A DNA stretch of 63,938 nucleotides, filler included, from Dugesia japonica (taxonomy: Eukaryota): the NCBI GenBank assembly GCA_001938525.1. It is 6 parts of 6 records of this genome, joined end to end, with 100 filler letters (N's around TTAATTAATTAA, not from the genome) between each part and the next. Parts side by side here need not be neighbours in the genome. Positions count along the whole stretch, not along the records: positions 43,590 to 55,772 come from MQRL01497324.1; 5 more parts are not named here. The stretch is one strand, 5' to 3'. The notes beneath the pieces are model-generated. The model made no database searches and was not told where the DNA came from. It worked only from the letters and a program-made list of their open reading frames with translations. Position numbers and translations under genes: made by a program. How positions within the stretch are numbered: position 1 is the first letter of the stretch; each line of letters opens with the position of its first letter. This document shows positions 1-63,938 of this stretch, piece by piece.

Positions 1-37
1 TTTATAAAAATATTATCGTTTAATATTAATTTCATAC

Positions 38-210
38 AACCGATTTAAAATTGACTTCTATCGCCACAGTAAACGAACCCAAATAACATTCAGATGGTGC
101 GCTCATGCAATCTTAACGTCGGGTAAGTGTCACTGGAGCTGCCATCAACATAGTCATAGGACGAATATTTAAATCCCAGTTTGCGGTGCTATACTTTCTG
201 CAATTTCTAT
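38..210 (-). pseudogene. Probable host exon with a LamG/ConA-like signature and one in-frame TAA
   Basis: Flanked by tttatag| and |gtatga; 173 nt, phase 1 to phase 0. Reads RNCRKYSTANWDLNIRPMTMLMAAPVTLTRR*DCMSAPSECYLGSFTVAIEVNFKSV. The C-x5-C-x2-G-x-F-T-V pattern resembles invertebrate LamG-like domains (pattern recognition only). Confidence 0.4.
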
Positions 211-360
211 CTATAAATATTTAATTATTTTAACAAAACAGCAATATTAAAACAATTAATTGTTTTAATTATTTTCTTTTTTTATTTGAAATTTCTTCAA
301 TTATTATTTAATAAAATTTTTATGAAACTTTTCATAAATTTTTTATGTATAATATTAAAA

Positions 361-1267
361 CATCCTAACATCCGCATTCTTTAAGAAATTTCAACTTTTC
401 CATATTTCTGTACATTACTCTTCCTTGCTTGTCTTCTAGCTTGTACCTTCTTTCATGAATATTTTCCTATATCTCGTATGGGCCATCCTATCTTTCCTTG
501 TTCTTTGACCGTACTTCGTTTTTCACCAATACTTTCTGATCAATTTTGAAAACTCTGCGGGTTGGGTATAATTTTCTACTGATCAATTTATCTTTTACAT
601 CTTCATGATCGATCCATCTTTCTCTTCGAATATCCCTTCAATACACTATCGCTGCTGGGCTAGTTTTAATCGTCTTTTGATATGTGGCGTTTATCATGAA
701 CTCTAATTCTGGAATCGTTTTGTTCCAATTTACTTTTTCAGATGCATTTATGCAGTCCCGGATGGTTCTAAATGGTCTCTCAGCCAATTTATTTGTCCCG
801 TGATGGTATGGGCTCAAGTAACATAGCTCTATGTCCATTCTGTATGTCATATCCTTGAACTCCTTTGATTCGAAGGTCTTTCCGCAATCCGTATGTATCT
901 ATTTCGGTGCTCCAAAACTGTAGGATATTTTTTTCCATGATTATTTTGCATATGGTTTCTTCATCCTGTCTTCCTATGGCCAACAATGATATACATTTTT
1001 AATAGTGATCTATTATGGCTAGAATGTATTTTTTTCTCCGTAGTGTCTCTTTGAACGGTCCACATACATCGATATAGATCTTTTCAAATACATGGTTAGC
1101 TTGCAGTGTTATTTTCTCTTCTTTTGTTATTGATGTGTACACTTTATTCTTTTGGCAATCTCCGCATGTTCGTGTTATCTCTGTTACTATTTCACGCATA
1201 TTCAACATATCATATCCACTTGTAATATAATCTGACATTTTTTCTTGACCTTCGTGCATAAGTATGG

Positions 1268-1314
<47 letters not shown>

Positions 1315-1349
1315 ATATTTTTCATTTTAATTAGTTTTCTGATTTCCAA
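361..1349 (-). mobile_element. Ty3/Gypsy integrase relic (frameshifted) with PPT and start of 3' LTR
   Basis: Zinc-binding H...CGDCQKNK, core KIYIDVCGPF and ILAIIDHY, SPYHHGTNKLAER, NATYQKTIKTSP, and a GPY motif near 480. Purine-rich AAAGAATGCGGA is followed by TGTTAG at 370 (minus strand). Confidence 0.88.
1271..1312. repeat. (TA)n microsatellite
   Basis: About 21 TA units, seen directly. Confidence 0.95.
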
Positions 1350-2049
1350 TAATATTTTATAATTCCATCGAAAAACAAAATGTGAGCAGTTTTGAAGCGA
1401 GTTGAAATTTTTTTGCTTGATTGGGAATTACTTTTTTTAAAAAATCTCTTATTTTATATATATATTACAATGTCATTTTGTTTTAGAATATATATTTTAT
1501 GCTTAACTCCTTTTCCAAATCTAACAGATAGAAAATTGAAATTCGATTGAAATTTAATAACTGCATTGGGAGTTCAAACTTGAATTATCTGGAAGGATTG
1601 AATTCTGATAGACTGAAACTATGATTAAAATTTGAATCGGGTTGAAATTTTTAATTTCAAATTTTCTCAGAAGAAATTTTTTTAATTAATTTTGTGGTAG
1701 ATTCTTCTTCCGTTTATATTGTAGACGACTACGCGAGATAGGGCAATTATCCACGAGAATCTGATTTCCAACGGCAATTATCAGAATTGGTAATTGTTGT
1801 ACTGAGGGGTAGCCGATGTAATAGATGGAGATTGTCTATTATAATTGTTGATTAGGCTGAGTTAATTGTTGAATGTTTCTTTAAATTGGATAATTAACCG
1901 ATTTTGGTCGATTTGAAATTTGTTTTTCAAAATATTTGTTTAATACATAGATCAAAGGTAAATTTAATTTTTATGAAATTAAAATTTTAAAACGAAAGTT
2001 CTTTTGTTTACATAGTAAAGATTAAATAAATCACAAGATATTAATATTA

Positions 2050-2200
2050 GAATTCAAATCCATCAAGACTGTTGATAGTGTCGATTGATTTCAGTAAGAC
2101 ACATCATCTAGCATTTTCTGTTGGTAAAAAATAATTCTTCCGGTTGATTAAATGAGAATTATTTGCTTTCATAAATTCCAACTGTATTGAGTAATTAGTA
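2050..2200 (-). mobile_element. Short mariner transposase fragment
   Basis: Similar to 3040-3200 (shared ttcaaatccat...ctagcatt...ggttgattaaatgagaa...tttgctttcataa). Confidence 0.55.
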
Positions 2201-2738
2201 TTCGTAATAATTCATAGAATAACATGAAATTTTGAAACTCTAACAACAGTCATTGCAAAATGAAAACATTGATTAAATATGTAATTGAATTTACACATTT
2301 AGATTATAATATTAAATAATAGTAAAATAAACAAAACTGTCAAGAAATTTGACATAATTAAATAATTCAAGTAAATCAATAAATAATAGAAATGAGTAAA
2401 ATAAAATTCATTGATTATTTAATGATGCATGCGTAAACAAAGTTTGCAATAACAGCATGTAACTTTCCAGGTAGGCTTAAATTTAAATTACTAGTGATGT
2501 TGTTTCAGACTCAAGCTCATAAAATAAACTTTGATTTCTCAAGAAATTATTTGTTTTCTGTACACCAGGTAAAGGATCTCCTGAAAAGAAATTAATTTGC
2601 TTATTATATTCATAAAAATTCAAATCACATTTTTTTTTGAAAACTTTGAATGATTAGAACAATTGAAAATACACTCGATAGTCATAAACCGCAAAATTGA
2701 AAATAAATTTACTTTTCATATCCAATTATGTATGTAAT

Positions 2739-3480
2739 CAGGGTGTCCATTAAAAATGAGCGTTTTTGTTATAAGAAATTTCAATTAAAATTTTCTTTAC
2801 TAAAACAAAGTTTAATAAATAAAATAATATTCATGATTTTGGAAAATATTGGCCCAACGTTGGAAAATATTTTGGATCTCATTTTTGTACCAATTTTGAA
2901 GATTTAGTCAAAGAAAATTATCAAGCTTTTTTGAATGTCTTCTCTATTTTCAAAGCAATGTCCTTGGAAAAATTATACCATCGACCAACCCAAATAAAGG
3001 TCCACACCGCTAGTTCCGACGGGTATAATTGGTGCGGTAATATCTCAAATCCATGAAAAAAGTTGATATTTTTCCTTGATTTCCGTGAGTCAAGTAACCT
3101 AGCATTGTTTTTTTTTCTAACAAAACTTTCTTCTGGTTGATTAAATGAGAACATTTTGCTTTCATAACGTCGTAAAATCTATCCAACTATATTGAGTAAA
3201 TATCGGAATTTATACTTTTATTATTTTACTGAAGTTCCAGAGACTAGTTAGCGTTCGCGGTTTGCATCATCGTTATTGAATTTTACGAACCACCGTCTTG
3301 CTGTTATTTTTTTTTGTCTTATTCAAGCCTTCAATTTCTTCGTTAAAACGGATGGCTTTAGAAGCATACGTCTTTCGTTTCAATAATTTAATATTTTATT
3401 AATTCATATTTTACTGTCATCTTTGGCGCTAAAGGTTTCAAATTAAAACAAATGTCATTAAAAAAATGTGTTTTTTTATT
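2739..3480 (-). mobile_element. Composite Tc1/mariner relic
   Basis: TIR-like CAGGGTGTCCATTAAAAATGAGCG at 2739. NNARLLDSRK...FEILPHQLYPSELA matches the mariner DNARPH...WEILPHPPYSPDLA region. Confidence 0.65.
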
Positions 3481-4149
3481 CAGAAAATTACACATATTAA
3501 AAAATAATCAATAATTTATAATAATTTAAATTAAACATAGTAAATCATTTTAGCAGAAACGCTCTTTTTCTATTCGTCATTTTATAATCATTTTATTAGT
3601 AGGATAGTAATTGAAATGATCAATAATAATAATAATCAAATTACGACTAAAATTACTTAAAATTAAATCTAACTTGGAAAAACCAAAATAGTGTTATCAA
3701 TTCATCTAATGAATTGATTCTTGTCAATAACCAATCAAATTGGAATTGAAGTACAAAAATAAAACATGGTAATCCAATGAACATTAATGAGATTAGAAAA
3801 TGATTTAGAGAAAAATAAATTTTAAAGAAAAATAAAAATATGATTTCTGTCATGATTATCATTTAGAAACATTATACATAATTAAATAATAAAACCATAA
3901 TTAATTTAATAAACAAGCCCTACTCCAACTTTTGAGAATTCGAAATATAAATCCACTTGTAAGCCACTACCGGTATTTTTATAGTTTTGGGTCACAAATG
4001 TAAATAAACATCATTTAGAACGCATAATAATTTTATTACTTATCACATAAAATAGTTTTTTGCAGATACCCAACTAAGAAGCATTGACAATTTATTAATA
4101 AAAATAAATATAAAAGATGTCTAAATATAGAAAAAACAGCTACACACCT

Positions 4150-4340
4150 CAACACTGGGAAGATAAGGTAGCAATGTTTTAAGCTTTTTTTAGAACAGAA
4201 AATTTTGATGTTGAGTTGCCTCACATAGGCAACACAGATGAAATGCCAACGAGCTTTGACATGCCAGCCAATAGGACTGTTGACTCAATTGGTACGGAAG
4301 ATATGAAAATTGGTACGGAAGATATGAAAATTGGTACATC
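4150..4340 (+). mobile_element. pogo-like DDE transposase fragment
   Basis: HIGNTDEMPTSFDMPANRTVDSIGTEDMKIGT resembles pogo IGNMDETP.xFDMP; a 21-nt tandem duplication lies at ~4288-4337. Confidence 0.7.
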
Positions 4341-4419
4341 CGCTGATTATTGCAATTTCTATTTTACTTTGTTGGTAATTAGCAAACAGTTATGATATCA
4401 TGATGTATTTTTATAACAA

Positions 4420-4620
4420 GGTGAACCCGGTATATCAACGTTGAAATGGAATATACATGATTCGAAAGTTATGTTATGTATCTCATGGTATCAGAAATGT
4501 ATCGCTTATTATAAACTTCTAAAGCCATTGGAAACCATAACTGGTGAATGCAATTAATTTGTTTGAAGTAAACTCTGACCAAAAATAGACCAAAATAGAA
4601 GAAAGGCATGCTTACATGAT
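4420..4620 (+). mobile_element. mariner transposase fragment
   Basis: IHDSKVMLCISWYQKCIAYYKLLKPLETITGE resembles mariner KVMLCIWWDQKGVIYYELLKPGETI. Confidence 0.75.
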
Positions 4621-5022
4621 TGTAACAGAATAACATGAAAGATGAACGAAGGTCGTATCTTCAAAGTGAACCTATTTTAATTTAATGCTTTTAAATAAAA
4701 TATTGTAATTATCATTGTATATGTTATATTCTAAAATAATATTGTTAAAATAATGTTATATTGTCATAATAATAAAAAGTATTGAATATTTTGAAGGTTA
4801 ATTTGATATTAGAATAAAAAAAATTACATTGAGAAAAACATATATCATTCTTCTCGGCAGACCTTTACCTGATCTATGGTGTCAGGCCAGTAGACAAGAT
4901 CTTAATATAGAATTATCACTAGAAACTAAAAAAATAAAATAGAAAAAAATTATAGTAAATTATAATCAATAATTTAAAAGTCGATTTTTTCGAGAATTCA
5001 TATAATAATCAATAACAACAAT

Positions 5023-5340
5023 AGTAGTAGGATATGAGCGCACTGGCTCACCCCCCTGAGTGCAAAAGTGAGTTACTATTTTGCAATGTAAATAGGCGGC
5101 AGTTGGAAAATGCGCAATTTAAATAGGCGACAAAGAAAATTTATGTGTGATTACATAACTTTTGCTTGTACTTTTTGTGTGCCTAGTTCGACTTTTTTCG
5201 AAATATTTTGACTTTCAAAATTTTTGGATTTTGTTTTTCAAATTTCAGATTTTTGCGCAATTTTTTTATTTTAAAATTATTTAAATTTATATAGGGAATT
5301 GTTCCTTATTTAATTTTAATTTATTCAATTTAATTTATTA
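5023..5340 (+). mobile_element. Polinton/Maverick-type terminus
   Basis: Starts AGTAGTAGGATATGAGCGCAC, followed by a GC-rich box. Same family as termini at 14992, 36783, 57802, 58502 and 60152. Lies 1.4 kb downstream of the pPolB relic. Confidence 0.55.
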
Positions 5341-6404
5341 NNNNNNNNNNNNNNNNNNNNNNNNNNNNNNNNNNNNNNNNNNNNNNNNNNNNNNNNNNNN
5401 NNNNNNNNNNNNNNNNNNNNNNNNNNNNNNNNNNNNNNNNNNNNNNNNNNNNNNNNNNNNNNNNNNNNNNNNNNNNNNNNNNNNNNNNNNNNNNNNNNNN
5501 NNNNNNNNNNNNNNNNNNNNNNNNNNNNNNNNNNNNNNNNNNNNNNNNNNNNNNNNNNNNNNNNNNNNNNNTAGGTTTTAATTATTGATATTGGATAACA
5601 ATTCAATATTTCGACCTTGTCTTCGTCAGGAATTGACTTTTTGAAAGTCAATAATTAAAACCCAAATGTTGATCGAAGCTTTTATATTAAATATATTCTA
5701 TAAAACGATTAATGGTTAAGTCTAACAATTATTCTCGCAATAATTGCAATTGTAAAACAATAATAATAAATAGGAAATTTCAATGAAGTATTATATAAGA
5801 ATTTTACTCGAATAAATTTTTACAGTTAACTTTTTCTGGGTTAATTTTAACAGGTAAATTTTTAGTTAAGTTTTACAGTTTATTTTACCAGTAGTATTTA
5901 ATTTTCTAAATAAGATTTTAGTAGTTTATTTTAGAATTTTCAGATAGTATTTTTTAATTGGTTTAGTAGTTAATTTTCAAGTAGTTGATTTTAGGTATTA
6001 AATTTTCTATACTATAATTTCTTGTTGTTAATTTTCTATTAGAAGATTTTAGAATTTAATTTTTAATTTGGTGATGTTTTAATTTTTATTATTAAATTTA
6101 AGATAGAGTAAATTTTATAGGTTTATTTTTACAGTTAATTTTTTAGAATCAAATTTTTTATTCTATAATTTGTACATAAATTTAATTTAACATATAATAT
6201 TTTTAATTTTAACATGGATTAAAATAAAAAGTAAATAACAAGTCAAATAAGTTTTTTTAAATTAAATTTATTAAGCAATCACATGAATACAATTTCAATG
6301 TTGATTTGATTTGAGTTGAACTGATTTGATTATTAAAACATAAAATTAATTTTAATAAATATCAAATAAAATGATTACCTGATTGAATTAGCAGTTTTTT
6401 TAAT

Positions 6405-9400
6405 TATGAGTTTAAATAATGCCCATATGGTAAGCTTTTATTATTTTCTTTCCAAACTCGTTTATCTCAATTATTAGTCAAAGCTACCTTAGGTTCAAAG
6501 AAACTATATAATTGATGGTTCTTTGTTCCAATCCGAAACTGGTACACTGAAACCGATTGATTGTTGTTATAACAATCTAGATACGATTGATGTGTTAAAT
6601 TAGTATATTTTAATGGTATTCCTTTTGCCTTCATGCTTGTTTTTTCACTAAGGAGACTATAGAATTTTTGTCTTAGAAAAACTCATTCCTTATATTTCAT
6701 TCCCTTATTCTCGTCTTTGAATCTCCCTACTACTGAGTTAAAGTCTTTGTTATATAATGTATGACTTGTGATATAGTTTGAAGTATCTAATAATTTATCT
6801 TTTACCATTGATTACAATAATTTTTCCAACTTAATGTTTTTTAGTTCCAAGAAAACGCTATCAGTATCACCAGCTACAATATCTATTTCACAACTAAGTT
6901 GTTTTCTATATTGTTCCAACTCAATTTACTGTAGCTTAATTTACTCAATACACTCTTAATTTACTCAAGTGAAGTACTGTTTGACCGATATAACTTGGTC
7001 GATCCAGGCAAAAAATTTCTTTATTGAGTAAAACTTCTATTAGGTCATCATCTATCTTAATAGTTCTTTTGAATCCAGGCTTGGAGGTATAGGTCATCAA
7101 CTTTTTAGCCTAATTAAAGAGCCGGAGATTCAAACATTTTTTCAAATTTTCCACAGACTTTCCGTAAAGACTGTTGCTCACCAACTTATAATAATTTTTT
7201 TCCAATTCCAATTTGCTTTGAAATCTTAATTTTGTATTAATATCTATGTATTCTTTGAAAATATTCCCCTGTATAAAGTTCACAGCTCTGTATATTGTTG
7301 TTATTTTGACACCTAATTTTATATACATTTGTAATAGCCTTCAGTATACTACATAATTATGTTTTGGGTGATGAGTTAACATAAGTTTTTTCACCTTCAA
7401 CCCTGGTGCACTTTGATGTTCGGCTGCCACTGGTAAATCACTTAAATAATTAAGGAGCTCATTTGGAATTTCTATGTCTACTTCTACAGTGTACCCATGC
7501 GATAAACAATCCTTATTTTTACATTCATCTAATATTTGTTCTAATTCTGTGTGAAAGTCTTTGTATGGCAGTTTCTGACTTAATGCCTATCCATATAGAT
7601 CGTTTATGTCAATGTACAGTAAATCCGTATTTTCCTCACTAGAGACATAGTGTTTGTTAACAAACGTTAAGCCTCCTCTGATTCCTCCCTCGAAAAATGT
7701 GTACATATCATTGTCTGTAAGTAAATCAATTGGTTCATTCAGTGTCATCAGGCAGATGCCCAACTCATTCCCGGAATTCCAAAGAAGTTTAATGGTTACA
7801 GTCTATTGTGTGCTATTGATTTGGCTCGAAACTGTTTGAAAAAGCCTGCCAACAGAAAGACATCTAACTTTAGATAGACCTTCATTTATTCCAATAAATT
7901 CGTACATCCCATGATTTCAAACATTTCCAAGGCCTTCTTATATGCTTCTTTATTGACATCATTCCACCTTGGAAGCTATGACAATGTTTCCTCCAAAAAT
8001 CTGTAAACTGGTTGCAAATTCATATAGGAAAATATCCTTTGACTTGACAATCCTATCATCACTAAATTCATTTGCAGTTAATGGTGTTGTTTTGATGGTT
8101 TTAACAACAGCATCCAATGAAGAGTTTATAAATTGATAATAATCAATAAACTTTATCGTTGTTTTGATAATGACGTGCAGTTAAACATAGAAAATTTTCA
8201 CTTGTTGTTGGAATACATGAAATATCTCAATGTTGAAATTTACCAAGTCCATATTTCAAAATATCATGTAGATCATATCCTCTCAAATTATGAAACACAA
8301 CTGGTAATTCGTATCTTATTTGTCTGCTTATGTTACAGTTGTTACACGCAGCTCCTAGAAATTTTCCTGTAAATTGATCATGGTCACGAACAAGATTAAC
8401 AATTTGCTTTCTACATAAATGGCAAATAATTGATACTTTAAATGAAATTTCCTCAATTGCTGATATTTCCATTTTCTTTTTACTATTTCTTTCATAATAT
8501 GGATACACTATATTATTATTTAGTTCTTCAATACAAAGTAGAAATTCATAAATGCAATCATAACTAATAAATTGATGATATTTGACATCATTAGTAAAAT
8601 TATTGTCCAGCAATATTCCAGCAGAAATCGTTACATGTTTGTGTTGATAATCTGGATCCTTTTCCAATACTGAATCGAAATCAACATAAATAACAAACGG
8701 TGGCGTTATAGTTTTTGAATAATTTGTAAAAAATTAATTCTTTTTCTGTTGGCATGGTGTACAGTGTATTTCCGGTCTGTCTCCTCTCACAAATGGCTTC
8801 ATGTGCATCAAATGTCTTTTTAATTCGAAATCCATTAAGGCAATTTTGACACCATATTGACTGTATTCTTACACCATCTTCTTTTACGTCTCTATTCATA
8901 AGCCCATTTAAATTTATTACTGCTGTGTAATAATATTTGTATCCATCTTTAAGTAGCAAGAAATCTATTTTTATTCCATTTTCAACCTTAAGCCTATGTA
9001 TTATATCTAAATTTGGGTATTTCATAACCACTTCTTCGTCATTATCTTCAACAATATTTTGGTTCTATGACAGTACATTGATAGCATATCCTGGATTTTG
9101 TTTTTCGAATTTTGGTATATTCACTTCTTCATCAAATATGAGTTCTCCAATAAACTCTTTATATTTTGAAGCTCGATAATTATTCTTTTTAACTACATCT
9201 CACTTAAGAATTGCAAGAATGCTATACAGAAAACATTTATTATCATTTTTTTGAATATTTAAAATTGACTTCTTTTTCACAAGGTTTCTGGAGTTTTTAT
9301 ATAACTGCTTCATGATAGTCTGCTGATGTCTGATACCTTTGTGATCTTAAAGTTTATCTCCAAGATACGAGATAATGTCCAACTAGACCCAAGTTCGTTT

Positions 9401-9850
9401 CTTATAATAATATTTTCGTTAAGAGATCTTGTTTCTTCCTCAAAAATTCATCGTTTAAAGCTTCTGCTCGATTCGATAATCTACAAGTTTTTGTTTCTAA
9501 CTTCTTTATGAATTCCACAAATACTCCAAACAGAATTTTTACTTGCTTCATTTCATCAATTATCTCATATTATCTCTGCACTAAAGAATCAGGTAGAATT
9601 ATTTCAGTCATATTGAATCTCAAAACATCCAGATTCAATATTTGATGGCATCTATACAAGTCGGTTTCGATTATTGATTCATCAACTGAACTACCAACTT
9701 GTATTCCATTTTAAAAATCTTCTTCTTCTTCCAAATATTTTTGCAACAGCTCCTCTGCATCGTCTTCATCATTCATTTCGATATTATCCTCTTAATTGAA
9801 TTCGTAAATTATTTTGAAATCATCACCATCCTCTAGTTTGTCTCCATTAA
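6405..9850 (-). pseudogene. Polinton/Maverick (adintovirus-like) protein-primed family B DNA polymerase, decayed
   Basis: Motif A LLYIDINDLYG*ALSQKLPY (~7570-7625), motif B KLVSNSLYGKSVEN (~7150), motif C DIVAGDTDSVF (~6860), exonuclease VVFHNLRGYDLH, EndoVII-like CHLC...VRDHDQFTGKFLGAACNNCN, N-terminal ILNIQKNDNKCFLYSILA, C-terminal SLPYGHY. Many stops and frameshifts. Confidence 0.92.
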
Positions 9851-9859
9851 TTTCTTTAT

Positions 9860-10090
9860 TTCAATAAGACTCATTTCAGATTCTAATGTTCTTTTCTTAT
9901 GTTGAAGAGTATTTATTGTATCTTTCTTGAGTATTTCTAACTATAATGTTTTCTTTTTAGGGTTGAATTGTTTAATATGTTGTGAATGTATCATATTAAA
10001 TGTATCATATGTTCCTTATCCTAATGTTTTACATGTGGAGCATAAATAATATTTTTCTCATAATAAATAAAACTGTAATATTTTTCCATT
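9860..10090 (-). pseudogene. Small CxxC ORF upstream of pPolB (Polinton-associated), decayed
   Basis: MEKYYSFIY...YYLCSTCK is homologous to MERYYVQFF...YYICPVCM upstream of the second pPolB relic (~42690). Confidence 0.45.
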
Positions 10091-12280
10091 TTTATGTGAC
10101 ATTCATCACTATGTTCTTTATTGGCACAATAGTTTCGATAAAGTGAACAGAATTCTATATAAAAAATTTATAACTACTATTGTTTATATTTAATTTCACT
10201 ATATAATAATGTAGTACTTAATTTTCCTAAATAGTTATTAGCAATCAAAACTTATAACATGTCCTTAAAAATCAATTCTATGTTTAAAATTCTAATATAA
10301 AAAATTAAATACAAGTATATAAAATTAATAATGATTTCTCAAGTATTTTAGCCATAATAAAAAATAAAAATAAGTAAAAATCAATTAAAATAGAAAATAA
10401 ATTATTTCTATAGTAACATTGAGCATTTAAATTTCAAAATATCTTTAAAATTAATTTAGTTATATAAAATTAATACTATAATTTAAATTTCAACAAAACA
10501 TTATTGCTTTGTAATATTTAGTAAATTGACATTTTAATTTCAAAATCAACATTAAAATGGATACTAAATTAGTTATAAAAAACTTATAAAGTATATAAAA
10601 AATTAATCTAGATTTATCAAGTATTTTATTCATAATAAAAAAATCAATATTAAATAAAAATCTACAATAAGTAAAAATCAATAACAATTCATTATTACTT
10701 TAGTAACATTTAAATTTCAAAATATCATAGTTAGTAAATTATAATTAAAGAATCAACAATATAAATTATTTATTTGTAATAATTTGTTATAAAAAAGTAT
10801 ACTAAAATAATTATTTAAAAGTATTTAAAAAAAGCTAAAAAGTAACATTAAAATCAATTCTCAAAATTAATTTTCTCAAAAGTTAAATAAAAAAAATTAA
10901 TGTGGTAATTATTCAAAAATTAATATGGTATTATAAAAATTTGGTATTAAATTAAGAAAATAAATTCAAAATCAATATATGTAAGAATTTACAATCAATA
11001 AATAAATTCCAACCTCTTTTATTCACTGAATTGCTTAGTAAGCTGTTGACATTATTTATTGGTTAGCTGTTAGCATTAAATCCATTGCCGTAAATTTTGT
11101 TGGCATAAATTCCGTTGTTATGCATCATATTTCTTTTCCTAATATTATCATTGTTCTAAAAATTAAATTAAAATTAATTTATAATTAAAATTTACTTCAT
11201 TGATGTTTCTTTTCATTAGAGTTTTATTCATATTGTTTGTATTCATATTTATTATATCTAAAATAAAAAGTTCAAAATATTTTTCAAGAGAAATAAATAA
11301 CTTACTTGTCAATATTGATTTGGAATTATATTAAAATAATGTATGCACTTCGTTTAAATATATATACTGATTGCGTAATCAACACACATAAACAAATGAC
11401 ATTTATTTTTTACAATTACATAACCATTGCACACAGAAAACATGTGGAAATTTATCTATTATGTAATCAATTTCGTAACAATTTATCAAAAATAAAAGAT
11501 AAAAACACGAGTCTCTATATTAAGTAATAAATATTTCATCTTGTTAACATTAAAATACATAAATAACAAAACTATATTAATATACAATAAATAAAAAACA
11601 ACTAATTTTAAACTAAAATTTATTCATTCTTTTGCATATTCTAAACATGACACCTCCTTTCCAATTATACATCATAACATTATTATTACGATTATTAATT
11701 AAAAATTTTTTTACCAAAATCATTCCAATGATGATCTTCCAAATAATACTGTAATGATTGGTTTTCAACATTCATTTCTAATATTTTCTTTTTTTAATGT
11801 TATTTATAATACTTACTACAACGAAAAACAAAATTAATGTAATTAAAGAAACCACTTCAAGAAATATTTCATTTTACATAGATTAATTTAAATTCTAATA
11901 AGAATATTCTAGAATCATTTGTTTTACTGTATTAATTTAATTATAATTACGCACATTTCTTCCAAACATATATATAAATCTACACTTTTAGTCATTATTC
12001 ATTATTTCAAAATGCAAGTTACAAAAGAAAATGCTTCAACTGCTGATGTCAAATGCGGAAAACCACAAAACCATTATAAATATTAGATGGTTTTTTTAGG
12101 AAATCATTATTATATACATTTCAAGTACTTGTGTATTCATCATCAACTACTATTAATGTTTTGATTTAGGATCCAGTCAAGCTAAATAGAGGCATCTATA
12201 GTATGCTCGTTTCAGAAATAAGCACAAATGATCAACAAACGTTAAATTATCTATTTGTCATAATCAATGAATTGATGAGA

Positions 12281-12380
12281 NNNNNNNNNNNNNNNNNNNN
12301 NNNNNNNNNNNNNNNNNNNNNNNNTTAATTAATTAANNNNNNNNNNNNNNNNNNNNNNNNNNNNNNNNNNNNNNNNNNNN
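12281..12380. other. Artificial scaffold spacer (44N-TTAATTAATTAA-44N)
   Basis: Identical 100-nt spacers at 12281, 21181, 34645, 43490 and 55773; TTAATTAATTAA gives stops in all six frames. Confidence 0.95.
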
Positions 12381-14991
12381 TAATCATTAATTGCCAGATG
12401 ATGACGGTTATTCCGTCGAAATTGATTTCAGTAAATAAATATTTTATGAAATGGAATTCATTAATTTTTATAAAAAATTTGCCAATGTTTTTGAGTTTTT
12501 AAAAATATAAATATATATCCATTTTAAGGTTTAAAATTCAAAATATATTTTTTGTGGAATAAAGTTTCTTTAATAAAATATCATGTTATGAATAAAACCT
12601 TTTAATAATTAATATCTATAGAACATCTAAAAACTATCTAAAGAATATCTAAAAAGAAAAACGTCATCAAAGGTTAGATATTCAGCGCCAATTGGACAAA
12701 ACCATTATCATAGAGNNNNNNNNNNNNNNNNNNNNNNNNNNNNNNNNNNNNNNNNNNNNNNNNNNNNNNNNNNNNNNNNNNNNNNNNNNNNNNNNNNNNN
12801 NNNNNNNNNNNNNNNAAATGATAGTGATTCACAGCAATAGTATTTCAATCGAGCTGTTTTATCATTTGAATTGAATAATACCTAATAAGGTAAGGCTAAG
12901 AGTAGTTTCTTGTAAATCAGTTTTTCAGGTATAAAAAAATAACCGTAATTATTAATTTATTATTTTTTCTTAACAATCAAGTACAAATATAACTCGGATT
13001 GATTCGATAAATTTCTTAACAAGAAAACACAGATTTGAATTTTGCATGTCTAAGAAAATAAATATTAACATAAATTTTGTTGGGAAAATTCTAAGATGAA
13101 AATTTACTTTGCAAATAAAATTACAAAAAAAACACGTAATAATGAAATAACTTTTATAAATAATAATTTATTATTCATTATTAATCAAAATTTGTAATGA
13201 GATTTTGAAATGGTTGTAAATTCTATGCAATTAATATTTTTGAGAAATTCGGAAAGTCATTATAAAACACTTCATGCTATAATTGATGGAAAGTAACAAC
13301 TTTAAAGACAAATTATTACAGTTTTTTGTCTTTATTAATACTTATTTTTAAATAATTATTATTATTATTGTCATTACTATTATTATCATTATTATTGTGA
13401 AGCTTACATATCTAGGGTTAATCTGAACCTTTATTAAACAGAATTAAGAATGCATTAACAAAATTAATTATTCAAAAAATAATATAAATTTACAATAAAA
13501 AGTTTTAAATATAATTAGTCAAACAGAAATACAACTTTACAATTATCAAATTTACAAATTTGAATAAATAAATTATGATATACTTACGAAATACTTCTAT
13601 AAAAATATTGTTGATTAATTAATAAAATTACTAATCTTTGCTTTAAATCTTGTTTTTAAAATTTTGCCATAAATTAACACAACATTGCAATATTCAAATT
13701 ATTTTCAATATATAAAAAATTTTCAATACTCATACAATTTTTTATAAACAAACAATAAAAATTTTCTTTTCTCAAAATGTTTCCTTACAATTATTATTAT
13801 TATTATNNNNNNNNNNNNNNNNNNNNNNNNNNNNNNNNNNNNNNNNNNNNNNNNNNNNNNNNNNNNNNNNNNNNNNNNNNNNNNNNNNNNNNNNNNNNNN
13901 NNNNNNTATTATTATTTATTATTTGTAGTAGTATTATTATTATTTATTATTATTATTGTGAGGTATATATACCTCTGGAATAGAAAAATCTTCTTTAATT
14001 GTAAATATATATTCGTATTCAATATTTATTAGAAGCAGAGCATATATACTCGTCCATAGTAGATTCAGACATAATTTTTCAATATTTATTCCAAATAAAA
14101 ATTAACAAATCTTCTGTAAATTTCCATTAAAAATCAATCAATTATTAAATTTTGATTTCTAAGCTTAAATAAATAATATAAAGCCTAATAAAATAAATAT
14201 TCCAATAAAATTTGATAATTGAACATATTGGAAATTTTTCACAAAATAACTAATTTTAAATTAGACGCTTCTTAATTTCCAGTCGTTTCATAAAATTCTG
14301 AATAGGTTATCAATGTTTTATAAACTGTTTATTGAAATTGATTATTTTTTAAGAGTAATGAAATTTCTCTGCAAAAAGTAAATAATTTTCTAGAAATGAA
14401 TTACAATTTGGCAAACATTAAAGAGGTAAGCATTACTCGCTATTTAAATTAAAATGCTTACGTCTACTGAAAAATATTTTAGAATGTGAAGTTTTTTAAA
14501 TTAAACACAAGTTTTGAGAACGAATTGTTAAATAAATAATTAATTAATTAAATAATTTTTTTAGTATGTATGTTGAAATTTAACAAGATTGAATTATTTG
14601 AAAATTGTGAACAATCATAAATTATAAATAACTAAATTATTATAAACTAGATGTTAAATTTGGTTGACTTAAAAATAAATTTCTAAATAATGGTTATACA
14701 AATAGAATTGTATCTAAGTATTTATGCTCGAATACAAAATTGAATAAAATTAAACAAAAGACAAACACAATAATTAAATNNNNATTTATTAATGAGAAAT
14801 GTAGCCAAATCATGCAAAATATAATTAAAAAATCGAAACTAAAACACAATCCAAGAATGATATTTAAAATGCAAGCACATTTGGGTATCCAATTACAGAA
14901 ACCAAGATAGAATTTTTGTAGTCCCAAATGCATTTGTGATGGTAGAAATATATACAATAAAAATAATCACTCACAAAATAACATGCACCTT

Positions 14992-15560
14992 AGTAGGTAG
15001 ATACTAGCACTCATAGCCAGCATACATTCCAAGGTGTGAGCAAACCCCCCTCCATTAATGATGTAATGAAACTTAATCCCATTTAGTTGACAGTTTTTAA
15101 AAATGACATCATATTAGGTAATATTATGAAATGGGATTAAGTGGCATTGTATTTTCCTGTGGTTTTAGTTGGAAAAGTTTTTAGGCTTTTAAAGCGGTAA
15201 TATTTTTTAGGTTTCTTAAGCGGTAATTTGGTTTGATCTTTTACTGTGTATGTAGTTGGGAAACTTCTTTAGACTTTTTGGTTGGGAATTTATTCGGTGA
15301 GATCAAATGAGGTCAATTTTTGATTGGTTTTACGTGGTTTTTGTCCAAAGTTTCTTCGGTGAAGTCAAAGTTTGGTTGGTTCAGGTGAATTTGGTCAAAT
15401 ATTTCCTTGAGAAATGTCAATTTGGCTAATTTTTGGGTGATTCGGTCAATCATTTACTTACAAGGGTTAATTCTAGGTGAATTTGAGTGATAATTTCCCT
15501 GGGCTGGTCAATTTTGTGAAAAGTCGAATTTCTTTTAATTTTGAAGTTTTTTTCAATCCT
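14992..15560 (+). mobile_element. AGTAGGTAGATA-family terminus with G/T-rich subterminal tract
   Basis: AGTAGGTAGATACTAGCAC at 14992, then a C-run box, then a strongly G/T-skewed tract at 15150-15540. Confidence 0.5.
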
Positions 15561-18500
15561 TTATGGAATCCGAGTGAGCAGTTTATGTTGTTTATGTTGT
15601 CTATGTTGTTTAAAAATTTTTGAAAAATATTTTGGTCGAGATTTTTACATCAATCGATGCAGAATTCAATGGAGATTATTTTTTATAAATAACAATTTTT
15701 CGAAAAAATCATTGCTCATCATTTTACTATATAACCATGTGTATTTGATAGAGAAATTTTCACTGATTCTTAATATATATAAACCTAAATATAAACCTAA
15801 AATCGTCAAAGTTTATCCGAGATGAAATATTTAGGGTTTTGAGGTGAAAAATTGCAAATTTTGAATTTTGAGGCTTAATTTTCTGTGTACATAGCTCATA
15901 TGGTTTCAAATTTGGTATTATTTTACACAGGAGGAAAATGTGACTGTACAAAGTTAAAACATAATCTCGGTAGAAATGCTTCTTAAAGAAGATATACAGC
16001 TGTTCTTCTGAATTTGGTAATGTTTTCGAAAATTAAAAAGTATTTCAAAATTGGTCAAAGAGGTATCTAATAAATAGAGGATTTTTACTGATCAAGATAA
16101 ACATCACTTAAAATCGTTAAACTTAATTTTGACAGAAAAAATTTGAAAGAACATGGTAAAAAATCCCGAAGATGCTTAACCGACACAAATAAAAAATTAT
16201 TTTTTATAATTTTCATTCAAATTTAATAATTCAAGTACTATTAGATAGAGAATGTTTTACTGATCAAGGATATATACAGTAGAAATTTGTAAAATTAAAT
16301 TACTTTGAAAAAAGTTAAACGTTTTTAATTATCAATTATTAATTAAAAATAAAAGGTATCTCAAATTTATTTAATATAAAAGCTTTGATCAAAATTTTGG
16401 TTTTTTTATTGATATTGGATAACNATTCGATATTTCGACCTTGTCTTTGTCAGGAATTGACTTCTTTAATTTATTCAATATTTATGTTTAAAATAGTAAT
16501 CATTTTTGAATTTATTTATTTTTATTAAATTTTAATTGGTTAATTTTAATTCTTATTATATATTTAATTATTTAATTTAATTATTGTAAATTATATTTAT
16601 TTTAGGATTGCTTTCTTTGATTAGTATTTCTTCATGTTTTATATCTCAAATTTAATTATAAACCAGTCTATTTGATAGAAACTTTTATACTGATTACAAA
16701 TATAGTAACCTAAAATCACCAAACCTTATAGATAAAAGTTATATTGAAAAACAAGTACTTAATTTGGGATTCCCCGAGGAACATAAAATTAGGATGACAA
16801 TTTATTCGGTAAGGTCAAATTTTGGTGGTATTTTAAATTAATTTAGATGACAATTTTACTTTGCACTAGTTCTCATCAATATTCTGCACTCTGTACACAG
16901 GATTTCAATACTCAGTGTTCTGATCACTAGATTTCAGTTATCAGTGTTCTGCTTACTGTATACTGATATTTAGTTATCAATGGTGTTCTCACTCTTTAAA
17001 GGTCTTTTCTCATCACCAATGGTAAATTTACTGTTTAATTAGTATTTAATTTTTTAACCTGTTCTATATTTTTACTTGTAATTTTTTAATTAAATTAGAT
17101 TTCGTATATTTTTTTAATAAATTGTTCTATTTTTTATCGTTAAAATTTAATTAAAGTTTAATTTATAATATGAATTTTTTATTAAGATTGATTCATTGAA
17201 ATAATTTATAATCATTTATTGAAATATTTGATTGAATAAATTAAGTATGGTGAATCGATTAATTTTAAATGTGTAATTTGATTGAAATTAGGCTTTTGTT
17301 GGTAAATTGAATTATGTACTGAATATATTTTGCCATATTTGTTTTATATTTATGTATTAAGTTTCAAATGATAATAAGAACTCATTGTTTATTTTATTGA
17401 ATACATGCTTAATTCCATTACAATTTAAGTTCAATATAGATTTCAACATGAAAATAATAGTTTTATCTAGTGAAATATATGTATTCTTTTGAAAAAATTC
17501 TTCACTATTTGCTTTTATCTTTGTTTGCTTATTGGTTCCTTGCTTGCTCATTGGCAACCCTGTGTGCACCTTGGTTTTCATGGGTTTAATTTTTTTTAAA
17601 TACCAAATTATCAATAACTAAAATCAATCTTTTGGCTATAACTTATAATTATACGGTTTCGTTAATGACAACAGGAATTTCACTATTGGAAAATAATGGA
17701 CTTATCAAGGTTGAGAACCCCTGTGTTAACTTAAAGCGTGTTGAACGAAAGAAGCTTATGAACGCAAGATATTTGATCAAATAATTATTTAAGATAAATT
17801 AATAAAAGTTTTAGAGAAGATTGTGAAGTAATCAGCTTGTTTAAACTAATAAATTTTATGGATAATTTTGTAGACAATATCACATTAACTATTGGATCCA
17901 ATTTAATTATTATTATAAGATATTATTATAAATAAAACAAAGTTCCAGCCTCAGATCATTTAAAAATTTCTATTTATAAAAAAATTAACAAAATATATTT
18001 AAAAAAATTAACATTTTGAATAAAAATTTGCAGATATATTTTAACAATTCTTTTCTAGTTTCATTCGGATTTATCAATGATATTTAGTAATCTAACTAAT
18101 TATTTAATCCAGCCATAGAAAAAAGAAAATTTGCCGATTTCCTTTCCTAAATTTTTTGAATGAGATTTATTTTAAAGAGCTTTAAAAGAATGGGTAGCGG
18201 TGATAAAAAATACAGATTTTATTTCGTAGATTTTTAATAAATCTTGATTAGAAAGTTTTGATTTACAAATAGTCTGATTTTAAGAAAAGATTGTAAATAA
18301 TTAAATAATTTGAATTTCATAAATTGTATAATTGATCAAATGCTGATTGTGTGTTTGTATAAACAAATCAAAACGGTTTGTGCAGTTTTTGATTTGGTTT
18401 GACTTGTCTTATTATGCTGATACTTTTTAGTTTGTATTTTTTAAACCAAGGTGTGTGTTACTTAATGATGATGTATGTTTTATGGCATAGTATTCAGATT

Positions 18501-18721
18501 TGTAACTTTTCTCTTTTAGAAATAACAAATAAAGTCTGTTTAATGTATTATCTTAAGTCATATTCAAAGCATTAAAAACCTATCGGGGTTTATTATAACA
18601 TTGAGTTATAATAAAAATGGATGAAAGATAAACTGTATAAATATGGATTGAAAATTCTTCTCTAATAATGAATCATTTAACAACACACATAACTAATTAG
18701 AAATTCTCCACTTTTTTTCTA

Positions 18722-19698
18722 TGTAGCTTGAGAGAGTGAAGTTATTAATTATTTAATAAGCAACTAGGTACAGTTATAGTCAATAAACGTCGTGGACTTC
18801 GAAAATTTAAGTTAGAAAATTACAGCTAAATCAAGAAAGAAGTTACAAGGGTTTTAAGATTAGCCAATTGGATTCAAGCAGTTTTGGAATTCCAAAATAT
18901 GGACCAATGAAAAGAAATCAGGTGACAGGACTTGAATAATCCAGTCAATAAGAACACTAGAAAAATCTTATAATGCAAATTAGCCACTAGAAAGAATGGA
19001 GGCGTACCATAAAACTAGTATAAATACTGTTGCAATTTTCAGAAAAAATCAGTCAAATTAATTAACTGAATTATTAATAAAAAGTAATTAATTGAAGAAA
19101 AAATCTATTAACGAAAATTGAAGGACCCCTGGAATAATATTAAATCACCAAGTATACGAGGGAGTGTGTAATAGATAGAGAATATGTCGTGTAGATGTGT
19201 AATTGAATTAAAATTGAAATTCCGATAGCACTAGTGGGAAAATGGAGAAAAAAGATTCTGGTGTTGATGAGTAATCTGATATGGATAAATCAATTCAATC
19301 AGGTTGCCAAGGAAATTTCTAATCGCGGTTTGTTCTTGCTCCAGAATGATATTCAGTTCACTTTAGTTTCAATTAATTTGTGTAAATTATGAATTATATT
19401 ATTATTACTACTAATAATAATATAACTTTTATTAAATGAGTTTTTTGGCTTAATAGTAATGGATTTAATTATTTATACTTAAAAAATGTTAAATTAATTG
19501 CAATTTTCTAATAATATTGATTAATAGTTAGCATGGTTAATTAAAAGCTGTAGTAATGAATCTTTATAGTAATGTTTAATTAATATTTCATTAATTTTAA
19601 TTCATAGTTATCTATTTTAATTGTAAAATCAAGGCGTTGCGATAATAATAACAAGGAATTAATAAAATTACATATCCCTTTTGAAGTAATCAGTAACA
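18722..19698 (+). mobile_element. Probable solo LTR with periodic CCAAT boxes, TATA and Inr
   Basis: TG...CA ends. CCAAT-like boxes at 18864, 18904, 18945 and 18984 (about 40-nt period), TATAAATA at 19019, TCAGTC at 19049, AATAAA at 19661. No TSD found. Confidence 0.5.
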
Positions 19699-19701
19699 AC
19701 T

Positions 19702-20215
19702 TTAATTTTTAAAGACGATAATGATAACGATAAGAATAAGAATAATGGTAATGATTGTAATAATATAAATAGTGGTTATAATGATAGTGGTCATAATAAT
19801 AATAGCGTTAATAATGAAAACTATGGGAAATAATATTAATAACGAAGGAATAGATAATAATGATTGACGATATCTAACTAACACTAATAGGGTTAATGGT
19901 AATGATTATAGTAAAAGTATCGTATGGGTACGACTGAATACACTTATCCACGATAATAAAAAAGATAACCAGAATTGTAATAAATTTTGAACTGAAGGCT
20001 TGACTTTTTACTTAACACAGAATTTTAAACTATGGCATATAAGAAGACAAGTGGAGTGATGTCTACAACTGAATTTCGAATTAGAGGACTGGAGAGAATC
20101 GCAAATGTTGCCATAGTTATTTTCATACGATAAATCGTACAATGTAATTAGACATAGCTTGTAGTTTGTCCACTGGTAGTGATAGATTACGGCGCAGAAC
20201 ACAACTGTTGTACCA
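19702..20215 (-). pseudogene. Decayed hydrophobic (transmembrane) ORF related to ORF0 of the 45.8 kb unit
   Basis: KVKPSVQNLLQFWLSFLLSWI resembles TVKPSLWILLFRDIFSFVLSSL (47352-47642); Ile-rich C-terminus. Confidence 0.35.
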
Positions 20216-21166
20216 GTTAATATTAAGTGTTAATATTTTGCATTGATTGCAAGAAAGTTACAATTTTTTTTAAATTTCTTTACGTTTTTTACACAAATCA
20301 ACAGAAAATTGAAATTAAAAAATGTACAGTTTTCAAATATATATTAATGTGAAAACTCTAAAATGAAAAGGTGAAAAATAAAACGGTAAATTTGTTTAAA
20401 TAAAAGATTTTATTTATTTATGTTTTTGAATTGAATAAATTTTAATATGGATATTCTAATTTAAATGTTCAAACGCGAATAGCGTTTGTTAATACAATCG
20501 TTAACAGATTTTATTATAAAATTTCTGTTTCAAATCACATTGCCTTGGGAGCTGTAGCAAATTTATAAATAAATTATATTATTCACATAAATTAGAAAAG
20601 AATTATATTTTGCAAAATTCTTATATTTTCTGAAAATCATTTGCAAATTTTCCAAATTTCACCGAAAATGAAATGATTACGATTAAATCTTTAATTTTAT
20701 TTTAGAAAAATTGAATAATTCTATCAAATGTTAAAATTCTTTATTTTATCATTCAAAAATATAGATAATTTATTACATCATTATTTATCACATACCTTTA
20801 AAACAATTTAAGATTTTTTGTTAAATGACTGCTTGAATTTTTAATAGAATTTTATTTCAGTTAAAAATTAATTTGAAAATAATATTTTATTTTGGAACTA
20901 ATATAAAATTAAAATGAATCTATTGTGAAATACTCTTAAAATAATAGGAAATTTTAATCAAATAAATTAAGTCTGCTTGATATTTTCACTTCTATTTTTA
21001 CGGAAATTTGGATAATTTAATTATCGCAATTTTACGCATATCAAAATAGATTTCAAAAATTTCAAAGAAAATACAAATTCAGACATATTTTCCCGTGGAG
21101 AAATAATGGTTATTGAGTATAGTCAAAAGTGACGAGTATTATTATTCTATTTTGAAAAGAAACATT

Positions 21167-21280
21167 ATTATTATTATTATNNNNNNNNNNNNNNNNNNNN
21201 NNNNNNNNNNNNNNNNNNNNNNNNTTAATTAATTAANNNNNNNNNNNNNNNNNNNNNNNNNNNNNNNNNNNNNNNNNNNN

Positions 21281-21327
<47 letters not shown>

Positions 21328-21347
21328 TATAATAATATAATAATAAT
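21167..21347. repeat. (AAT)n microsatellites flanking a spacer
   Basis: Seen directly on both sides of the 21181-21280 spacer. Confidence 0.9.
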
Positions 21348-21669
21348 ACAGAATCGCATATGACAAATATTTCTCTTTTCATACAGTTTCCTACTATAAT
21401 TGTTTCTTTTTGCATAAAAAAACCATAAATACGGATATAGTCCAGCCCTCGTTTTCCCGTTTTACTCTTTCCTTCTCTGTTTTTCGTTACCTTCTCACAC
21501 TCTACTTTTATTTATTTTCTGTTATAAATTATCGCTCTTTTATTATTTGGGCTTTACCGTTCTAGCCCAACATACGTCTAAACAGGGCTGAAAGATTTAA
21601 AGTCGAAAATCATAACATCATTAAATTATAAAAATACAAATTAATAAATAAATTTAGTAAACGACCAAC

Positions 21670-21868
21670 CCATTTTTAATAAATGAAACATTGAATCGTG
21701 AGTTGAAAATTTGATCATCCTCAGTTACAATCATTATTAATGAATTTCTTTCCAATTCTATTATCACTGAAAATTTTTTATTGGAATTATAAAGACTTAA
21801 CAAAGGATTTTCAGAAGTCGCTACTGAACTCGTTTTTGCTAAATTGATGTACATAGAAATATGGATTC
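21670..21868 (-). CDS. LamG/mucin gene exon I
   Basis: After a 62-nt intron; GIHISMYINLAK...FIKNG; phase 2 end as in exons B and F. Confidence 0.72.
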
Positions 21869-24800
21869 CTAAAAATGTAAAAGAAAACAAAAGATATTAT
21901 TATTTTCTATTTGAATAATAAGAAAATAACCAGTAATTGTATTAATTTGAAAGGGAATAGGATTAAGATTATTGGTAGAGCCCGTTGTTTCCATTAAAAC
22001 AGACAGAATATTTTTATTTTCACATTTAATATAATCGAGTTGCAATTTGGGTTCATGGAATGCAACCGAATACTCAGATAAAAATCCGCTTTTTACTTGA
22101 ACAGGGACAATATTATTCTTGAAATTGTTGAGAAGACAATTTAAAATTGAACATTCATTTTTATCAGTTTCTACAGATAAAGCACTTATAAAAATATTTG
22201 TGATAAAACCCTGAAACTTTGTTAACTTTAATTAAAATGCAAAACCATTACCGAAAAATGAAAATTGTTTGGATCGGTGAGTAAATTCATTTGTGACAAC
22301 ATTAACCAATTAGAAATGGCTTCATTTGAAAACGTCTGTGTATAGTTGCAATTTACTGTTAGACTTATTTCCATCAGAGAAATCTTTATTGACAGTTTCG
22401 TCCACCTTAATAATAATGTTANNNNNNNNNNNNNNNNNNNNNNNNNNNNNNNNNNNNNNNNNNNNNNNNNNNNNNNNNNNNNNNNNNNNNNNNNNNNNNN
22501 NNNNNNNNNNNNNNNNNNNNNNNNNNNNNNNNNNNNNNNNNNNNNNNNNNNNNNNNNNNNNNNNNNNNNNNNNNNNNNNNNNNNNNNNNNNNNNNNNNNN
22601 NNNNNNNNNNNNNNNNNNNNNNNTATTATTATTATTATTATTATTTAAATTGAAAATAAATTTAATAAAGTGAAACATTTTCCTGTAGACATGTTATAAA
22701 ATATTTCTTTAAACAATTATGCTTTTCATTTTTCAATAATAATTGTTGGAAATAAAAAAAATTTATTTTCAAATTAATAATTAAAGCAAAATTTTACTTT
22801 GATACAGGAAGATTGATATTTGAAAATAGCATTTCTGTGGGAAAAGAAGAATGAATTGTTGATAAATGAATAATATTTCCTCGAATAATATGAATACTAA
22901 AGGTAGACTCGTCACTTAATCTCGATGATAGCGACAAAATAAAAACGTTATCTTTGTTAATAAAGTTCTCTGGAGTAATGAATAAATAGAATTCAAGTAT
23001 GAACCCTAAAAATATTAAAAGAAAAGAAAGTTTTATTTAATAATACCTTCAATTGACATAGATTGTTCAGTATCAATAATTATTTGTTCAGGTGATTGAT
23101 CAATTAATATTTCATTTCGGGATAGTATTAATAATGATTCCGATTCACATATAAATGAATTTGTAGTGAGATATTGCAGTTGGGAATCTGCCAAAAGAAA
23201 TGGAGCAATTTCAGCCTTTTTAAGTGGAATAATACCAATTTGACTCGATAAAGCAAAATTCGTTGTTTTAAGTTGTGTTGTTGTTTTTGTTGGTGTTGGT
23301 GATGTTGTCGATACCGAGAATGATGGTATCGGTGTTGTTATTTTTGTTGGTGATGTTGTCGATACCGAGAATGATTGTATTGGTGTTGTTGTTATTGCTG
23401 GTGTGAGTGTTGTTGTCGATACCGANNNNNNNNNNNNNNNNNNNNNNNNNNNNNNNNNNNNNNNNNNNNNNNNNNNNNNNNNNNNNNNNNNNNNNNNNNN
23501 NNNNNNNNNNNNNNNNNNNNNNNNNNNNNNNNNNNNNNNNNNNNNNNGTATTGGTGTTGTTGTTTGTGTTGGTGTTGGTGATGTTGTCGATACCGAGAAT
23601 GATTGTATTGGTGTTGTTGTTTTTGTTGGTGTTGGTGATGTTGGCGATACCGAGAATGATGGTATCGGTGACGATGTTAATAATTTCACAAGTGTCGTCT
23701 CAACCTTCGTAAAATTAATGAACAATTAATAAATTAGATATTTAATATTTATCAGTTTGTTTTTACAATAGCCAATAACACAATTTTATGAAAATACAAA
23801 ACTTTCAAATTTTTAATGAAGTTGAGATTTTTTTCATTTTAATTTAAATTATTTTTTTNNNNNNNNNNNNNNNNNNNNNNNNNNNNNNNNNNNNNNNNNN
23901 NNNNNATTTTACAATTACAATTATTTCTAAAATATAATTGAACTCAGTCTTAAATCACATTTTTTTAGATTTCAATATATGAAAAAGGGTAAATTAAAAG
24001 AATTTTTTTGTTAAAAATCCGAATATTCGACGATAGTTTACTCCAGCGATTTACTTTTAGACTTATTCAAGCTATTTAAGAAAAAGTAAGAAATTTAAAA
24101 TTTATTTTCCTAATTGGATCTCGATATTAAAAGGATTATTTTAGCTTTTGACGACATATAATTGTATGTATTTAATCACGAAATTAAAAACTACTAATGA
24201 AATTTATTCATTAAACAAATTAATGTAAATATAAAATATTTGAAAATTTATATATAAATGTATATTTAAGCCAGAGCCGTCCCTAGGGAATTTTGCGCCG
24301 TAGGCAGTAATCTATAAAGGTGTCCTAAGCACGCACCATCCCAAGAATTAAAATAATTAAAAAACTAATAAACGCAAAATTGAATTTTATCAATAGACTA
24401 TAATATCTAAGCTTTGTACATTACAATAATAATGTTTCAATTTTGATTTCTCATTTACAAACAAACCTATATTTACTAGGACCTTTATTTATCTGGCCAA
24501 CTGTCATATCTTTTGCTGTAGTTATACATCATTAAATTATTCAACAAGTGACTCAAAATTCTTTATGTAATTGGCAGTAAAGCATGAAGTTTTAAAATGT
24601 AACCCTTCTAGCTTTTGCTTCAGCGAATTAACGAACAACCGAGGTGAGAACAATNTCTGCAGCGATTTCTTTCTCGATGGAGAGGATGGACAGATTATCC
24701 AAACGATTCTGTATCACCACCGTGCGCAGATCATTTTTAATAATTTCCAGTTTTGAAAAACTGCATTCTTCTGATGCCTACAGTTACTGGGAGTGTTAGT

Positions 24801-27800
24801 AAAATTCTCAGTGCAACAGTTAAGTTTAAAAATTTCACACATTCTGTTTTATTTGATATATTACGTAAGTTGATATGGTTCATTTATTCCTTTCTATTCT
24901 GTCCAGTGCGAGATACAAATAAGTTCATCACAAAGTGGCATTGCATGTGTTAATATTCTTTCAAGATTTCGGCATTTTCTCAGTAAATATTTTTGAAGTT
25001 TTTTGAAAGACCGTTGATGTAATAAAAATACAAAATTAGAGTTGTACTCGTTTAGCTTATTAAACCGCTCTGCTACAGACTAGATAACTGTATCCAAAAC
25101 AGCAAAGAAGAAATTGGTTTTGAAAAAGTCCTGTGGATTGACCACTGGTTCGTCTGGTGACTCGTAATCAAATAAACGTTTCTTTTTTCAAACTCTTATT
25201 TCTTTTGTTGCTAGAAAAGTTGCGTCGTTCAAATAAATTTCACTGGTTAATTCTTTGGCATCAGTTAATGTTTCCAAGAAGCCCTCATTAGAACGCCAAA
25301 TACGAAAAAGGCATCAGTTTTGTTTAGTTATTTGGCTGCTTCTGATATATCAAGTGTTACACCTTGCCTCATTTTGCTTGTCACGTTAACTTCATAAAGT
25401 ACTTTGTACCATATTACTACCACTATTAGAAATTTAATGTCCAAAGGTTTTCCAGCAATTTCTTGAGCTTCTACTTGGGTTTTTGTGCTATTAACATCTT
25501 TCAAGCTTGTTTCCTCTGCAAGTGAAACTAATGCATCGTAAACTGGATCAAGCTCATAGTGCAAAACACGAAGAGATCTAATTCTTGATTCATACCTGGT
25601 TTCACTTAGTAATTTAAGTGTGAATGATTGTGATGGCAAGTGTTTCAAAATAACATCCAACTTGTGTGTAGATCCCGCAAAAAATACATATATACTTTGA
25701 ACAATATCAAACAAGTTTACTGTTTCAATGCAACATTTAGCAGCATCGTTTACAGCTACATTAAGAGTATGTGCAGTGCATGGCATGAAGATTAATAATC
25801 CATTAAGAAGCAAACCATGTTTGTCTAGTGTTTTACTCAAAATATCAGCTATAGTTGCACCTGCTGTATTTTGTAATTGAAGAGTTTCTAAAAATTGTTC
25901 GACACATCTACTCTTCCTTCATGTTTATCATCTTTTTCTAACGTTATTACAAATCGAATAATCAGTATCATCTGCTCAACATGACCTGCATCCTAGGTAC
26001 CGTACAATGTGATTGAGATATACTTAGCTTTTTCAGCATCATTGAGTATGATGTTTTGAACCTGTGTTTCCAGTAAATTGATAAGTTCATTTTGGAAATT
26101 TTTCCCTATATAGTGAATACACTTTAAACTGATGACTCACTCTGAATGTGTCTAAGATAATCTTTCATAACCGGGTCAAAAGTGAAAATGTATTCTACAA
26201 ACTTTAAAGCATTGCCATTGTTTATATTGTATAATTTGTTTGATGCACAAAGAAATGTTAAATTTTGAGCGACATGTGTCCTTACNAAACCAATGAGTCT
26301 TTCGAGAATATATCTCCAGTGTCGGATTTCTTGTATCATAAGATGCTGGTTAACCTCGTCAAAACATTGATTTCCTGTAAAACATGCTTGCATTTCTTTC
26401 TATTGCAAATATGTATTCATGTAATGCGGTGATTTTTCATGTGAAGATAAAATTTTGGACAAGTTTTTCCAATAACTACAACCACTAGTCAAAATGCAGG
26501 ATCACGAAAATGGATGAATGGTTGATTTTCATCTGTAAAACTTACTCCTTTTGGAACTGGTTCTTCGTGGAAGCTATTGTCTTTAATGTTGTCTCTGTTA
26601 ATAAATCAAAAAATAACGAAAAAGATTCATTTTAACTAAACAAAAATTAGAAAAATTCACAATTAGATAAATTTCTTAATCGTTGTCAGTTTCTGAAGAT
26701 ACACGCAGAAGTACTATGGCAGGAGAGGGCAATCTTTTTTCTATACGGGCCGCATCATCAATTTAAATCAATGTCACGGGTCATGCATGCAAATATTTCG
26801 AATAAAAGGTTGTACATCAGTGATATTACATCTACTATACTATACTAAATAACGTTAAAAATTTAATATAGCACTGTTAAATTGTAATTTTGCAGCCAGT
26901 ATTTTGGAGAAGATCTTTATGGGTCGCGGACCACATGTAACATATTTGATTTAAGTGGAACTTGAATATCGCTTTCATTACTAAAAGTTGCCACTTCATT
27001 GTAATCAGCTACTACTGCTGGCAATTGCTTTGTTACATCACGAAACGCGATAATTGGCTGTATATTCATACACACGTAAATCTATTTTCTTTATAAACAT
27101 TATTGTTTTGAATCGCATTACATCAATTCCCATCTCCTAAAAGAACAAATAAATAATTTTTTGGAATAGCGCAAAGTAAAATTCACGTCAAACAGAATTA
27201 AGCGTATTTGAATTTTCTTTAAACCACATGTTCACAAATCCTCCTAGTTTAAAATATGCTTCCTCGCTGAAGATCACTTTTTTGAAAAATGTTTCATTTT
27301 CATACATATTTTTAATGGCTTTTTTACTGAATTAACGGCGTATTTCAAAGTCTTTCAGCTTTATTTGTTGAGTTATTTGAATCTTGAATGCCTAAAAATG
27401 AAGATCTTCATGCAAAATTCTGAATAACGTCGTTCTTGGAATGGATAGTTGTTGTGAACGACGACGGATTGACGTTTTTGGTTTCTCACTCACACTACAG
27501 CTTACAGATGCAATATTTGTTTCCGAGCGACCAATTTTATGATATTCTTGACGTCGTTCATCTTTTATCGAGCTTCTTTTTAAAAAATTGTTTGATAACA
27601 TCTTGAATTGTCACATGTGACGGACAACTTTCTCTTCAATATTCAGACTTAAATTTTCTGCGAGCTTCGGCATAACTTTCGCCGTATTTAAAATAATTTT
27701 TTACCAAAAATACTCTTTGTTCAATGGTATAACGATTCATTTTTAAAAACCGCATGAATTACTATTGCTTATTCAACAATTNNNNNNNNNAAATACTCTT

Positions 27801-30800
27801 TGTTCAATGGTATAACGATTCATTTTTAAAAACCGCATGAATTACTATTGCTTATTCAACAATTATTGATTTAATAAAACAAAACAGAAATAAATGAAAT
27901 TATATTTAAAATGTAACCTTAAATTGGAACACCTTGTATGCATTTTCATTGACTTTAGACTTACATACTTTTTTTAAATTTGTGATTGTGACATACAAAT
28001 AATAACAAATAAATTTATATTTGTAATAAAAAAATTTATATTTTGGAATAATCCTGTAATGTTTCTTATACAGATAATACATATAAGTTTAATACCTGAT
28101 TTTTAATGTAAAGTAAAAATATTGATTTTATAATGAGTGTACAATTTTGGCTGTTTGTCACTGTATATTCAAATTAATTTAATAAGTCTTAAGAAAATCT
28201 TTACTTTACGTAAAGATTTTCTTAAGACTTATTAAATTAATTTTTTTGAACTGATTCTCAAAGAAAAATATCAATAAGAATTTTAAAAAATTTACTTTAT
28301 CAGATTTGGTAGACATTTTTGGCTTGGTTGTTGATGTTGATATTTTCATTTGCGGCGAAATATTTGTAGTAGTTAATGACTGAAATTCCTCTTGAAATAA
28401 GCAATAATTTATAGAACATGTGGAATTAATTGGATTGTAACCACTGATCACAGGCTCAGCCATTTCTCCCTTTACAAAACAAATAAATAATAATTGTTGC
28501 ATAAACTATAAAAATCATTAATTAATTAAATAATTATAAAGATATCATCGAAATAAAATTAAATAAGGGGCTATATATAACACAAAATAGCGCAACCTTG
28601 CACTTTAATGAAACCATACAATTTTATTTAAAGTTTAATTAAGTTTAATTTAAAAGATTTAAAGATGAGTGAAACATTGGAAAAAATTTTTGTAGTCTAT
28701 GGTAATGATAATTTACCAAAATCAACAACCAAATGATGGTTTAGTTGTTTTCGTTCTAGAAATTTTGATATCGTAGATGTCCCTCGCACTAGTCAACCAG
28801 TCACCGAAAAGCTTAAACAAAATATGGAAAAGGGTGAACTAGACCAATAAGCAAGTAGCCATAACATTGCCAAAGAACNACATGGTCATCATCAAAATTT
28901 TTTAAACATTTGAAGAAAACCTTCTACTAAAAGAAACTCGATGCTTGAGTGCCACATGATTTATCGAAAAAGAACTCATTTGATTGAATCGCCATCTAAT
29001 AATGTCTAATAAAACATAATAAANNNNNNNNNNNNNNNNNNNNNNNNNNNNNNNNNNNNNNNNNNNNNNNNNNNNNNNNNNNNNNNNNNNNNNNNNNNNN
29101 NNNNNNNNNNNNNGATGACATTCCACAAATAATGCCAAAGCCCCGATTAACTCTAATAAAGGTCATACTATCTATCTGGTAAGATTTCTAGGATATTGTG
29201 CATTATGAGGTTTTCCTGTCTCTTAAAACAATTAACTAAAACTTTCACTATCAATAATTATCAAGATTGGAACTAGCATTTCAAAAAGAGTGATCAGAAT
29301 TGATGAACAGAAAAGTTTTCTTTTTGCATCACAACAGCGCCAGATCACATGCATCTGTAACTACCTAGCAAAAGTTGAGATAACTTGAATGGAAAGTTTT
29401 GATGCATGAATCTTATAGTCCAGAACTTGCATCTTCGGTCTCTGCAGAACTCTTTTCATAATGTGAAATTCGATTCAAAAGAGGCCTAATAAAACCACTA
29501 ATCGATTTCTTTGGGAAGAAACCACAGAAGTGATGACATTATAGCGTACCAAGAAAAATGATAGAAGGTCATCAAACAAAATTGCACACAGTTGCTTTAG
29601 TATTGTTTTTTATCAATATAATAAATATTATTTTTAATTTTCCACATATTTAACAAAGAAAATTATTTTTATTTTCATTATTATATAAAGTTCAACTTGT
29701 GGGTATCGTCAAATTCTTAATAATAATAAAATCGAATCGATTGGTAGCAAGAGAAGGAGGAATATCACTTGATTGGAGATCTTTCTTAATAAAATGCTAG
29801 AATAAATTCGGATATTTCGTAGAAAACAGCAATTCAATTATTTATAACAGACTTCGTCGTTTATCCATCCAATTATGAAGAACATTGCTGTAATTATCTT
29901 TTTCTAATTTTTTATAAATTGATCAATTTTTTTGCAGAGACTATAAAAAAATAATTTATTTAAACGTGGTGTTTAGGGCAATATAAAATGTTACATATAA
30001 TAAAATACAAATATGTGGTCTTTGTTTGTTTAAACAGACATGAATGTTCAAAATTCTTGAGTGTTCGCTAATGTAATTTGAATAAAATCGTCAATAAGAA
30101 ATGAATTTATGAGATATATGAAACATCACTACATTGTACAATTAAAATTTCATTTAATTATTTTACAAAAAAGAAATATTAAGATATTCAATACCAGAGT
30201 CGCATATAAGCAACGTTTTATTTCTTTTTTGTGAGATTAGCATAAGAAATATGCAAAGTGCCTATTATATTAGTTTATGTCAATGTTTTGCACTCACTTT
30301 TCGCCGAAACAGGTGAAATGAGCTAAAAAACAAGAATAAATGTAAGATTTCATTGGTTTAGAAATTGTATATTTTTAATTTCAATGTTATAAGTAAGGAG
30401 TAACAGTTATTGTATTCACTTTGTTTATAAAATTCTCGGGAATTTGAGTTGATGTAGAGCAGTATGGCTAGACCTCAAGTTTTATCTCGTCCCAGAAAGA
30501 AATTACATTTACTAAATGATGCTTCATGATGCTTTGTACCTGCATATCCAGAGATTAAACTGAAAAAACAGTTCTTACACTTGATAGAAGCTATCATTAA
30601 AAATATCTTTTCAAAAATGCTAGAGGCGAAAACCCAATGACAAATTAGGTGTTACTTAGAGCATTAATTGTTTAAATCTCAACGAAAGTCAAACCTGCTT
30701 ATGGTGGCTAGTAGGACTTTAAAAGCTTTTAACCACTTCGATCAAAGAGAAATGCAGATCACTCCATTAGACTAATCCTCATTTGAAGGCATCTTATCCG

Positions 30801-32481
30801 AGATCAAACTTTGATCATAGTTAGGACTGCCAGAAACAAAAGCGCTCAAACCACTCAACTCAAATGTGAAGTAAGATTTTCGTTTGATCATCAGAGTAAC
30901 TTCTGATTTATATTGGGTTTGATTTCATATACTAAGACAAATTTTCCTGGGCTGTGGTAAAAGAGTTTCTTGTGAGGCTTCGGTAACGAACGTGTTAACA
31001 TAGTAAAAACCCATATCAAATTATAATAATATTTCTAACTAAACTTAATAATTTAATATTACTATTATAATAAAATAGAAATATTTTATTTAATTATTTA
31101 CCACGTAAAATAATATACAAAATACTGATTATTTTTAATGATTTAATAAAATAAAATTCCATTGTAATAAATTATTTTAAACTAGTTCTGGCCAACACGC
31201 GACCCGCTGTAAATTCTTTATGAAACTATAATTTTTTTTGTAAAAAAATTTTAATAAATGAAAATTGATGTGTTTCTTTGATATAATGCACAAATTTAAA
31301 TAGATGATTTAAATGCAATGTCTTATTGCGATCTGATTCTGAACGCTAATAGTGAGAAAGCATCATGTTTTTTCTTAATTTATTTTAGTTATGTTCTGCA
31401 GCACGGTAGTATTAATTTTGATCGATCAGGTTTGTTTTTGGCATTCTGTCATGCTCACTTTTTATCTTATTTTCTTTCAAGAAATTTTAAAAAATTTTCA
31501 TGTTAAGATATTTTTTTTAATGTAAATAAATTTAAAAATATATATTGATATAATTTTTTCTTTTAAAAAAATAATAAAAAATTTTTTTTCATTTCGGTTA
31601 TTTATTACTTATTAAATTTTTAAAAAAAACATTTTTATTTAAAGTGCGGCCAGTTATAATGTTACAAAATAAAAAGATGGCCCATGAAGACATTTAGGTT
31701 AGCCAGGCCTGTTTTAAACACATATTGCTTACATTTTTAAGATAAATTCGAAAAATTGCTTTTTACCTGAAATGAGTTAATTTCTTCATTATTATTCATC
31801 AAGTACAACTTATTGATATCTTTCCATTTCGCAAAACCATTATTATGGTATTCTTGATAAGATTTACAATTGTGATTTAATGATATTTTGTCCATATTGA
31901 TTATAATTATTAATTTATTCCATCTGAAAAAACAAACAAATATAATTTTCATTTATTTTCTATTAAGCCTATTTTACTTTAATTTATTTATTTTAACAGT
32001 TTTAAATGGATATTCCATATCATTTTGCGAATCTTTTATTTTAATGATCAAATATTTTTGTATGATTATGTTTAATTTAATTTCTTCTGATTCTATTGAA
32101 AAAATCAATCCATTCAAATCCATTTCTGGTTTAATATAAAATTCAAGTTGTAATCCTAAAAATAAAATAATAAATAATTAAAACAAAAGAAAAATAACCT
32201 TCATTGAAATCTATAATAGATAAATCAATCGTTTGATAAACGTATTCGTTTATTTGTAAATCGGGATTTAAGCGAAATATTTCCAGAAATCTATTTTCAC
32301 ATTTAAAATATTGAACTTTGAATTGTTTTAATAATTCCTCTGTGAGAATATTGTAAGATTTCTTATCTTTCGTTAAATCAGCGATTCGTTCATTAGTAAA
32401 ACAAATATTGAAAATACAATTTCTATTGTTGAGATTGGTTTGTTTTGTTAAAGAAATTATTTTCATTTCACTTATTTTTGA
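21670..32481 (-). CDS. Multi-exon extracellular protein: LamG/TSPN-like repeat, mucin-like T/S/P linker, two more LamG/TSPN-like repeats (3' end missing)
   Basis: Nine phase-compatible GT-AG exons with no stops: 32481-32199, 32155-31978, 31923-31767, 28469-28296, 23704-23047, 23005-22798, 22405-22252, 22210-21931, 21868-21670. Repeats read G-x-x-L-E-F-Y...K-W-x-K-L-x-I-x-I-x4-I-S-L-x2-N-C...F-x-G, like TSPN/LamG. Confidence 0.8.
21931..22210 (-). CDS. LamG/mucin gene exon H
   Basis: After a 41-nt intron; GFITNIFISALSVETDKNECSILNC...NTIT. Confidence 0.78.
22252..22405 (-). CDS. LamG/mucin gene exon G
   Basis: WTKLSIKISLMEISLTVNCNY...FHFS; paralogous to exon C. Confidence 0.8.
22798..23005 (-). 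CDS. LamG/mucin gene exon F
   Basis: After a 41-nt intron; GFILEFYLFITPENF...NLPVSK. Confidence 0.78.
23047..23704 (-). CDS. LamG/mucin gene exon E (mucin-like tandem repeats; contains an N gap)
   Basis: About 57-nt repeats encoding TTSPTPTKTTTPIQSFSVS; phase 0 to phase 1. Confidence 0.8.
24272..26600 (-). mobile_element. hAT DNA transposon relic (ZMYM1-like transposase) inside an intron
   Basis: TIR-like CAGAGCCGTCCCTAGG at 24272; TTF-type finger GCSYWKNLSKILSSHEKSPH, PCTAHTLNVAVND, LKLLSETRYESR, dimerisation LRILLTLPVTVGIR. Confidence 0.88.
26720..26948 (+). mobile_element. Short non-autonomous hAT (Charlie-like) element
   Basis: CAGGAGAGGGCAATCTTTTTT...CGGGCCGCAT start and CGCGGACCACATG near the end. 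Confidence 0.45.
27180..27940 (-). mobile_element. Tc1/mariner-superfamily transposase relic (DUF4817-type HTH)
   Basis: TIR-like TACAAGGTGTTCCAATTTAAG at ~27938; MNRYTIEQRVFLVKNYFK, PKTSIRRRSQQLSIPRTTLFRILHEDLH, KVIFSEEAYF. Confidence 0.85.
28296..28469 (-). CDS. LamG/mucin gene exon D
   Basis: Phase 0-0, 58 codons; GEMAEPVISGYNPINSTCSINYC...KSDK. Confidence 0.75.
28560..29600 (+). mobile_element. mariner (Mos1-like) transposon relic
   Basis: WFSCFRSRNFDIVDVPRTSQP, *VPHDL, LHHNSARSH, SYSPELA. Confidence 0.85.
30450..31000 (+). mobile_element. Possible decayed LINE (CR1/L2-like) RT C-terminal fragment
   Basis: GC-elevated and stop-riddled; weak resemblance only (LGVT...RTLKAF...PHL). Confidence 0.25.
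31183..31711 (+). mobile_element. Non-autonomous hAT element with perfect 8-bp TSD
   Basis: Ends TAGTTCTGGCCAAC and GTTAGCCAGGCCTG; TTTTAAAC on both sides (31175-31182 and 31712-31719). Confidence 0.85.
31767..31923 (-). CDS. LamG/mucin gene exon C
   Basis: After a 54-nt intron; WNKLIIIINMDKISLNHNCKSYQ...NSFQ. Confidence 0.8.
31978..32155 (-). CDS. LamG/mucin gene exon B
   Basis: After a 43-nt intron; GLQLEFYIKPEMDLNGLIFSIES...KINKLK. Confidence 0.78.
32199..32481 (-). CDS. LamG/mucin gene exon A
   Basis: tttaag|TCA...GAA G|gttatt; an in-frame ATG lies at 32466. Confidence 0.7.
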
Positions 32482-34089
32482 CTTAAAATATTTAAGATTA
32501 AAAAATATTTTTTTAAAATTTTAACAAATAAATAATGGATTTTTAGAAAGAAATTTTTTGTCATGTTATTCATATAAATTGGCATTGAGGCATAATTACC
32601 TATGTTTTGTTAGTCTTGAATATTAACATTATTTTTACTAATAAAAAAAATCTTTTTTGTATTTCCAAATTATATTTATTTAAACAATAATTCTACAAAA
32701 TAAATTCCAATTTAGTTCTGAAAACTGAATATTAGTTTACCAATATTAAAATAAAATTTATTACAAAGAAATACAATACAACGAATAGATGTACTGGAAT
32801 TATGTACTAAATACTAATTAAACGTTATTAATAAGGTACTTGAGTATAATAACACTTTTAAAATTACAATTATTGTGAGAATAATTGTTGGACTTAACCA
32901 TTAATCGCATTTGAGATTTCATTAAAATAAAAAGACTTTGATCAAAATAACAATTATTTGTAAAAAGGTTCAAATTTTCGACAAAAGTCTTCTTCGGGAA
33001 CACACAATAACACTTTCACAATAACACTGTTCATTTAACATTCAACAAATATTTAATCTGCAATGTTAAAAATATTTTTACACTCAATTAAATAAATTAT
33101 AATTCAAAACTAAATTAACATACACCAAAATACATTTACAGCTGTTCCTATCTAGCTATTTAAAATTTCTGTAATAGAAATTTCTTTAATTTTCAAAAAA
33201 ATCTCTAACATTTCAAATCCTACGTAATTTCTGCGATACCTCTTTAAAATCATTAGTTTGATAAAACACAAAATTTTCTCAATTTATTCTAAATATAATA
33301 TCTCAAACAGANNNNNNNNNNNNNNNNNNNNNNNNNNNNNNNNNNNNNNNAATATCATATAATAGAGTAACATGAAACTGTTTTAATGTTTTGTATCCAT
33401 AATAATGTGGCATAAAAAAATAAATAATTAATTTAGTTTTATTTTGAAAAACAAATGAAATTAATTTAAAAATTGGTGATCAATTGAAATAATGTTTTAG
33501 TACTTTTTTAATGTTAAAAACTATACAATGTTTTTAATAAATATCAAATATGTTATCGATAAGGTTTTTTTTATAAAAATTCATTCTGCTTTAATTTTTA
33601 ATAATGAGGGAAAAAACCATAATAGATGTACATTTACAATTATTTCTAAATGAATTGTTGAACTTCAATTTCACAATAACTAAAGATCCTATAAAAATAT
33701 TTAATATTTAATTTATTATTCCAAATTTTCAATAAAAAATAGCGAATGATGCATTTTATTTGGTGGCAAAATCTACTGTTTATAACTAAGTATTAGTGAA
33801 TTTTTTTAAAAAAAAAACAATACATATTTTATATAGAAAAAAAACTTTTAAGAGTAAGATGTTGCCCATTTTTACCGATGATTTTTAGACTTCTTTCAGA
33901 CAGTATCATAATTCACATTATTTTTTATCGAAAACTAATTTTTACAATTACAATCATTGCGAAAATAATGGACAAAAAGTCAATTCCTGAATGAAGACAA
34001 ATTCGAAAATTCAAAATAGTATAAAAAAGCATTTGATCGAAGCTTTTATTTAAATGAAATCTCAAAATCTAACTTCTTAATAATTTTAA

Positions 34090-34620
34090 ATATTTTACCA
34101 TTAAAAAAATTTGCTTGGAACAAAAGAATTGGTAATCCGATGGTGTTATGTCTGGAATACATAGTGCATGTAGCCATACATCTCAGCTTATCTCCAAAAC
34201 ATTTGTCAAGTAGTCAAATATGTGTGTTGGTTATCGTTGTCGTGGTGAACGACGAAAGTTCTATGATTTTTCAATCTTGGTAACATTTCTTAGATGACTG
34301 TTACTTAATTTGTTTAATTTATGAATATAAACATCTTATTTGATTGTTTGATTCCTTAATATATTAATTGATATACAAATTGATATCATAACCTTTTTTT
34401 AATTGGTTTCAGCTTTGAACGTTATTTGTGTTCATTAATCATGTTTAAATCACGATCTTTTTCGATTTCCATTGTTAAAAGTAATCCACTTTTCATCTCC
34501 AGTTATCAATAGTTACAGAAAAGGATCATTTTTGTTTTGTTTTATTAACAAATTGCAGATGCTTATGCATTGCGTTATGTTAATTATTTTATTTTTAGAA
34601 GGAATCCATAAATCAAGTTT
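34090..34620 (-). mobile_element. mariner transposase relic
   Basis: Minus-strand fragments resembling FL..LITGDEKWI and FVHHDNDNQH...LCIPDIT. Confidence 0.65.
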
Positions 34621-35003
34621 TTTTAACTTATTCAGTTTTAAAACNNNNNNNNNNNNNNNNNNNNNNNNNNNNNNNNNNNNNNNNNNNNTTAATTAATTAA
34701 NNNNNNNNNNNNNNNNNNNNNNNNNNNNNNNNNNNNNNNNNNNNTTATTATTGAAGCAATTTTATATTTGTTATTTGAAATTAATTATGAATGAAAATCA
34801 TGATAATAAATATGAATCCGCTAATATTGTGGCAGCATTCAACACGGACTCCATAACAGACCGGTTGATGCCCAGTAGTATTTGGGAAAATCTATTAGGA
34901 AATGCTNNNNNNNNNNNNNAAGTAAAAGGAATCACTAATAAGAGAGAGCACGAACGACTGGTTACTTGCATGAGAGAAGATATGCTGGAAAAAATGTAGA
35001 AAC

Positions 35004-35210
35004 ATTAGAAATTAATTCAGATCTCTTTTCAAAAAATGGCTGTCTTAATTTATTATATTTTTGTTCGATTTTTAAAATTTCTTCACTGGCTTGTTCGTTC
35101 AACAAATCAACTTCATTTTTGAATTTCTTAATTTGTTCAATGATTTCACCCATATTAAAATTAACTCCACCATTTAATTTGACATCTTGAATTTTTGTAT
35201 CAGAAGCCAT
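35004..35210 (-). CDS. SET: SET/TAF-I (NAP family) histone chaperone, N-terminal exon only
   Basis: [32 protein letters not shown] closely matches the animal SET dimerisation helix ([31 protein letters not shown]). The downstream IPNFW exon was not found. Confidence 0.85.
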
Positions 35211-35929
35211 TTAACTCTTTTCTCAAAAAATCTTAAATTTTAATAATATAATAAATAAATAATAATATAATTGAATTATTTATAAATTAATAAATATGTA
35301 ATGTAAATAATGTTTAATAATCATTTAATTAAAATACAAATTTAGCAATGAACCAATCAAAGTCCCAGAGTTTAATGTTAATTTTCAAATGACTAACTGA
35401 ATAAATTAGAAAATGTGATAATTAATTAATATATGTTTTAATAAATTTCTTTCCTAATATGGTGGTGAAATTTTCTTGCTAATGAATTAGGATTTTTTTC
35501 AAATTTATCTAATTTTTTGATAATCTTGACATTTCCTTACTATGTTCTGTTTTTCATGCTACAAAAATTCATTATTAGTCTCCATAATTTCTAAAAATTA
35601 AATCATCAAAAAATACCCAAGAAAAAAATGTTCTAAATTTTTCTACAAAAAAATTGATACATGCATTGCATTTGTTGATATTTCAATAAAAATTCAAAAA
35701 AAAATTTCTTATTTGTTTTATGATTTATTCTTGATGATAATATCAATATTTATATTAAAATTAATAAACACAAATTGAAATTCTTTTTTATACTGATAAA
35801 AAAAATTTTATAAAAATATCTTGAAGACTGATTGACAAAATAAAAAATTGATAATTTCATTTAAATATATTAAAACAGTAAAATCTGACACAAAAAATAA
35901 TAAAATAAAAATTATGTTATTTCTTATGT

Positions 35930-36580
35930 GAACCGATGCCTCCGAGCATTCGATTGAGAAATGTACGCGATCGTCTTTTTGTTGAATTTATTTCTTTACA
36001 TAACATTCGAAATACGTCTCGAACTTGATCCACACTTGTTGACACACTGATTTCAGCGAAAAGGAAAGTATTTTCACTGATGAAATGTTCAACTAAATGA
36101 AAATCATTTTCAGAAATAAATTAAAAATAATAAAAAAATCTTAAAATTAAAGAGATACAAAATTTGAGATACGATCTCATAATACTCTCTCTATATTTGC
36201 CTGACTTGTTTCATCAGACTTTCATCAATTCCCAAGAAAGAAAGCATTTTTCCAGAGAAAAAGACGTTCATTAGTCGAAGAATATTTTGTAAGTCTTGTG
36301 AAAAATCACTTTCGGGATTGTATAATGAACTTGGAACATCGTTGGCAAAACTGCATTAATCTTAAAGGAGATTTTGTAGAAAAACAAATACCTACTCCAT
36401 CCCATAAAAAGTGGATTTTTAAAAAAATTAAAAAACCAAGAAACAAATGTCAAGTAGAAATAAAACAATTTATCTAAATTAAAATTAAATTTATTAAATC
36501 CACTTTTTATGGGATGGAGTAAGCATATTTTTCTTAAAATAAAATTTTTTTTCCTGGAACTTTTCAAACCACCAGCGTAC
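35930..36580 (+). mobile_element. mariner relic (3' part) carrying a nested MITE
   Basis: YSLYLPDL, IV**TWNIVG / RWQNCINLKGDFVE C-terminus; TIR-like GGAACTTTTCAAACCACC near 36556. Confidence 0.6.
36395..36519. mobile_element. 125-bp Tc1/mariner-type MITE with perfect 24-bp TIRs and TA TSD
   Basis: TA|CTCCATCCCATAAAAAGTGGATTT ... AAATCCACTTTTTATGGGATGGAG|TA. Confidence 0.9.
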
Positions 36581-36782
36581 TTTCAATTTTAGTTTATTAA
36601 TTAATTATTAATTAATTGGAACTTTGTAATTAATTTCAATTTAAGATTGTTTTTTAATACATATATATATATATAAATATATGAAAAATAAATGTATACA
36701 AAAAGGGAAACTATTTTGTTTTAATTAACATGCTATAAATGGCCACCATTGTTCTGCGCATTAATCACAGCGCATGAGATGA

Positions 36783-37200
36783 AGTAGGTAGATAGTATCG
36801 CATAAGCTCACGCTTTACCCTGCGGGGAAACTGAGCTAAAATATACTGGTCTGCACTTTGAACTGGTTTAAATATAAAGTGTTATGTATTTTGACCTGGT
36901 TATGTATACTCGATTGTGATTAATCGAAATTTATGTTGCTATATATAAATGGCTATATATACTCGATTGTAATTGATTAAATTAAGCGCGCGACTTTTAA
37001 TTAAAAACTTAAATTTAATTGAATTTTTAGTTTTAATGAACTGAAATTAATTAAATTTTGTGTTTTAATTCATCAAGTTTTAAGGTTTTATAAGTCATAC
37101 AAAAACGGTTATAGTATTGTTGGATGCGTAATGACGTGTCAAATCTCATGGTGCAATCAAGGTGATAGTGAAAAGTTAATTATGATCAAAGAATGAAAAG
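36783..37200 (+). mobile_element. AGTAGGTAGATA-family terminus
   Basis: AGTAGGTAGATAGTATCGCAT, then a CCC..GGGG box; the internal GATGCGTAATGACGTG motif is shared with the 58502 copy. Confidence 0.5.
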
Positions 37201-37946
37201 TTGACCCACCTTTAATTTTGATCGGATCAACTCGATTGTGGTACCATTCAGATGAAAATTAAAAAGTACCTAAAAATACCTATACCTATACCTAAAGGCT
37301 CTTTATCGTAAAATGTTTTGTTCTTACCTGCACGATGTTCAATATAGAAAAAAGACTTTTTGAAATTAAATTTAAAACGAGTAGATACATGCTAATACAA
37401 CTGTCTTGGTACCATTTAACTGGAAATTAAAAACTACCAATACATTACCTAAATGACTTTGGACGTAAAATGCTTTGTTCTCAAAATAAATGATGTAGCG
37501 CACTGAACCAATATAATGATAATATTTATATATATAATGAGATAATATTATATAAAAAATAATATTAAATAAAAGCTTCGATCNNNNNNNNNNNNNNNNN
37601 NNNNNNNNNNNNNNNNNNNNNNNNNNNNNNNNNGGATCAACTCGATTGTGGTACCATTCAGATGAAAATTAAAAAGTACCTAAAAATACCTATACCTATA
37701 CCTAAAGTAGATACATGCTAATACAACTGTCTTGGTACCATTTAACTGGAAATTAAAAACTACCAATATATTACCTAAATGACTTTGGACGTAAAATGCT
37801 TTGTTCTCAAAATAAATGATGTAGCGCACTGAACAAATATAATGATAATATTTATATATATAATGAGATAATATTATATAAAAAATAATATTAAATAAAA
37901 GCTTCGATCAAATTTTTAAAAAGTTTAAGAACAATTTAATTCCGAT

Positions 37947-40665
37947 TAGAGATTGCAATCCCGTGACATATTTTCAAACCCGGGATTTCGGGGTTATATT
38001 TTTCAAATCCTGGGATCCCGGGCTTAGAGTTTTAATTTAAATGAATTCCACTTAAAAGTTATCATATTTAAAATTGCATAATAGTTCCGCCAAGTCTATT
38101 AAAAATTCATTTGATTACAATTTTTTATTAAAAGAATTTTCGTTTTGTCATTAAAAAATCTAATAAACAATAAATGATGAGATTTGACAGAAAATTCTTT
38201 TTTTCTTGTGTTTCTGAAGATGAGATTTTAAAAACGCATAGTTTTTCCAGAGTTTCATAATTTAAACGGCTTCTTATTTTTACTACAAAATGACCAGCTG
38301 AAGAAAAGGCTAGTTCTGATTCGATACTGGTTGGCTTAATTGTCATTAGGTAGGAGTATGTTCTTTCCAGATAGTCACCACCTTTTTTCCATTTTCATAA
38401 AGAGTAATTTCTTTCTGAAGTTTTGATGACAGTAGTTCAAATCAAACAGGCTGCATTGGTGGATNNNNNNNNNNNNNNNNNNNNNNNNNNNNNNNNNNNN
38501 CACTTAATTGTCTCTGTGTACAATCTGATTAAGTCATTGAATTAAATATTGAATCAATTTCAATTGAAACTTCATTCCGAATGGGCTATTCTAATCCATT
38601 GGACGTTAGTAATGCAGTTTGATTTAAAGCGTTTTGTCTATCTAACAAGTTTACTATTAATTTAGAGCATTTTACTGAGGGTGTAAATTGTGACAGAATC
38701 AATTCCCGAGACCCTATTTTTACCATAAATGTAAGTATTGAAGTTAACCACTCAGATTTGTTCGGCGTTCTTCCATTCAAAGTTTGAGAGCTTTATATAA
38801 TTCTTTACTTATAGTACTGTTTACCTCTTTAAGCTTCTTTAGTATAAAATTAATGGCAATATCAGCTGTAAACAGATTACAATCTTGCAGACAGAGTGCT
38901 TAAACAGTTATTTTTATTGGCACAAGCGCAGTAATTATATGCTATCACATATAATTTTCATTATGAGATAAATTTAGTGACTCGTATTTATTTTTATAAA
39001 TCAATTAAAGCCTTTTAAATGCAATCTCTTAGCAAATAAAAACGTTCTACCATTAATAAAAGACTGCTCCACCTAGTCTTGAAGTCTTTTAATAAAGCAA
39101 TATCCTTACCAAATTCTGTTTTGATAAATTGTTATAATATATAATTATTTGTCAGTAACTTTCTAAACATTGAAATGATTTTTCGTATCTTATTTATTAC
39201 GGAACCCACATATGCTTCGGTTATTTTATTCTTTGCATGAATCGGACTATTATCAATGAATGGGTCACTGTCAAAAATATCTTGCTCTTGGCACGAGTCA
39301 CTTTCGTCAAAANNNAATTCTTCCACATTATACTGCTGATCTATTTCAAACACTAACTTATTATATAGTACATCAACAACTTCCAGCTGCACACCATGTG
39401 CAAAACATAACTGCTGATTTATATTTATTATTCTGCCGACGTTTTTCATGACGCTTGCACCATCTGTAATAATTGCTAAAATATCTGTATGCAAATTTAG
39501 TATATGCTTTTCTAGTTTTTTTTCCAAGAGTTGAATACATTTTTCGACTAGTAAAGTGTGGTATATCCTTGCTAAATCTAAAATTCAAAAATTAGAATTT
39601 TGTCCGTGTAAAATTATGTTTAGATAGCTTCGATTTCGTAGATATGTCTATTTACCAAAGGATAAAGAAAATCTTTCACATACAACTTGACCAATAATCA
39701 TTTTTAGATAATCCCCTTATTATTCAATTTCTAACATTATTGCTATATTCCAAAACAATTTTCACACTGTGTTAGCTGATTTCGGTAGATTTTTAAATCC
39801 CGTAGCTTCTAGACTTGCACGTAAATCAGAAGAGGAGGATATAACATTGAAGGAATTCCATTCTGAGCAGTTAGGTGTTGAGAGTAGCGTCCAGTCTTTA
39901 GCCTTTTTATTGTAAAATAATCTGTAAGAGTCTTGGTTCTTTCCTTTGTTGAAAATTTTACATTGAATGAATTTTTCTGAAACAAAATAGATGTGCTTCC
40001 TACTTTAATGTTATGCACAGACAATAAATGCGTATGAAGACCCTTCGTGGAACCTCCAGCAGTTCTCAATATTTTCTGGCAGTGTGTATGTCAACATTTA
40101 GCTGTCTGTTTATCTTCAACCCTTATAAAGTGTTGCCAAATATCTGAAGTACCCTTTGATAAATATTCTTTGTAAGCCATTGAGCTAAAGAGTTTTTTAA
40201 AAAACGTAAGAAAAAAGTAATTGATACAGACATTTTATTCATACTATTGATCTATATCATTTCAAACCCATTTAGATTTAGATTATTTATTCCTAACTTT
40301 TCTTCTAAAAACTTAAAAACACACTAATATATATTATGCTGTAAGAAATATTACACGTTAATTTAATTGAAATCACAATATTAGTTGCAAAATTTTTGTA
40401 TGCAGGTACTATAATTGTATTCAGAATATAAAACCTTTTCGAAATCTTTAAAGTGCATTATTTTTGGTTTAATATACTCTCTTTACAATAATATATTTAA
40501 CTAACTAATGATTTTTTTAACTTAAAAAATAGTATAAAAATATAAAAATTTACTATAAAATTCTAATTGATAATAATTTCAAAATACTTTTTAGTGAAAA
40601 ANNNNNNNNNNNNNNNNNNNNNNNNAAAAAACTCTGGGATCACGGGATTTCGAGATGTTATTCGT
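37947..40665 (-). mobile_element. hAT DNA transposon relic with BED finger
   Basis: End TAGAGATTGCAATCCCG with CGGGAT subterminal repeats; BED DIWQHF...C..C...GGSTKGLHTHLLSVH, IITDGASVM, CFAHGVQLEV, KTRWSSL, TIKPTSIESELAFSSAG. Confidence 0.9.
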
Positions 40666-42689
40666 AATGAAAAAGTTTTTCAAAATATACTAGCACAGTT
40701 GAAAAAATTTTCAAACTTCAAGCACAAGAACAGTACTCCCCCCTGTGCTGGTATTTTTTAAAAGTGTTTTCAATCTGACGTATTGGTTGTGAGTTATTAA
40801 ATATTTAAACTTTTAAAGTTTAAAAACAGCGCTCAGCCTCAGATTTTTATCATCAAGACTTGAATTTGATACTATTGAGTAGGCAATTTAAAACTACCTT
40901 TACATTGTCTAAAGAATTAGTATCAAAAGTTCTATGCCTCATTGAAAACCTCACAAGAAAGAACCGAGGACTTTTAAAAAATGAACCTTTGGCACCATTT
41001 CTTAATCAAAATGCATCAAANTTGATATCAATAGAATGGTAATGAGATGATAAATATCTCTATCAAGTTTTCAAATCAGTTTGACAAATAGATAGCGAGG
41101 TATTTGCCATTTAAAATTTTAAAATGATAAAAAATGAATAAATTATTTACTTACAATTGTAAATAGATAAAAGAATTTTTAAAAAGATTATGAAAAATTA
41201 CAAATGCATTTATCTTGCACATCATAAAATATTTAATCTTAAAAATATACAAACAGATATACATACATACACATATACAAGTACTTTGTTATATTTTCAC
41301 CGACTTCTATGTAATTTTTGGTGACTTCTATTTAATTTTAATAATAACCCTATAATTACCTTATAAAACCCTATTAACCCCTTTTATTACCTTGAAAACT
41401 TGGCGATACCCATAAAAATACTGTAGTTACTCAAATATAATCCCATAATTTCAATATAAAACCCTTAATAAAATATGAAACCTTATAATTATCTTATAAA
41501 ACTCTATAATTACCTAATAAATTCAATTAAACGATATAAAAGCTCTATAAAACCCTAGAATAACCATATAAACCTTATAGTTACTTTATAAAATCCTATA
41601 AGACCATTTAAAGGCTATAAACACTAATAAACTCTAATAATACTATAATAAACATATAAGAAAACTCTATAACCCACACAGCAACCATATAAAAACAATA
41701 AACAAACAATTTAAGACAATATAAAAACACATAAAACTATATAGAAACTAATGAATTTCTATAGTTACCTTATAGAAACCATATAAAACCATAAAAACCT
41801 TGTTATTACTCTCTAAAACAATATTTTTATCCAAAAAAACCCCATAAAAAATCCTATCAAAGTCTACAAAATTATTTAAAAACACCCATTATTTTTGCTT
41901 AGTAATCACCCATTTGCATATTTGCATTCATAATGTCATGCCTTTGTCTAGCTTATACTAGTATGACTCACGGTCTTTGTTGCAGTTGCACTCGTGTTAC
42001 AAAGTCTTTGTTTAACTTGCACCGATATTGCACATGTATGACTCATTGCAATGTATTTGACTAACTTGCACTTGTATTGCATTAGTATTGAAATTTCTTT
42101 GTTCTGTTTGCATTCATGTTGTACAGGTAGAACTCATTCTCTTAATTTAAGTTGCATTTGTGATAAACATGCATTTGGTTTTTTTAAATATAGTACGTAT
42201 TTTAATATAGTACGTAATAGGTATTTTAAAATATACATTACTTTGTGGTATTTAAAAATGATTAATGATACATATATGCACAAACAAAGGAGTATAAAAA
42301 TGCAATACACTTACAAATTAATAAAATTTAACACACTCACGCATATAAAAGTGTTTTTCAAAATTTTCACCAAAATATCTATAAACAAACGAGAAAAAGC
42401 AACAAATTACTTTCAATTAAGTAGTAACGATTTTTCAGTATTTAATAAATTTTTATTTTTTAAAAATGAATATGAAAATTTTAACTATGATGATGAATAT
42501 GAATGCTCCAGTTTCTGTTCCTGTTGGTGATGATAACAGTTGGTTTTAATTAGTTTTTATTAGTTTTAATTAATTTTAATTAGTTTGTATTGAGTTTCGA
42601 TTAACACTTTATTTAATTAATGAATTGTTATGATATTTTAATTAATTGTTAAATTATTTATTTATTTATGTAATGTTAATTTTATGATA

Positions 42690-43270
42690 ATGGAGAGATA
42701 CTATGTACAATTTTTTTTATGATAAAATTTATTATATATGTCCTGTATGTATGAAGGTATACCCATTGTGATAGTGAACCAGAAATTAATGAAGAAATAA
42801 TGATTTAACCTCAATTGGTAAATAATTAAGATAAAACTGGTCTGATTTTCAAATCATAGACGAAATGAATCAAGATGATAATGTGTTACAAGCCTTTGTT
42901 GATGAAGAAGAAAATATTAAAATTGGTGGCTCCCTCAACGATGATGTGATAATAGAAAAAAATAAAAATCTATATAAATGCTACCAAAATGTTAAAAGTT
43001 TAAGGATAATGTAACACAAACTTGTAGGTTATCAAATCGAGCTGTCCCATTGATCGATTCCTTTTTTGAAGATTAAATAAAGCAGTTACATGAGAAAATG
43101 GCTATTAGAAGCAAGTTGGGATCCAATTGGATATTGAGTCGCATATTAGAAGTCAATTTTAAAATAATAAAAGTATCAGACATTAGTCAACTATCTGTAC
43201 ATGGTTACATTCCAATACCAAAGAACTTGGAAAATAAAATGGCTGTCGTTAACGTCAAAAACTCAAACAC
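42690..43270 (+). pseudogene. Second Polinton-type pPolB N-terminal relic with upstream CxxC ORF
   Basis: LGSNWILSRILEVNFKIIKVSDISQLSVHGYIPIPKNLENKMAVVNVKN is homologous to LGSSWTLSRILEINFKITKVSDISRLS (9300-9400, minus). Confidence 0.78.
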
Positions 43271-43294
43271 ATTACGTCGAGCTGCGTTTTTTAA

Positions 43295-43440
43295 TCGATA
43301 ATTATTGATTATCGATTTTTCATCTGATTGATTATTGATTTTTGATCTGATCTTTTTTTTTTATCGGATCAGATTTTTTTTGATCGGAAAATTTTTTTTT
43401 GATCGGATCAGAAATTTTTTTTTTGATCGGATCAGAAAAA
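43295..43440. repeat. Degenerate tandem repeat (T-run + GATCGGATCAGA)
   Basis: About 6 units, seen directly. Confidence 0.7.
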
Positions 43441-45139
43441 TTTACTTTTTAAATTAATAGAAAAATATTTTTGTTTTAATGGTGATTTTNNNNNNNNNNN
43501 NNNNNNNNNNNNNNNNNNNNNNNNNNNNNNNNNTTAATTAATTAANNNNNNNNNNNNNNNNNNNNNNNNNNNNNNNNNNNNNNNNNNNNTATAAACAACT
43601 TTGGACTAAAGTAACATTATATTACTGATTTCAAATAAAACAATATTACCGATTATGTAAATAATTTTGAAAATTGATAATTATTCTGTGAATACTTTGA
43701 CATTTTTTGAAAATTGGTAATAATGTTTATGAATTATTATAATATTTTTATAAATATTTACGTTTTTCAATAACGAGCCTATGTATCTCTCTACTATAAA
43801 TAAAGAGCGTAATCTCCTTTTTACCACCATTATTTGAAATCTTAAAAAAGGTCTAAGACTTCTTAAGTTACAGACCATAAGATCAAAATAATAACGTTAA
43901 TATTATATTGATATTTTTAAAGTAATTGTTAAATTTGAATAAAGAATTTTTAAAGTAATTTTTTCACTTAATTTTATAAGGTGACTATATAGTTTATTTA
44001 TTGATATATCATTTATATATATTAAACATATTAGGTTCAAATAAGAATCAAATTATCAGTGTGTCTATAAGAGAAAATTGTACGGATTTCATTCTATAAA
44101 TTGAAAGAGATCACGTAAAAATCGTTGATTTGCCTTTGTGAAATCCCAAAGACATCTCAACATATTGATTGATTGCATCAATTTGATTAAATAATTAAAA
44201 ACACGTGGGTATTGATAATTTAGGGTATAAGCAAAGTACATTCAGTGTTTCATTATGATTGAAAAATGAAGAAAGCAAGATTCATTTTTAAAATGTTTTT
44301 AATATTTTAAAATTTTATTTAGAATACCATTATAAATATGAATCCAATTGTTGAGAATTACATAATATAACATGCATACACAACAGAACATAACAGATAA
44401 TAATCAGTATGATCANCCCCAATCCAAGCAATTCAACAAAGATTCGCAATAAGGCAATTAGATAATCAATTTGATCAAAAGAAAAGAGAGAAAAAGAAAG
44501 CAATGAAATTTATTTTATTATTTATTTGACTTGATCAATAACATTTATTGTGTTATTTTAATTTATCTGATTTTCTGACATTTATGTTAATTTATCTAGC
44601 TTAATACTGTAATATTTTCGGACATTTATCTGACTTGATATAATTTATTGTAATGATTAATTATGTAAATAATTGAAAAGATATCCGGTATAGATTGATT
44701 TTGGAATAATTTAATTATATAATAGTTGATTGACTATCAAAATTATATGATAACTAATTTTACGAATATTTATTTTATGTATATGTATGTAAGTGTGTAT
44801 GCGTATGCTTTGAAAATCAGTATAAATACTGATCAGTTTGATGAAAAAATCAGACTTTTTAAATTGAGAAAACCTCTCTCTTTGGGTGGCTTTTCTCCTT
44901 TTAATAACTTATAACGTCTTCGTGTAAGGTTATATAATCCCAAAAATAAATATTTACAAGGTGTTTATTTATTTTATTTATATTGGATCGAATACAGTAT
45001 ATCACATATTTATATTTTGGTAATATATATCTTGTATAATATCGTACTTACACACACAACACTAAACAACTAAAGAAAAGCAGTTACAAATGTTAACAAA
45101 AGTGAACCAGTATTTTTGTTGAGTTAAATACCCCACACA

Positions 45140-45341
45140 ATGAAAAGAAAAAACAATAGAGTAATTTTGATATTTAATTAATCTAATTTGATATTTTCAG
45201 AATAATGAGAACGTTATGAAAAATGAAAATATTATGAATAATGAATTGTTGATGAATTTTTTGACAAACCAAGAAATTAATGCGGATATTATGAATCATC
45301 ACAATATTATGCAAAATAATAATGTAATGAATTTAAAATAG
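45140..45341 (+). CDS. Candidate two-exon Asn/Met-rich micro-ORF (53 aa)
   Basis: ATG at 45140; 40-nt GT-AG intron 45161-45200 with CTAAT branch; MKRKNNR|NNENVMKNENIMNNELLMNF...NVMNLK*. Confidence 0.35.
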
Positions 45342-46249
45342 GTTAGTTATTTTCAATTTTTTAAATGCAATTATGCTGAAAAAATAATTAAGTTTTAACT
45401 TTCTTGTAATAACTTGAACTTAATTTGATAATTAGGTGTAATAATTTTTGGTTCCATAAAAAACAGAACAATGAAAAAAACAGAACAGGGAAGAAACAGA
45501 ACTNGGAAGAAACAGAACTTTGAAAAAAAGAACTCATATTTTTATTTAAATTAGGTACGACGTAAATTATTTAAAGTATTTTATTTTATTATTTTGCATG
45601 TGTTATATTGCTTTTATGCCATAAGTGCAGAATGTGTGCACGAGAATTACTCACACGAATATGGCGCACATGAAAAATTGCTCAAAGTTTAATTTATTAA
45701 TTAAAAAACGTTCCTTAAATATTGAAAATACTTATGAAAAATTATTTGAATTAAAGACTTTGTTGTTAATATACTTTAAAGTATTTTTTGTTTATTTTAT
45801 AATTTGTTGGGGTGAATTACCGGTTAATGAAGAAAAATAATAGACCGAAGGATGAAATTCAGAAACAGAGTAGAAGAATTTAGAATGGGATAAAAACTAT
45901 GGCACCAATGTTTAAGAAAACCAAGGAAAAGATACATGACAGAAAGAGAATGTCAAAAGGAATAAATTCGAACCCGATCATTTATGTTAATTAAGAGAAA
46001 ATAGAATTTATCATAAAAAAGCAGGAAAGTTACTATTAAAAAAATAATTAATTAGTAAAGAAATATTAATTAATTTTATGAGAAAATAAATTAAAATTAG
46101 TCAAAAAATCCGTTTTTTACGAATAACTTTGCTTAGAATAATCACAGAGACTCGGGGAAGGAAAATCTGGAAAGAAAAAGATCGGGGACATTAAAATTCG
46201 GAAATGAGAAAATCGTGTCATTACCAAGAAGACCCCTATAAGCATCGGA

Positions 46250-46480
46250 AAAACGGGCCAATAAGGGGCTGAAAAATAACAATAGAACAAAGACCCAAAC
46301 ATCACATGGCAATTTAAAAATAGCGGCCAATAAGAGTTCTAAAACTCTACGAAAACTTTGAAAATTAGCACCAGAACCAATGGAAAGCAAGAAATTTGAA
46401 TCAATAATAGCAACCCAAAAGCAACGATGCCGGGTTGTATCAGAAAATCCTATAAAAAGGTCATGTAAATTTAGTCAAAA
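46250..46480 (+). promoter_or_regulatory. CCAAT-array + TATA promoter of unit A
   Basis: Three CCAAT boxes, then GCCGGGTTGT and CCTATAAAAAGG; conserved in unit B (GCCGGGATGT...CCTATAAAAGG). Confidence 0.6.
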
Positions 46481-48156
46481 TAACAATTTTTCATATCATT
46501 AATTACGTTGACTTAGTCACAAACAATTTTCAAATTAAAACACATTCCCATTTNGACAGGAAAAAAAAAGAAATTCTCATCTTGTGAATTCCGATAATCA
46601 GTGTTACTACAAGATATTGACAGAAGAAACCAAAACCGTTGCAGAAAACCAGAAAATTTATTAATAAGTAAGCATGTGTTATTATATGTTCTTTTACTGT
46701 TTAATGTAAGAAAAATGTTTCAAATTAACTATTAATAAAATTATGTCAATAATAATTTTCTAATTTCACTCAACATTTAGATAGTAGAATGCCTATGTAG
46801 ATGATGTCTGCAACTAATGATCACTAGGTGACTACAAATAAGATCGACTGCCATTGATTGTCTTGCGGTTGTGTGTAGATATTCTTTTTGTATCTTCAGA
46901 ATACTAATCGGCATGTGCAGCAATTTGCAAACCATCTGTCAGATCCCGATCACCATTAAAACATAGCAGAAATTTCCCACTAGAACAAATGTTATAAATT
47001 GGTTCTAAGTACATATGACCAACTCCGTCGGAATGACCAAGAAAAACATCCATTATAATTGCATTTAATTTCATGCCATAATGCTATACACTCATCGAGT
47101 GGGATTACACACTCACGCTAGTCAGTAGTTCTGCAAATTGAGATGTCATGTCGATTGGATAAATAGTATTGCCATGCATATGATAGCTGAAATTAATCCA
47201 GTAATAAAAAGCACACAAGCAGTGTGACTACTTGCTGTTGACAACCTACACTATTTCGGAAATGAGTTAATAAATGTCAATTTTCAGCAAATGCGAAAAA
47301 AGATATTACCACCGAAAACATTAGGTATCGTGATGACTATGTTCAGATTTATTGGCAAGAAAAAAAACTTATAAATTACATCGTCGAGGTTTCAGATATG
47401 GCATAATTATAACAACCTATACAGTAAAGCCATCACTTTGGATACTACTTTTTCGCGATATATTTTCTTTTGTGTTGAGTTCATTATTAAATCATTTTAA
47501 TATCTATCATATTTTTTTTGCTATCATATCAGTCAGAACATGTATGACAGTTATTATTTCAATCACCACCTTCATGCAGATTATAATTATCGATAATTCC
47601 ATTTGTTCTCATTTAAGGTCGTTATCACTAATGGGTGGATAATCTTTATCGTATCATGTATCAATTGAGATACCCTAGTTGATACTAGTGTCCAGTTATC
47701 ATCATCTAATAATGTTGACATCGTTAATATTGTAAACGCTGCGTTGCTTTTCAATCAGTTTTCTCATTATTACTGCCAGTACTATTGTTGTCATTATCAT
47801 TATTTGTTAGTAGCATTATTATCATTTTATTATTAAAATATGAGTATCAGTATTAAGATTGCCATATTATTATTTTATTACTTGTTCTATTAATGCCATT
47901 ATGAATATTAGGATTAATATTGTTTTCTTATTGTTAAACCTATCATTATTATCTGAAAAATCGGTATAAGTTTCAAAAATTGATATGGAAAATGCATATC
48001 TCAGCATTCGTATACTTAACTAACTTTTTTCAAATAAATAGCAACACAAGAGGTGTTATCGCTGTCATTCCACCCTTTATTAGTCTACTAAGGAGAATCT
48101 TAGCCACAATCATAGTCACATAAAAATGAAATCATAGTCACATATTTCTTTAGATT

Positions 48157-48342
48157 ATGTCGGCAGAACTAAAGCGTGCTCTTAAGATAATCTTGAAACA
48201 ACGAAGAACAGCACGATTAAAACAGNNNNNNNNNNNNNNNNNNNNNNNNNNNNNNNNNNNNNNNNNNNNNNNNNNNNNNNNNNNNNNNNNNNNNNNNNNN
48301 NNCCCTCTGATTTTTCCAGTGGACATCGACGCAGGAGGCTGA
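48157..48342 (+). CDS. Unit A ORF1: small basic protein of unknown function (contains an N gap)
   Basis: ttag|attATG; MSAELKRALKIILKQRRTARLKQ...PLIFPVDIDAGG; homologous to 52056-52250. Confidence 0.6.
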   Translation: MSAELKRALKIILKQRRTARLKQXXXXXXXXXXXXXXXXXXXXXXXXXXPLIFPVDIDAGG

Positions 48343-48474
48343 AAGCATTAAACATAATGTGTAATCGAATGATAATAAATTTGTTGATTTTCTATTTGAA
48401 TACCTTAAATTTATTTTATGTGTTATATCAACCGCATTCAAAACGTACGAATCGAATTTAGTTTATTTTTTTAG

Positions 48475-48886
48475 TGAATCATAAATGGGAAGTCCTATTA
48501 GATAAAACATCGGGTCGCACCATTTTAGAAAATACACCAACCCACACAATCGAGGTGCTAGGGTATTATCGGACTATTCAAATCTTCACCCCAGAGGACG
48601 CAGAAAATGAGAAAGAGTGGAACGCTGCTGAGCGTCATTATTTTTATACGGTACCGATCGTACCAGGGCCGTATACCATGCGGTTCCAATTGCAACAGTA
48701 AACCGAGATGGAGTACCACAAATTATTCGGCAGTGGCATGAAGGACCTTCGGTAGTAGGTGTCACTACGAACCATCTCCCCCCAGTATACAATTTAACAG
48801 CCTTCGTCCATAATAATTTGTGGAGTATAAGGAATTCGCCCGAAAATATTAATGAGAATACTGCCACCACTTCAAGTGACTCGTGA
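48475..48886 (+). pseudogene. Unit A ORF2: unknown protein with one apparent frameshift
   Basis: ag|TG AAT CAT AAA TGG; (M)NHKWEVLLDKTSGRTILENTPTHTIEVLG...LPPVYNLTAFVHNNL; homologous to 52389-52736. Confidence 0.6.
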
Positions 48887-49052
48887 ATGTTCTTTTTATT
48901 CTGTGCATACAATTAAATAAATGTTTTATCCCGTTGAAATCAGTTTAATTTTCGTATTTAACGTGTGCTTGTTGGCTTACTGAATTAGAACATTAACTTC
49001 GATTCATTATTTTTAGCGGGCAAATTTAGTTAAATTGAACTTTCTTTTGTTG

Positions 49053-49392
49053 TGCATTCCACACTCAACCGTGCTATGGCTCCCACTAAGAAAATACGTG
49101 AAACCGACGAGGACCAAGAGATGACTTGGGACCTGTACCGTCTAGCGAAATGACGATGGGAAGCAGACGTCGCCAATTCCACTAGTAAATTGAAAAGATA
49201 TAAGGCCAAATGCTTCGCTTTTAAAAAGGAAGTCGCAGCCTCACACACCCAAGAGCGGGTTAATTCGCAGAGATAATCTGGTCCCACCATGACCGCGAGA
49301 ATAAACTGGTCAGCGACATAATGCATCTCAAAGAAAAAATGCCTCTTGAACCCCTTATGGTTGATAAGAGTAGTCAAACTACGCGAACGTAA
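49053..49392 (+). pseudogene. Unit A ORF3: unknown helical protein with a stop and frameshift
   Basis: HSTLNRAMAPTKKIRETDEDQEMTWDLYRL...LEPLMVDKSSQTTRT*; homologous to 52961-53114. Confidence 0.6.
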
Positions 49393-50639
49393 TCGCTATT
49401 GTGTTGTTCGTTTCTGTAAATAAAGGTTCTCAGTGTTTAATTTAACAAATAACCAATTTCATATATCTTAAAATCTTTTTTTACAATTATAAATTATNNN
49501 NNNNNNNNNNNNNNNNNNNNNNNNNNNNNNNNNNNNNNNNNNNNNNNNNNNNNNNNNNNNNNNNNNNNNCAGAAATTATAAAAATTCAATTTATTTTCAA
49601 TTCAATAAAATCCATTAAAACATTGAAGAAATGCTCTTCACTTTAATTTATTTCCATGTAAAAACTATGAAACAATTGAAATAATATTTTACTCTATATA
49701 TTTCAATATTTTATATATAGAGAAAGGCAGATTAAATTACTAATCACATTTATCAGCATTTGTTAATATTATAGGTAAAATTCCAAATATATTGAGAAAT
49801 TATGAAATAATTTTATTAGTAAGACTGGAATTATTATATTAGCAAATAATAAGTAGATTAAAATAAAAGAAAATTTATATCAATAGAAAAAATATTTATG
49901 TTGGGGTGAAGAAAAATAAGACCGGGGGCCACGGCCTATTGTTGTAGACAAATATTAACTCGGAAACTTCTCATCAGTAAAGTCTAACAATCAGTGTTAC
50001 CAAAATCGGAAAGAAAGGTAATTGCAAAGAACTATTATAACTAAAATGGCGAGAAAACCATTATTAATGGATCAAAGAAGGAAAGAAAGTGATCGGAAGA
50101 CCACAATCCAACAAATTAAATATTCATCACCATCAATAATTAGGAAAATTATCATAATAATATTAAATACAGGAAAATAGCCAAGAGAAAAAATAAATCA
50201 ATTAAAATCATTATCAATTAAATTTTAATGAAAAATACAGTTAAATTAGTTCTAAATCCGTTTATTGCGAATATCTTGGCTTTGAAAACTCATAGAAGCT
50301 CAGAGCAAGAAAATTTGAGAAGGCCATGTATTAGGGCAACGGGATTTTGCGATGGAAAAATGATGCCATCGTTAGAAAGACCTCTACTGAGATTGGAAAA
50401 TTGAGTCAATAAGGACCTGAAAATAAAAATAAAAAACAAAGAAGCGACCATCACGTGTCACTCTAAAAATAACCGCTAATAAAAGCATTGAAAATCCAAA
50501 AAAATGCAACTACAATACCAATAGAACCAATTAAAAATGGAGAATTTAAATTAAAAATAACCAGCCAATAACAGCAAGGCCGGGATGTGACAAAAATCCT
50601 ATAAAAGGATCGAGAAAATCAGTCGAAAATCACATAAAA

Positions 50640-50726
50640 AACAGAAAAATTCTAATATTTGTGAATTAACAGAAAAATTCTAGTATTTGTGAATTAACAG
50701 AAAAATTCTAGTATTTGTGAATTAAC
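50640..50726 (+). repeat. 28-nt tandem repeat x3 in the unit B leader
   Basis: AACAGAAAAATTCTAGTATTTGTGAATT x3. Confidence 0.9.
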
Positions 50727-51769
50727 CATCTTCGTGTTCGAATTAAGAATCCAACAATAAAAGGAAATTATTTAAGACTTAACCGATTCAAAATATTATT
50801 CGTGAAGTTATAGAAGTGAAAACTAGTGTTCTACTCTAGTAATAAAAGGAGACAGTCAAAAGAAGAATCTGAAACGACCTATTCGCCCGTTCGGCATTCA
50901 AACACAGAAAAAGAAAATATACCAGGTGACTACCCGTTGCAGAAATCTGAAGATCGATATAAAAGTAAATCTTCGGTTATATTTATATTATGTTAAGAAA
51001 ATTTTTGGAAATAAATTTTCGGTTATATTTATAATGAAATTTTTGATTAAAACGAAAACTAATTTTTGGTTATCTTAATTCATGTTAATGAAACTTTTAA
51101 TTCCAGAATAAATTCTCCGGTACATTAAATCCACTTATGATTAAGTCATGTAAATAACCGTTAAAAAATTAAATATTATAGAAATAATTAAGATTTAGTT
51201 AACTTTTATTTGATACAAATGTTACCCATTTTAGTTAGATAAAAATATCTCTAAGTTAACTGTAATTGAGACCCAAGTTAATAATTCCAGTGTTCGAACG
51301 ATGTTCATCGATAAAATCGAGAAATTGTTGAATTTGATAAATACAAAATAAGAAAATTCCAATTTTTGAGAAATGCTGTAATAATTTACCATGATCAACA
51401 AATAAACGGCGAGACAGTGAATAAGTTGTTAAAATTTATTCGTATGCATCCTGGTCTAAATAACCACAGTAAAATTAACTGGAAGAGAAAGTGAATTCTG
51501 ACTCATTCATCGCATCTGATAATATCGAGTATACACAGTTCTACAAATCTGATCATGTCACTAGTTAATATCTGTTTCTAGAATTGGATAAATATGAATT
51601 AGATGCCGAGTAAATTACCGTCTCTAATATTAATACCCACTTTATGGAGATTAAAATTGTTAATATCATTGTCTTCATCGGTAACATTGCGGCTGCTAAC
51701 ATAATATTCGAAAATTAATCATTCACCCTATCGTTGTTACCAATTGTTATTTAGTTATCTGACATTAAC

Positions 51770-51994
51770 ATGAATATAACTAATATTGTACTAATGGGGT
51801 TCCCGTCATTATTTTTATTATTAGTACCATCATTATTATTAACTATTGTCATTATTATCATCCTCATTCTACTAACCTTGTTTATTAATTACATCATTAA
51901 CGACCCAGCATTACTGTGGTTATGTTTAATAATATTAACATTCCGTAACTTTCATGATTTATGGTATAAATGCTATAATAGCAAAGTTGGATAA
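51770..51994 (+). pseudogene. Unit B ORF0 C-terminal transmembrane segment
   Basis: IVLMGFPSLFLLLVPSLLLTIVIIIILILLTLFINYII...LLWLCLIIL; upstream part has stops. Confidence 0.4.
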
Positions 51995-52055
51995 CCGATT
52001 ACCCGACCAAACGGTGAATATATCCCCATAATCTATTTTAAATTAATTTTAGTTA

Positions 52056-52250
52056 ATGCCAACAGCACTAGGAATTAATCTGCGTTGGATCAAGAAACAA
52101 CGTAAGAGCTCTCGATTAAGGCAGTATTTGACCCACATACTATCACGATGGGTGGTAGAACATCCCTACGAGATGGATTTAGCGTATTTCGCCGAAATGT
52201 TTCCCCTGACGAATCATGTGGATTTAGATGCTGAAGATGAATCTTGTTAA
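52056..52250 (+). CDS. Unit B ORF1: intact 64-aa basic/acidic protein of unknown function
   Basis: ttttag|ttaATG; MPTALGINLRWIKKQRKSSRLRQYL...PLTNHVDLDAEDESC*; AATAAA 30 nt downstream. Confidence 0.65.
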   Translation: MPTALGINLRWIKKQRKSSRLRQYLTHILSRWVVEHPYEMDLAYFAEMFPLTNHVDLDAEDESC

Positions 52251-52388
52251 GAACCCCTATCATGTTATTAATTGTTTAAAATAAAACTTTGTATGAATAG
52301 CCGTGTAGTTTTGGGAGGTGACAATTTTTATTTGTTTTAATTTTAATGTGTTAAATTAAATCACTTTTCTTTATTCATTATCTGTAGA

Positions 52389-52736
52389 ATGGAATCCATA
52401 TGGGAGAGGATTATCGACCGTTGAACTCGGCGTATCGTTTTTCGACCCCATAAGAACCCACATAGTTGAGATGCGGGTATTCTAGCCAACCAGTTTAACC
52501 TACCTCCAGTAGAAGCCATGGTAGCCCGAATACAGGAATTTGGTGAGGGGCAAAGCTACCAAAATTGGACGGGGCCCGATCGGAGCCTAGTAACTCCCTT
52601 CCAATATCAACGTCCAGCCCTACCCCCAGCTGTGCAGGCGTTCATCACCAATTTACTCTTGGGTGTAGGGGAACCCTCGGATGCCGAGGACTCGGAAAAC
52701 ACCGCACCCGTAATTGACACTACAGTTAACCCATAG
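52389..52736 (+). pseudogene. Unit B ORF2: unknown protein, decayed 5' half
   Basis: tgtag|aATG; MESIWERIIDR*TRRIV...THIVEMR...LPPAVQAFITNLL. Confidence 0.55.
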
Positions 52737-52960
52737 TGTTCTATATGGTTTAAAGTTTTGTTTTAATAAAATGTATCGTCGTTTCTGAGGCTTATAATAA
52801 AATCTTTTTCTGGTTATTGGTTTGCTTTTCCGTTAAAGGAATAAATATCTGTAATGACTAGTGAATGCCCAATGAGTAACACCAGGTGCGAGAAGTTAGC
52901 GCAATTTACTAGTTCTTTATTTAGTACTGTTTTAATTTCATTTAATGGTATATATTCTAG

Positions 52961-53114
52961 TGCATTCCTCTTTGAATCGCACGGCTGTCCCAACTAAGAA
53001 AATCAGGGAGTCTAGTGAAGATTTGGATATGACCTGGGACGTGTATAAACTTTCTTAGCATCAACCCTCGAGCCATTAATGGTTGATAAGGGTAATCAAA
53101 CATCGCGATCCTGA
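52961..53114 (+). pseudogene. Unit B ORF3 (internally deleted)
   Basis: ttctag|TG CAT; HSSLNRTAVPTKKIRESSEDLDMTWDVYKL...LEPLMVDKGNQTSRS*. Confidence 0.6.
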
Positions 53115-53220
53115 TATCTGTTGATCTACAAATAAATGATTCTTGTTTTATGATTAATTTCTTCTCTCTGAATTATTTGCTAAACTAACTTTTACCTATT
53201 TTAAGAAAATAAATGATCTA

Positions 53221-55043
53221 ATGATATCTCTTACTTTAGTGCCACACATTGTCTTTCCCAATAGCCAATCACGAAAACTGTTATTTCCAAGAATAACAAA
53301 ATTCACAGAAAATGATGATGAAGGTCCAATAGCGTGATTGAAAAGAATTGAAACGTTCTCAGCCACAAATAACTTCGACCTCATGTCAACTTTTGTTTTT
53401 TATTAGAATGCAACTCTAAGGATTTATGGCTAGCTTGTAAATCACGAACCAAAATGGATGACAAATCAACAAGAGATTGGTTCAAATTAAAGTTCGTCAA
53501 AGATAAATCTTTTTTACCAATGATTGAAAATTTCAGTATAATCAGTCAAAAGACTGATGAAAGATATGAAAATTTCGAATTACGAGTAACAAGATCTCAG
53601 AAGGAAATATTCGAATCCGAATTATCAATGGAAGAAATTATGAAACAAGTAATTCAGAAAAGAGTAAAGTTCGGTGAGTCACAGATAAATTAGTTGACTT
53701 ACTCAGAAGTGGCAGCTACAAGGTACAATCCGAGAATTAAGAAAACTGATTTTAAAAGTTCTATCTATCATAAACGTAGGAATAATGAAATTGAAAAATC
53801 ATCTCTAATTGCTGAAAAATTTAATAATTCCAAAAACAGCAGAGAAGGTCAATTTAGAAATATGCCAACAGTTTCCATGAAATTTATTGCAAGGAAATTG
53901 TACAATAGATCAAAAGGACTCCCTCCACCAAAGGAAGCATAATTGAAAAAAGGCTCATGTTTGTGCTGTGGTCTTTACATACGTAATAACTGCCATCTTA
54001 AATCATGTTGCNTAATTTGCGGTAAAACGAGTCACTGTTTTAGAAACGGTCGATTACTCGGAAATCAGATGCATTACAACAATAATTGCGTGAAATGCAT
54101 TTCAGAAGAAAATGACAATGTGGATGAAAGAAATAAAGATTTAAAGATGATCAATCATGATGTAAGCTATTTAAACGAAAGAGACTCGATTGTTTCAATT
54201 TCGTTGATGGAGTCAATAAAATAAAAACTGAAATACAATAAAAACTATAAACGGGATTCTCAGCAATAGAAATCATTTATTGAAGGAAGATAAATATTTA
54301 CGCAAAGAACACAGCTTTGGATAGGACAAAATTAAAAATAAAGCTTACGATAATATTAAATGAGCATCGCAGACAATGATAAATTTAGGAAATAACCGTG
54401 TTAGTGTCGAATTCGAAATAGGTAACGACGTGCTAATAAGGAAAAACCTTCAAAAACGGAAGAAAAATGATTTACTCTATGAAGGTCCTAAAAATTTACT
54501 AACTTTCTAAAACCTCACCAAGTTCGGTTAGAAACACTACAAAGTTCCAGATTTAGAAGAATCGAATGGTTAAAGAGATGTAGTTTTTATGAAAAGGGGG
54601 GAAATAATTACAAAAACTGAAAAATTGTTTAAATACTGTGTTTTAGGATTTAGTTATATTTTGAACTTATTGAATAAATTTGAATATTGAATAAATATTG
54701 AATAAATTTAAAACTTTTGATTTAACTTAACCGAATATGTTGCTTTAGTTATGTATGATGTTTGTGTTGTGCGTTTGAGTAGGTCTGCGTAGAAGTTCAT
54801 ATATGTTAATTTGGTTCTCATTTTTCGCAACTTATTTACAAATGCACTCTTTTATGGTCTGTTAGTATAAATAACAATTGAAAATTTTATTAGTTATCAT
54901 TTTTATAGTTAACTGTACCGTCTTGGTCTTTTGATGATCAAAGACTATGTAAATAAAAAATAGTAACTGGAATAAACGCTTATTGTAATTTAGTTATCCA
55001 TATGTTGAGATACCTTGGGGGATTTGACCAAGATAAGTCAACA
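53221..55043 (+). mobile_element. Internally deleted Ty3/Gypsy element: gag relic, integrase C-terminus, PPT and 3' LTR
   Basis: Gag-like KFTENDDEGPIA*LKRIE; zinc knuckles CLCCG...C and CxICGKTSHCFRN; integrase tail FEIGNDVLIRK...YEGP; PPT GAAAAGGGGGAAA at ~54591; LTR-like segment with TATAAATA and AATAAA ending AACA at 55043. Confidence 0.78.
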
Positions 55044-55872
55044 ATGCGTGAGTTTAATGTTCAAGTAATTAAGAAAATCCCAATATATTATTGTCAATAT
55101 TATATCCTATATATCTTACAATATTTAGTATAGATACAATAATATTGATTATAAATATAGTATATAGTAGACCTTATTAAAATAACTAAAGTTTACTTTT
55201 AACAAATATTTTTATTATAGCTTAATTCTCAATATTACAACTAAAACGTTTTATATATTTTTTCTTTCAGTTGTATATCTGTTAAACAAGAGTTTTTTGG
55301 TGGTTCAAACTGAATTTATTGACAGTATTTTTACTAAATTTTGAGGAAATAATTAAATCACATTTACATATGAAAACCATAAAAATTTAATAATTACACA
55401 AAAATTTTATAATTACTGATAAAATTTTCATAAAATTTTCAGAAAATTTTAGTAATAAAAATGTTGGGGTTTTATCTATGTGGGAGATAAGTCTAGGGTA
55501 ATTGGAATAATAAAACCCCGCTAAGAGTTTAATCTGGTGTCCCTCAAAATTTCCCGATCTTTGGAATGGAGCCGTTGACTCGAAATCCGATTACAAACCC
55601 GCATTCCTTTGATTTGGGTTCCTATTTCATGACACTCGCTTGATTTTTGATTATGCATATTTAGCTGAGTTTATTTAATTACTACTTTAGTTTAAAAATC
55701 AATACCTTAAGTTTTAAAGTTATCAAGAACAAAAAATTTTAAAAAGTGAAAATTATATTCGATTATCCAAACNNNNNNNNNNNNNNNNNNNNNNNNNNNN
55801 NNNNNNNNNNNNNNNNTTAATTAATTAANNNNNNNNNNNNNNNNNNNNNNNNNNNNNNNNNNNNNNNNNNNN

Positions 55873-56885
55873 TACGATTTATTGTTTCAAATGAATATGA
55901 TCAGCAAATTGATGCAATCGAAAGACATGCAATTTGACATTGCACTGGAATGTATAAAAAGTGCAAAGAGTTAATTAAAAAATACAATGAAAATGGATTT
56001 GTATCCGATAAAATTTCAGCCAGAGATGTATAGCTCAATAAATAGAGATGGATCCAGATGAAATCCTATTTCCAGCTGGCACAAGCTTCAGACGACGGAA
56101 AGTGCACAAACAGTTCGACTATGAAAATAAAGAAGAATCATTGACAGATTCAAAAGAAAAATATCGAGTGGAATTTTTTAATGTTTTGTTAGATCAAGCA
56201 GTTATGTTATTGACTGCACGTTTTGAGCAAATGGAACATCACTTTGGTCTTTTTGGATTTCTGCACAACATCAAAAAAATTGCAGAATTCAACCAAAACG
56301 ATTTGATGAAATGTTGCATGGATTTGAATATTGCACTCACCAATGTATCTGGTTCAGATATTGATCCGAAGGATTTATGTAGTGAATTTCAAATATTTTC
56401 CAACATTGTTCCAGATACTGTTTCGTCTTCTCTTGATGCTTTACATTTTTTATGATCATGGTTTAAATGTCGCTATAACCCTTCATATAGCATTGAAAAT
56501 TCCGATTACTGTTGCATCGGGGAAAAGAAGTTTTTCCAAGTTAAAATTAATAAAAAGCAATTTGAGAACTACTATCACGCAAGAACGTCTGACCAGTCTG
56601 GCAATGATATCTATCGAACGAGATATCGTCCAGTCTCTGAATTATTCACAATTTATTGAAGACTTTGCTGCCATCAAAGCACGAAAAGTTGATTTTTGTT
56701 GCAGGTTTATGACATCTGCACGAATATGTTTGTATATGTCAGCTACTTGTGGATTTAAATATAAATACAGGTAGTTTTTAATAAATTGCATTACTTTTTT
56801 TGTATTTATTATTTATTTTTCTATTTTACTTGGGACCACGAAATTAACTTCACCTAGAGCCTCCCATTACCTAAGGTCAGCTCTG
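55873..56885 (+). mobile_element. hAT transposase relic (ZMYM1-like), 3' half with TIR
   Basis: RKVHKQFDYE, ITVASGKRSFSKLKLIKSNLRTTITQERLTSLAMISIERD; end CCTAAGGTCAGCTCTG. Confidence 0.9.
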
Positions 56886-57801
56886 ACGTAACCATTGATT
56901 GTTTTACAGAATTCATTTAAAATGAAAGCTTCGATCAAAATTTGTTTTTTTGATTTTTGATAATAATTCTATATTTCGACTCTTTCTTCGTCAGGAATTG
57001 AGTTTTAAAAGTTGACTTTAATTATTTTTATTGAAGGAATGAGGAATAAAACAATATGGATGTACGGGTCCAGATGACGGATGAAGGGGGTAAGGAGTAG
57101 GAAATTATAGATACAGTGAATGGAAAGCAGTGAAAGAAGTAAGGAGATTGAGGTGGACGAGAAAGGTAAAGAAAGTAATGTGAGAAATTCATACAAAAAC
57201 TATTGGTGCCTGCAACAGAGAAGCCTTTTAAAGCTATATATTATGATATAGATCATAAGAGTATTCTCAGGGTTTTAATAGTTGTGAAGAACCGGAGAAA
57301 GACCCTTAGTAGGTTTTAAGGATTTTGCAGTGAAATTTATTTTTATGGAGGTAGTGATGAAAACTATGGCATGGATGACAGAGAAAAATGACGAAAAGGA
57401 TTTTTTAGTTGAGGCTAGTAGTGACGGAATTTATTAAAGGCATGGAAGTGGAATGTTTGTTGGAAATGGGTGCAGAATGTAGGATGAAGGAGTGCAAAAA
57501 AATTTGTGGTAGTGCAAGAAGTGATAGACATCGAGGAATTCTTTTTAAGCTTCTGGTTTAAATGGAATGTATATGAAATCTGCCAAGAGTGTTGGCAGAG
57601 AGATATTTTTGAGATAGAGGCAAAATTTAGCAGAAATAACGGAGAGGAATTGCTAGTGGTGGTCATGGAGTTTTGTTAACTGGTATGAAGACAAGAAATT
57701 AGAAGAGATTTGCAGAAGCAATATAAATGTGTTCATGATTGAGACGCCAGACATCGAAAAGACGAACTATATGAAACATAATTTCCACAACAAGAGTCCT
57801 G

Positions 57802-60152
57802 AGTAGGTAGATAGTAGCGAATAAAAACATTTGCAGTTATCGCGCACCCCTTGAGGGCTCGTAAACACATTAAAATTGTGCTATGATTTTTGTGCTATGA
57901 TTTTTTGGTTAGTTTTATTTCCTCTGTGAGTCTTCCATTTTATTTTATGAGGAAAGAATCAACAATGATCAGTTTTATACTTTATATCAACAAATTACAA
58001 CACTCAGATCCAATGCGACTTTACATTGACTCATTCGGTGCAGTTGTTGTCTGCAGATTGTAAAGCAACCGATCATCCATAAACTTCATACTTTATATTT
58101 ACTCCTCTATTTCTTCTTTTCTAGATCACCAATATTTCTCATCNNNNCACAAGTTATAAAGTTTTCCATATTTTTGAAAGCACTTTATCGCTGAAAATCC
58201 ACAGTTATATAAACCTTTATCCACAAAAGTACTATTAAATTCGATTGATTGTAATAATTTCCTATTTTGTAGATGAATCACCTCCTTGCCACCGAAAAGT
58301 GATCTAGTAATTTGGATGGTGTAGAAAATTTGCTTTTTAATTGGACAACTTAGTGTTAAAAAGTGCCTATACATTGTCTAAAGAACTAGTACGCAAATAT
58401 ACTTCATTCTCGGTGGAACTGGTGTTCAGCATTATATCAGACCGCCTCCTTAACACTTCGATGGCTTAGAAAATTTTTGATTCCAACCGATATCATTTAA
58501 AAGTAGGTAGATAGTAATCATCTGAAAAAAAGGCATTTCAAGCATGTCTTAATTTAGTTTCAAAACTTTTGTATTAACGTTCCTCAGTTATGCGGTATTG
58601 TACAGGTATTGTCATGGTATTGTTTGATGCGTAATGACGTGACGGATCTCATTTTATCAACTATCTTTAAAATTGTTCTCTATTAACTGTTCTCTATTAA
58701 AAATTCACATCAATACTGCAGATAAAGTTTTTGTATTTTTAATTCGGTTCAATATCGTTTTGACAGTCTATATCCGAATGGTTTATGCAATTCCTGGCTT
58801 TTACCTTACCATGAATGTAACATCAACTTTTTTGTAAGTAAGTAGTTCCAACCAACTTCTCTAATTATGGAATCATGTTGTTCGAGCACGATTAATTAAA
58901 ATTGGCTTAATTTTTTTCAACATACGGTATTTTTCTAATTTTTCTTCGATTCAGTTTATCTTATGGTCTTTGTTTCATGTTGGTCCATTTGTTTTCAATT
59001 GTACATCTTCAGTTCAACTCTCTTTAATAGTTCTTAGTTTTATGACCATCTCTATTTCATCGTTTACACAATATTTCTTTACATAGTCTTCCTTTCTACA
59101 ACGAAAAATGTGTCGTATCTTTATTTGTGATATGACCAGCACACTAACTTTTTTTTTATTGAACAATCTATCTTTGTGTAATATTCGCGCATCATTTGAC
59201 GTTCTTCTCTCGCACGTTGTGGCACTTTGAAGCTCTGTTCTATTTTTAGACTGACGCTCAATTTGTGTTTTCAACCTATAGTGATAAGGACTTATCGTCA
59301 TTCTGTCGAGATGCTTTGGGGATTGTTGCCAAAGCAAATCAGCAATTGCGTGATTTTATAGTTATTCTAATATTATACAATCCAACAATATATTATTATG
59401 ATGTGATGACTTTATACTTATCTTAATATAGCTAATATATATAATTAATATTTTTGTAAATAAGCTATATAGTTGACTTATTTGAAAATAATAAAATTCA
59501 ATTATTACTTTTTAGGGCTGGTACCAATTAAAATTTTCTTGTTTGATTAATCGATTAATTTCGATTAATTATACATACATAATGCACTCATAAAAGTCAT
59601 CATATGTAATAACACGACAACTTAGTAAAATTAAATTGTAGCAGTGCCCTAAATGGCATAGATCCATCAACCCACTACAAACATACAACCTCCAAAAACA
59701 AACACCCCACGATAACTCATACGATTGTGCTGATGCACTGCCATAGTCCTAGGACAAACCATCCATTCAACCTCATAAGTTTTTTAGACAATATATAGAC
59801 CAAATATTTGTCCAACAACAATCAAATCTTAAAAACTTCAAAAAAATTATTTCCAAGATTTCCAGCTCCAACTCGAGTCCAAATTCCTTCTTTCACACAC
59901 ACACAACCACACACACAAACTCAACTTGATCAACTTTTTAAAAACCACCTTAACAACCCAAACACACACAAATTCTTAAATAAAAAAATACACACACACG
60001 TCCAGGATAAAAAATATGATCCGATCAAAAAAATTTTTTTCTCAAAAATCATAGCACAAAAATCATAGCACAATCGTAATGTGTTTCCGAGACCCCACCA
60101 TGGGGCGTGCACGATAATCGCAAATGTTTTGATGCGCTAATATCTACCTACT
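57802..60152. mobile_element. Element bounded by ~105-bp imperfect inverted repeats beginning AGTAGGTAGATA (Polinton-like, non-autonomous or two facing ends)
   Basis: 57802-57907 is the reverse complement homolog of 60052-60152 (shared AAACATTTGC, GCAC-CCC, AAACACATT, TGTGCTATGATTTTTGTGCTATGATTTTT); flanks GTCCTG and GCCCCG. Confidence 0.6.
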
Positions 60153-61277
60153 GCCCCGATTAATGTAAACACAGACAAATTTGAAAAGTAAAATCTAGGA
60201 GGTGATCAGGAACATGTTTGATAACATAATTATAAAGCGTTGTAACTAGCAATGGAACACGTCACTAGTGTCTGTTTGAATAAAAGATCAGACAAAGATT
60301 CAACTATACCTGGATTTCCGGAGATTGAATGTGACTACCAAAAAATAAGCATTTTATGTCAATCTTAGCAGAGATACTGGATACATTGAACAAGCTGCGT
60401 AGTTTTGAGCTCTTTCATCCTGAATAAAGCGTAGTAGTAGGTAGAACTGAAAATTCGGTCGAAAAAGGAAATGGCGTTTGCAACAAAACAGAGTGGTTTT
60501 TCACTAAATATTGCGGTTTGATTGAAAATTGAGTGAATTGATAGGGAAAACCTGTAAATACTCAAACAAAGACATATACATACAACATGGTCACACGCAT
60601 GCAAGACACAGCAATCAACCATCAACAACAACTTGTTCAACAATTCAAGATCAATTCAATCATCCAGCAACTCGTCAATCAATCGATCAATTCATTCAAC
60701 AACTCAAGATCAACGCAATCATTCGAACTTTATCTGACTTCATAACTTTAATTGATTGCTACACTTATTTTTGTGATTCAATTTTATGACTTTTTGTGTA
60801 TAACTTTTATTATTTATTTTATATGTACAAATTGCTATCAAATTGTATTATGCACAAATCGTATAGTGAAGTTCCATTTTTTCAAATTTTTATTTTTATT
60901 GTCGAATTTTCTTAATTATTATCAACTGTTATCGATTTAATTGCAAATTTTATAAATATTGGAAATTTAAATCAAATTGCATTATTGAATTATTTACAAG
61001 GTAAATTTTATATTTAATAAGTGTATATTTTTACAAATAATGATTTTGTAATTCACATGGTAAAATTTTGTCAATATTTTCCCTTTTACGTACAATCTAT
61101 GTATTCTATGCATACAACCATTAGTATAAATAGTGGCCTTAAAGTCATTATTTTCGCCCTTTTTAAATTACTTGATGCGAGTTAAAACCTAATTTGGTTA
61201 CAACTCAAAGTAATAAATTAAAAACGTCTAATAAGACTGGACTTAATTTTGTTAAAAATATAACTTATAAAAGTAAT

Positions 61278-62860
61278 AAGGGTGGTGAAATTAACGATTG
61301 ATTAATCAATTAATCGATAAAATATTTAAGCGATTCAAAATTTTTTAATCAGTAATTCTTTGGTTTATTTTTACTTAAGAATTATATTCGGTCTTGTATT
61401 TTTTAAAACAAACCTGTTTTACAATATGAATCATAAATCATAATGTTGTATCAGGTTTGATGTGTTACGCATGGAATGAAAATAACATATCATGAAATAA
61501 AAAGATATTTGTTATTGTTTCCAAATAATAAATTATTAGTTTATTGATTTATTCTTGACTAGCTCTTTCAATAGTAGAATTTTATTTCAGTTTGGAAAGT
61601 ATTGTTGAATAAAGCCGGAAAATAATTGAAACCTTTAACTTTTATTCAACCTTTTACTTCCATTGATGAAATATATATTATTAGGTATTTATTTGTCAAT
61701 ATACATTTAATGAATAAACATAATAATAAATGTTTTACAATTGCAATTATTTACTAGAATAATTGTTGGACATAACCATTGATCGTTTTAAAGAATTCAT
61801 TTAATATAAAAGCTTTGATCAAAATTTTGGTTTTTTATATTGATTTTTGATAACAATTCTATATTTCGACCTTGTCTTCATCAAGAATTAACTTTTTTCA
61901 AAAAAAGTCAATTCCTGACGAAGACAAGGTCAAAATATCGAATTTTTATCAAATACCAATATAAAAAAAACCAAAATTTTGATCAAAGCTTTTATGTTAA
62001 ATGAATAAAAATAAATGGTCATAAAATTAATTAATAAATAATCAAAAATCATTATTATTGTTAATATTAAGGATTAACAAATATACAACAATGGCGAATA
62101 ATGAAAGTAACGTTTCTGTAAAACCTTTAAGCGGAAAGTTGAGCAGGCATGTTGTTATTAAGTTAACTGCTGATGGCAAGGTCGAAGACGGCGACAAAAT
62201 TTTCTGCGTTCACTACAATAAACAGTTTGCTTTCTGTGGTTCAAATACCTCGCTAACCTAACAACTTCAGCACAAACATCCACTGCAGCATCATTAAGTT
62301 GAAGCAAGCGACTGGAAAAAGAGTTCTCAAAAGAAAAAAATAACCAGTTTCTTGTCGTTCCAGTCAAACAAACCTATAAGCGAAAAAGTTTGTACCGACT
62401 TGAAATTTAGTATTGCTTAGCTGATTGCTAGCTCCGGACGTCCACTGACTATTGTGAAAGATTATGACCTACAAACTGTATTACGTATTGCTCTTCCGAA
62501 TCAGACTTATACTTTACCCAGTTGCCGTACAATTGATAATATCATCTATCAGATGTACAACGCGAAACTGGTCGACAATTGGTTGGGCATTTCAAACACA
62601 GCTCGGCTAACACATCCAAACTAAAAAGTAGCCATGTCAGTCTCTCTCGACAGACAGATGAAAACGTGTTCCATAAATTGCAGCAGGATGTGGTAACTCA
62701 TTGGAACAGTACCTACCTGATGTTAGCCAGATTGTTGGATTTCAAAGAAGCAATATTACAGTATCACATTAATCATCCAATAAACTACAGTATACCTAAA
62801 CTGATAGATTCTGATTGGGGAAAAATTACCAAATATATTTCAGTCTTAGGTTCGCTTCAC
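61278..62860 (+). mobile_element. hAT (Ac/ZBED1-like) transposon relic, internally deleted
   Basis: Subterminal ATTAATCGAT repeats; BED FCVH...SNTSLT*QLQHKH, SGRPLTIV, LVGHFKHS, KLQQDVVTHWNSTYLMLARL. Confidence 0.85.
61730..62010. repeat. Palindromic MITE family member (~210-bp hairpin core)
   Basis: 61796-61900 is the inverted repeat of 61901-62005; partial copies at ~5575-5765, 16365-16470, 32860-33000, 33940-34060, 37890-37915 and 56890-57020. Confidence 0.8.
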
Positions 62861-62864
62861 ATGT

Positions 62865-63938
62865 CTTTCACATGTCCCTTAGTAGCTTAATGGTTTGGCA
62901 ATTTGAGCAAATTTAAAAACAAATTTACGGTAGTAATTTGCCAAGCCAAGAAATGACCGTAATTTTTCGGTGTACTTTGGAATTTCCACTTCAGCAATTT
63001 TCTTAATCATACCATTATTAGTACTTATTCCCTCTTTTGATATTTTATGACTTAAAAAATTAAGTTCAATTTTATACAGACTACACTTCTTTGGACTGAG
63101 TCTTAATCCAGGTTTTTATATTCGTTTAAAAACCTCCTCTAGGTTTTTATCGTGTTATGCCACTGTTGTCGCGTAAACCAAGACATCGTCTAAATACGCC
63201 GCGACTCCATTATAAAGGATATCCTCAAATAATTCATGAATGAGACTTTGAAAAGTCGCTGGGACTGTTGACAACTTGAACGACATTCGGGTATAGCAAA
63301 ACTGGCCCTTTTTTGTCGAAAATGCTGTTTTCAAATGTGACGATTCATCCAAGCATACTTTATTATAAGCTTGTCCTAAATATAATGACGAAAAAATGGA
63401 AGCTCCTGCCATCGTATTGAATATGGTTTACGGATCTGCCATGGGGAAACTAAATTTCTCTGTAACTTCATTAATATTTCTATAGTCCTGGCAGATCCTC
63501 AATCGTTTCCTCCTTCTTTCCTACAACTACGAGCGGCGAGTTCCATGGACTATGAAATTTCTTAATTATACCAATTTCAACAACTTTGAGATCATATCAT
63601 CCACTTTAGATTCCTTTTGCATCGCCATTCATCTTGGATTTTGACTTATTGGAGTCCCAACGGTTTTTATACAATGTGTTACCAGATTTGTACAACTTAA
63701 ATCGAAATCCGATGCCATTAAAATAGTACTATTTTTCAATACTAATTCTGTACACTTTGAAAAATTATGGGATCAAAAAATATTTAAAGCCCTTTGTCTT
63801 CTTTCTTCATTCCGATACGTAAAACCTAAGACTTCCGAATCTATAAAATTCAATGTGACTCTCGATAAAAGTTTCAATCCTAAAGCTGAAATAATATTCA
63901 TACCACTAAAAAAACTAAATTAACTACCGTAATCTGGA
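62865..63938 (-). mobile_element. Ty3/Gypsy reverse transcriptase relic
   Basis: SPWNSPLVVV, LRICQDYRKINEVT, TAFSTKKGQFCYTRMSF.L...PATFQ, AYLDDVLVY, KFLSH.I, FLGLANYYRKF. Confidence 0.92.

Follow-up and report, generated by a model that had tools for sequence, protein, structure and literature searches.

The 63.9-kb stretch of Dugesia japonica DNA analysed here, referred to as the window, contains two related, decayed elements of 3.2-3.6 kb, which lie adjacent to one another in AT-rich, animal-type sequence (27% GC). Unit A (45805..49437) is a complete insertion of 3633 bp that starts TGTTGGGG and ends CAGTGTT, its end being placed by direct repeats and two DNA contigs. Unit B (49899..53146) is a complete insertion of 3248 bp that starts TGTTGGGG, ends TTCTTGT and is bounded by the direct repeat TTTATG. 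Both units, with their promoter blocks, putative leader exons and rows of open reading frames (ORF0 to ORF3), are read on the plus strand.

Two insertions of one repeat family

The homology of A and B, proposed in a sequence-only reading as collinear though diverged, is borne out by alignment. Their promoter blocks (46039..46485 in A and 50188..50634 in B) are identical at 315 of 435 aligned letters (72%; z=21 against shuffles), and ORF1, the start of ORF3 and the tail align with z=5.7-8.2, whereas the spacers and leader give z=-0.2 to 1.3. The paired motifs listed in the same reading proved specific to the units: TGTTGGGGTGAA, GCCGGG-x-TGT, CCTATAAAA(A)GG and CCGTTGCAGAAA each occur exactly twice in the window, once in A and once in B, and none was found on the minus strand of its 63.9 kb.

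Exact 6-bp direct repeats are present at the homologous ends of both units. TAATTT flanks A at 45800..45805 and 49438..49443 (chance per position 0.005; a 5-bp TAATT if the unit begins at TG), and TTTATG flanks B at 49895..49900 and 53147..53152 (0.004; a 4-bp TTTA if the unit begins at TG), the right repeat of B lying at the position homologous to the end of A. The repeats differ in sequence between the units; each is AT-rich and overlaps the first TG of its unit. The right ends originally placed at 49447 (A) and ~53140 (B) are corrected accordingly to 49437 and 53146. With these best ends, the termini are TG...TGTT in A and TG...TGT in B rather than TG...CA, and the 3' ends hold no CA and form no inverted repeat of the 5' end. 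The alternative end of A at 49447 has CA but a duplication of only 3 of 4 letters, and B lacks CA there. No terminal inverted repeats were found: when the first 150 nt were compared with the last 150, exact inverted matches reached at most 7 bp, the longest being internal.

Two DNA contigs run from the left flank of A straight to 49436, skipping A, and thus represent an empty site. With one ATT-repeat bin excluded, the depth of all contigs added together ranges over 33-4600 in A and 58-1150 in B, compared with 7-9 for the contigs that match closely. With direct repeats bounding both units, empty-site contigs at A and depth at repeat level, A and B each represent a separate and complete insertion of one repeat family. 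Both are decayed, dead copies. The claim of a mobile element carrying a multi-gene cassette gains from the same three observations, and the cassette is a real and unusual one. A and B as the paired LTRs of a single element were rejected, since their differences are coding-biased, closer relatives exist for each, and each is flanked by repeats of its own.

Promoter, leader, cassettes and predicted splicing

The promoter lies 640-700 nt inside the 5' end, with its TATA box at 46451 in A and 50600 in B; A also has CCAAT at about -193/-194 and -74 and a GCCGGG element at 46429. Of the CCAAT boxes reported earlier, two align between the units, at about -194 and -74 relative to the TATA box (one as a variant in B), and the others do not. 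A putative non-coding leader exon follows at 46473..46667 in A (predicted start site; donor GTAAGC at 46668) and at 50621..50964 in B (three 28-bp repeats; donor GTAAAT at 50965). In both units the donor stands 31-32 nt past a common leader motif and is preceded by A, the last base of the leader. As initially read, the leaders are free of ATG, with 0 in 195 nt of A (P=0.036) and 0 in 344 nt of B (P=0.001) in dinucleotide shuffles. An extra phase-1 donor-like site occurs in B at 52102, to which A has no counterpart.

ORF0 is heavily decayed. In A its region (46781..48038) has a hydrophobic 3' part and AATAAA at 48033; in B the remnant (51494..51994) is predicted by eye to be a multi-pass hydrophobic protein, with 4 stops in 166 codons versus 12 and 23 in the other frames, and lacks AATAAA. 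A-B similarity in ORF0 is recognisable only in the hydrophobic 3' part (tblastx E=3e-5). Over the whole ORF0 region of B, stops are fewest in a minus frame (20, versus 29-43 in the other five). A possible minus-strand ORF0 was tentatively dropped, the best A-B match being plus/plus.

Cassette 1 spans 48154..48379 in A (acceptor 48154, ATG 48157, N gap 48226-48302, stop ending 48342, AATAAA 48374) and 52053..52285 in B (acceptor 52053, open 64-codon ORF 52056-52250, AATAAA 52280). The latter ORF is the only one unbroken; stops, frame breaks, deletions or an N gap interrupt the rest. Cassette 2 of A (48475..48921) has an acceptor followed by an in-frame TG, with the first in-frame ATG at codon 69 of a broken ORF and AATAAA at 48916, and that of B (52388..52770) has acceptor 52388, its own ATG at 52389, a broken ORF ending at 52736 and AATAAA at 52765. 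Cassette 3 of A (49053..49424) has a damaged acceptor followed by an in-frame TG, a broken ORF of ~110 codons, a stop ending at 49392 and AATAAA at 49419; its B counterpart (52961..53136), ~190 nt shorter, has an acceptor followed by an in-frame TG, a stop ending at 53114 and AATAAA at 53131. A fourth cassette at 53240 was rejected as lying outside the right repeat of B, although it has a good acceptor 109 nt past AATAAA.

An AATAAA after each ORF1-3 stop, as noted before, was recovered in all six cases at 17-32 nt (27-32 nt in five, A's ORF1 being at 32, and 17 nt in the sixth), the chance rate being 13-14% per 46-nt window. When AGs were scored for T tracts by a crude measure devised for the present analysis, the named acceptors came 3rd, 6th and 7th among 134 in A and 1st, 2nd and 9th among 97 in B. 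The acceptor dinucleotide of A's ORF3 is not intact.

Past coding selection, also suggested earlier, is shown overall by a pN/pS between A and B of 0.39 over 84 codons in blocks picked for being alignable (Fisher P=5e-10), compared with 0.89 and 1.91 in the other frames. Taken singly, the signal is clear for ORF3 only (codons 10-23, P=0.00015; codons 2-7, P=0.04), ORF2 (P=0.14) and ORF1 (P=0.38) not being significant alone. No protein was recognised at the outset, and no homologue or fold was found for any ORF. Homologous proteins of similar length were not found for ORF1-B or a piece of ORF2-B; a piece of ORF2-A gave 2 hits in HMMER against 1.84 billion representatives, both rejected as repetitive proteins that scored over many stretches. 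The unit ORFs had no match among Pfam and PDB sequences, no homologue in the ESM Atlas (the best, 0.89, is a lead at most) and no relatives, by protein or motif, in viral and metagenome contigs. Single-sequence AlphaFold models were poor (pLDDT 60 and 62), and no fold search rose above background, the best Z being 4.2. By eye, the beginning of ORF2 looked somewhat WW-like, but this gained no support. The products probably evolve fast and serve as accessory factors that act on the host cell, namely a membrane protein, small soluble proteins and a helical ORF3, this being the weakest point of the interpretation.

The sequence has a one-leader layout of promoter, ATG-free leader with donor, and an acceptor and poly(A) signal per ORF, barring the ORF3 acceptor of A and the ORF0 AATAAA of B. 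The TATA/CCAAT promoter would start a transcript beginning with the ATG-free leader, which would be cis-spliced onto one of four downstream acceptors, giving one gene per transcript, with a separate poly(A) signal closing each gene. That the TATA box drives transcription and that the leader is cis-spliced to the acceptors are both judged likely. The final A of the leader and the first TG of the acceptor would form the start codon of ORF3 in both units and of ORF2 in A, a proposal for which the odds are even. It is supported by the finding that all six ORF1-3 acceptors yield a Met within 3 nt under the model, three through their own ATG and three through A plus TG, when TG follows only 16 of the 231 AGs in both units; in addition, the ORF2 Met of B shares its register with the Met that splicing would create in A's ORF2. 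Against a split start, codon 9 of A's ORF3 is an ATG, opposite a near-cognate codon in B (in a gapped alignment), so ORF3 may start there, and ORF2 of A may instead have lost its own start by decay. In RNA from three studies (5.2 billion letters), depth was 0 over 46790-48389 and ≤0.62 in the other unit bins outside low-complexity and flank bins. Among the joints listed from three runs whose RNA barely covers the units (depth ≤0.62) there was no leader junction, and no loose ends were listed at the acceptors, where coverage was near zero.

Origin of the units

The overall best explanation, held at a probability of about 0.45, is that A and B are two solo LTRs of a large LTR retroelement, the LTR holding a multi-gene, cis-spliced unit. 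A solo-LTR origin in itself, which would entail a U3 of about 670 nt, an R of about 2.6-2.9 kb and almost no U5, is evenly balanced. Target-site duplications of 4-6 bp are present and exact (TAATT(T) at A, TTTA(TG) at B), and the promoter near the 5' end, together with a last AATAAA 13 nt (A) or 10 nt (B) from the 3' end, gives a U3-R-U5 order by sequence and so supports a solo LTR. A plain mRNA copy cannot carry its own upstream promoter. The inverted TG...CA ends of LTRs are absent; LTRs ending TG...TT occur in plants, according to the abstract of PMC5659011, and the missing CA therefore lowers the LTR reading without excluding it. Several poly(A) sites inside R also argue against it, as genomic RNA would need read-through, and no primer site, purine tract or linked gag-pol for A or B was found in the window.

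The strongest competitor, though itself unlikely, is that the cis-spliced cassette is a whole non-autonomous DNA-level element, either a Crypton-like circle inserted via a tyrosine recombinase or a virus- or Polinton-associated satellite. Direct repeats of 4-6 bp without inverted or long direct repeats accord with Cryptons as described in excerpts of PMC3212892; units lacking a CA end, AT-rich repeats that overlap the first TG, and an internal promoter with retained introns, which need no RNA step, fit such an element as well. The repeats of A and B differ, however, as expected of target duplications, the unit ends right at its last poly(A) signal, which would be superfluous for a DNA element, and the ORFs show no recombinase or viral hallmark, the decayed ORFs having no Pfam match to a tyrosine recombinase. 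Other DNA-level classes were rejected: a TIR DNA transposon, Ginger or Polinton for want of terminal inverted repeats, and a Helitron. Helitrons have TC...CTRR ends, a 3' hairpin and no target duplication, whereas the ends here differ, duplications are present and the final 80 nt fold weakly, at about -5 kcal/mol.

Rather less probable is an operon resolved by spliced-leader trans-splicing, with the 5' donor serving ORF0 alone. AATAAA-to-acceptor distances of 101-137 nt (between B cassettes 2 and 3, 196 from the first signal or 121 from the last) resemble those of flatworm operons, the S. mansoni median intercistronic distance being 99 bp in the part of PMC12582326 consulted. If the leader ended in AUG, this start would be in frame with ORF1 of both units, but would be followed at once by a stop on A's ORF2 and give the wrong frame on ORF3 of both. 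Very little weight falls on a pseudo-LTR or 3' module of a giant Penelope-like element with co-oriented accessory ORFs: Terminons bear many such ORFs, transmembrane and coiled-coil among them (PMC6431247, in excerpt), but the 5' end is identical and precise in both copies, and no hammerhead was found in either unit by Rfam or a core-motif scan (0 hits each), which very degenerate motifs might escape. Least probable of all, and already largely refuted, are fragments of ordinary host genes, or a local duplication, whose splice and poly(A) motifs would be there by chance. At 27% GC, AATAAA and T-rich AG sites turn up often, and neither ORF1 nor ORF2 shows significant selection by itself, but the single-copy host-gene alternative raised at the start is contradicted by the direct repeats, empty-site contigs and repeat-level depth, to which shared motif order and ORF3 selection may be added.

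Comparison with known systems, and the neighbouring remnant

Adenovirus major late units and parvovirus single-promoter maps use one promoter, a non-coding leader and alternative 3' splice sites paired with alternative poly(A) sites. The predicted layout of A and B follows the same logic, but the units are a 3-kb genomic repeat with no sequence or fold link to any virus. Among retroelements, planarian Burro/GYPSM1 and plant Ogre are similarly multi-kb (Ogre LTRs 1.9-6.5 kb; Burro >30 kb in total with <=25 kb internal), and solo LTRs of giant Gypsy elements share high copy number, a 5' promoter, a 3' poly(A) signal and a 4-6 bp flanking repeat; in the portion of PMC6431247 drawn on, however, extra ORFs lie in the internal region or polyprotein, not in a spliced row in the LTR, and the ends of A and B, without CA, also differ, Burro being compared by description only. 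In Drosophila gypsy, the start codon of the env subgenomic mRNA is created by joining a 5' donor to a downstream acceptor, but AT|G is split for one gene, whereas A and B would split A|TG with one leader and several terminal exons (PMC2585583, excerpted). MDG1-group sORF1 and sORF2 are likewise small accessory ORFs of an LTR element without sequence homologues; one is transmembrane, and an alternative poly(A) site separates the two, but they lie upstream of gag and are expressed unspliced, whereas the ORFs here each have their own acceptor and poly(A) signal (PMC11952523, in part). Crypton ends likewise have short direct repeats only (PMC3212892, in part), but no tyrosine recombinase was found by Pfam in the decayed ORFs of A and B, and their repeats are unlike between copies. 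A literature search with narrow phrases found no papers on ORFs within LTRs or alternative terminal exons in LTRs.

Solo LTRs are usually regarded as non-coding promoter relics. It is a speculative and rather doubtful extension of the solo-LTR reading that the LTR of an animal retroelement might be a self-contained, virus-style late unit, in which a leader spliced to four terminal exons gives some their start-codon A, every solo LTR spreads a working accessory cassette without gag-pol, and a conserved promoter and last gene flank fast-changing inner genes. If so, genes with a split start codon would be untranslatable unless spliced, hundreds of solo copies would be gene cassettes missed by annotation and needing silencing control, and their products would be candidate factors for counter-silencing or cell-to-cell spread. 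The model predicts named junctions, start codons formed at the junction, and poly(A) sites; if the unit is not an LTR, the same unusual gene map would belong to a mobile element that has yet to be classified.

Downstream of B lies a 5'-truncated Gypsy-type remnant (53263..54995, plus strand). B as the 5' LTR of the gag that follows, with gag as a fifth exon, was rejected because B has its own repeat at 53147 and the gag start is missing, the remnant lacking the ~34-residue start of intact relatives. Its 5' truncation and its own short LTR-like end, which bears no resemblance to B, indicate that it is probably unrelated to the units. It comprises gag with zinc knuckles, an integrase-like tail, a purine tract at 54591-54603 and an LTR-like end of ~390 bp, the integrase tail and LTR having been read by eye.

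Two separate insertions of a mobile repeat

Units A and B are mobile, separate insertions of homologous repeats on the plus strand, occupying 45805-49437 and 49899-53146, respectively. These limits, good to within two bases, follow from exact direct repeats at the ends: TAATTT brackets A (45800-45805 and 49438-49443), while TTTATG brackets B (49895-49900 and 53147-53152) at an end homologous to that of A, each repeat having a chance of 0.004-0.005 per position. An empty site was also recovered, in that two contigs from DNA run X4 connect the left flank of A to 49436 and hence lack A. The direct repeats at both units, the contigs without A and the high summed depth bear out the mobile element proposed by the sequence-only reading. 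The right end of A that it had favored, 49447 (TTAACA), is now the second choice, since the duplication there matches at 3/4 positions, B has no CA at this point, and 11 extra bases would have to align by chance in two contigs. The left flank of A is alike at 10/15 bases to the stretch up to 49447, so this end is kept as a less likely alternative. A is nested in another repeat with a left-flank depth of about 900 (45510-45804 and 49438-49898), from which an 84-85 bp segment is missing in DNA contigs and in two RNA reads. B was inserted in the same orientation as A, only about 460 bp away.

Closely matching contigs in X4 have depths of 7-9. Summed depth at ≥84% likeness, which does not equal copy number and is given here excluding one bin inflated by ATT repeats, ranged from 33 to 4600 in A and from 58 to 1150 in B. 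At the same likeness, the profile across 45830-49349 of A reached about 1700-4600 at the promoter (the first bin being inflated by A-rich sequence) and 3900 at ORF3, and just 33-180 over the leader, ORF0, ORF1, and ORF2, which suggests conserved ends flanking variable inner genes. No high-depth deletion joint in A was present among the 15 joints listed. The repeat family is nearly silent in the three RNA runs sampled, one from each of three studies; about 6, 25, and 25% of the respective runs were covered, for 5.2 billion letters in total. RNA depth was 0 across 46790-48389 and at most 0.62 in the remaining unit bins outside low-complexity and flank sequence. The sole RNA joint among those 15, with a further 53 joints lying outside that listing, is in the left flank (two reads); family relatives with diverged leaders would escape detection as RNA joints.

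Shared layout, predicted splicing, and coding capacity

The two units are collinear, as had been proposed, with a 447-nt promoter block that is 72% identical (z=21) and four diagnostic motifs, each found only twice in the window, once per unit. Relative to the TATA box, aligned CCAAT boxes lie near -194 and -74. ORF1, the start of ORF3, and the tail also align (z=5.7-8.2), whereas the leader and spacers align no better than shuffles. Both leaders are free of ATG, with none in 195 nt of A and 344 nt of B (shuffle P=0.036 and 0.001), and a donor-like GTAA lies 31-32 nt downstream of a shared leader motif. Other parts of the proposed layout held as well: the proposed acceptors are among the ten best-scoring of 134 AGs in A and of 97 in B by a crude measure, and AATAAA starts 27-33 nt past the stop codon of ORF1-3 in five of six cases and 17 nt past it in the sixth, the chance of the hexamer being 13-14% per 46-nt window. 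The GC content of ORF1-3 is 41-51%, against 23-34% in their spacers and 27% in the window.

In the arrangement predicted from these signals, the promoter would start a leader transcript whose donor would be spliced to any one of four acceptors, with a separate poly(A) signal closing each terminal exon. Such cis-splicing is fairly likely. A feature that the sequence-only reading had not remarked on concerns the start codons. The last leader base is A in both units, and three of the acceptors it had placed (ORF2-A, ORF3-A, and ORF3-B) open with a TG in the coding frame, so that splicing would create an ATG; a TG follows only 16 of the 231 AGs in the units. In ORF2-A, the first in-frame ATG occurs only at codon 69, and ORF2-B has its own ATG in the same register as the predicted spliced methionine of ORF2-A. 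However, the two ORF3 instances do not count as independent of each other, codon 9 of ORF3-A is an ATG opposite a near-cognate codon in B, and ORF2-A may have lost its start through decay; the chances of a split start codon are about even.

ORF1 of B alone is intact, every other ORF being broken. Over 84 ungapped codons in four A-B blocks, picked since they aligned and thus biased, pN/pS was 0.39 (Fisher P=5e-10), compared with 0.89 and 1.91 in shifted frames. The past coding selection suggested earlier is therefore upheld overall and for ORF3, where codons 10-23 give a firm signal (P=0.00015) and the first six a weak one (P=0.04), but not singly for ORF2 (P=0.14) or ORF1 (P=0.38). ORF3 has a last frame and stop common to A and B, and three relative contigs span its end with other letters; judged by eye, two keep the frame with no stop, and the third is shifted by a single base. 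A hydrophobic 3' part of ORF0 remains common to both units on the plus strand (A-B match, E=3e-5), and ORF0 of B contains four stops in 166 codons. As with the sequence-only reading, which recognized none of the proteins, sequence and fold searches, including Pfam, PDB, and ESM Atlas, detected no homologue or fold for any ORF.

Element class and precedents

A solo LTR best accounts for three features of both units: the promoter lies 640-700 nt in from the 5' end, the last poly(A) signal comes 10-13 nt before the 3' end, and the flanking duplication is 4-6 bp long. There is an even chance that A and B work in this way. On the other hand, R would be close to 3 kb long and contain poly(A) sites, both units run TG...TGT(T) with neither a CA terminus nor an inverted repeat, and no gag-pol linked to either was found within the window. 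The units are therefore not filed as LTR or Burro members, although multi-kb LTRs reported for Ogre and Burro (PMC6431247) resemble these 3.2-3.6 kb units in size, and TG...TT ends are described for plant Copia families (PMC5659011). Among other explanations, a trans-spliced operon of the kind outlined in PMC12582326 would fit the gene spacing, a flatworm comparison that is conditional on a planarian host, but its AUG-ending leader frame suits ORF1 only, and a Penelope pseudo-LTR is disfavored by the lack of a hammerhead in Rfam and core-motif scans of the units. A Crypton-like or virus-derived DNA element, comparable to those treated in PMC3212892, is a further candidate. The ends of A and B do not match those of terminal-inverted-repeat transposons or Helitrons.

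The most complete reading, to which we assign a probability of about one in four, is that the LTR would be a self-contained multi-gene unit, with one leader serving four alternative terminal exons and some start codons made by splicing, and would be spread by solo LTRs. Each ingredient is known singly, be it an LTR of great length, a set of small accessory ORFs that use alternative poly(A) sites, or a start codon created by splicing. MDG1 elements are described with such ORFs (PMC11952523), and in Drosophila gypsy the env start codon is reported to be made by splicing (PMC2585583), as proposed here for ORF2-A and for ORF3 of both units. Narrow searches of the full-text literature found no report of these features combined in one terminal-repeat-like unit; existing repeat libraries may nonetheless list the sequence as an LTR, with its anatomy unremarked.

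Neighboring elements and other features

B is followed by a decayed Gypsy-type remnant (53263-54995, plus strand) comprising gag with two zinc-knuckle-like motifs, a mostly missing pol, an integrase-like tail, a purine tract, and a terminal stretch of about 390 bp that resembles an LTR. The gag remnant is 48-56% identical to proteins P0004 and P0005, and the contigs that carry relatives reach 4.4 kb. It is probably separate from B, because it lacks the ~34-residue start conserved in intact relatives, carries its own purine tract, and has an LTR-like end unlike B. Its depth was 2400-7200 in DNA, with some RNA reads in one run. A strong acceptor at 53239/53240 (plus strand, within 53153-53262), followed by TG and preceded at 22 nt by the branch-like sequence CTAAT, lies just beyond the right repeat of B and would reflect either a host exon or chance. 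A third TGTTGGGG at 55462-55772 (plus strand) runs into an N gap, and no similarity to either unit could be detected; it is perhaps another element end.

The window reads as part of an animal-type genome, with which a planarian host would be compatible, and portions of it occur in seven sequencing runs from a single organism. It is dense in transposon relics, including an integrase zinc domain (638-1427, minus strand), a hAT dimerization domain (56042-56774, plus strand), and a reverse transcriptase (62879-63923). Inspected by eye, decayed ORFs at 6467-9064 (minus strand) resemble a polymerase region of the Polinton/adintovirus type, with a weak Endonuclease_7 match. A fragment of a NAP/SET-like nucleosome assembly protein lies at 34962-35210 (minus strand; Pfam NAP, E=9e-7). 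The gaps at 12281-12380, 21181-21280, 34645-34744, 43490-43589, and 55773-55872 each have a 12-base TTAA linker flanked by 44 N on either side, an artefact that yields false repeats.

Follow-up and report, generated by a model that had tools for sequence, protein, structure and literature searches.

Units A and B and the features they carry

The window (the whole stretch of DNA that we analysed, 63,938 nucleotides of Dugesia japonica, filler included) contains two related units on the plus strand, which we will call A and B. Judged from their sequence, these are homologous, decayed, LTR-like cassettes, each with a TATA box, an ATG-free putative leader that ends in A|GT, and, downstream of acceptor-like sites, four predicted ORFs. 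ORFs a, c, and d correspond to ORF1, ORF2, and ORF3 of the initial annotation. Those three ORFs per unit stand, but ORF b had been overlooked and is added here, so the inventory rises to four.

45805..49447, + strand: unit A, mobile and LTR-like, 3.64 kb, ends TGTT...AACA, flanks AATT / AATA
46450..46461, + strand: TATA-like box of unit A (CTATAAAAAGG)
46480..46667, + strand: putative leader A, ATG-free, last base A (start estimated as TATA+30)
46668..46673, + strand: candidate donor A, GTAAGC
46781..47960, + strand: ORF a of A, decayed, hydrophobic near its end (start tentative)
48157..48225, + strand: ORF b of A, TTTAG|ATT ATG, which enters an assembly gap
48473..48886, + strand: ORF c of A, acceptor AG at 48473-74 and then TG; broken by a frameshift
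49051..49392, + strand: ORF d of A, TG|TG CAT TCC, without AG at the site (49051-54); broken by stops and a frameshift
49899..53160, + strand: unit B, a second, divergent cassette, whose first 12 nt (TGTTGGGGTGAA) are identical to those of unit A
50630..50964, + strand: putative leader B, ATG-free, last base A (start estimated as TATA+30)
50965..50970, + strand: candidate donor B, GTAAAT
51290..52000, + strand: ORF a of B, decayed, hydrophobic (limits approximate)
52056..52250, + strand: ORF b of B, an open frame of 64 aa, TTTAG|TTA ATG
52386..52736, + strand: ORF c of B, AG|A ATG, a complete start codon; broken
52959..53114, + strand: ORF d of B, AG (52959-60)|TG CAT TCC; broken, and shorter than in A
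53266..54215, + strand: decayed gag-like gene (tblastn), lacking the N-terminus of its relative P0008; its link to unit B is putative

The extent of unit A is indicated by contigs of run X1, which skip 45804-49435 and 45753-49435 and thus join the flanks without the unit (the end positions from these contigs are fuzzy by about 12 nt). Unit A has TG...CA termini, and its flanks match at 3/4 positions when checked for a target-site duplication of 4-6 bp, within AT-rich DNA. The 3' boundary of unit B is uncertain and lies between 53160 and 53265, but the end region of B aligns to the end of A (z = 10.9). The promoter-side regions are also alike (46038-46485 of A and 50188-50634 of B, 66%), and the TATA-like box of unit B is at 50599. 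The best explanation is that a mobile LTR-like unit exists in this AT-rich animal genome in two subfamilies, of which A and B are decayed representatives. The unit is most likely a long solo LTR from a gypsy-type retroelement; we infer this LTR identity. A SET-like gene identifies the host no further than as an animal, and composition and repeats give a planarian-like impression.

Unit B abuts the gag fragment. P0008 (394 aa) matches from its residue 35 at 53266, and the zinc-knuckle matches from Pfam are weak and below the cut-off. We rejected the idea that the window also contains a 5' LTR that matches the gag fragment: past the purine tract at 54592-54602, the sequence does not resemble the initial ~1 kb of A or of B (z = 1.8 and 1.1).

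The short ORFs and where they begin

In unit A, one plus-strand frame of ORF a has 16 stops in 393 codons, versus 27-42 in the other five frames. We rejected coding of ORF a on the minus strand. The hydrophobic part of ORF a aligns between A and B (z = 6.0, which may be compositional). ORF b is homologous between the units (P = 8e-5), and in B it is followed by AATAAA at 52280.

ORF c of A reads TG AAT CAT AAA TGG after its AG, and its earliest in-frame ATG is codon 69. The proposed register between this TG and the ATG of ORF c of B holds: codons 2-18 score +27 (BLOSUM62), all 12 alternative registers that we tried score below 0, and shuffling gives P = 8e-5. Directly 5' of the AG|TG in A, 11/14 bases are pyrimidines, versus about 6/14 at the next AG upstream. 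In B, ORF c is followed by AATAAA at 52765.

For ORF d, we found the AG|TG CAT TCC of B and the TG|TG CAT TCC of A, without AG, as the initial annotation described them. It had also placed the beginning of peptide homology at the acceptor, and the codons bear this out. Codons 2-23 of A and B include 5 that are identical, 9 with synonymous differences, and 8 with non-synonymous differences (permutation P = 0.00025; third positions hold 17 of the 29 differences). Upstream of these codons, 0/10 are conserved. An excess of synonymous changes from codon 2 onward and no conservation upstream imply that the frame of ORF d starts at or before the TG. There are in-frame genomic ATGs nearby, at 52945 in B (five codons upstream of the acceptor) and at 49076 in A (codon 9), but neither is common to both copies. 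ORF d is followed by AATAAA in A (49419) and B (53131).

Six reads from RNA run X2 contain a third, divergent copy of ORF d, which is broken too. The 30 letters read begin exactly at the TG. This copy reads Q-S-S-L-N-R (translated by eye), with 4 synonymous third-position changes relative to B. ORF d thus retains the TG in all three copies. This is the result of the comparison with other copies that had been suggested as a check: the TG is preserved, and the base before it falls outside the letters read.

Searches for relatives of these proteins gave no homologues. In Pfam, none of 16 protein pieces had a match above the cut-off, with sensitivity lowered by decay. ORF a of A had no match in Pfam or PDB, and ORF a of B had none in Pfam. 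ORF b of B had no meaningful match in Pfam or Atlas; in Atlas, the best scores for ORFs b and c of B were below 0.9, with no relative. The initial part of ORF c of A, searched with phmmer against 1.84 billion representatives, had 4 weak matches, and the 2 that we examined were unrelated repeat proteins. ORF c of A and P0008 had no relative among viral contigs, a word search with ORF d of A against proteins of 48-154 aa found none, and of 72 metagenomic loci with an 18-nt motif, none were related.

A start codon that may be assembled by splicing

We propose that one promoter in each unit gives rise to a short, ATG-free leader, whose single donor would be joined to one acceptor out of several further downstream. 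Behind each acceptor would lie a short ORF and then a polyA-like signal, with the start of every ORF 0-3 nt from the acceptor. ORF b has a full ATG, as does ORF c of B. ORF d, like ORF c of A, would begin with TG, and the leader would supply the A (A|UG). From the sequence, we infer the splicing itself, the choice of donor, and the production of protein.

As the initial annotation stated, both leaders end in A before a GT donor: TAATAA(46667)|GTAAGC in A and ATAAAA(50964)|GTAAAT in B. The two donors are in register behind a common CCGTTGCAG(A)AAA (z = 3.3). Because A precedes GTAA[AG] at 124/334 sites in the window, the terminal A by itself is weakly informative. An AUG-less leader, which a splice-assembled start calls for, is present in both units, with the leader starts estimated. 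Leader A has 0 ATG versus 2.2-2.5 expected (P(0) of 0.06-0.10 for leader A alone), and leader B has 0 versus 4.9-6.1 expected (P(0) of 0.0002-0.0055). Across the whole window, 313/4630 windows of 188 nt and 53/4362 windows of 335 nt are ATG-free.

If the leader's A is joined to the TG, the bases combine to an in-frame AUG at 48473-76 and at 52959-62; the ORF d site of A lacks the AG. Given the register test, the codon test on ORF d, the ATG-free leaders, the homologous donors that both end in A, and the third copy that keeps the TG, a splice-made A|UG is probably the best explanation for the starts of ORF c of A and of ORF d. Against this stand alternative donor-like sites, at 46706 in A (AT|GTAAGA, without a counterpart in B) and at 50926 (CAG|GTGACT) and 51150 (CAT|GTAAAT) in B. 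Also, the TG arose independently only twice (in ORF c of A and in ORF d).

The same arguments support the earlier claim that the start codon is assembled as A|TG, but no junction read was found to go with them. The check on junction reads that had been proposed gave no joint among the rows listed (15/69) for RNA runs X2, X3, and X6 (106, 431, and 93 reads). The bins with the donors have a depth of 0-0.06 in these runs. The leaders are nearly uncovered in these runs, which speak neither for expression nor against it.

Every TG site can also be read as an in-frame GTG. So we considered that GUG might be the initiator after splicing further upstream (A has AG sites near 48460 and at 49015), or that a start codon decayed by a point change. 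ORF c of B has ATG at exactly that position, and the copies are heavily decayed. However, the GTG is present in ORF d of both A and B, which at ~64% likeness would need the same decay twice, and the pyrimidine tract ends right at the AG|TG of ORF c of A. Also, GUG starts are rare in animals. We consider this explanation unlikely. A less likely reading is that the TG exons are internal, in phase 1, and spliced to a coding exon further upstream, so that the first codon would be N|TG and not a start. Errantiviruses have such exons: in ZAM, Beagle, and idefix, env follows on from a short peptide or from a Gag peptide (10.1101/2023.08.03.551782). Also, B has a phase-1 donor-like site inside ORF b (AC|GTAAGA at 52102). 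But A lacks a GT at this site, the homology of ORF b runs beyond it, and the ATG of ORF c of B, being in register with the TG of A, marks the position as the N-terminus.

It seems quite improbable that translation begins at ordinary ATGs (52945, 49076, or the Met that both copies of ORF d have at codon 24) and that the AG|TG arose by chance. Such ATGs do exist, and by chance 5-11% of acceptor-like sites would have a TG directly behind them (21/317 at the middle threshold). An AG|TG at 53238, in frame with gag, looks as good as the sites of ORFs c and d, yet it is not supported as the start of gag: the intact relative P0008 has a Met of its own, located 34 residues ahead of where the likeness begins. 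The N-terminus of P0008 has no match in 53100-53275, with scores of 12-15 versus a shuffled mean of 18.5. Such sites can therefore mislead. However, the conservation of codons 2-23 of ORF d as protein excludes Met24 as the start, the ATGs at 52945 and 49076 are each in one copy only, and ORF c of A has no ATG until codon 69. We give very little credence to a trans-spliced leader that provides the start at the acceptors in place of the cis leader. Trans-splicing occurs in some invertebrates, with spliced leaders that end in AUG (in flatworms) or G. But AUG joined to TG would be out of frame and G would give GUG, a cis leader with a conserved donor position is present, and Rfam had no match in the region.

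If the A|UG is indeed made by splicing, what does the split codon achieve? The ORFs had been said to be invisible to ORF finders, which is true for ORF c of A, with its first ATG at codon 69, but not for ORF d, which has ATGs at 52945 in B and at codon 9 in A. They had also been said to be kept silent in unspliced RNA by the split. To this, the split codon adds little. With the TATA region 1.4-2.6 kb away, all six downstream ORF starts that we checked, those with an ATG of their own among them, are preceded by 21-50 ATGs and 4-9 AATAAA. With so many upstream ATGs, a scanning ribosome would need splicing to reach the downstream ORFs anyway. The split codon is probably an economy that results from the acceptor and the start lying close together. 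The best explanation is that it ties initiation to one donor and is unnecessary for the silence of unspliced RNA.

Known systems and what the units would add

Split start codons have a mapped precedent. In errantiviruses of the springer subclade from Drosophila, splicing joins env to an AU dinucleotide, as experimental mapping of the junctions in active lineages shows (10.1101/2023.08.03.551782, whose supplementary figures contain the mapped junctions and may include other splits). The Springer leader has no AUG (PMC13097621). Units A and B resemble this in that an AUG-less leader and the exon spliced to it would together supply a start codon, as predicted here from sequence. However, the split is AU|G there and A|UG here. 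In a cassette of four ORFs, it would involve two short ones, no likeness to env was found, and these ORFs lie inside a TG...CA unit, not 3' of pol. We looked for an F-type env downstream of gag and pol, as in an errantivirus proper, and found none among the ORF pieces scanned with Pfam, with sensitivity lowered by decay. Inside the units, the ORFs are not preceded by pol.

MDG1-group retrotransposons from Drosophila share the small accessory ORFs: sORF1 and sORF2 are near the 5' end, and a short polyadenylated transcript ends after sORF1 (PMC11952523). That study reports no evidence of splicing, whereas the ORFs of units A and B seem to depend on alternative acceptors. The giant Burro gypsy elements of planarians have long LTRs, accessory ORFs, an internal region of up to 25 kb, and a total length of over 30 kb (PMC6431247). 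Compared by description, the AT-rich host, the accessory ORFs, and the long LTRs are alike, and a solo LTR of 3.6 kb would fit the size of Burro, but the domains that PMC6431247 names for Burro were not found here with Pfam.

The layout is also like that of the adenovirus major late unit and of the accessory genes of complex retroviruses, which use one promoter and leader, alternative acceptors, and tandem polyA sites. This likeness is one of layout. A difference is that the ORFs of these viruses mostly have their own AUG.

In the literature on split start codons and on gypsy and errantivirus env, in which subscription papers were thinly covered, we did not find a multi-gene cassette with A|UG. 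What would be new is the use of an A|UG split by several genes in a single cassette for which we found no homologues. It is possible, although we hold this only tentatively, that in a family of animal retroelements a 3.6 kb LTR carries a four-gene unit for proteins without detected relatives, expressed like viral late genes from one AUG-less leader, with several genes, possibly including gag (53238), starting only at A|UG. Under this four-gene reading, initiation would depend on the choice of splice donor. If splice-assembled starts are real here, they extend beyond one fly errantivirus env gene to a cassette of several genes, where the split differs (A|UG). A repeated mobile unit would then carry four small proteins without a detected homologue, which solo-LTR annotation normally passes over. 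And ORF c, with ATG in B and TG in A, would be a case of an ATG gained or lost between subfamilies.

Probable start codons split between leader and exon

Units A and B are homologous, decayed LTR-like cassettes on the + strand. The initial annotation's coordinates for their donors, acceptors and TG exons were all correct on re-check; each unit also has a fourth open reading frame (ORF b), which had been overlooked. ORFs c and d below correspond to ORF2 and ORF3 of that annotation.

Features of units A and B, + strand (a slash between letters marks the putative splice junction)
45805-49447: unit A, TGTT...AACA termini, flanked by AATT and AATA
46667: donor of A, TAATAA/GTAAGC (position of the last leader letter)
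50964: donor of B, ATAAAA/GTAAAT (position of the last leader letter)
48157-48225 (A) and 52056-52250 (B, open for 64 aa): ORF b, which carries an ATG of its own, 3 nt past an acceptor
48473-48474: AG before the start of ORF c of A, AG/TG AAT CAT AAA TGG
52959-52960: AG before the start of ORF d of B, AG/TG CAT TCC
Start of ORF d of A: TG/TG CAT TCC, without AG

Our comparison is based on units A and B in the window, plus one round of read mapping. With the TG codon of ORF c of A aligned on the ATG of B, codons 2-18 scored +27 (shuffle P = 8e-5), and every score in 12 other registers was below 0; free local alignment of ORF c was marginal (z up to 2.2). Codons 2-23 of ORF d include 5 that are identical between A and B, 9 that are synonymous and 8 that are changed, and third positions hold 17 of the 29 differences (P = 0.00025). 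Shifted frames give 1 and 0 synonymous codons, and conservation is absent from the 10 codons upstream of the TG. Because codons 2-23 are conserved, the ORF d protein starts at the TG or earlier, and the shared Met24 is ruled out as its start.

A third copy of ORF d appeared among the RNA reads. Six reads from run X2 (possibly few molecules) map to 52991-53042. Of their roughly 40 loose 5' letters, the 30 examined are in exact register with 52961-52990, begin at the TG, and were translated by eye as Q-S-S-L-N-R-S-T-A, with four synonymous third-position changes relative to B. This divergent copy keeps the TG. It is broken too, with in-frame stops in the downstream loose end.

ATG is absent from both leaders (with leader starts estimated at TATA+30), so neither supplies a start; 6.8% and 1.2% of stretches of equal length in the window are ATG-free for the two leaders. 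The donors are in homologous positions (z = 3.3), and nothing in B corresponds to the other donor-like site of A, at 46706. We consider the A/TG arrangement of A and B to be a real, well-patterned feature, and a start codon assembled from it by splicing to be probable.

ORF b of A and ORF b of B are homologous (P = 8e-5). In B, its N-terminal half is basic and its tail is acidic; Pfam and Atlas searches gave no meaningful match. CAG/TG also occurs at 51288-51300 in B, where an ATG follows 10 nt later, close to where ORF a probably starts, and at 48318-48321 in A, just 3' of an assembly gap. At the start of leader B (50640-50726), a 28-nt unit is repeated three times in tandem.

Mechanism and alternatives

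We propose, with reasonable though not strong confidence, that a single promoter would yield an AUG-less leader, that the leader would be joined to alternative acceptors, and that A/UG would be assembled at ORF d and, in the A subfamily, at ORF c. Each putative TG start site doubles as an in-frame GTG. Translation from a genomic GTG, or a decayed start codon, is an alternative that we think unlikely. Less likely still, the TG exons might be internal exons in phase 1, spliced to a coding exon that lies upstream. The AG/TG sites could also be chance occurrences, with ordinary ATGs as the starts. TG does follow 5-11% of acceptor-like sites in the window, but Met24 is ruled out for ORF d by its conserved codons, and we consider this explanation improbable. 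That trans-splicing supplies the start seems very improbable.

Other results limit how our proposal should be read. From 6-25% of each of the RNA runs X2, X3, and X6, 106, 431, and 93 reads mapped, and depth over the donor bins was 0-0.06. The 15 joints listed, of 69, all come from run X1. A precedes 124 of the 334 GTAA[AG] sites in the window, B has further donor-like sites (50926 and 51150), and the start site of ORF d of A is missing its AG.

The split had been thought to hide these ORFs from ORF finders and to silence unspliced RNA. The former is true for ORF c of A only, as in-frame ATGs are already present in the genomic sequence of ORF d (at 52945 in B, at codon 9 in A, and at codon 24 in both). 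The latter is not supported: the six downstream starts checked all lie behind 21-50 ATGs, so splicing would be required for split and unsplit codons alike. More plausibly, the split simply results from a start placed 0-3 nt from the acceptor, and it would probably make initiation dependent on a donor whose last letter is A.

Architecture of the units and the gag-like neighbor

The first 12 nt are identical in A (45805) and B (49899). The units share a promoter-side region (66% identity) with a TATA-like box, and their 3' ends are homologous around AATAAA (z = 10.9). The putative target duplication at A matches at 3 of 4 letters (AATT vs. AATA). X1 contigs join A's two flanks without unit A; X1, which may be the sample behind the assembly, covers 30 of 30 bins. 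Unit A behaves as a single inserted unit without an internal terminal repeat, as a long solo LTR would; no full-length element was found. Every ORF is followed by AATAAA, but signals of this type are common (A[AT]TAAA occurs 14 times in unit A alone), so these polyadenylation assignments are weak.

Summed X1 contig depth is about 5000 over 45917-46233 (promoter side) and 49087-49403 (ORF d), and 35-100 over ORF a. This suggests that the promoter-side region and ORF d are common to many more copies than ORF a, although depth is not copy number.

A decayed gag-like gene lies 3' of B, from 53266, with 72% identity to P0008 (an intact 394-aa gag-like relative) but without its first 34 residues. 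A purine tract follows at 54592-54602. The DNA past the purine tract has no resemblance to the starts of A or B, so a role for B as the LTR of this gag-bearing element is unsupported.

The AG/TG at 53238-53241 has a branch-like CTAAT and a good pyrimidine tract, is in the gag frame, and lies 9 codons before the likeness to P0008 begins. P0008 has a Met of its own 34 residues before that point, and nothing at this site matches its N-terminus. As P0008 gives no support, we left this site out, and it shows that good-looking AG/TG sites can mislead.

By eye, there is an apparent integrase end 3' of the gag fragment, with most of pol missing. Over this remnant (53266-54602), X3 RNA depth is low, on both strands, and from other copies. 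The stretch at 54606-55100 looks LTR-like by eye (TATA-like and AATAAA motifs); a second copy was not found in the four regions compared.

Known systems and the surrounding DNA

Splice-assembled start codons are a known mechanism, and the A/UG cassette would be a new variant of it. In Drosophila errantiviruses, the env start codon of the springer subclade is made in a similar way, split as AU/G (10.1101/2023.08.03.551782). Units A and B are not classed with the errantiviruses, because neither env nor pol was found in them. Three papers describe a Springer leader without AUG (PMC13097621), small unspliced accessory ORFs in MDG1-group elements (PMC11952523), and long LTRs with accessory ORFs in Burro elements (PMC6431247); PMC8532177 and 10.1101/2023.12.22.572568 contributed nothing further on split start codons. 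We found no description of an A/UG multi-gene cassette in the literature searched, whose coverage leaves out most subscription papers.

The window is AT-rich (16-40% GC per kb), with numerous N gaps and repeat fragments. It includes a fragment of a SET/NAP-like host gene (34962-35210, - strand; PF00956 relatives), whose best named matches are from animals. By eye, 638-1427 and 62879-63427 (both - strand) hold fragments resembling integrase and reverse transcriptase from other gypsy-type elements, and ORF fragments at 6467-9064 (- strand) resemble DNA polymerase B, the protein-primed enzyme of Polinton-type elements. A dispersed repeat family has direct and inverted copies (5567-5740, 16339-16467, 56885-57008, and 61751-61968), and a hairpin with 68-nt arms lies within it at 61831-61968.
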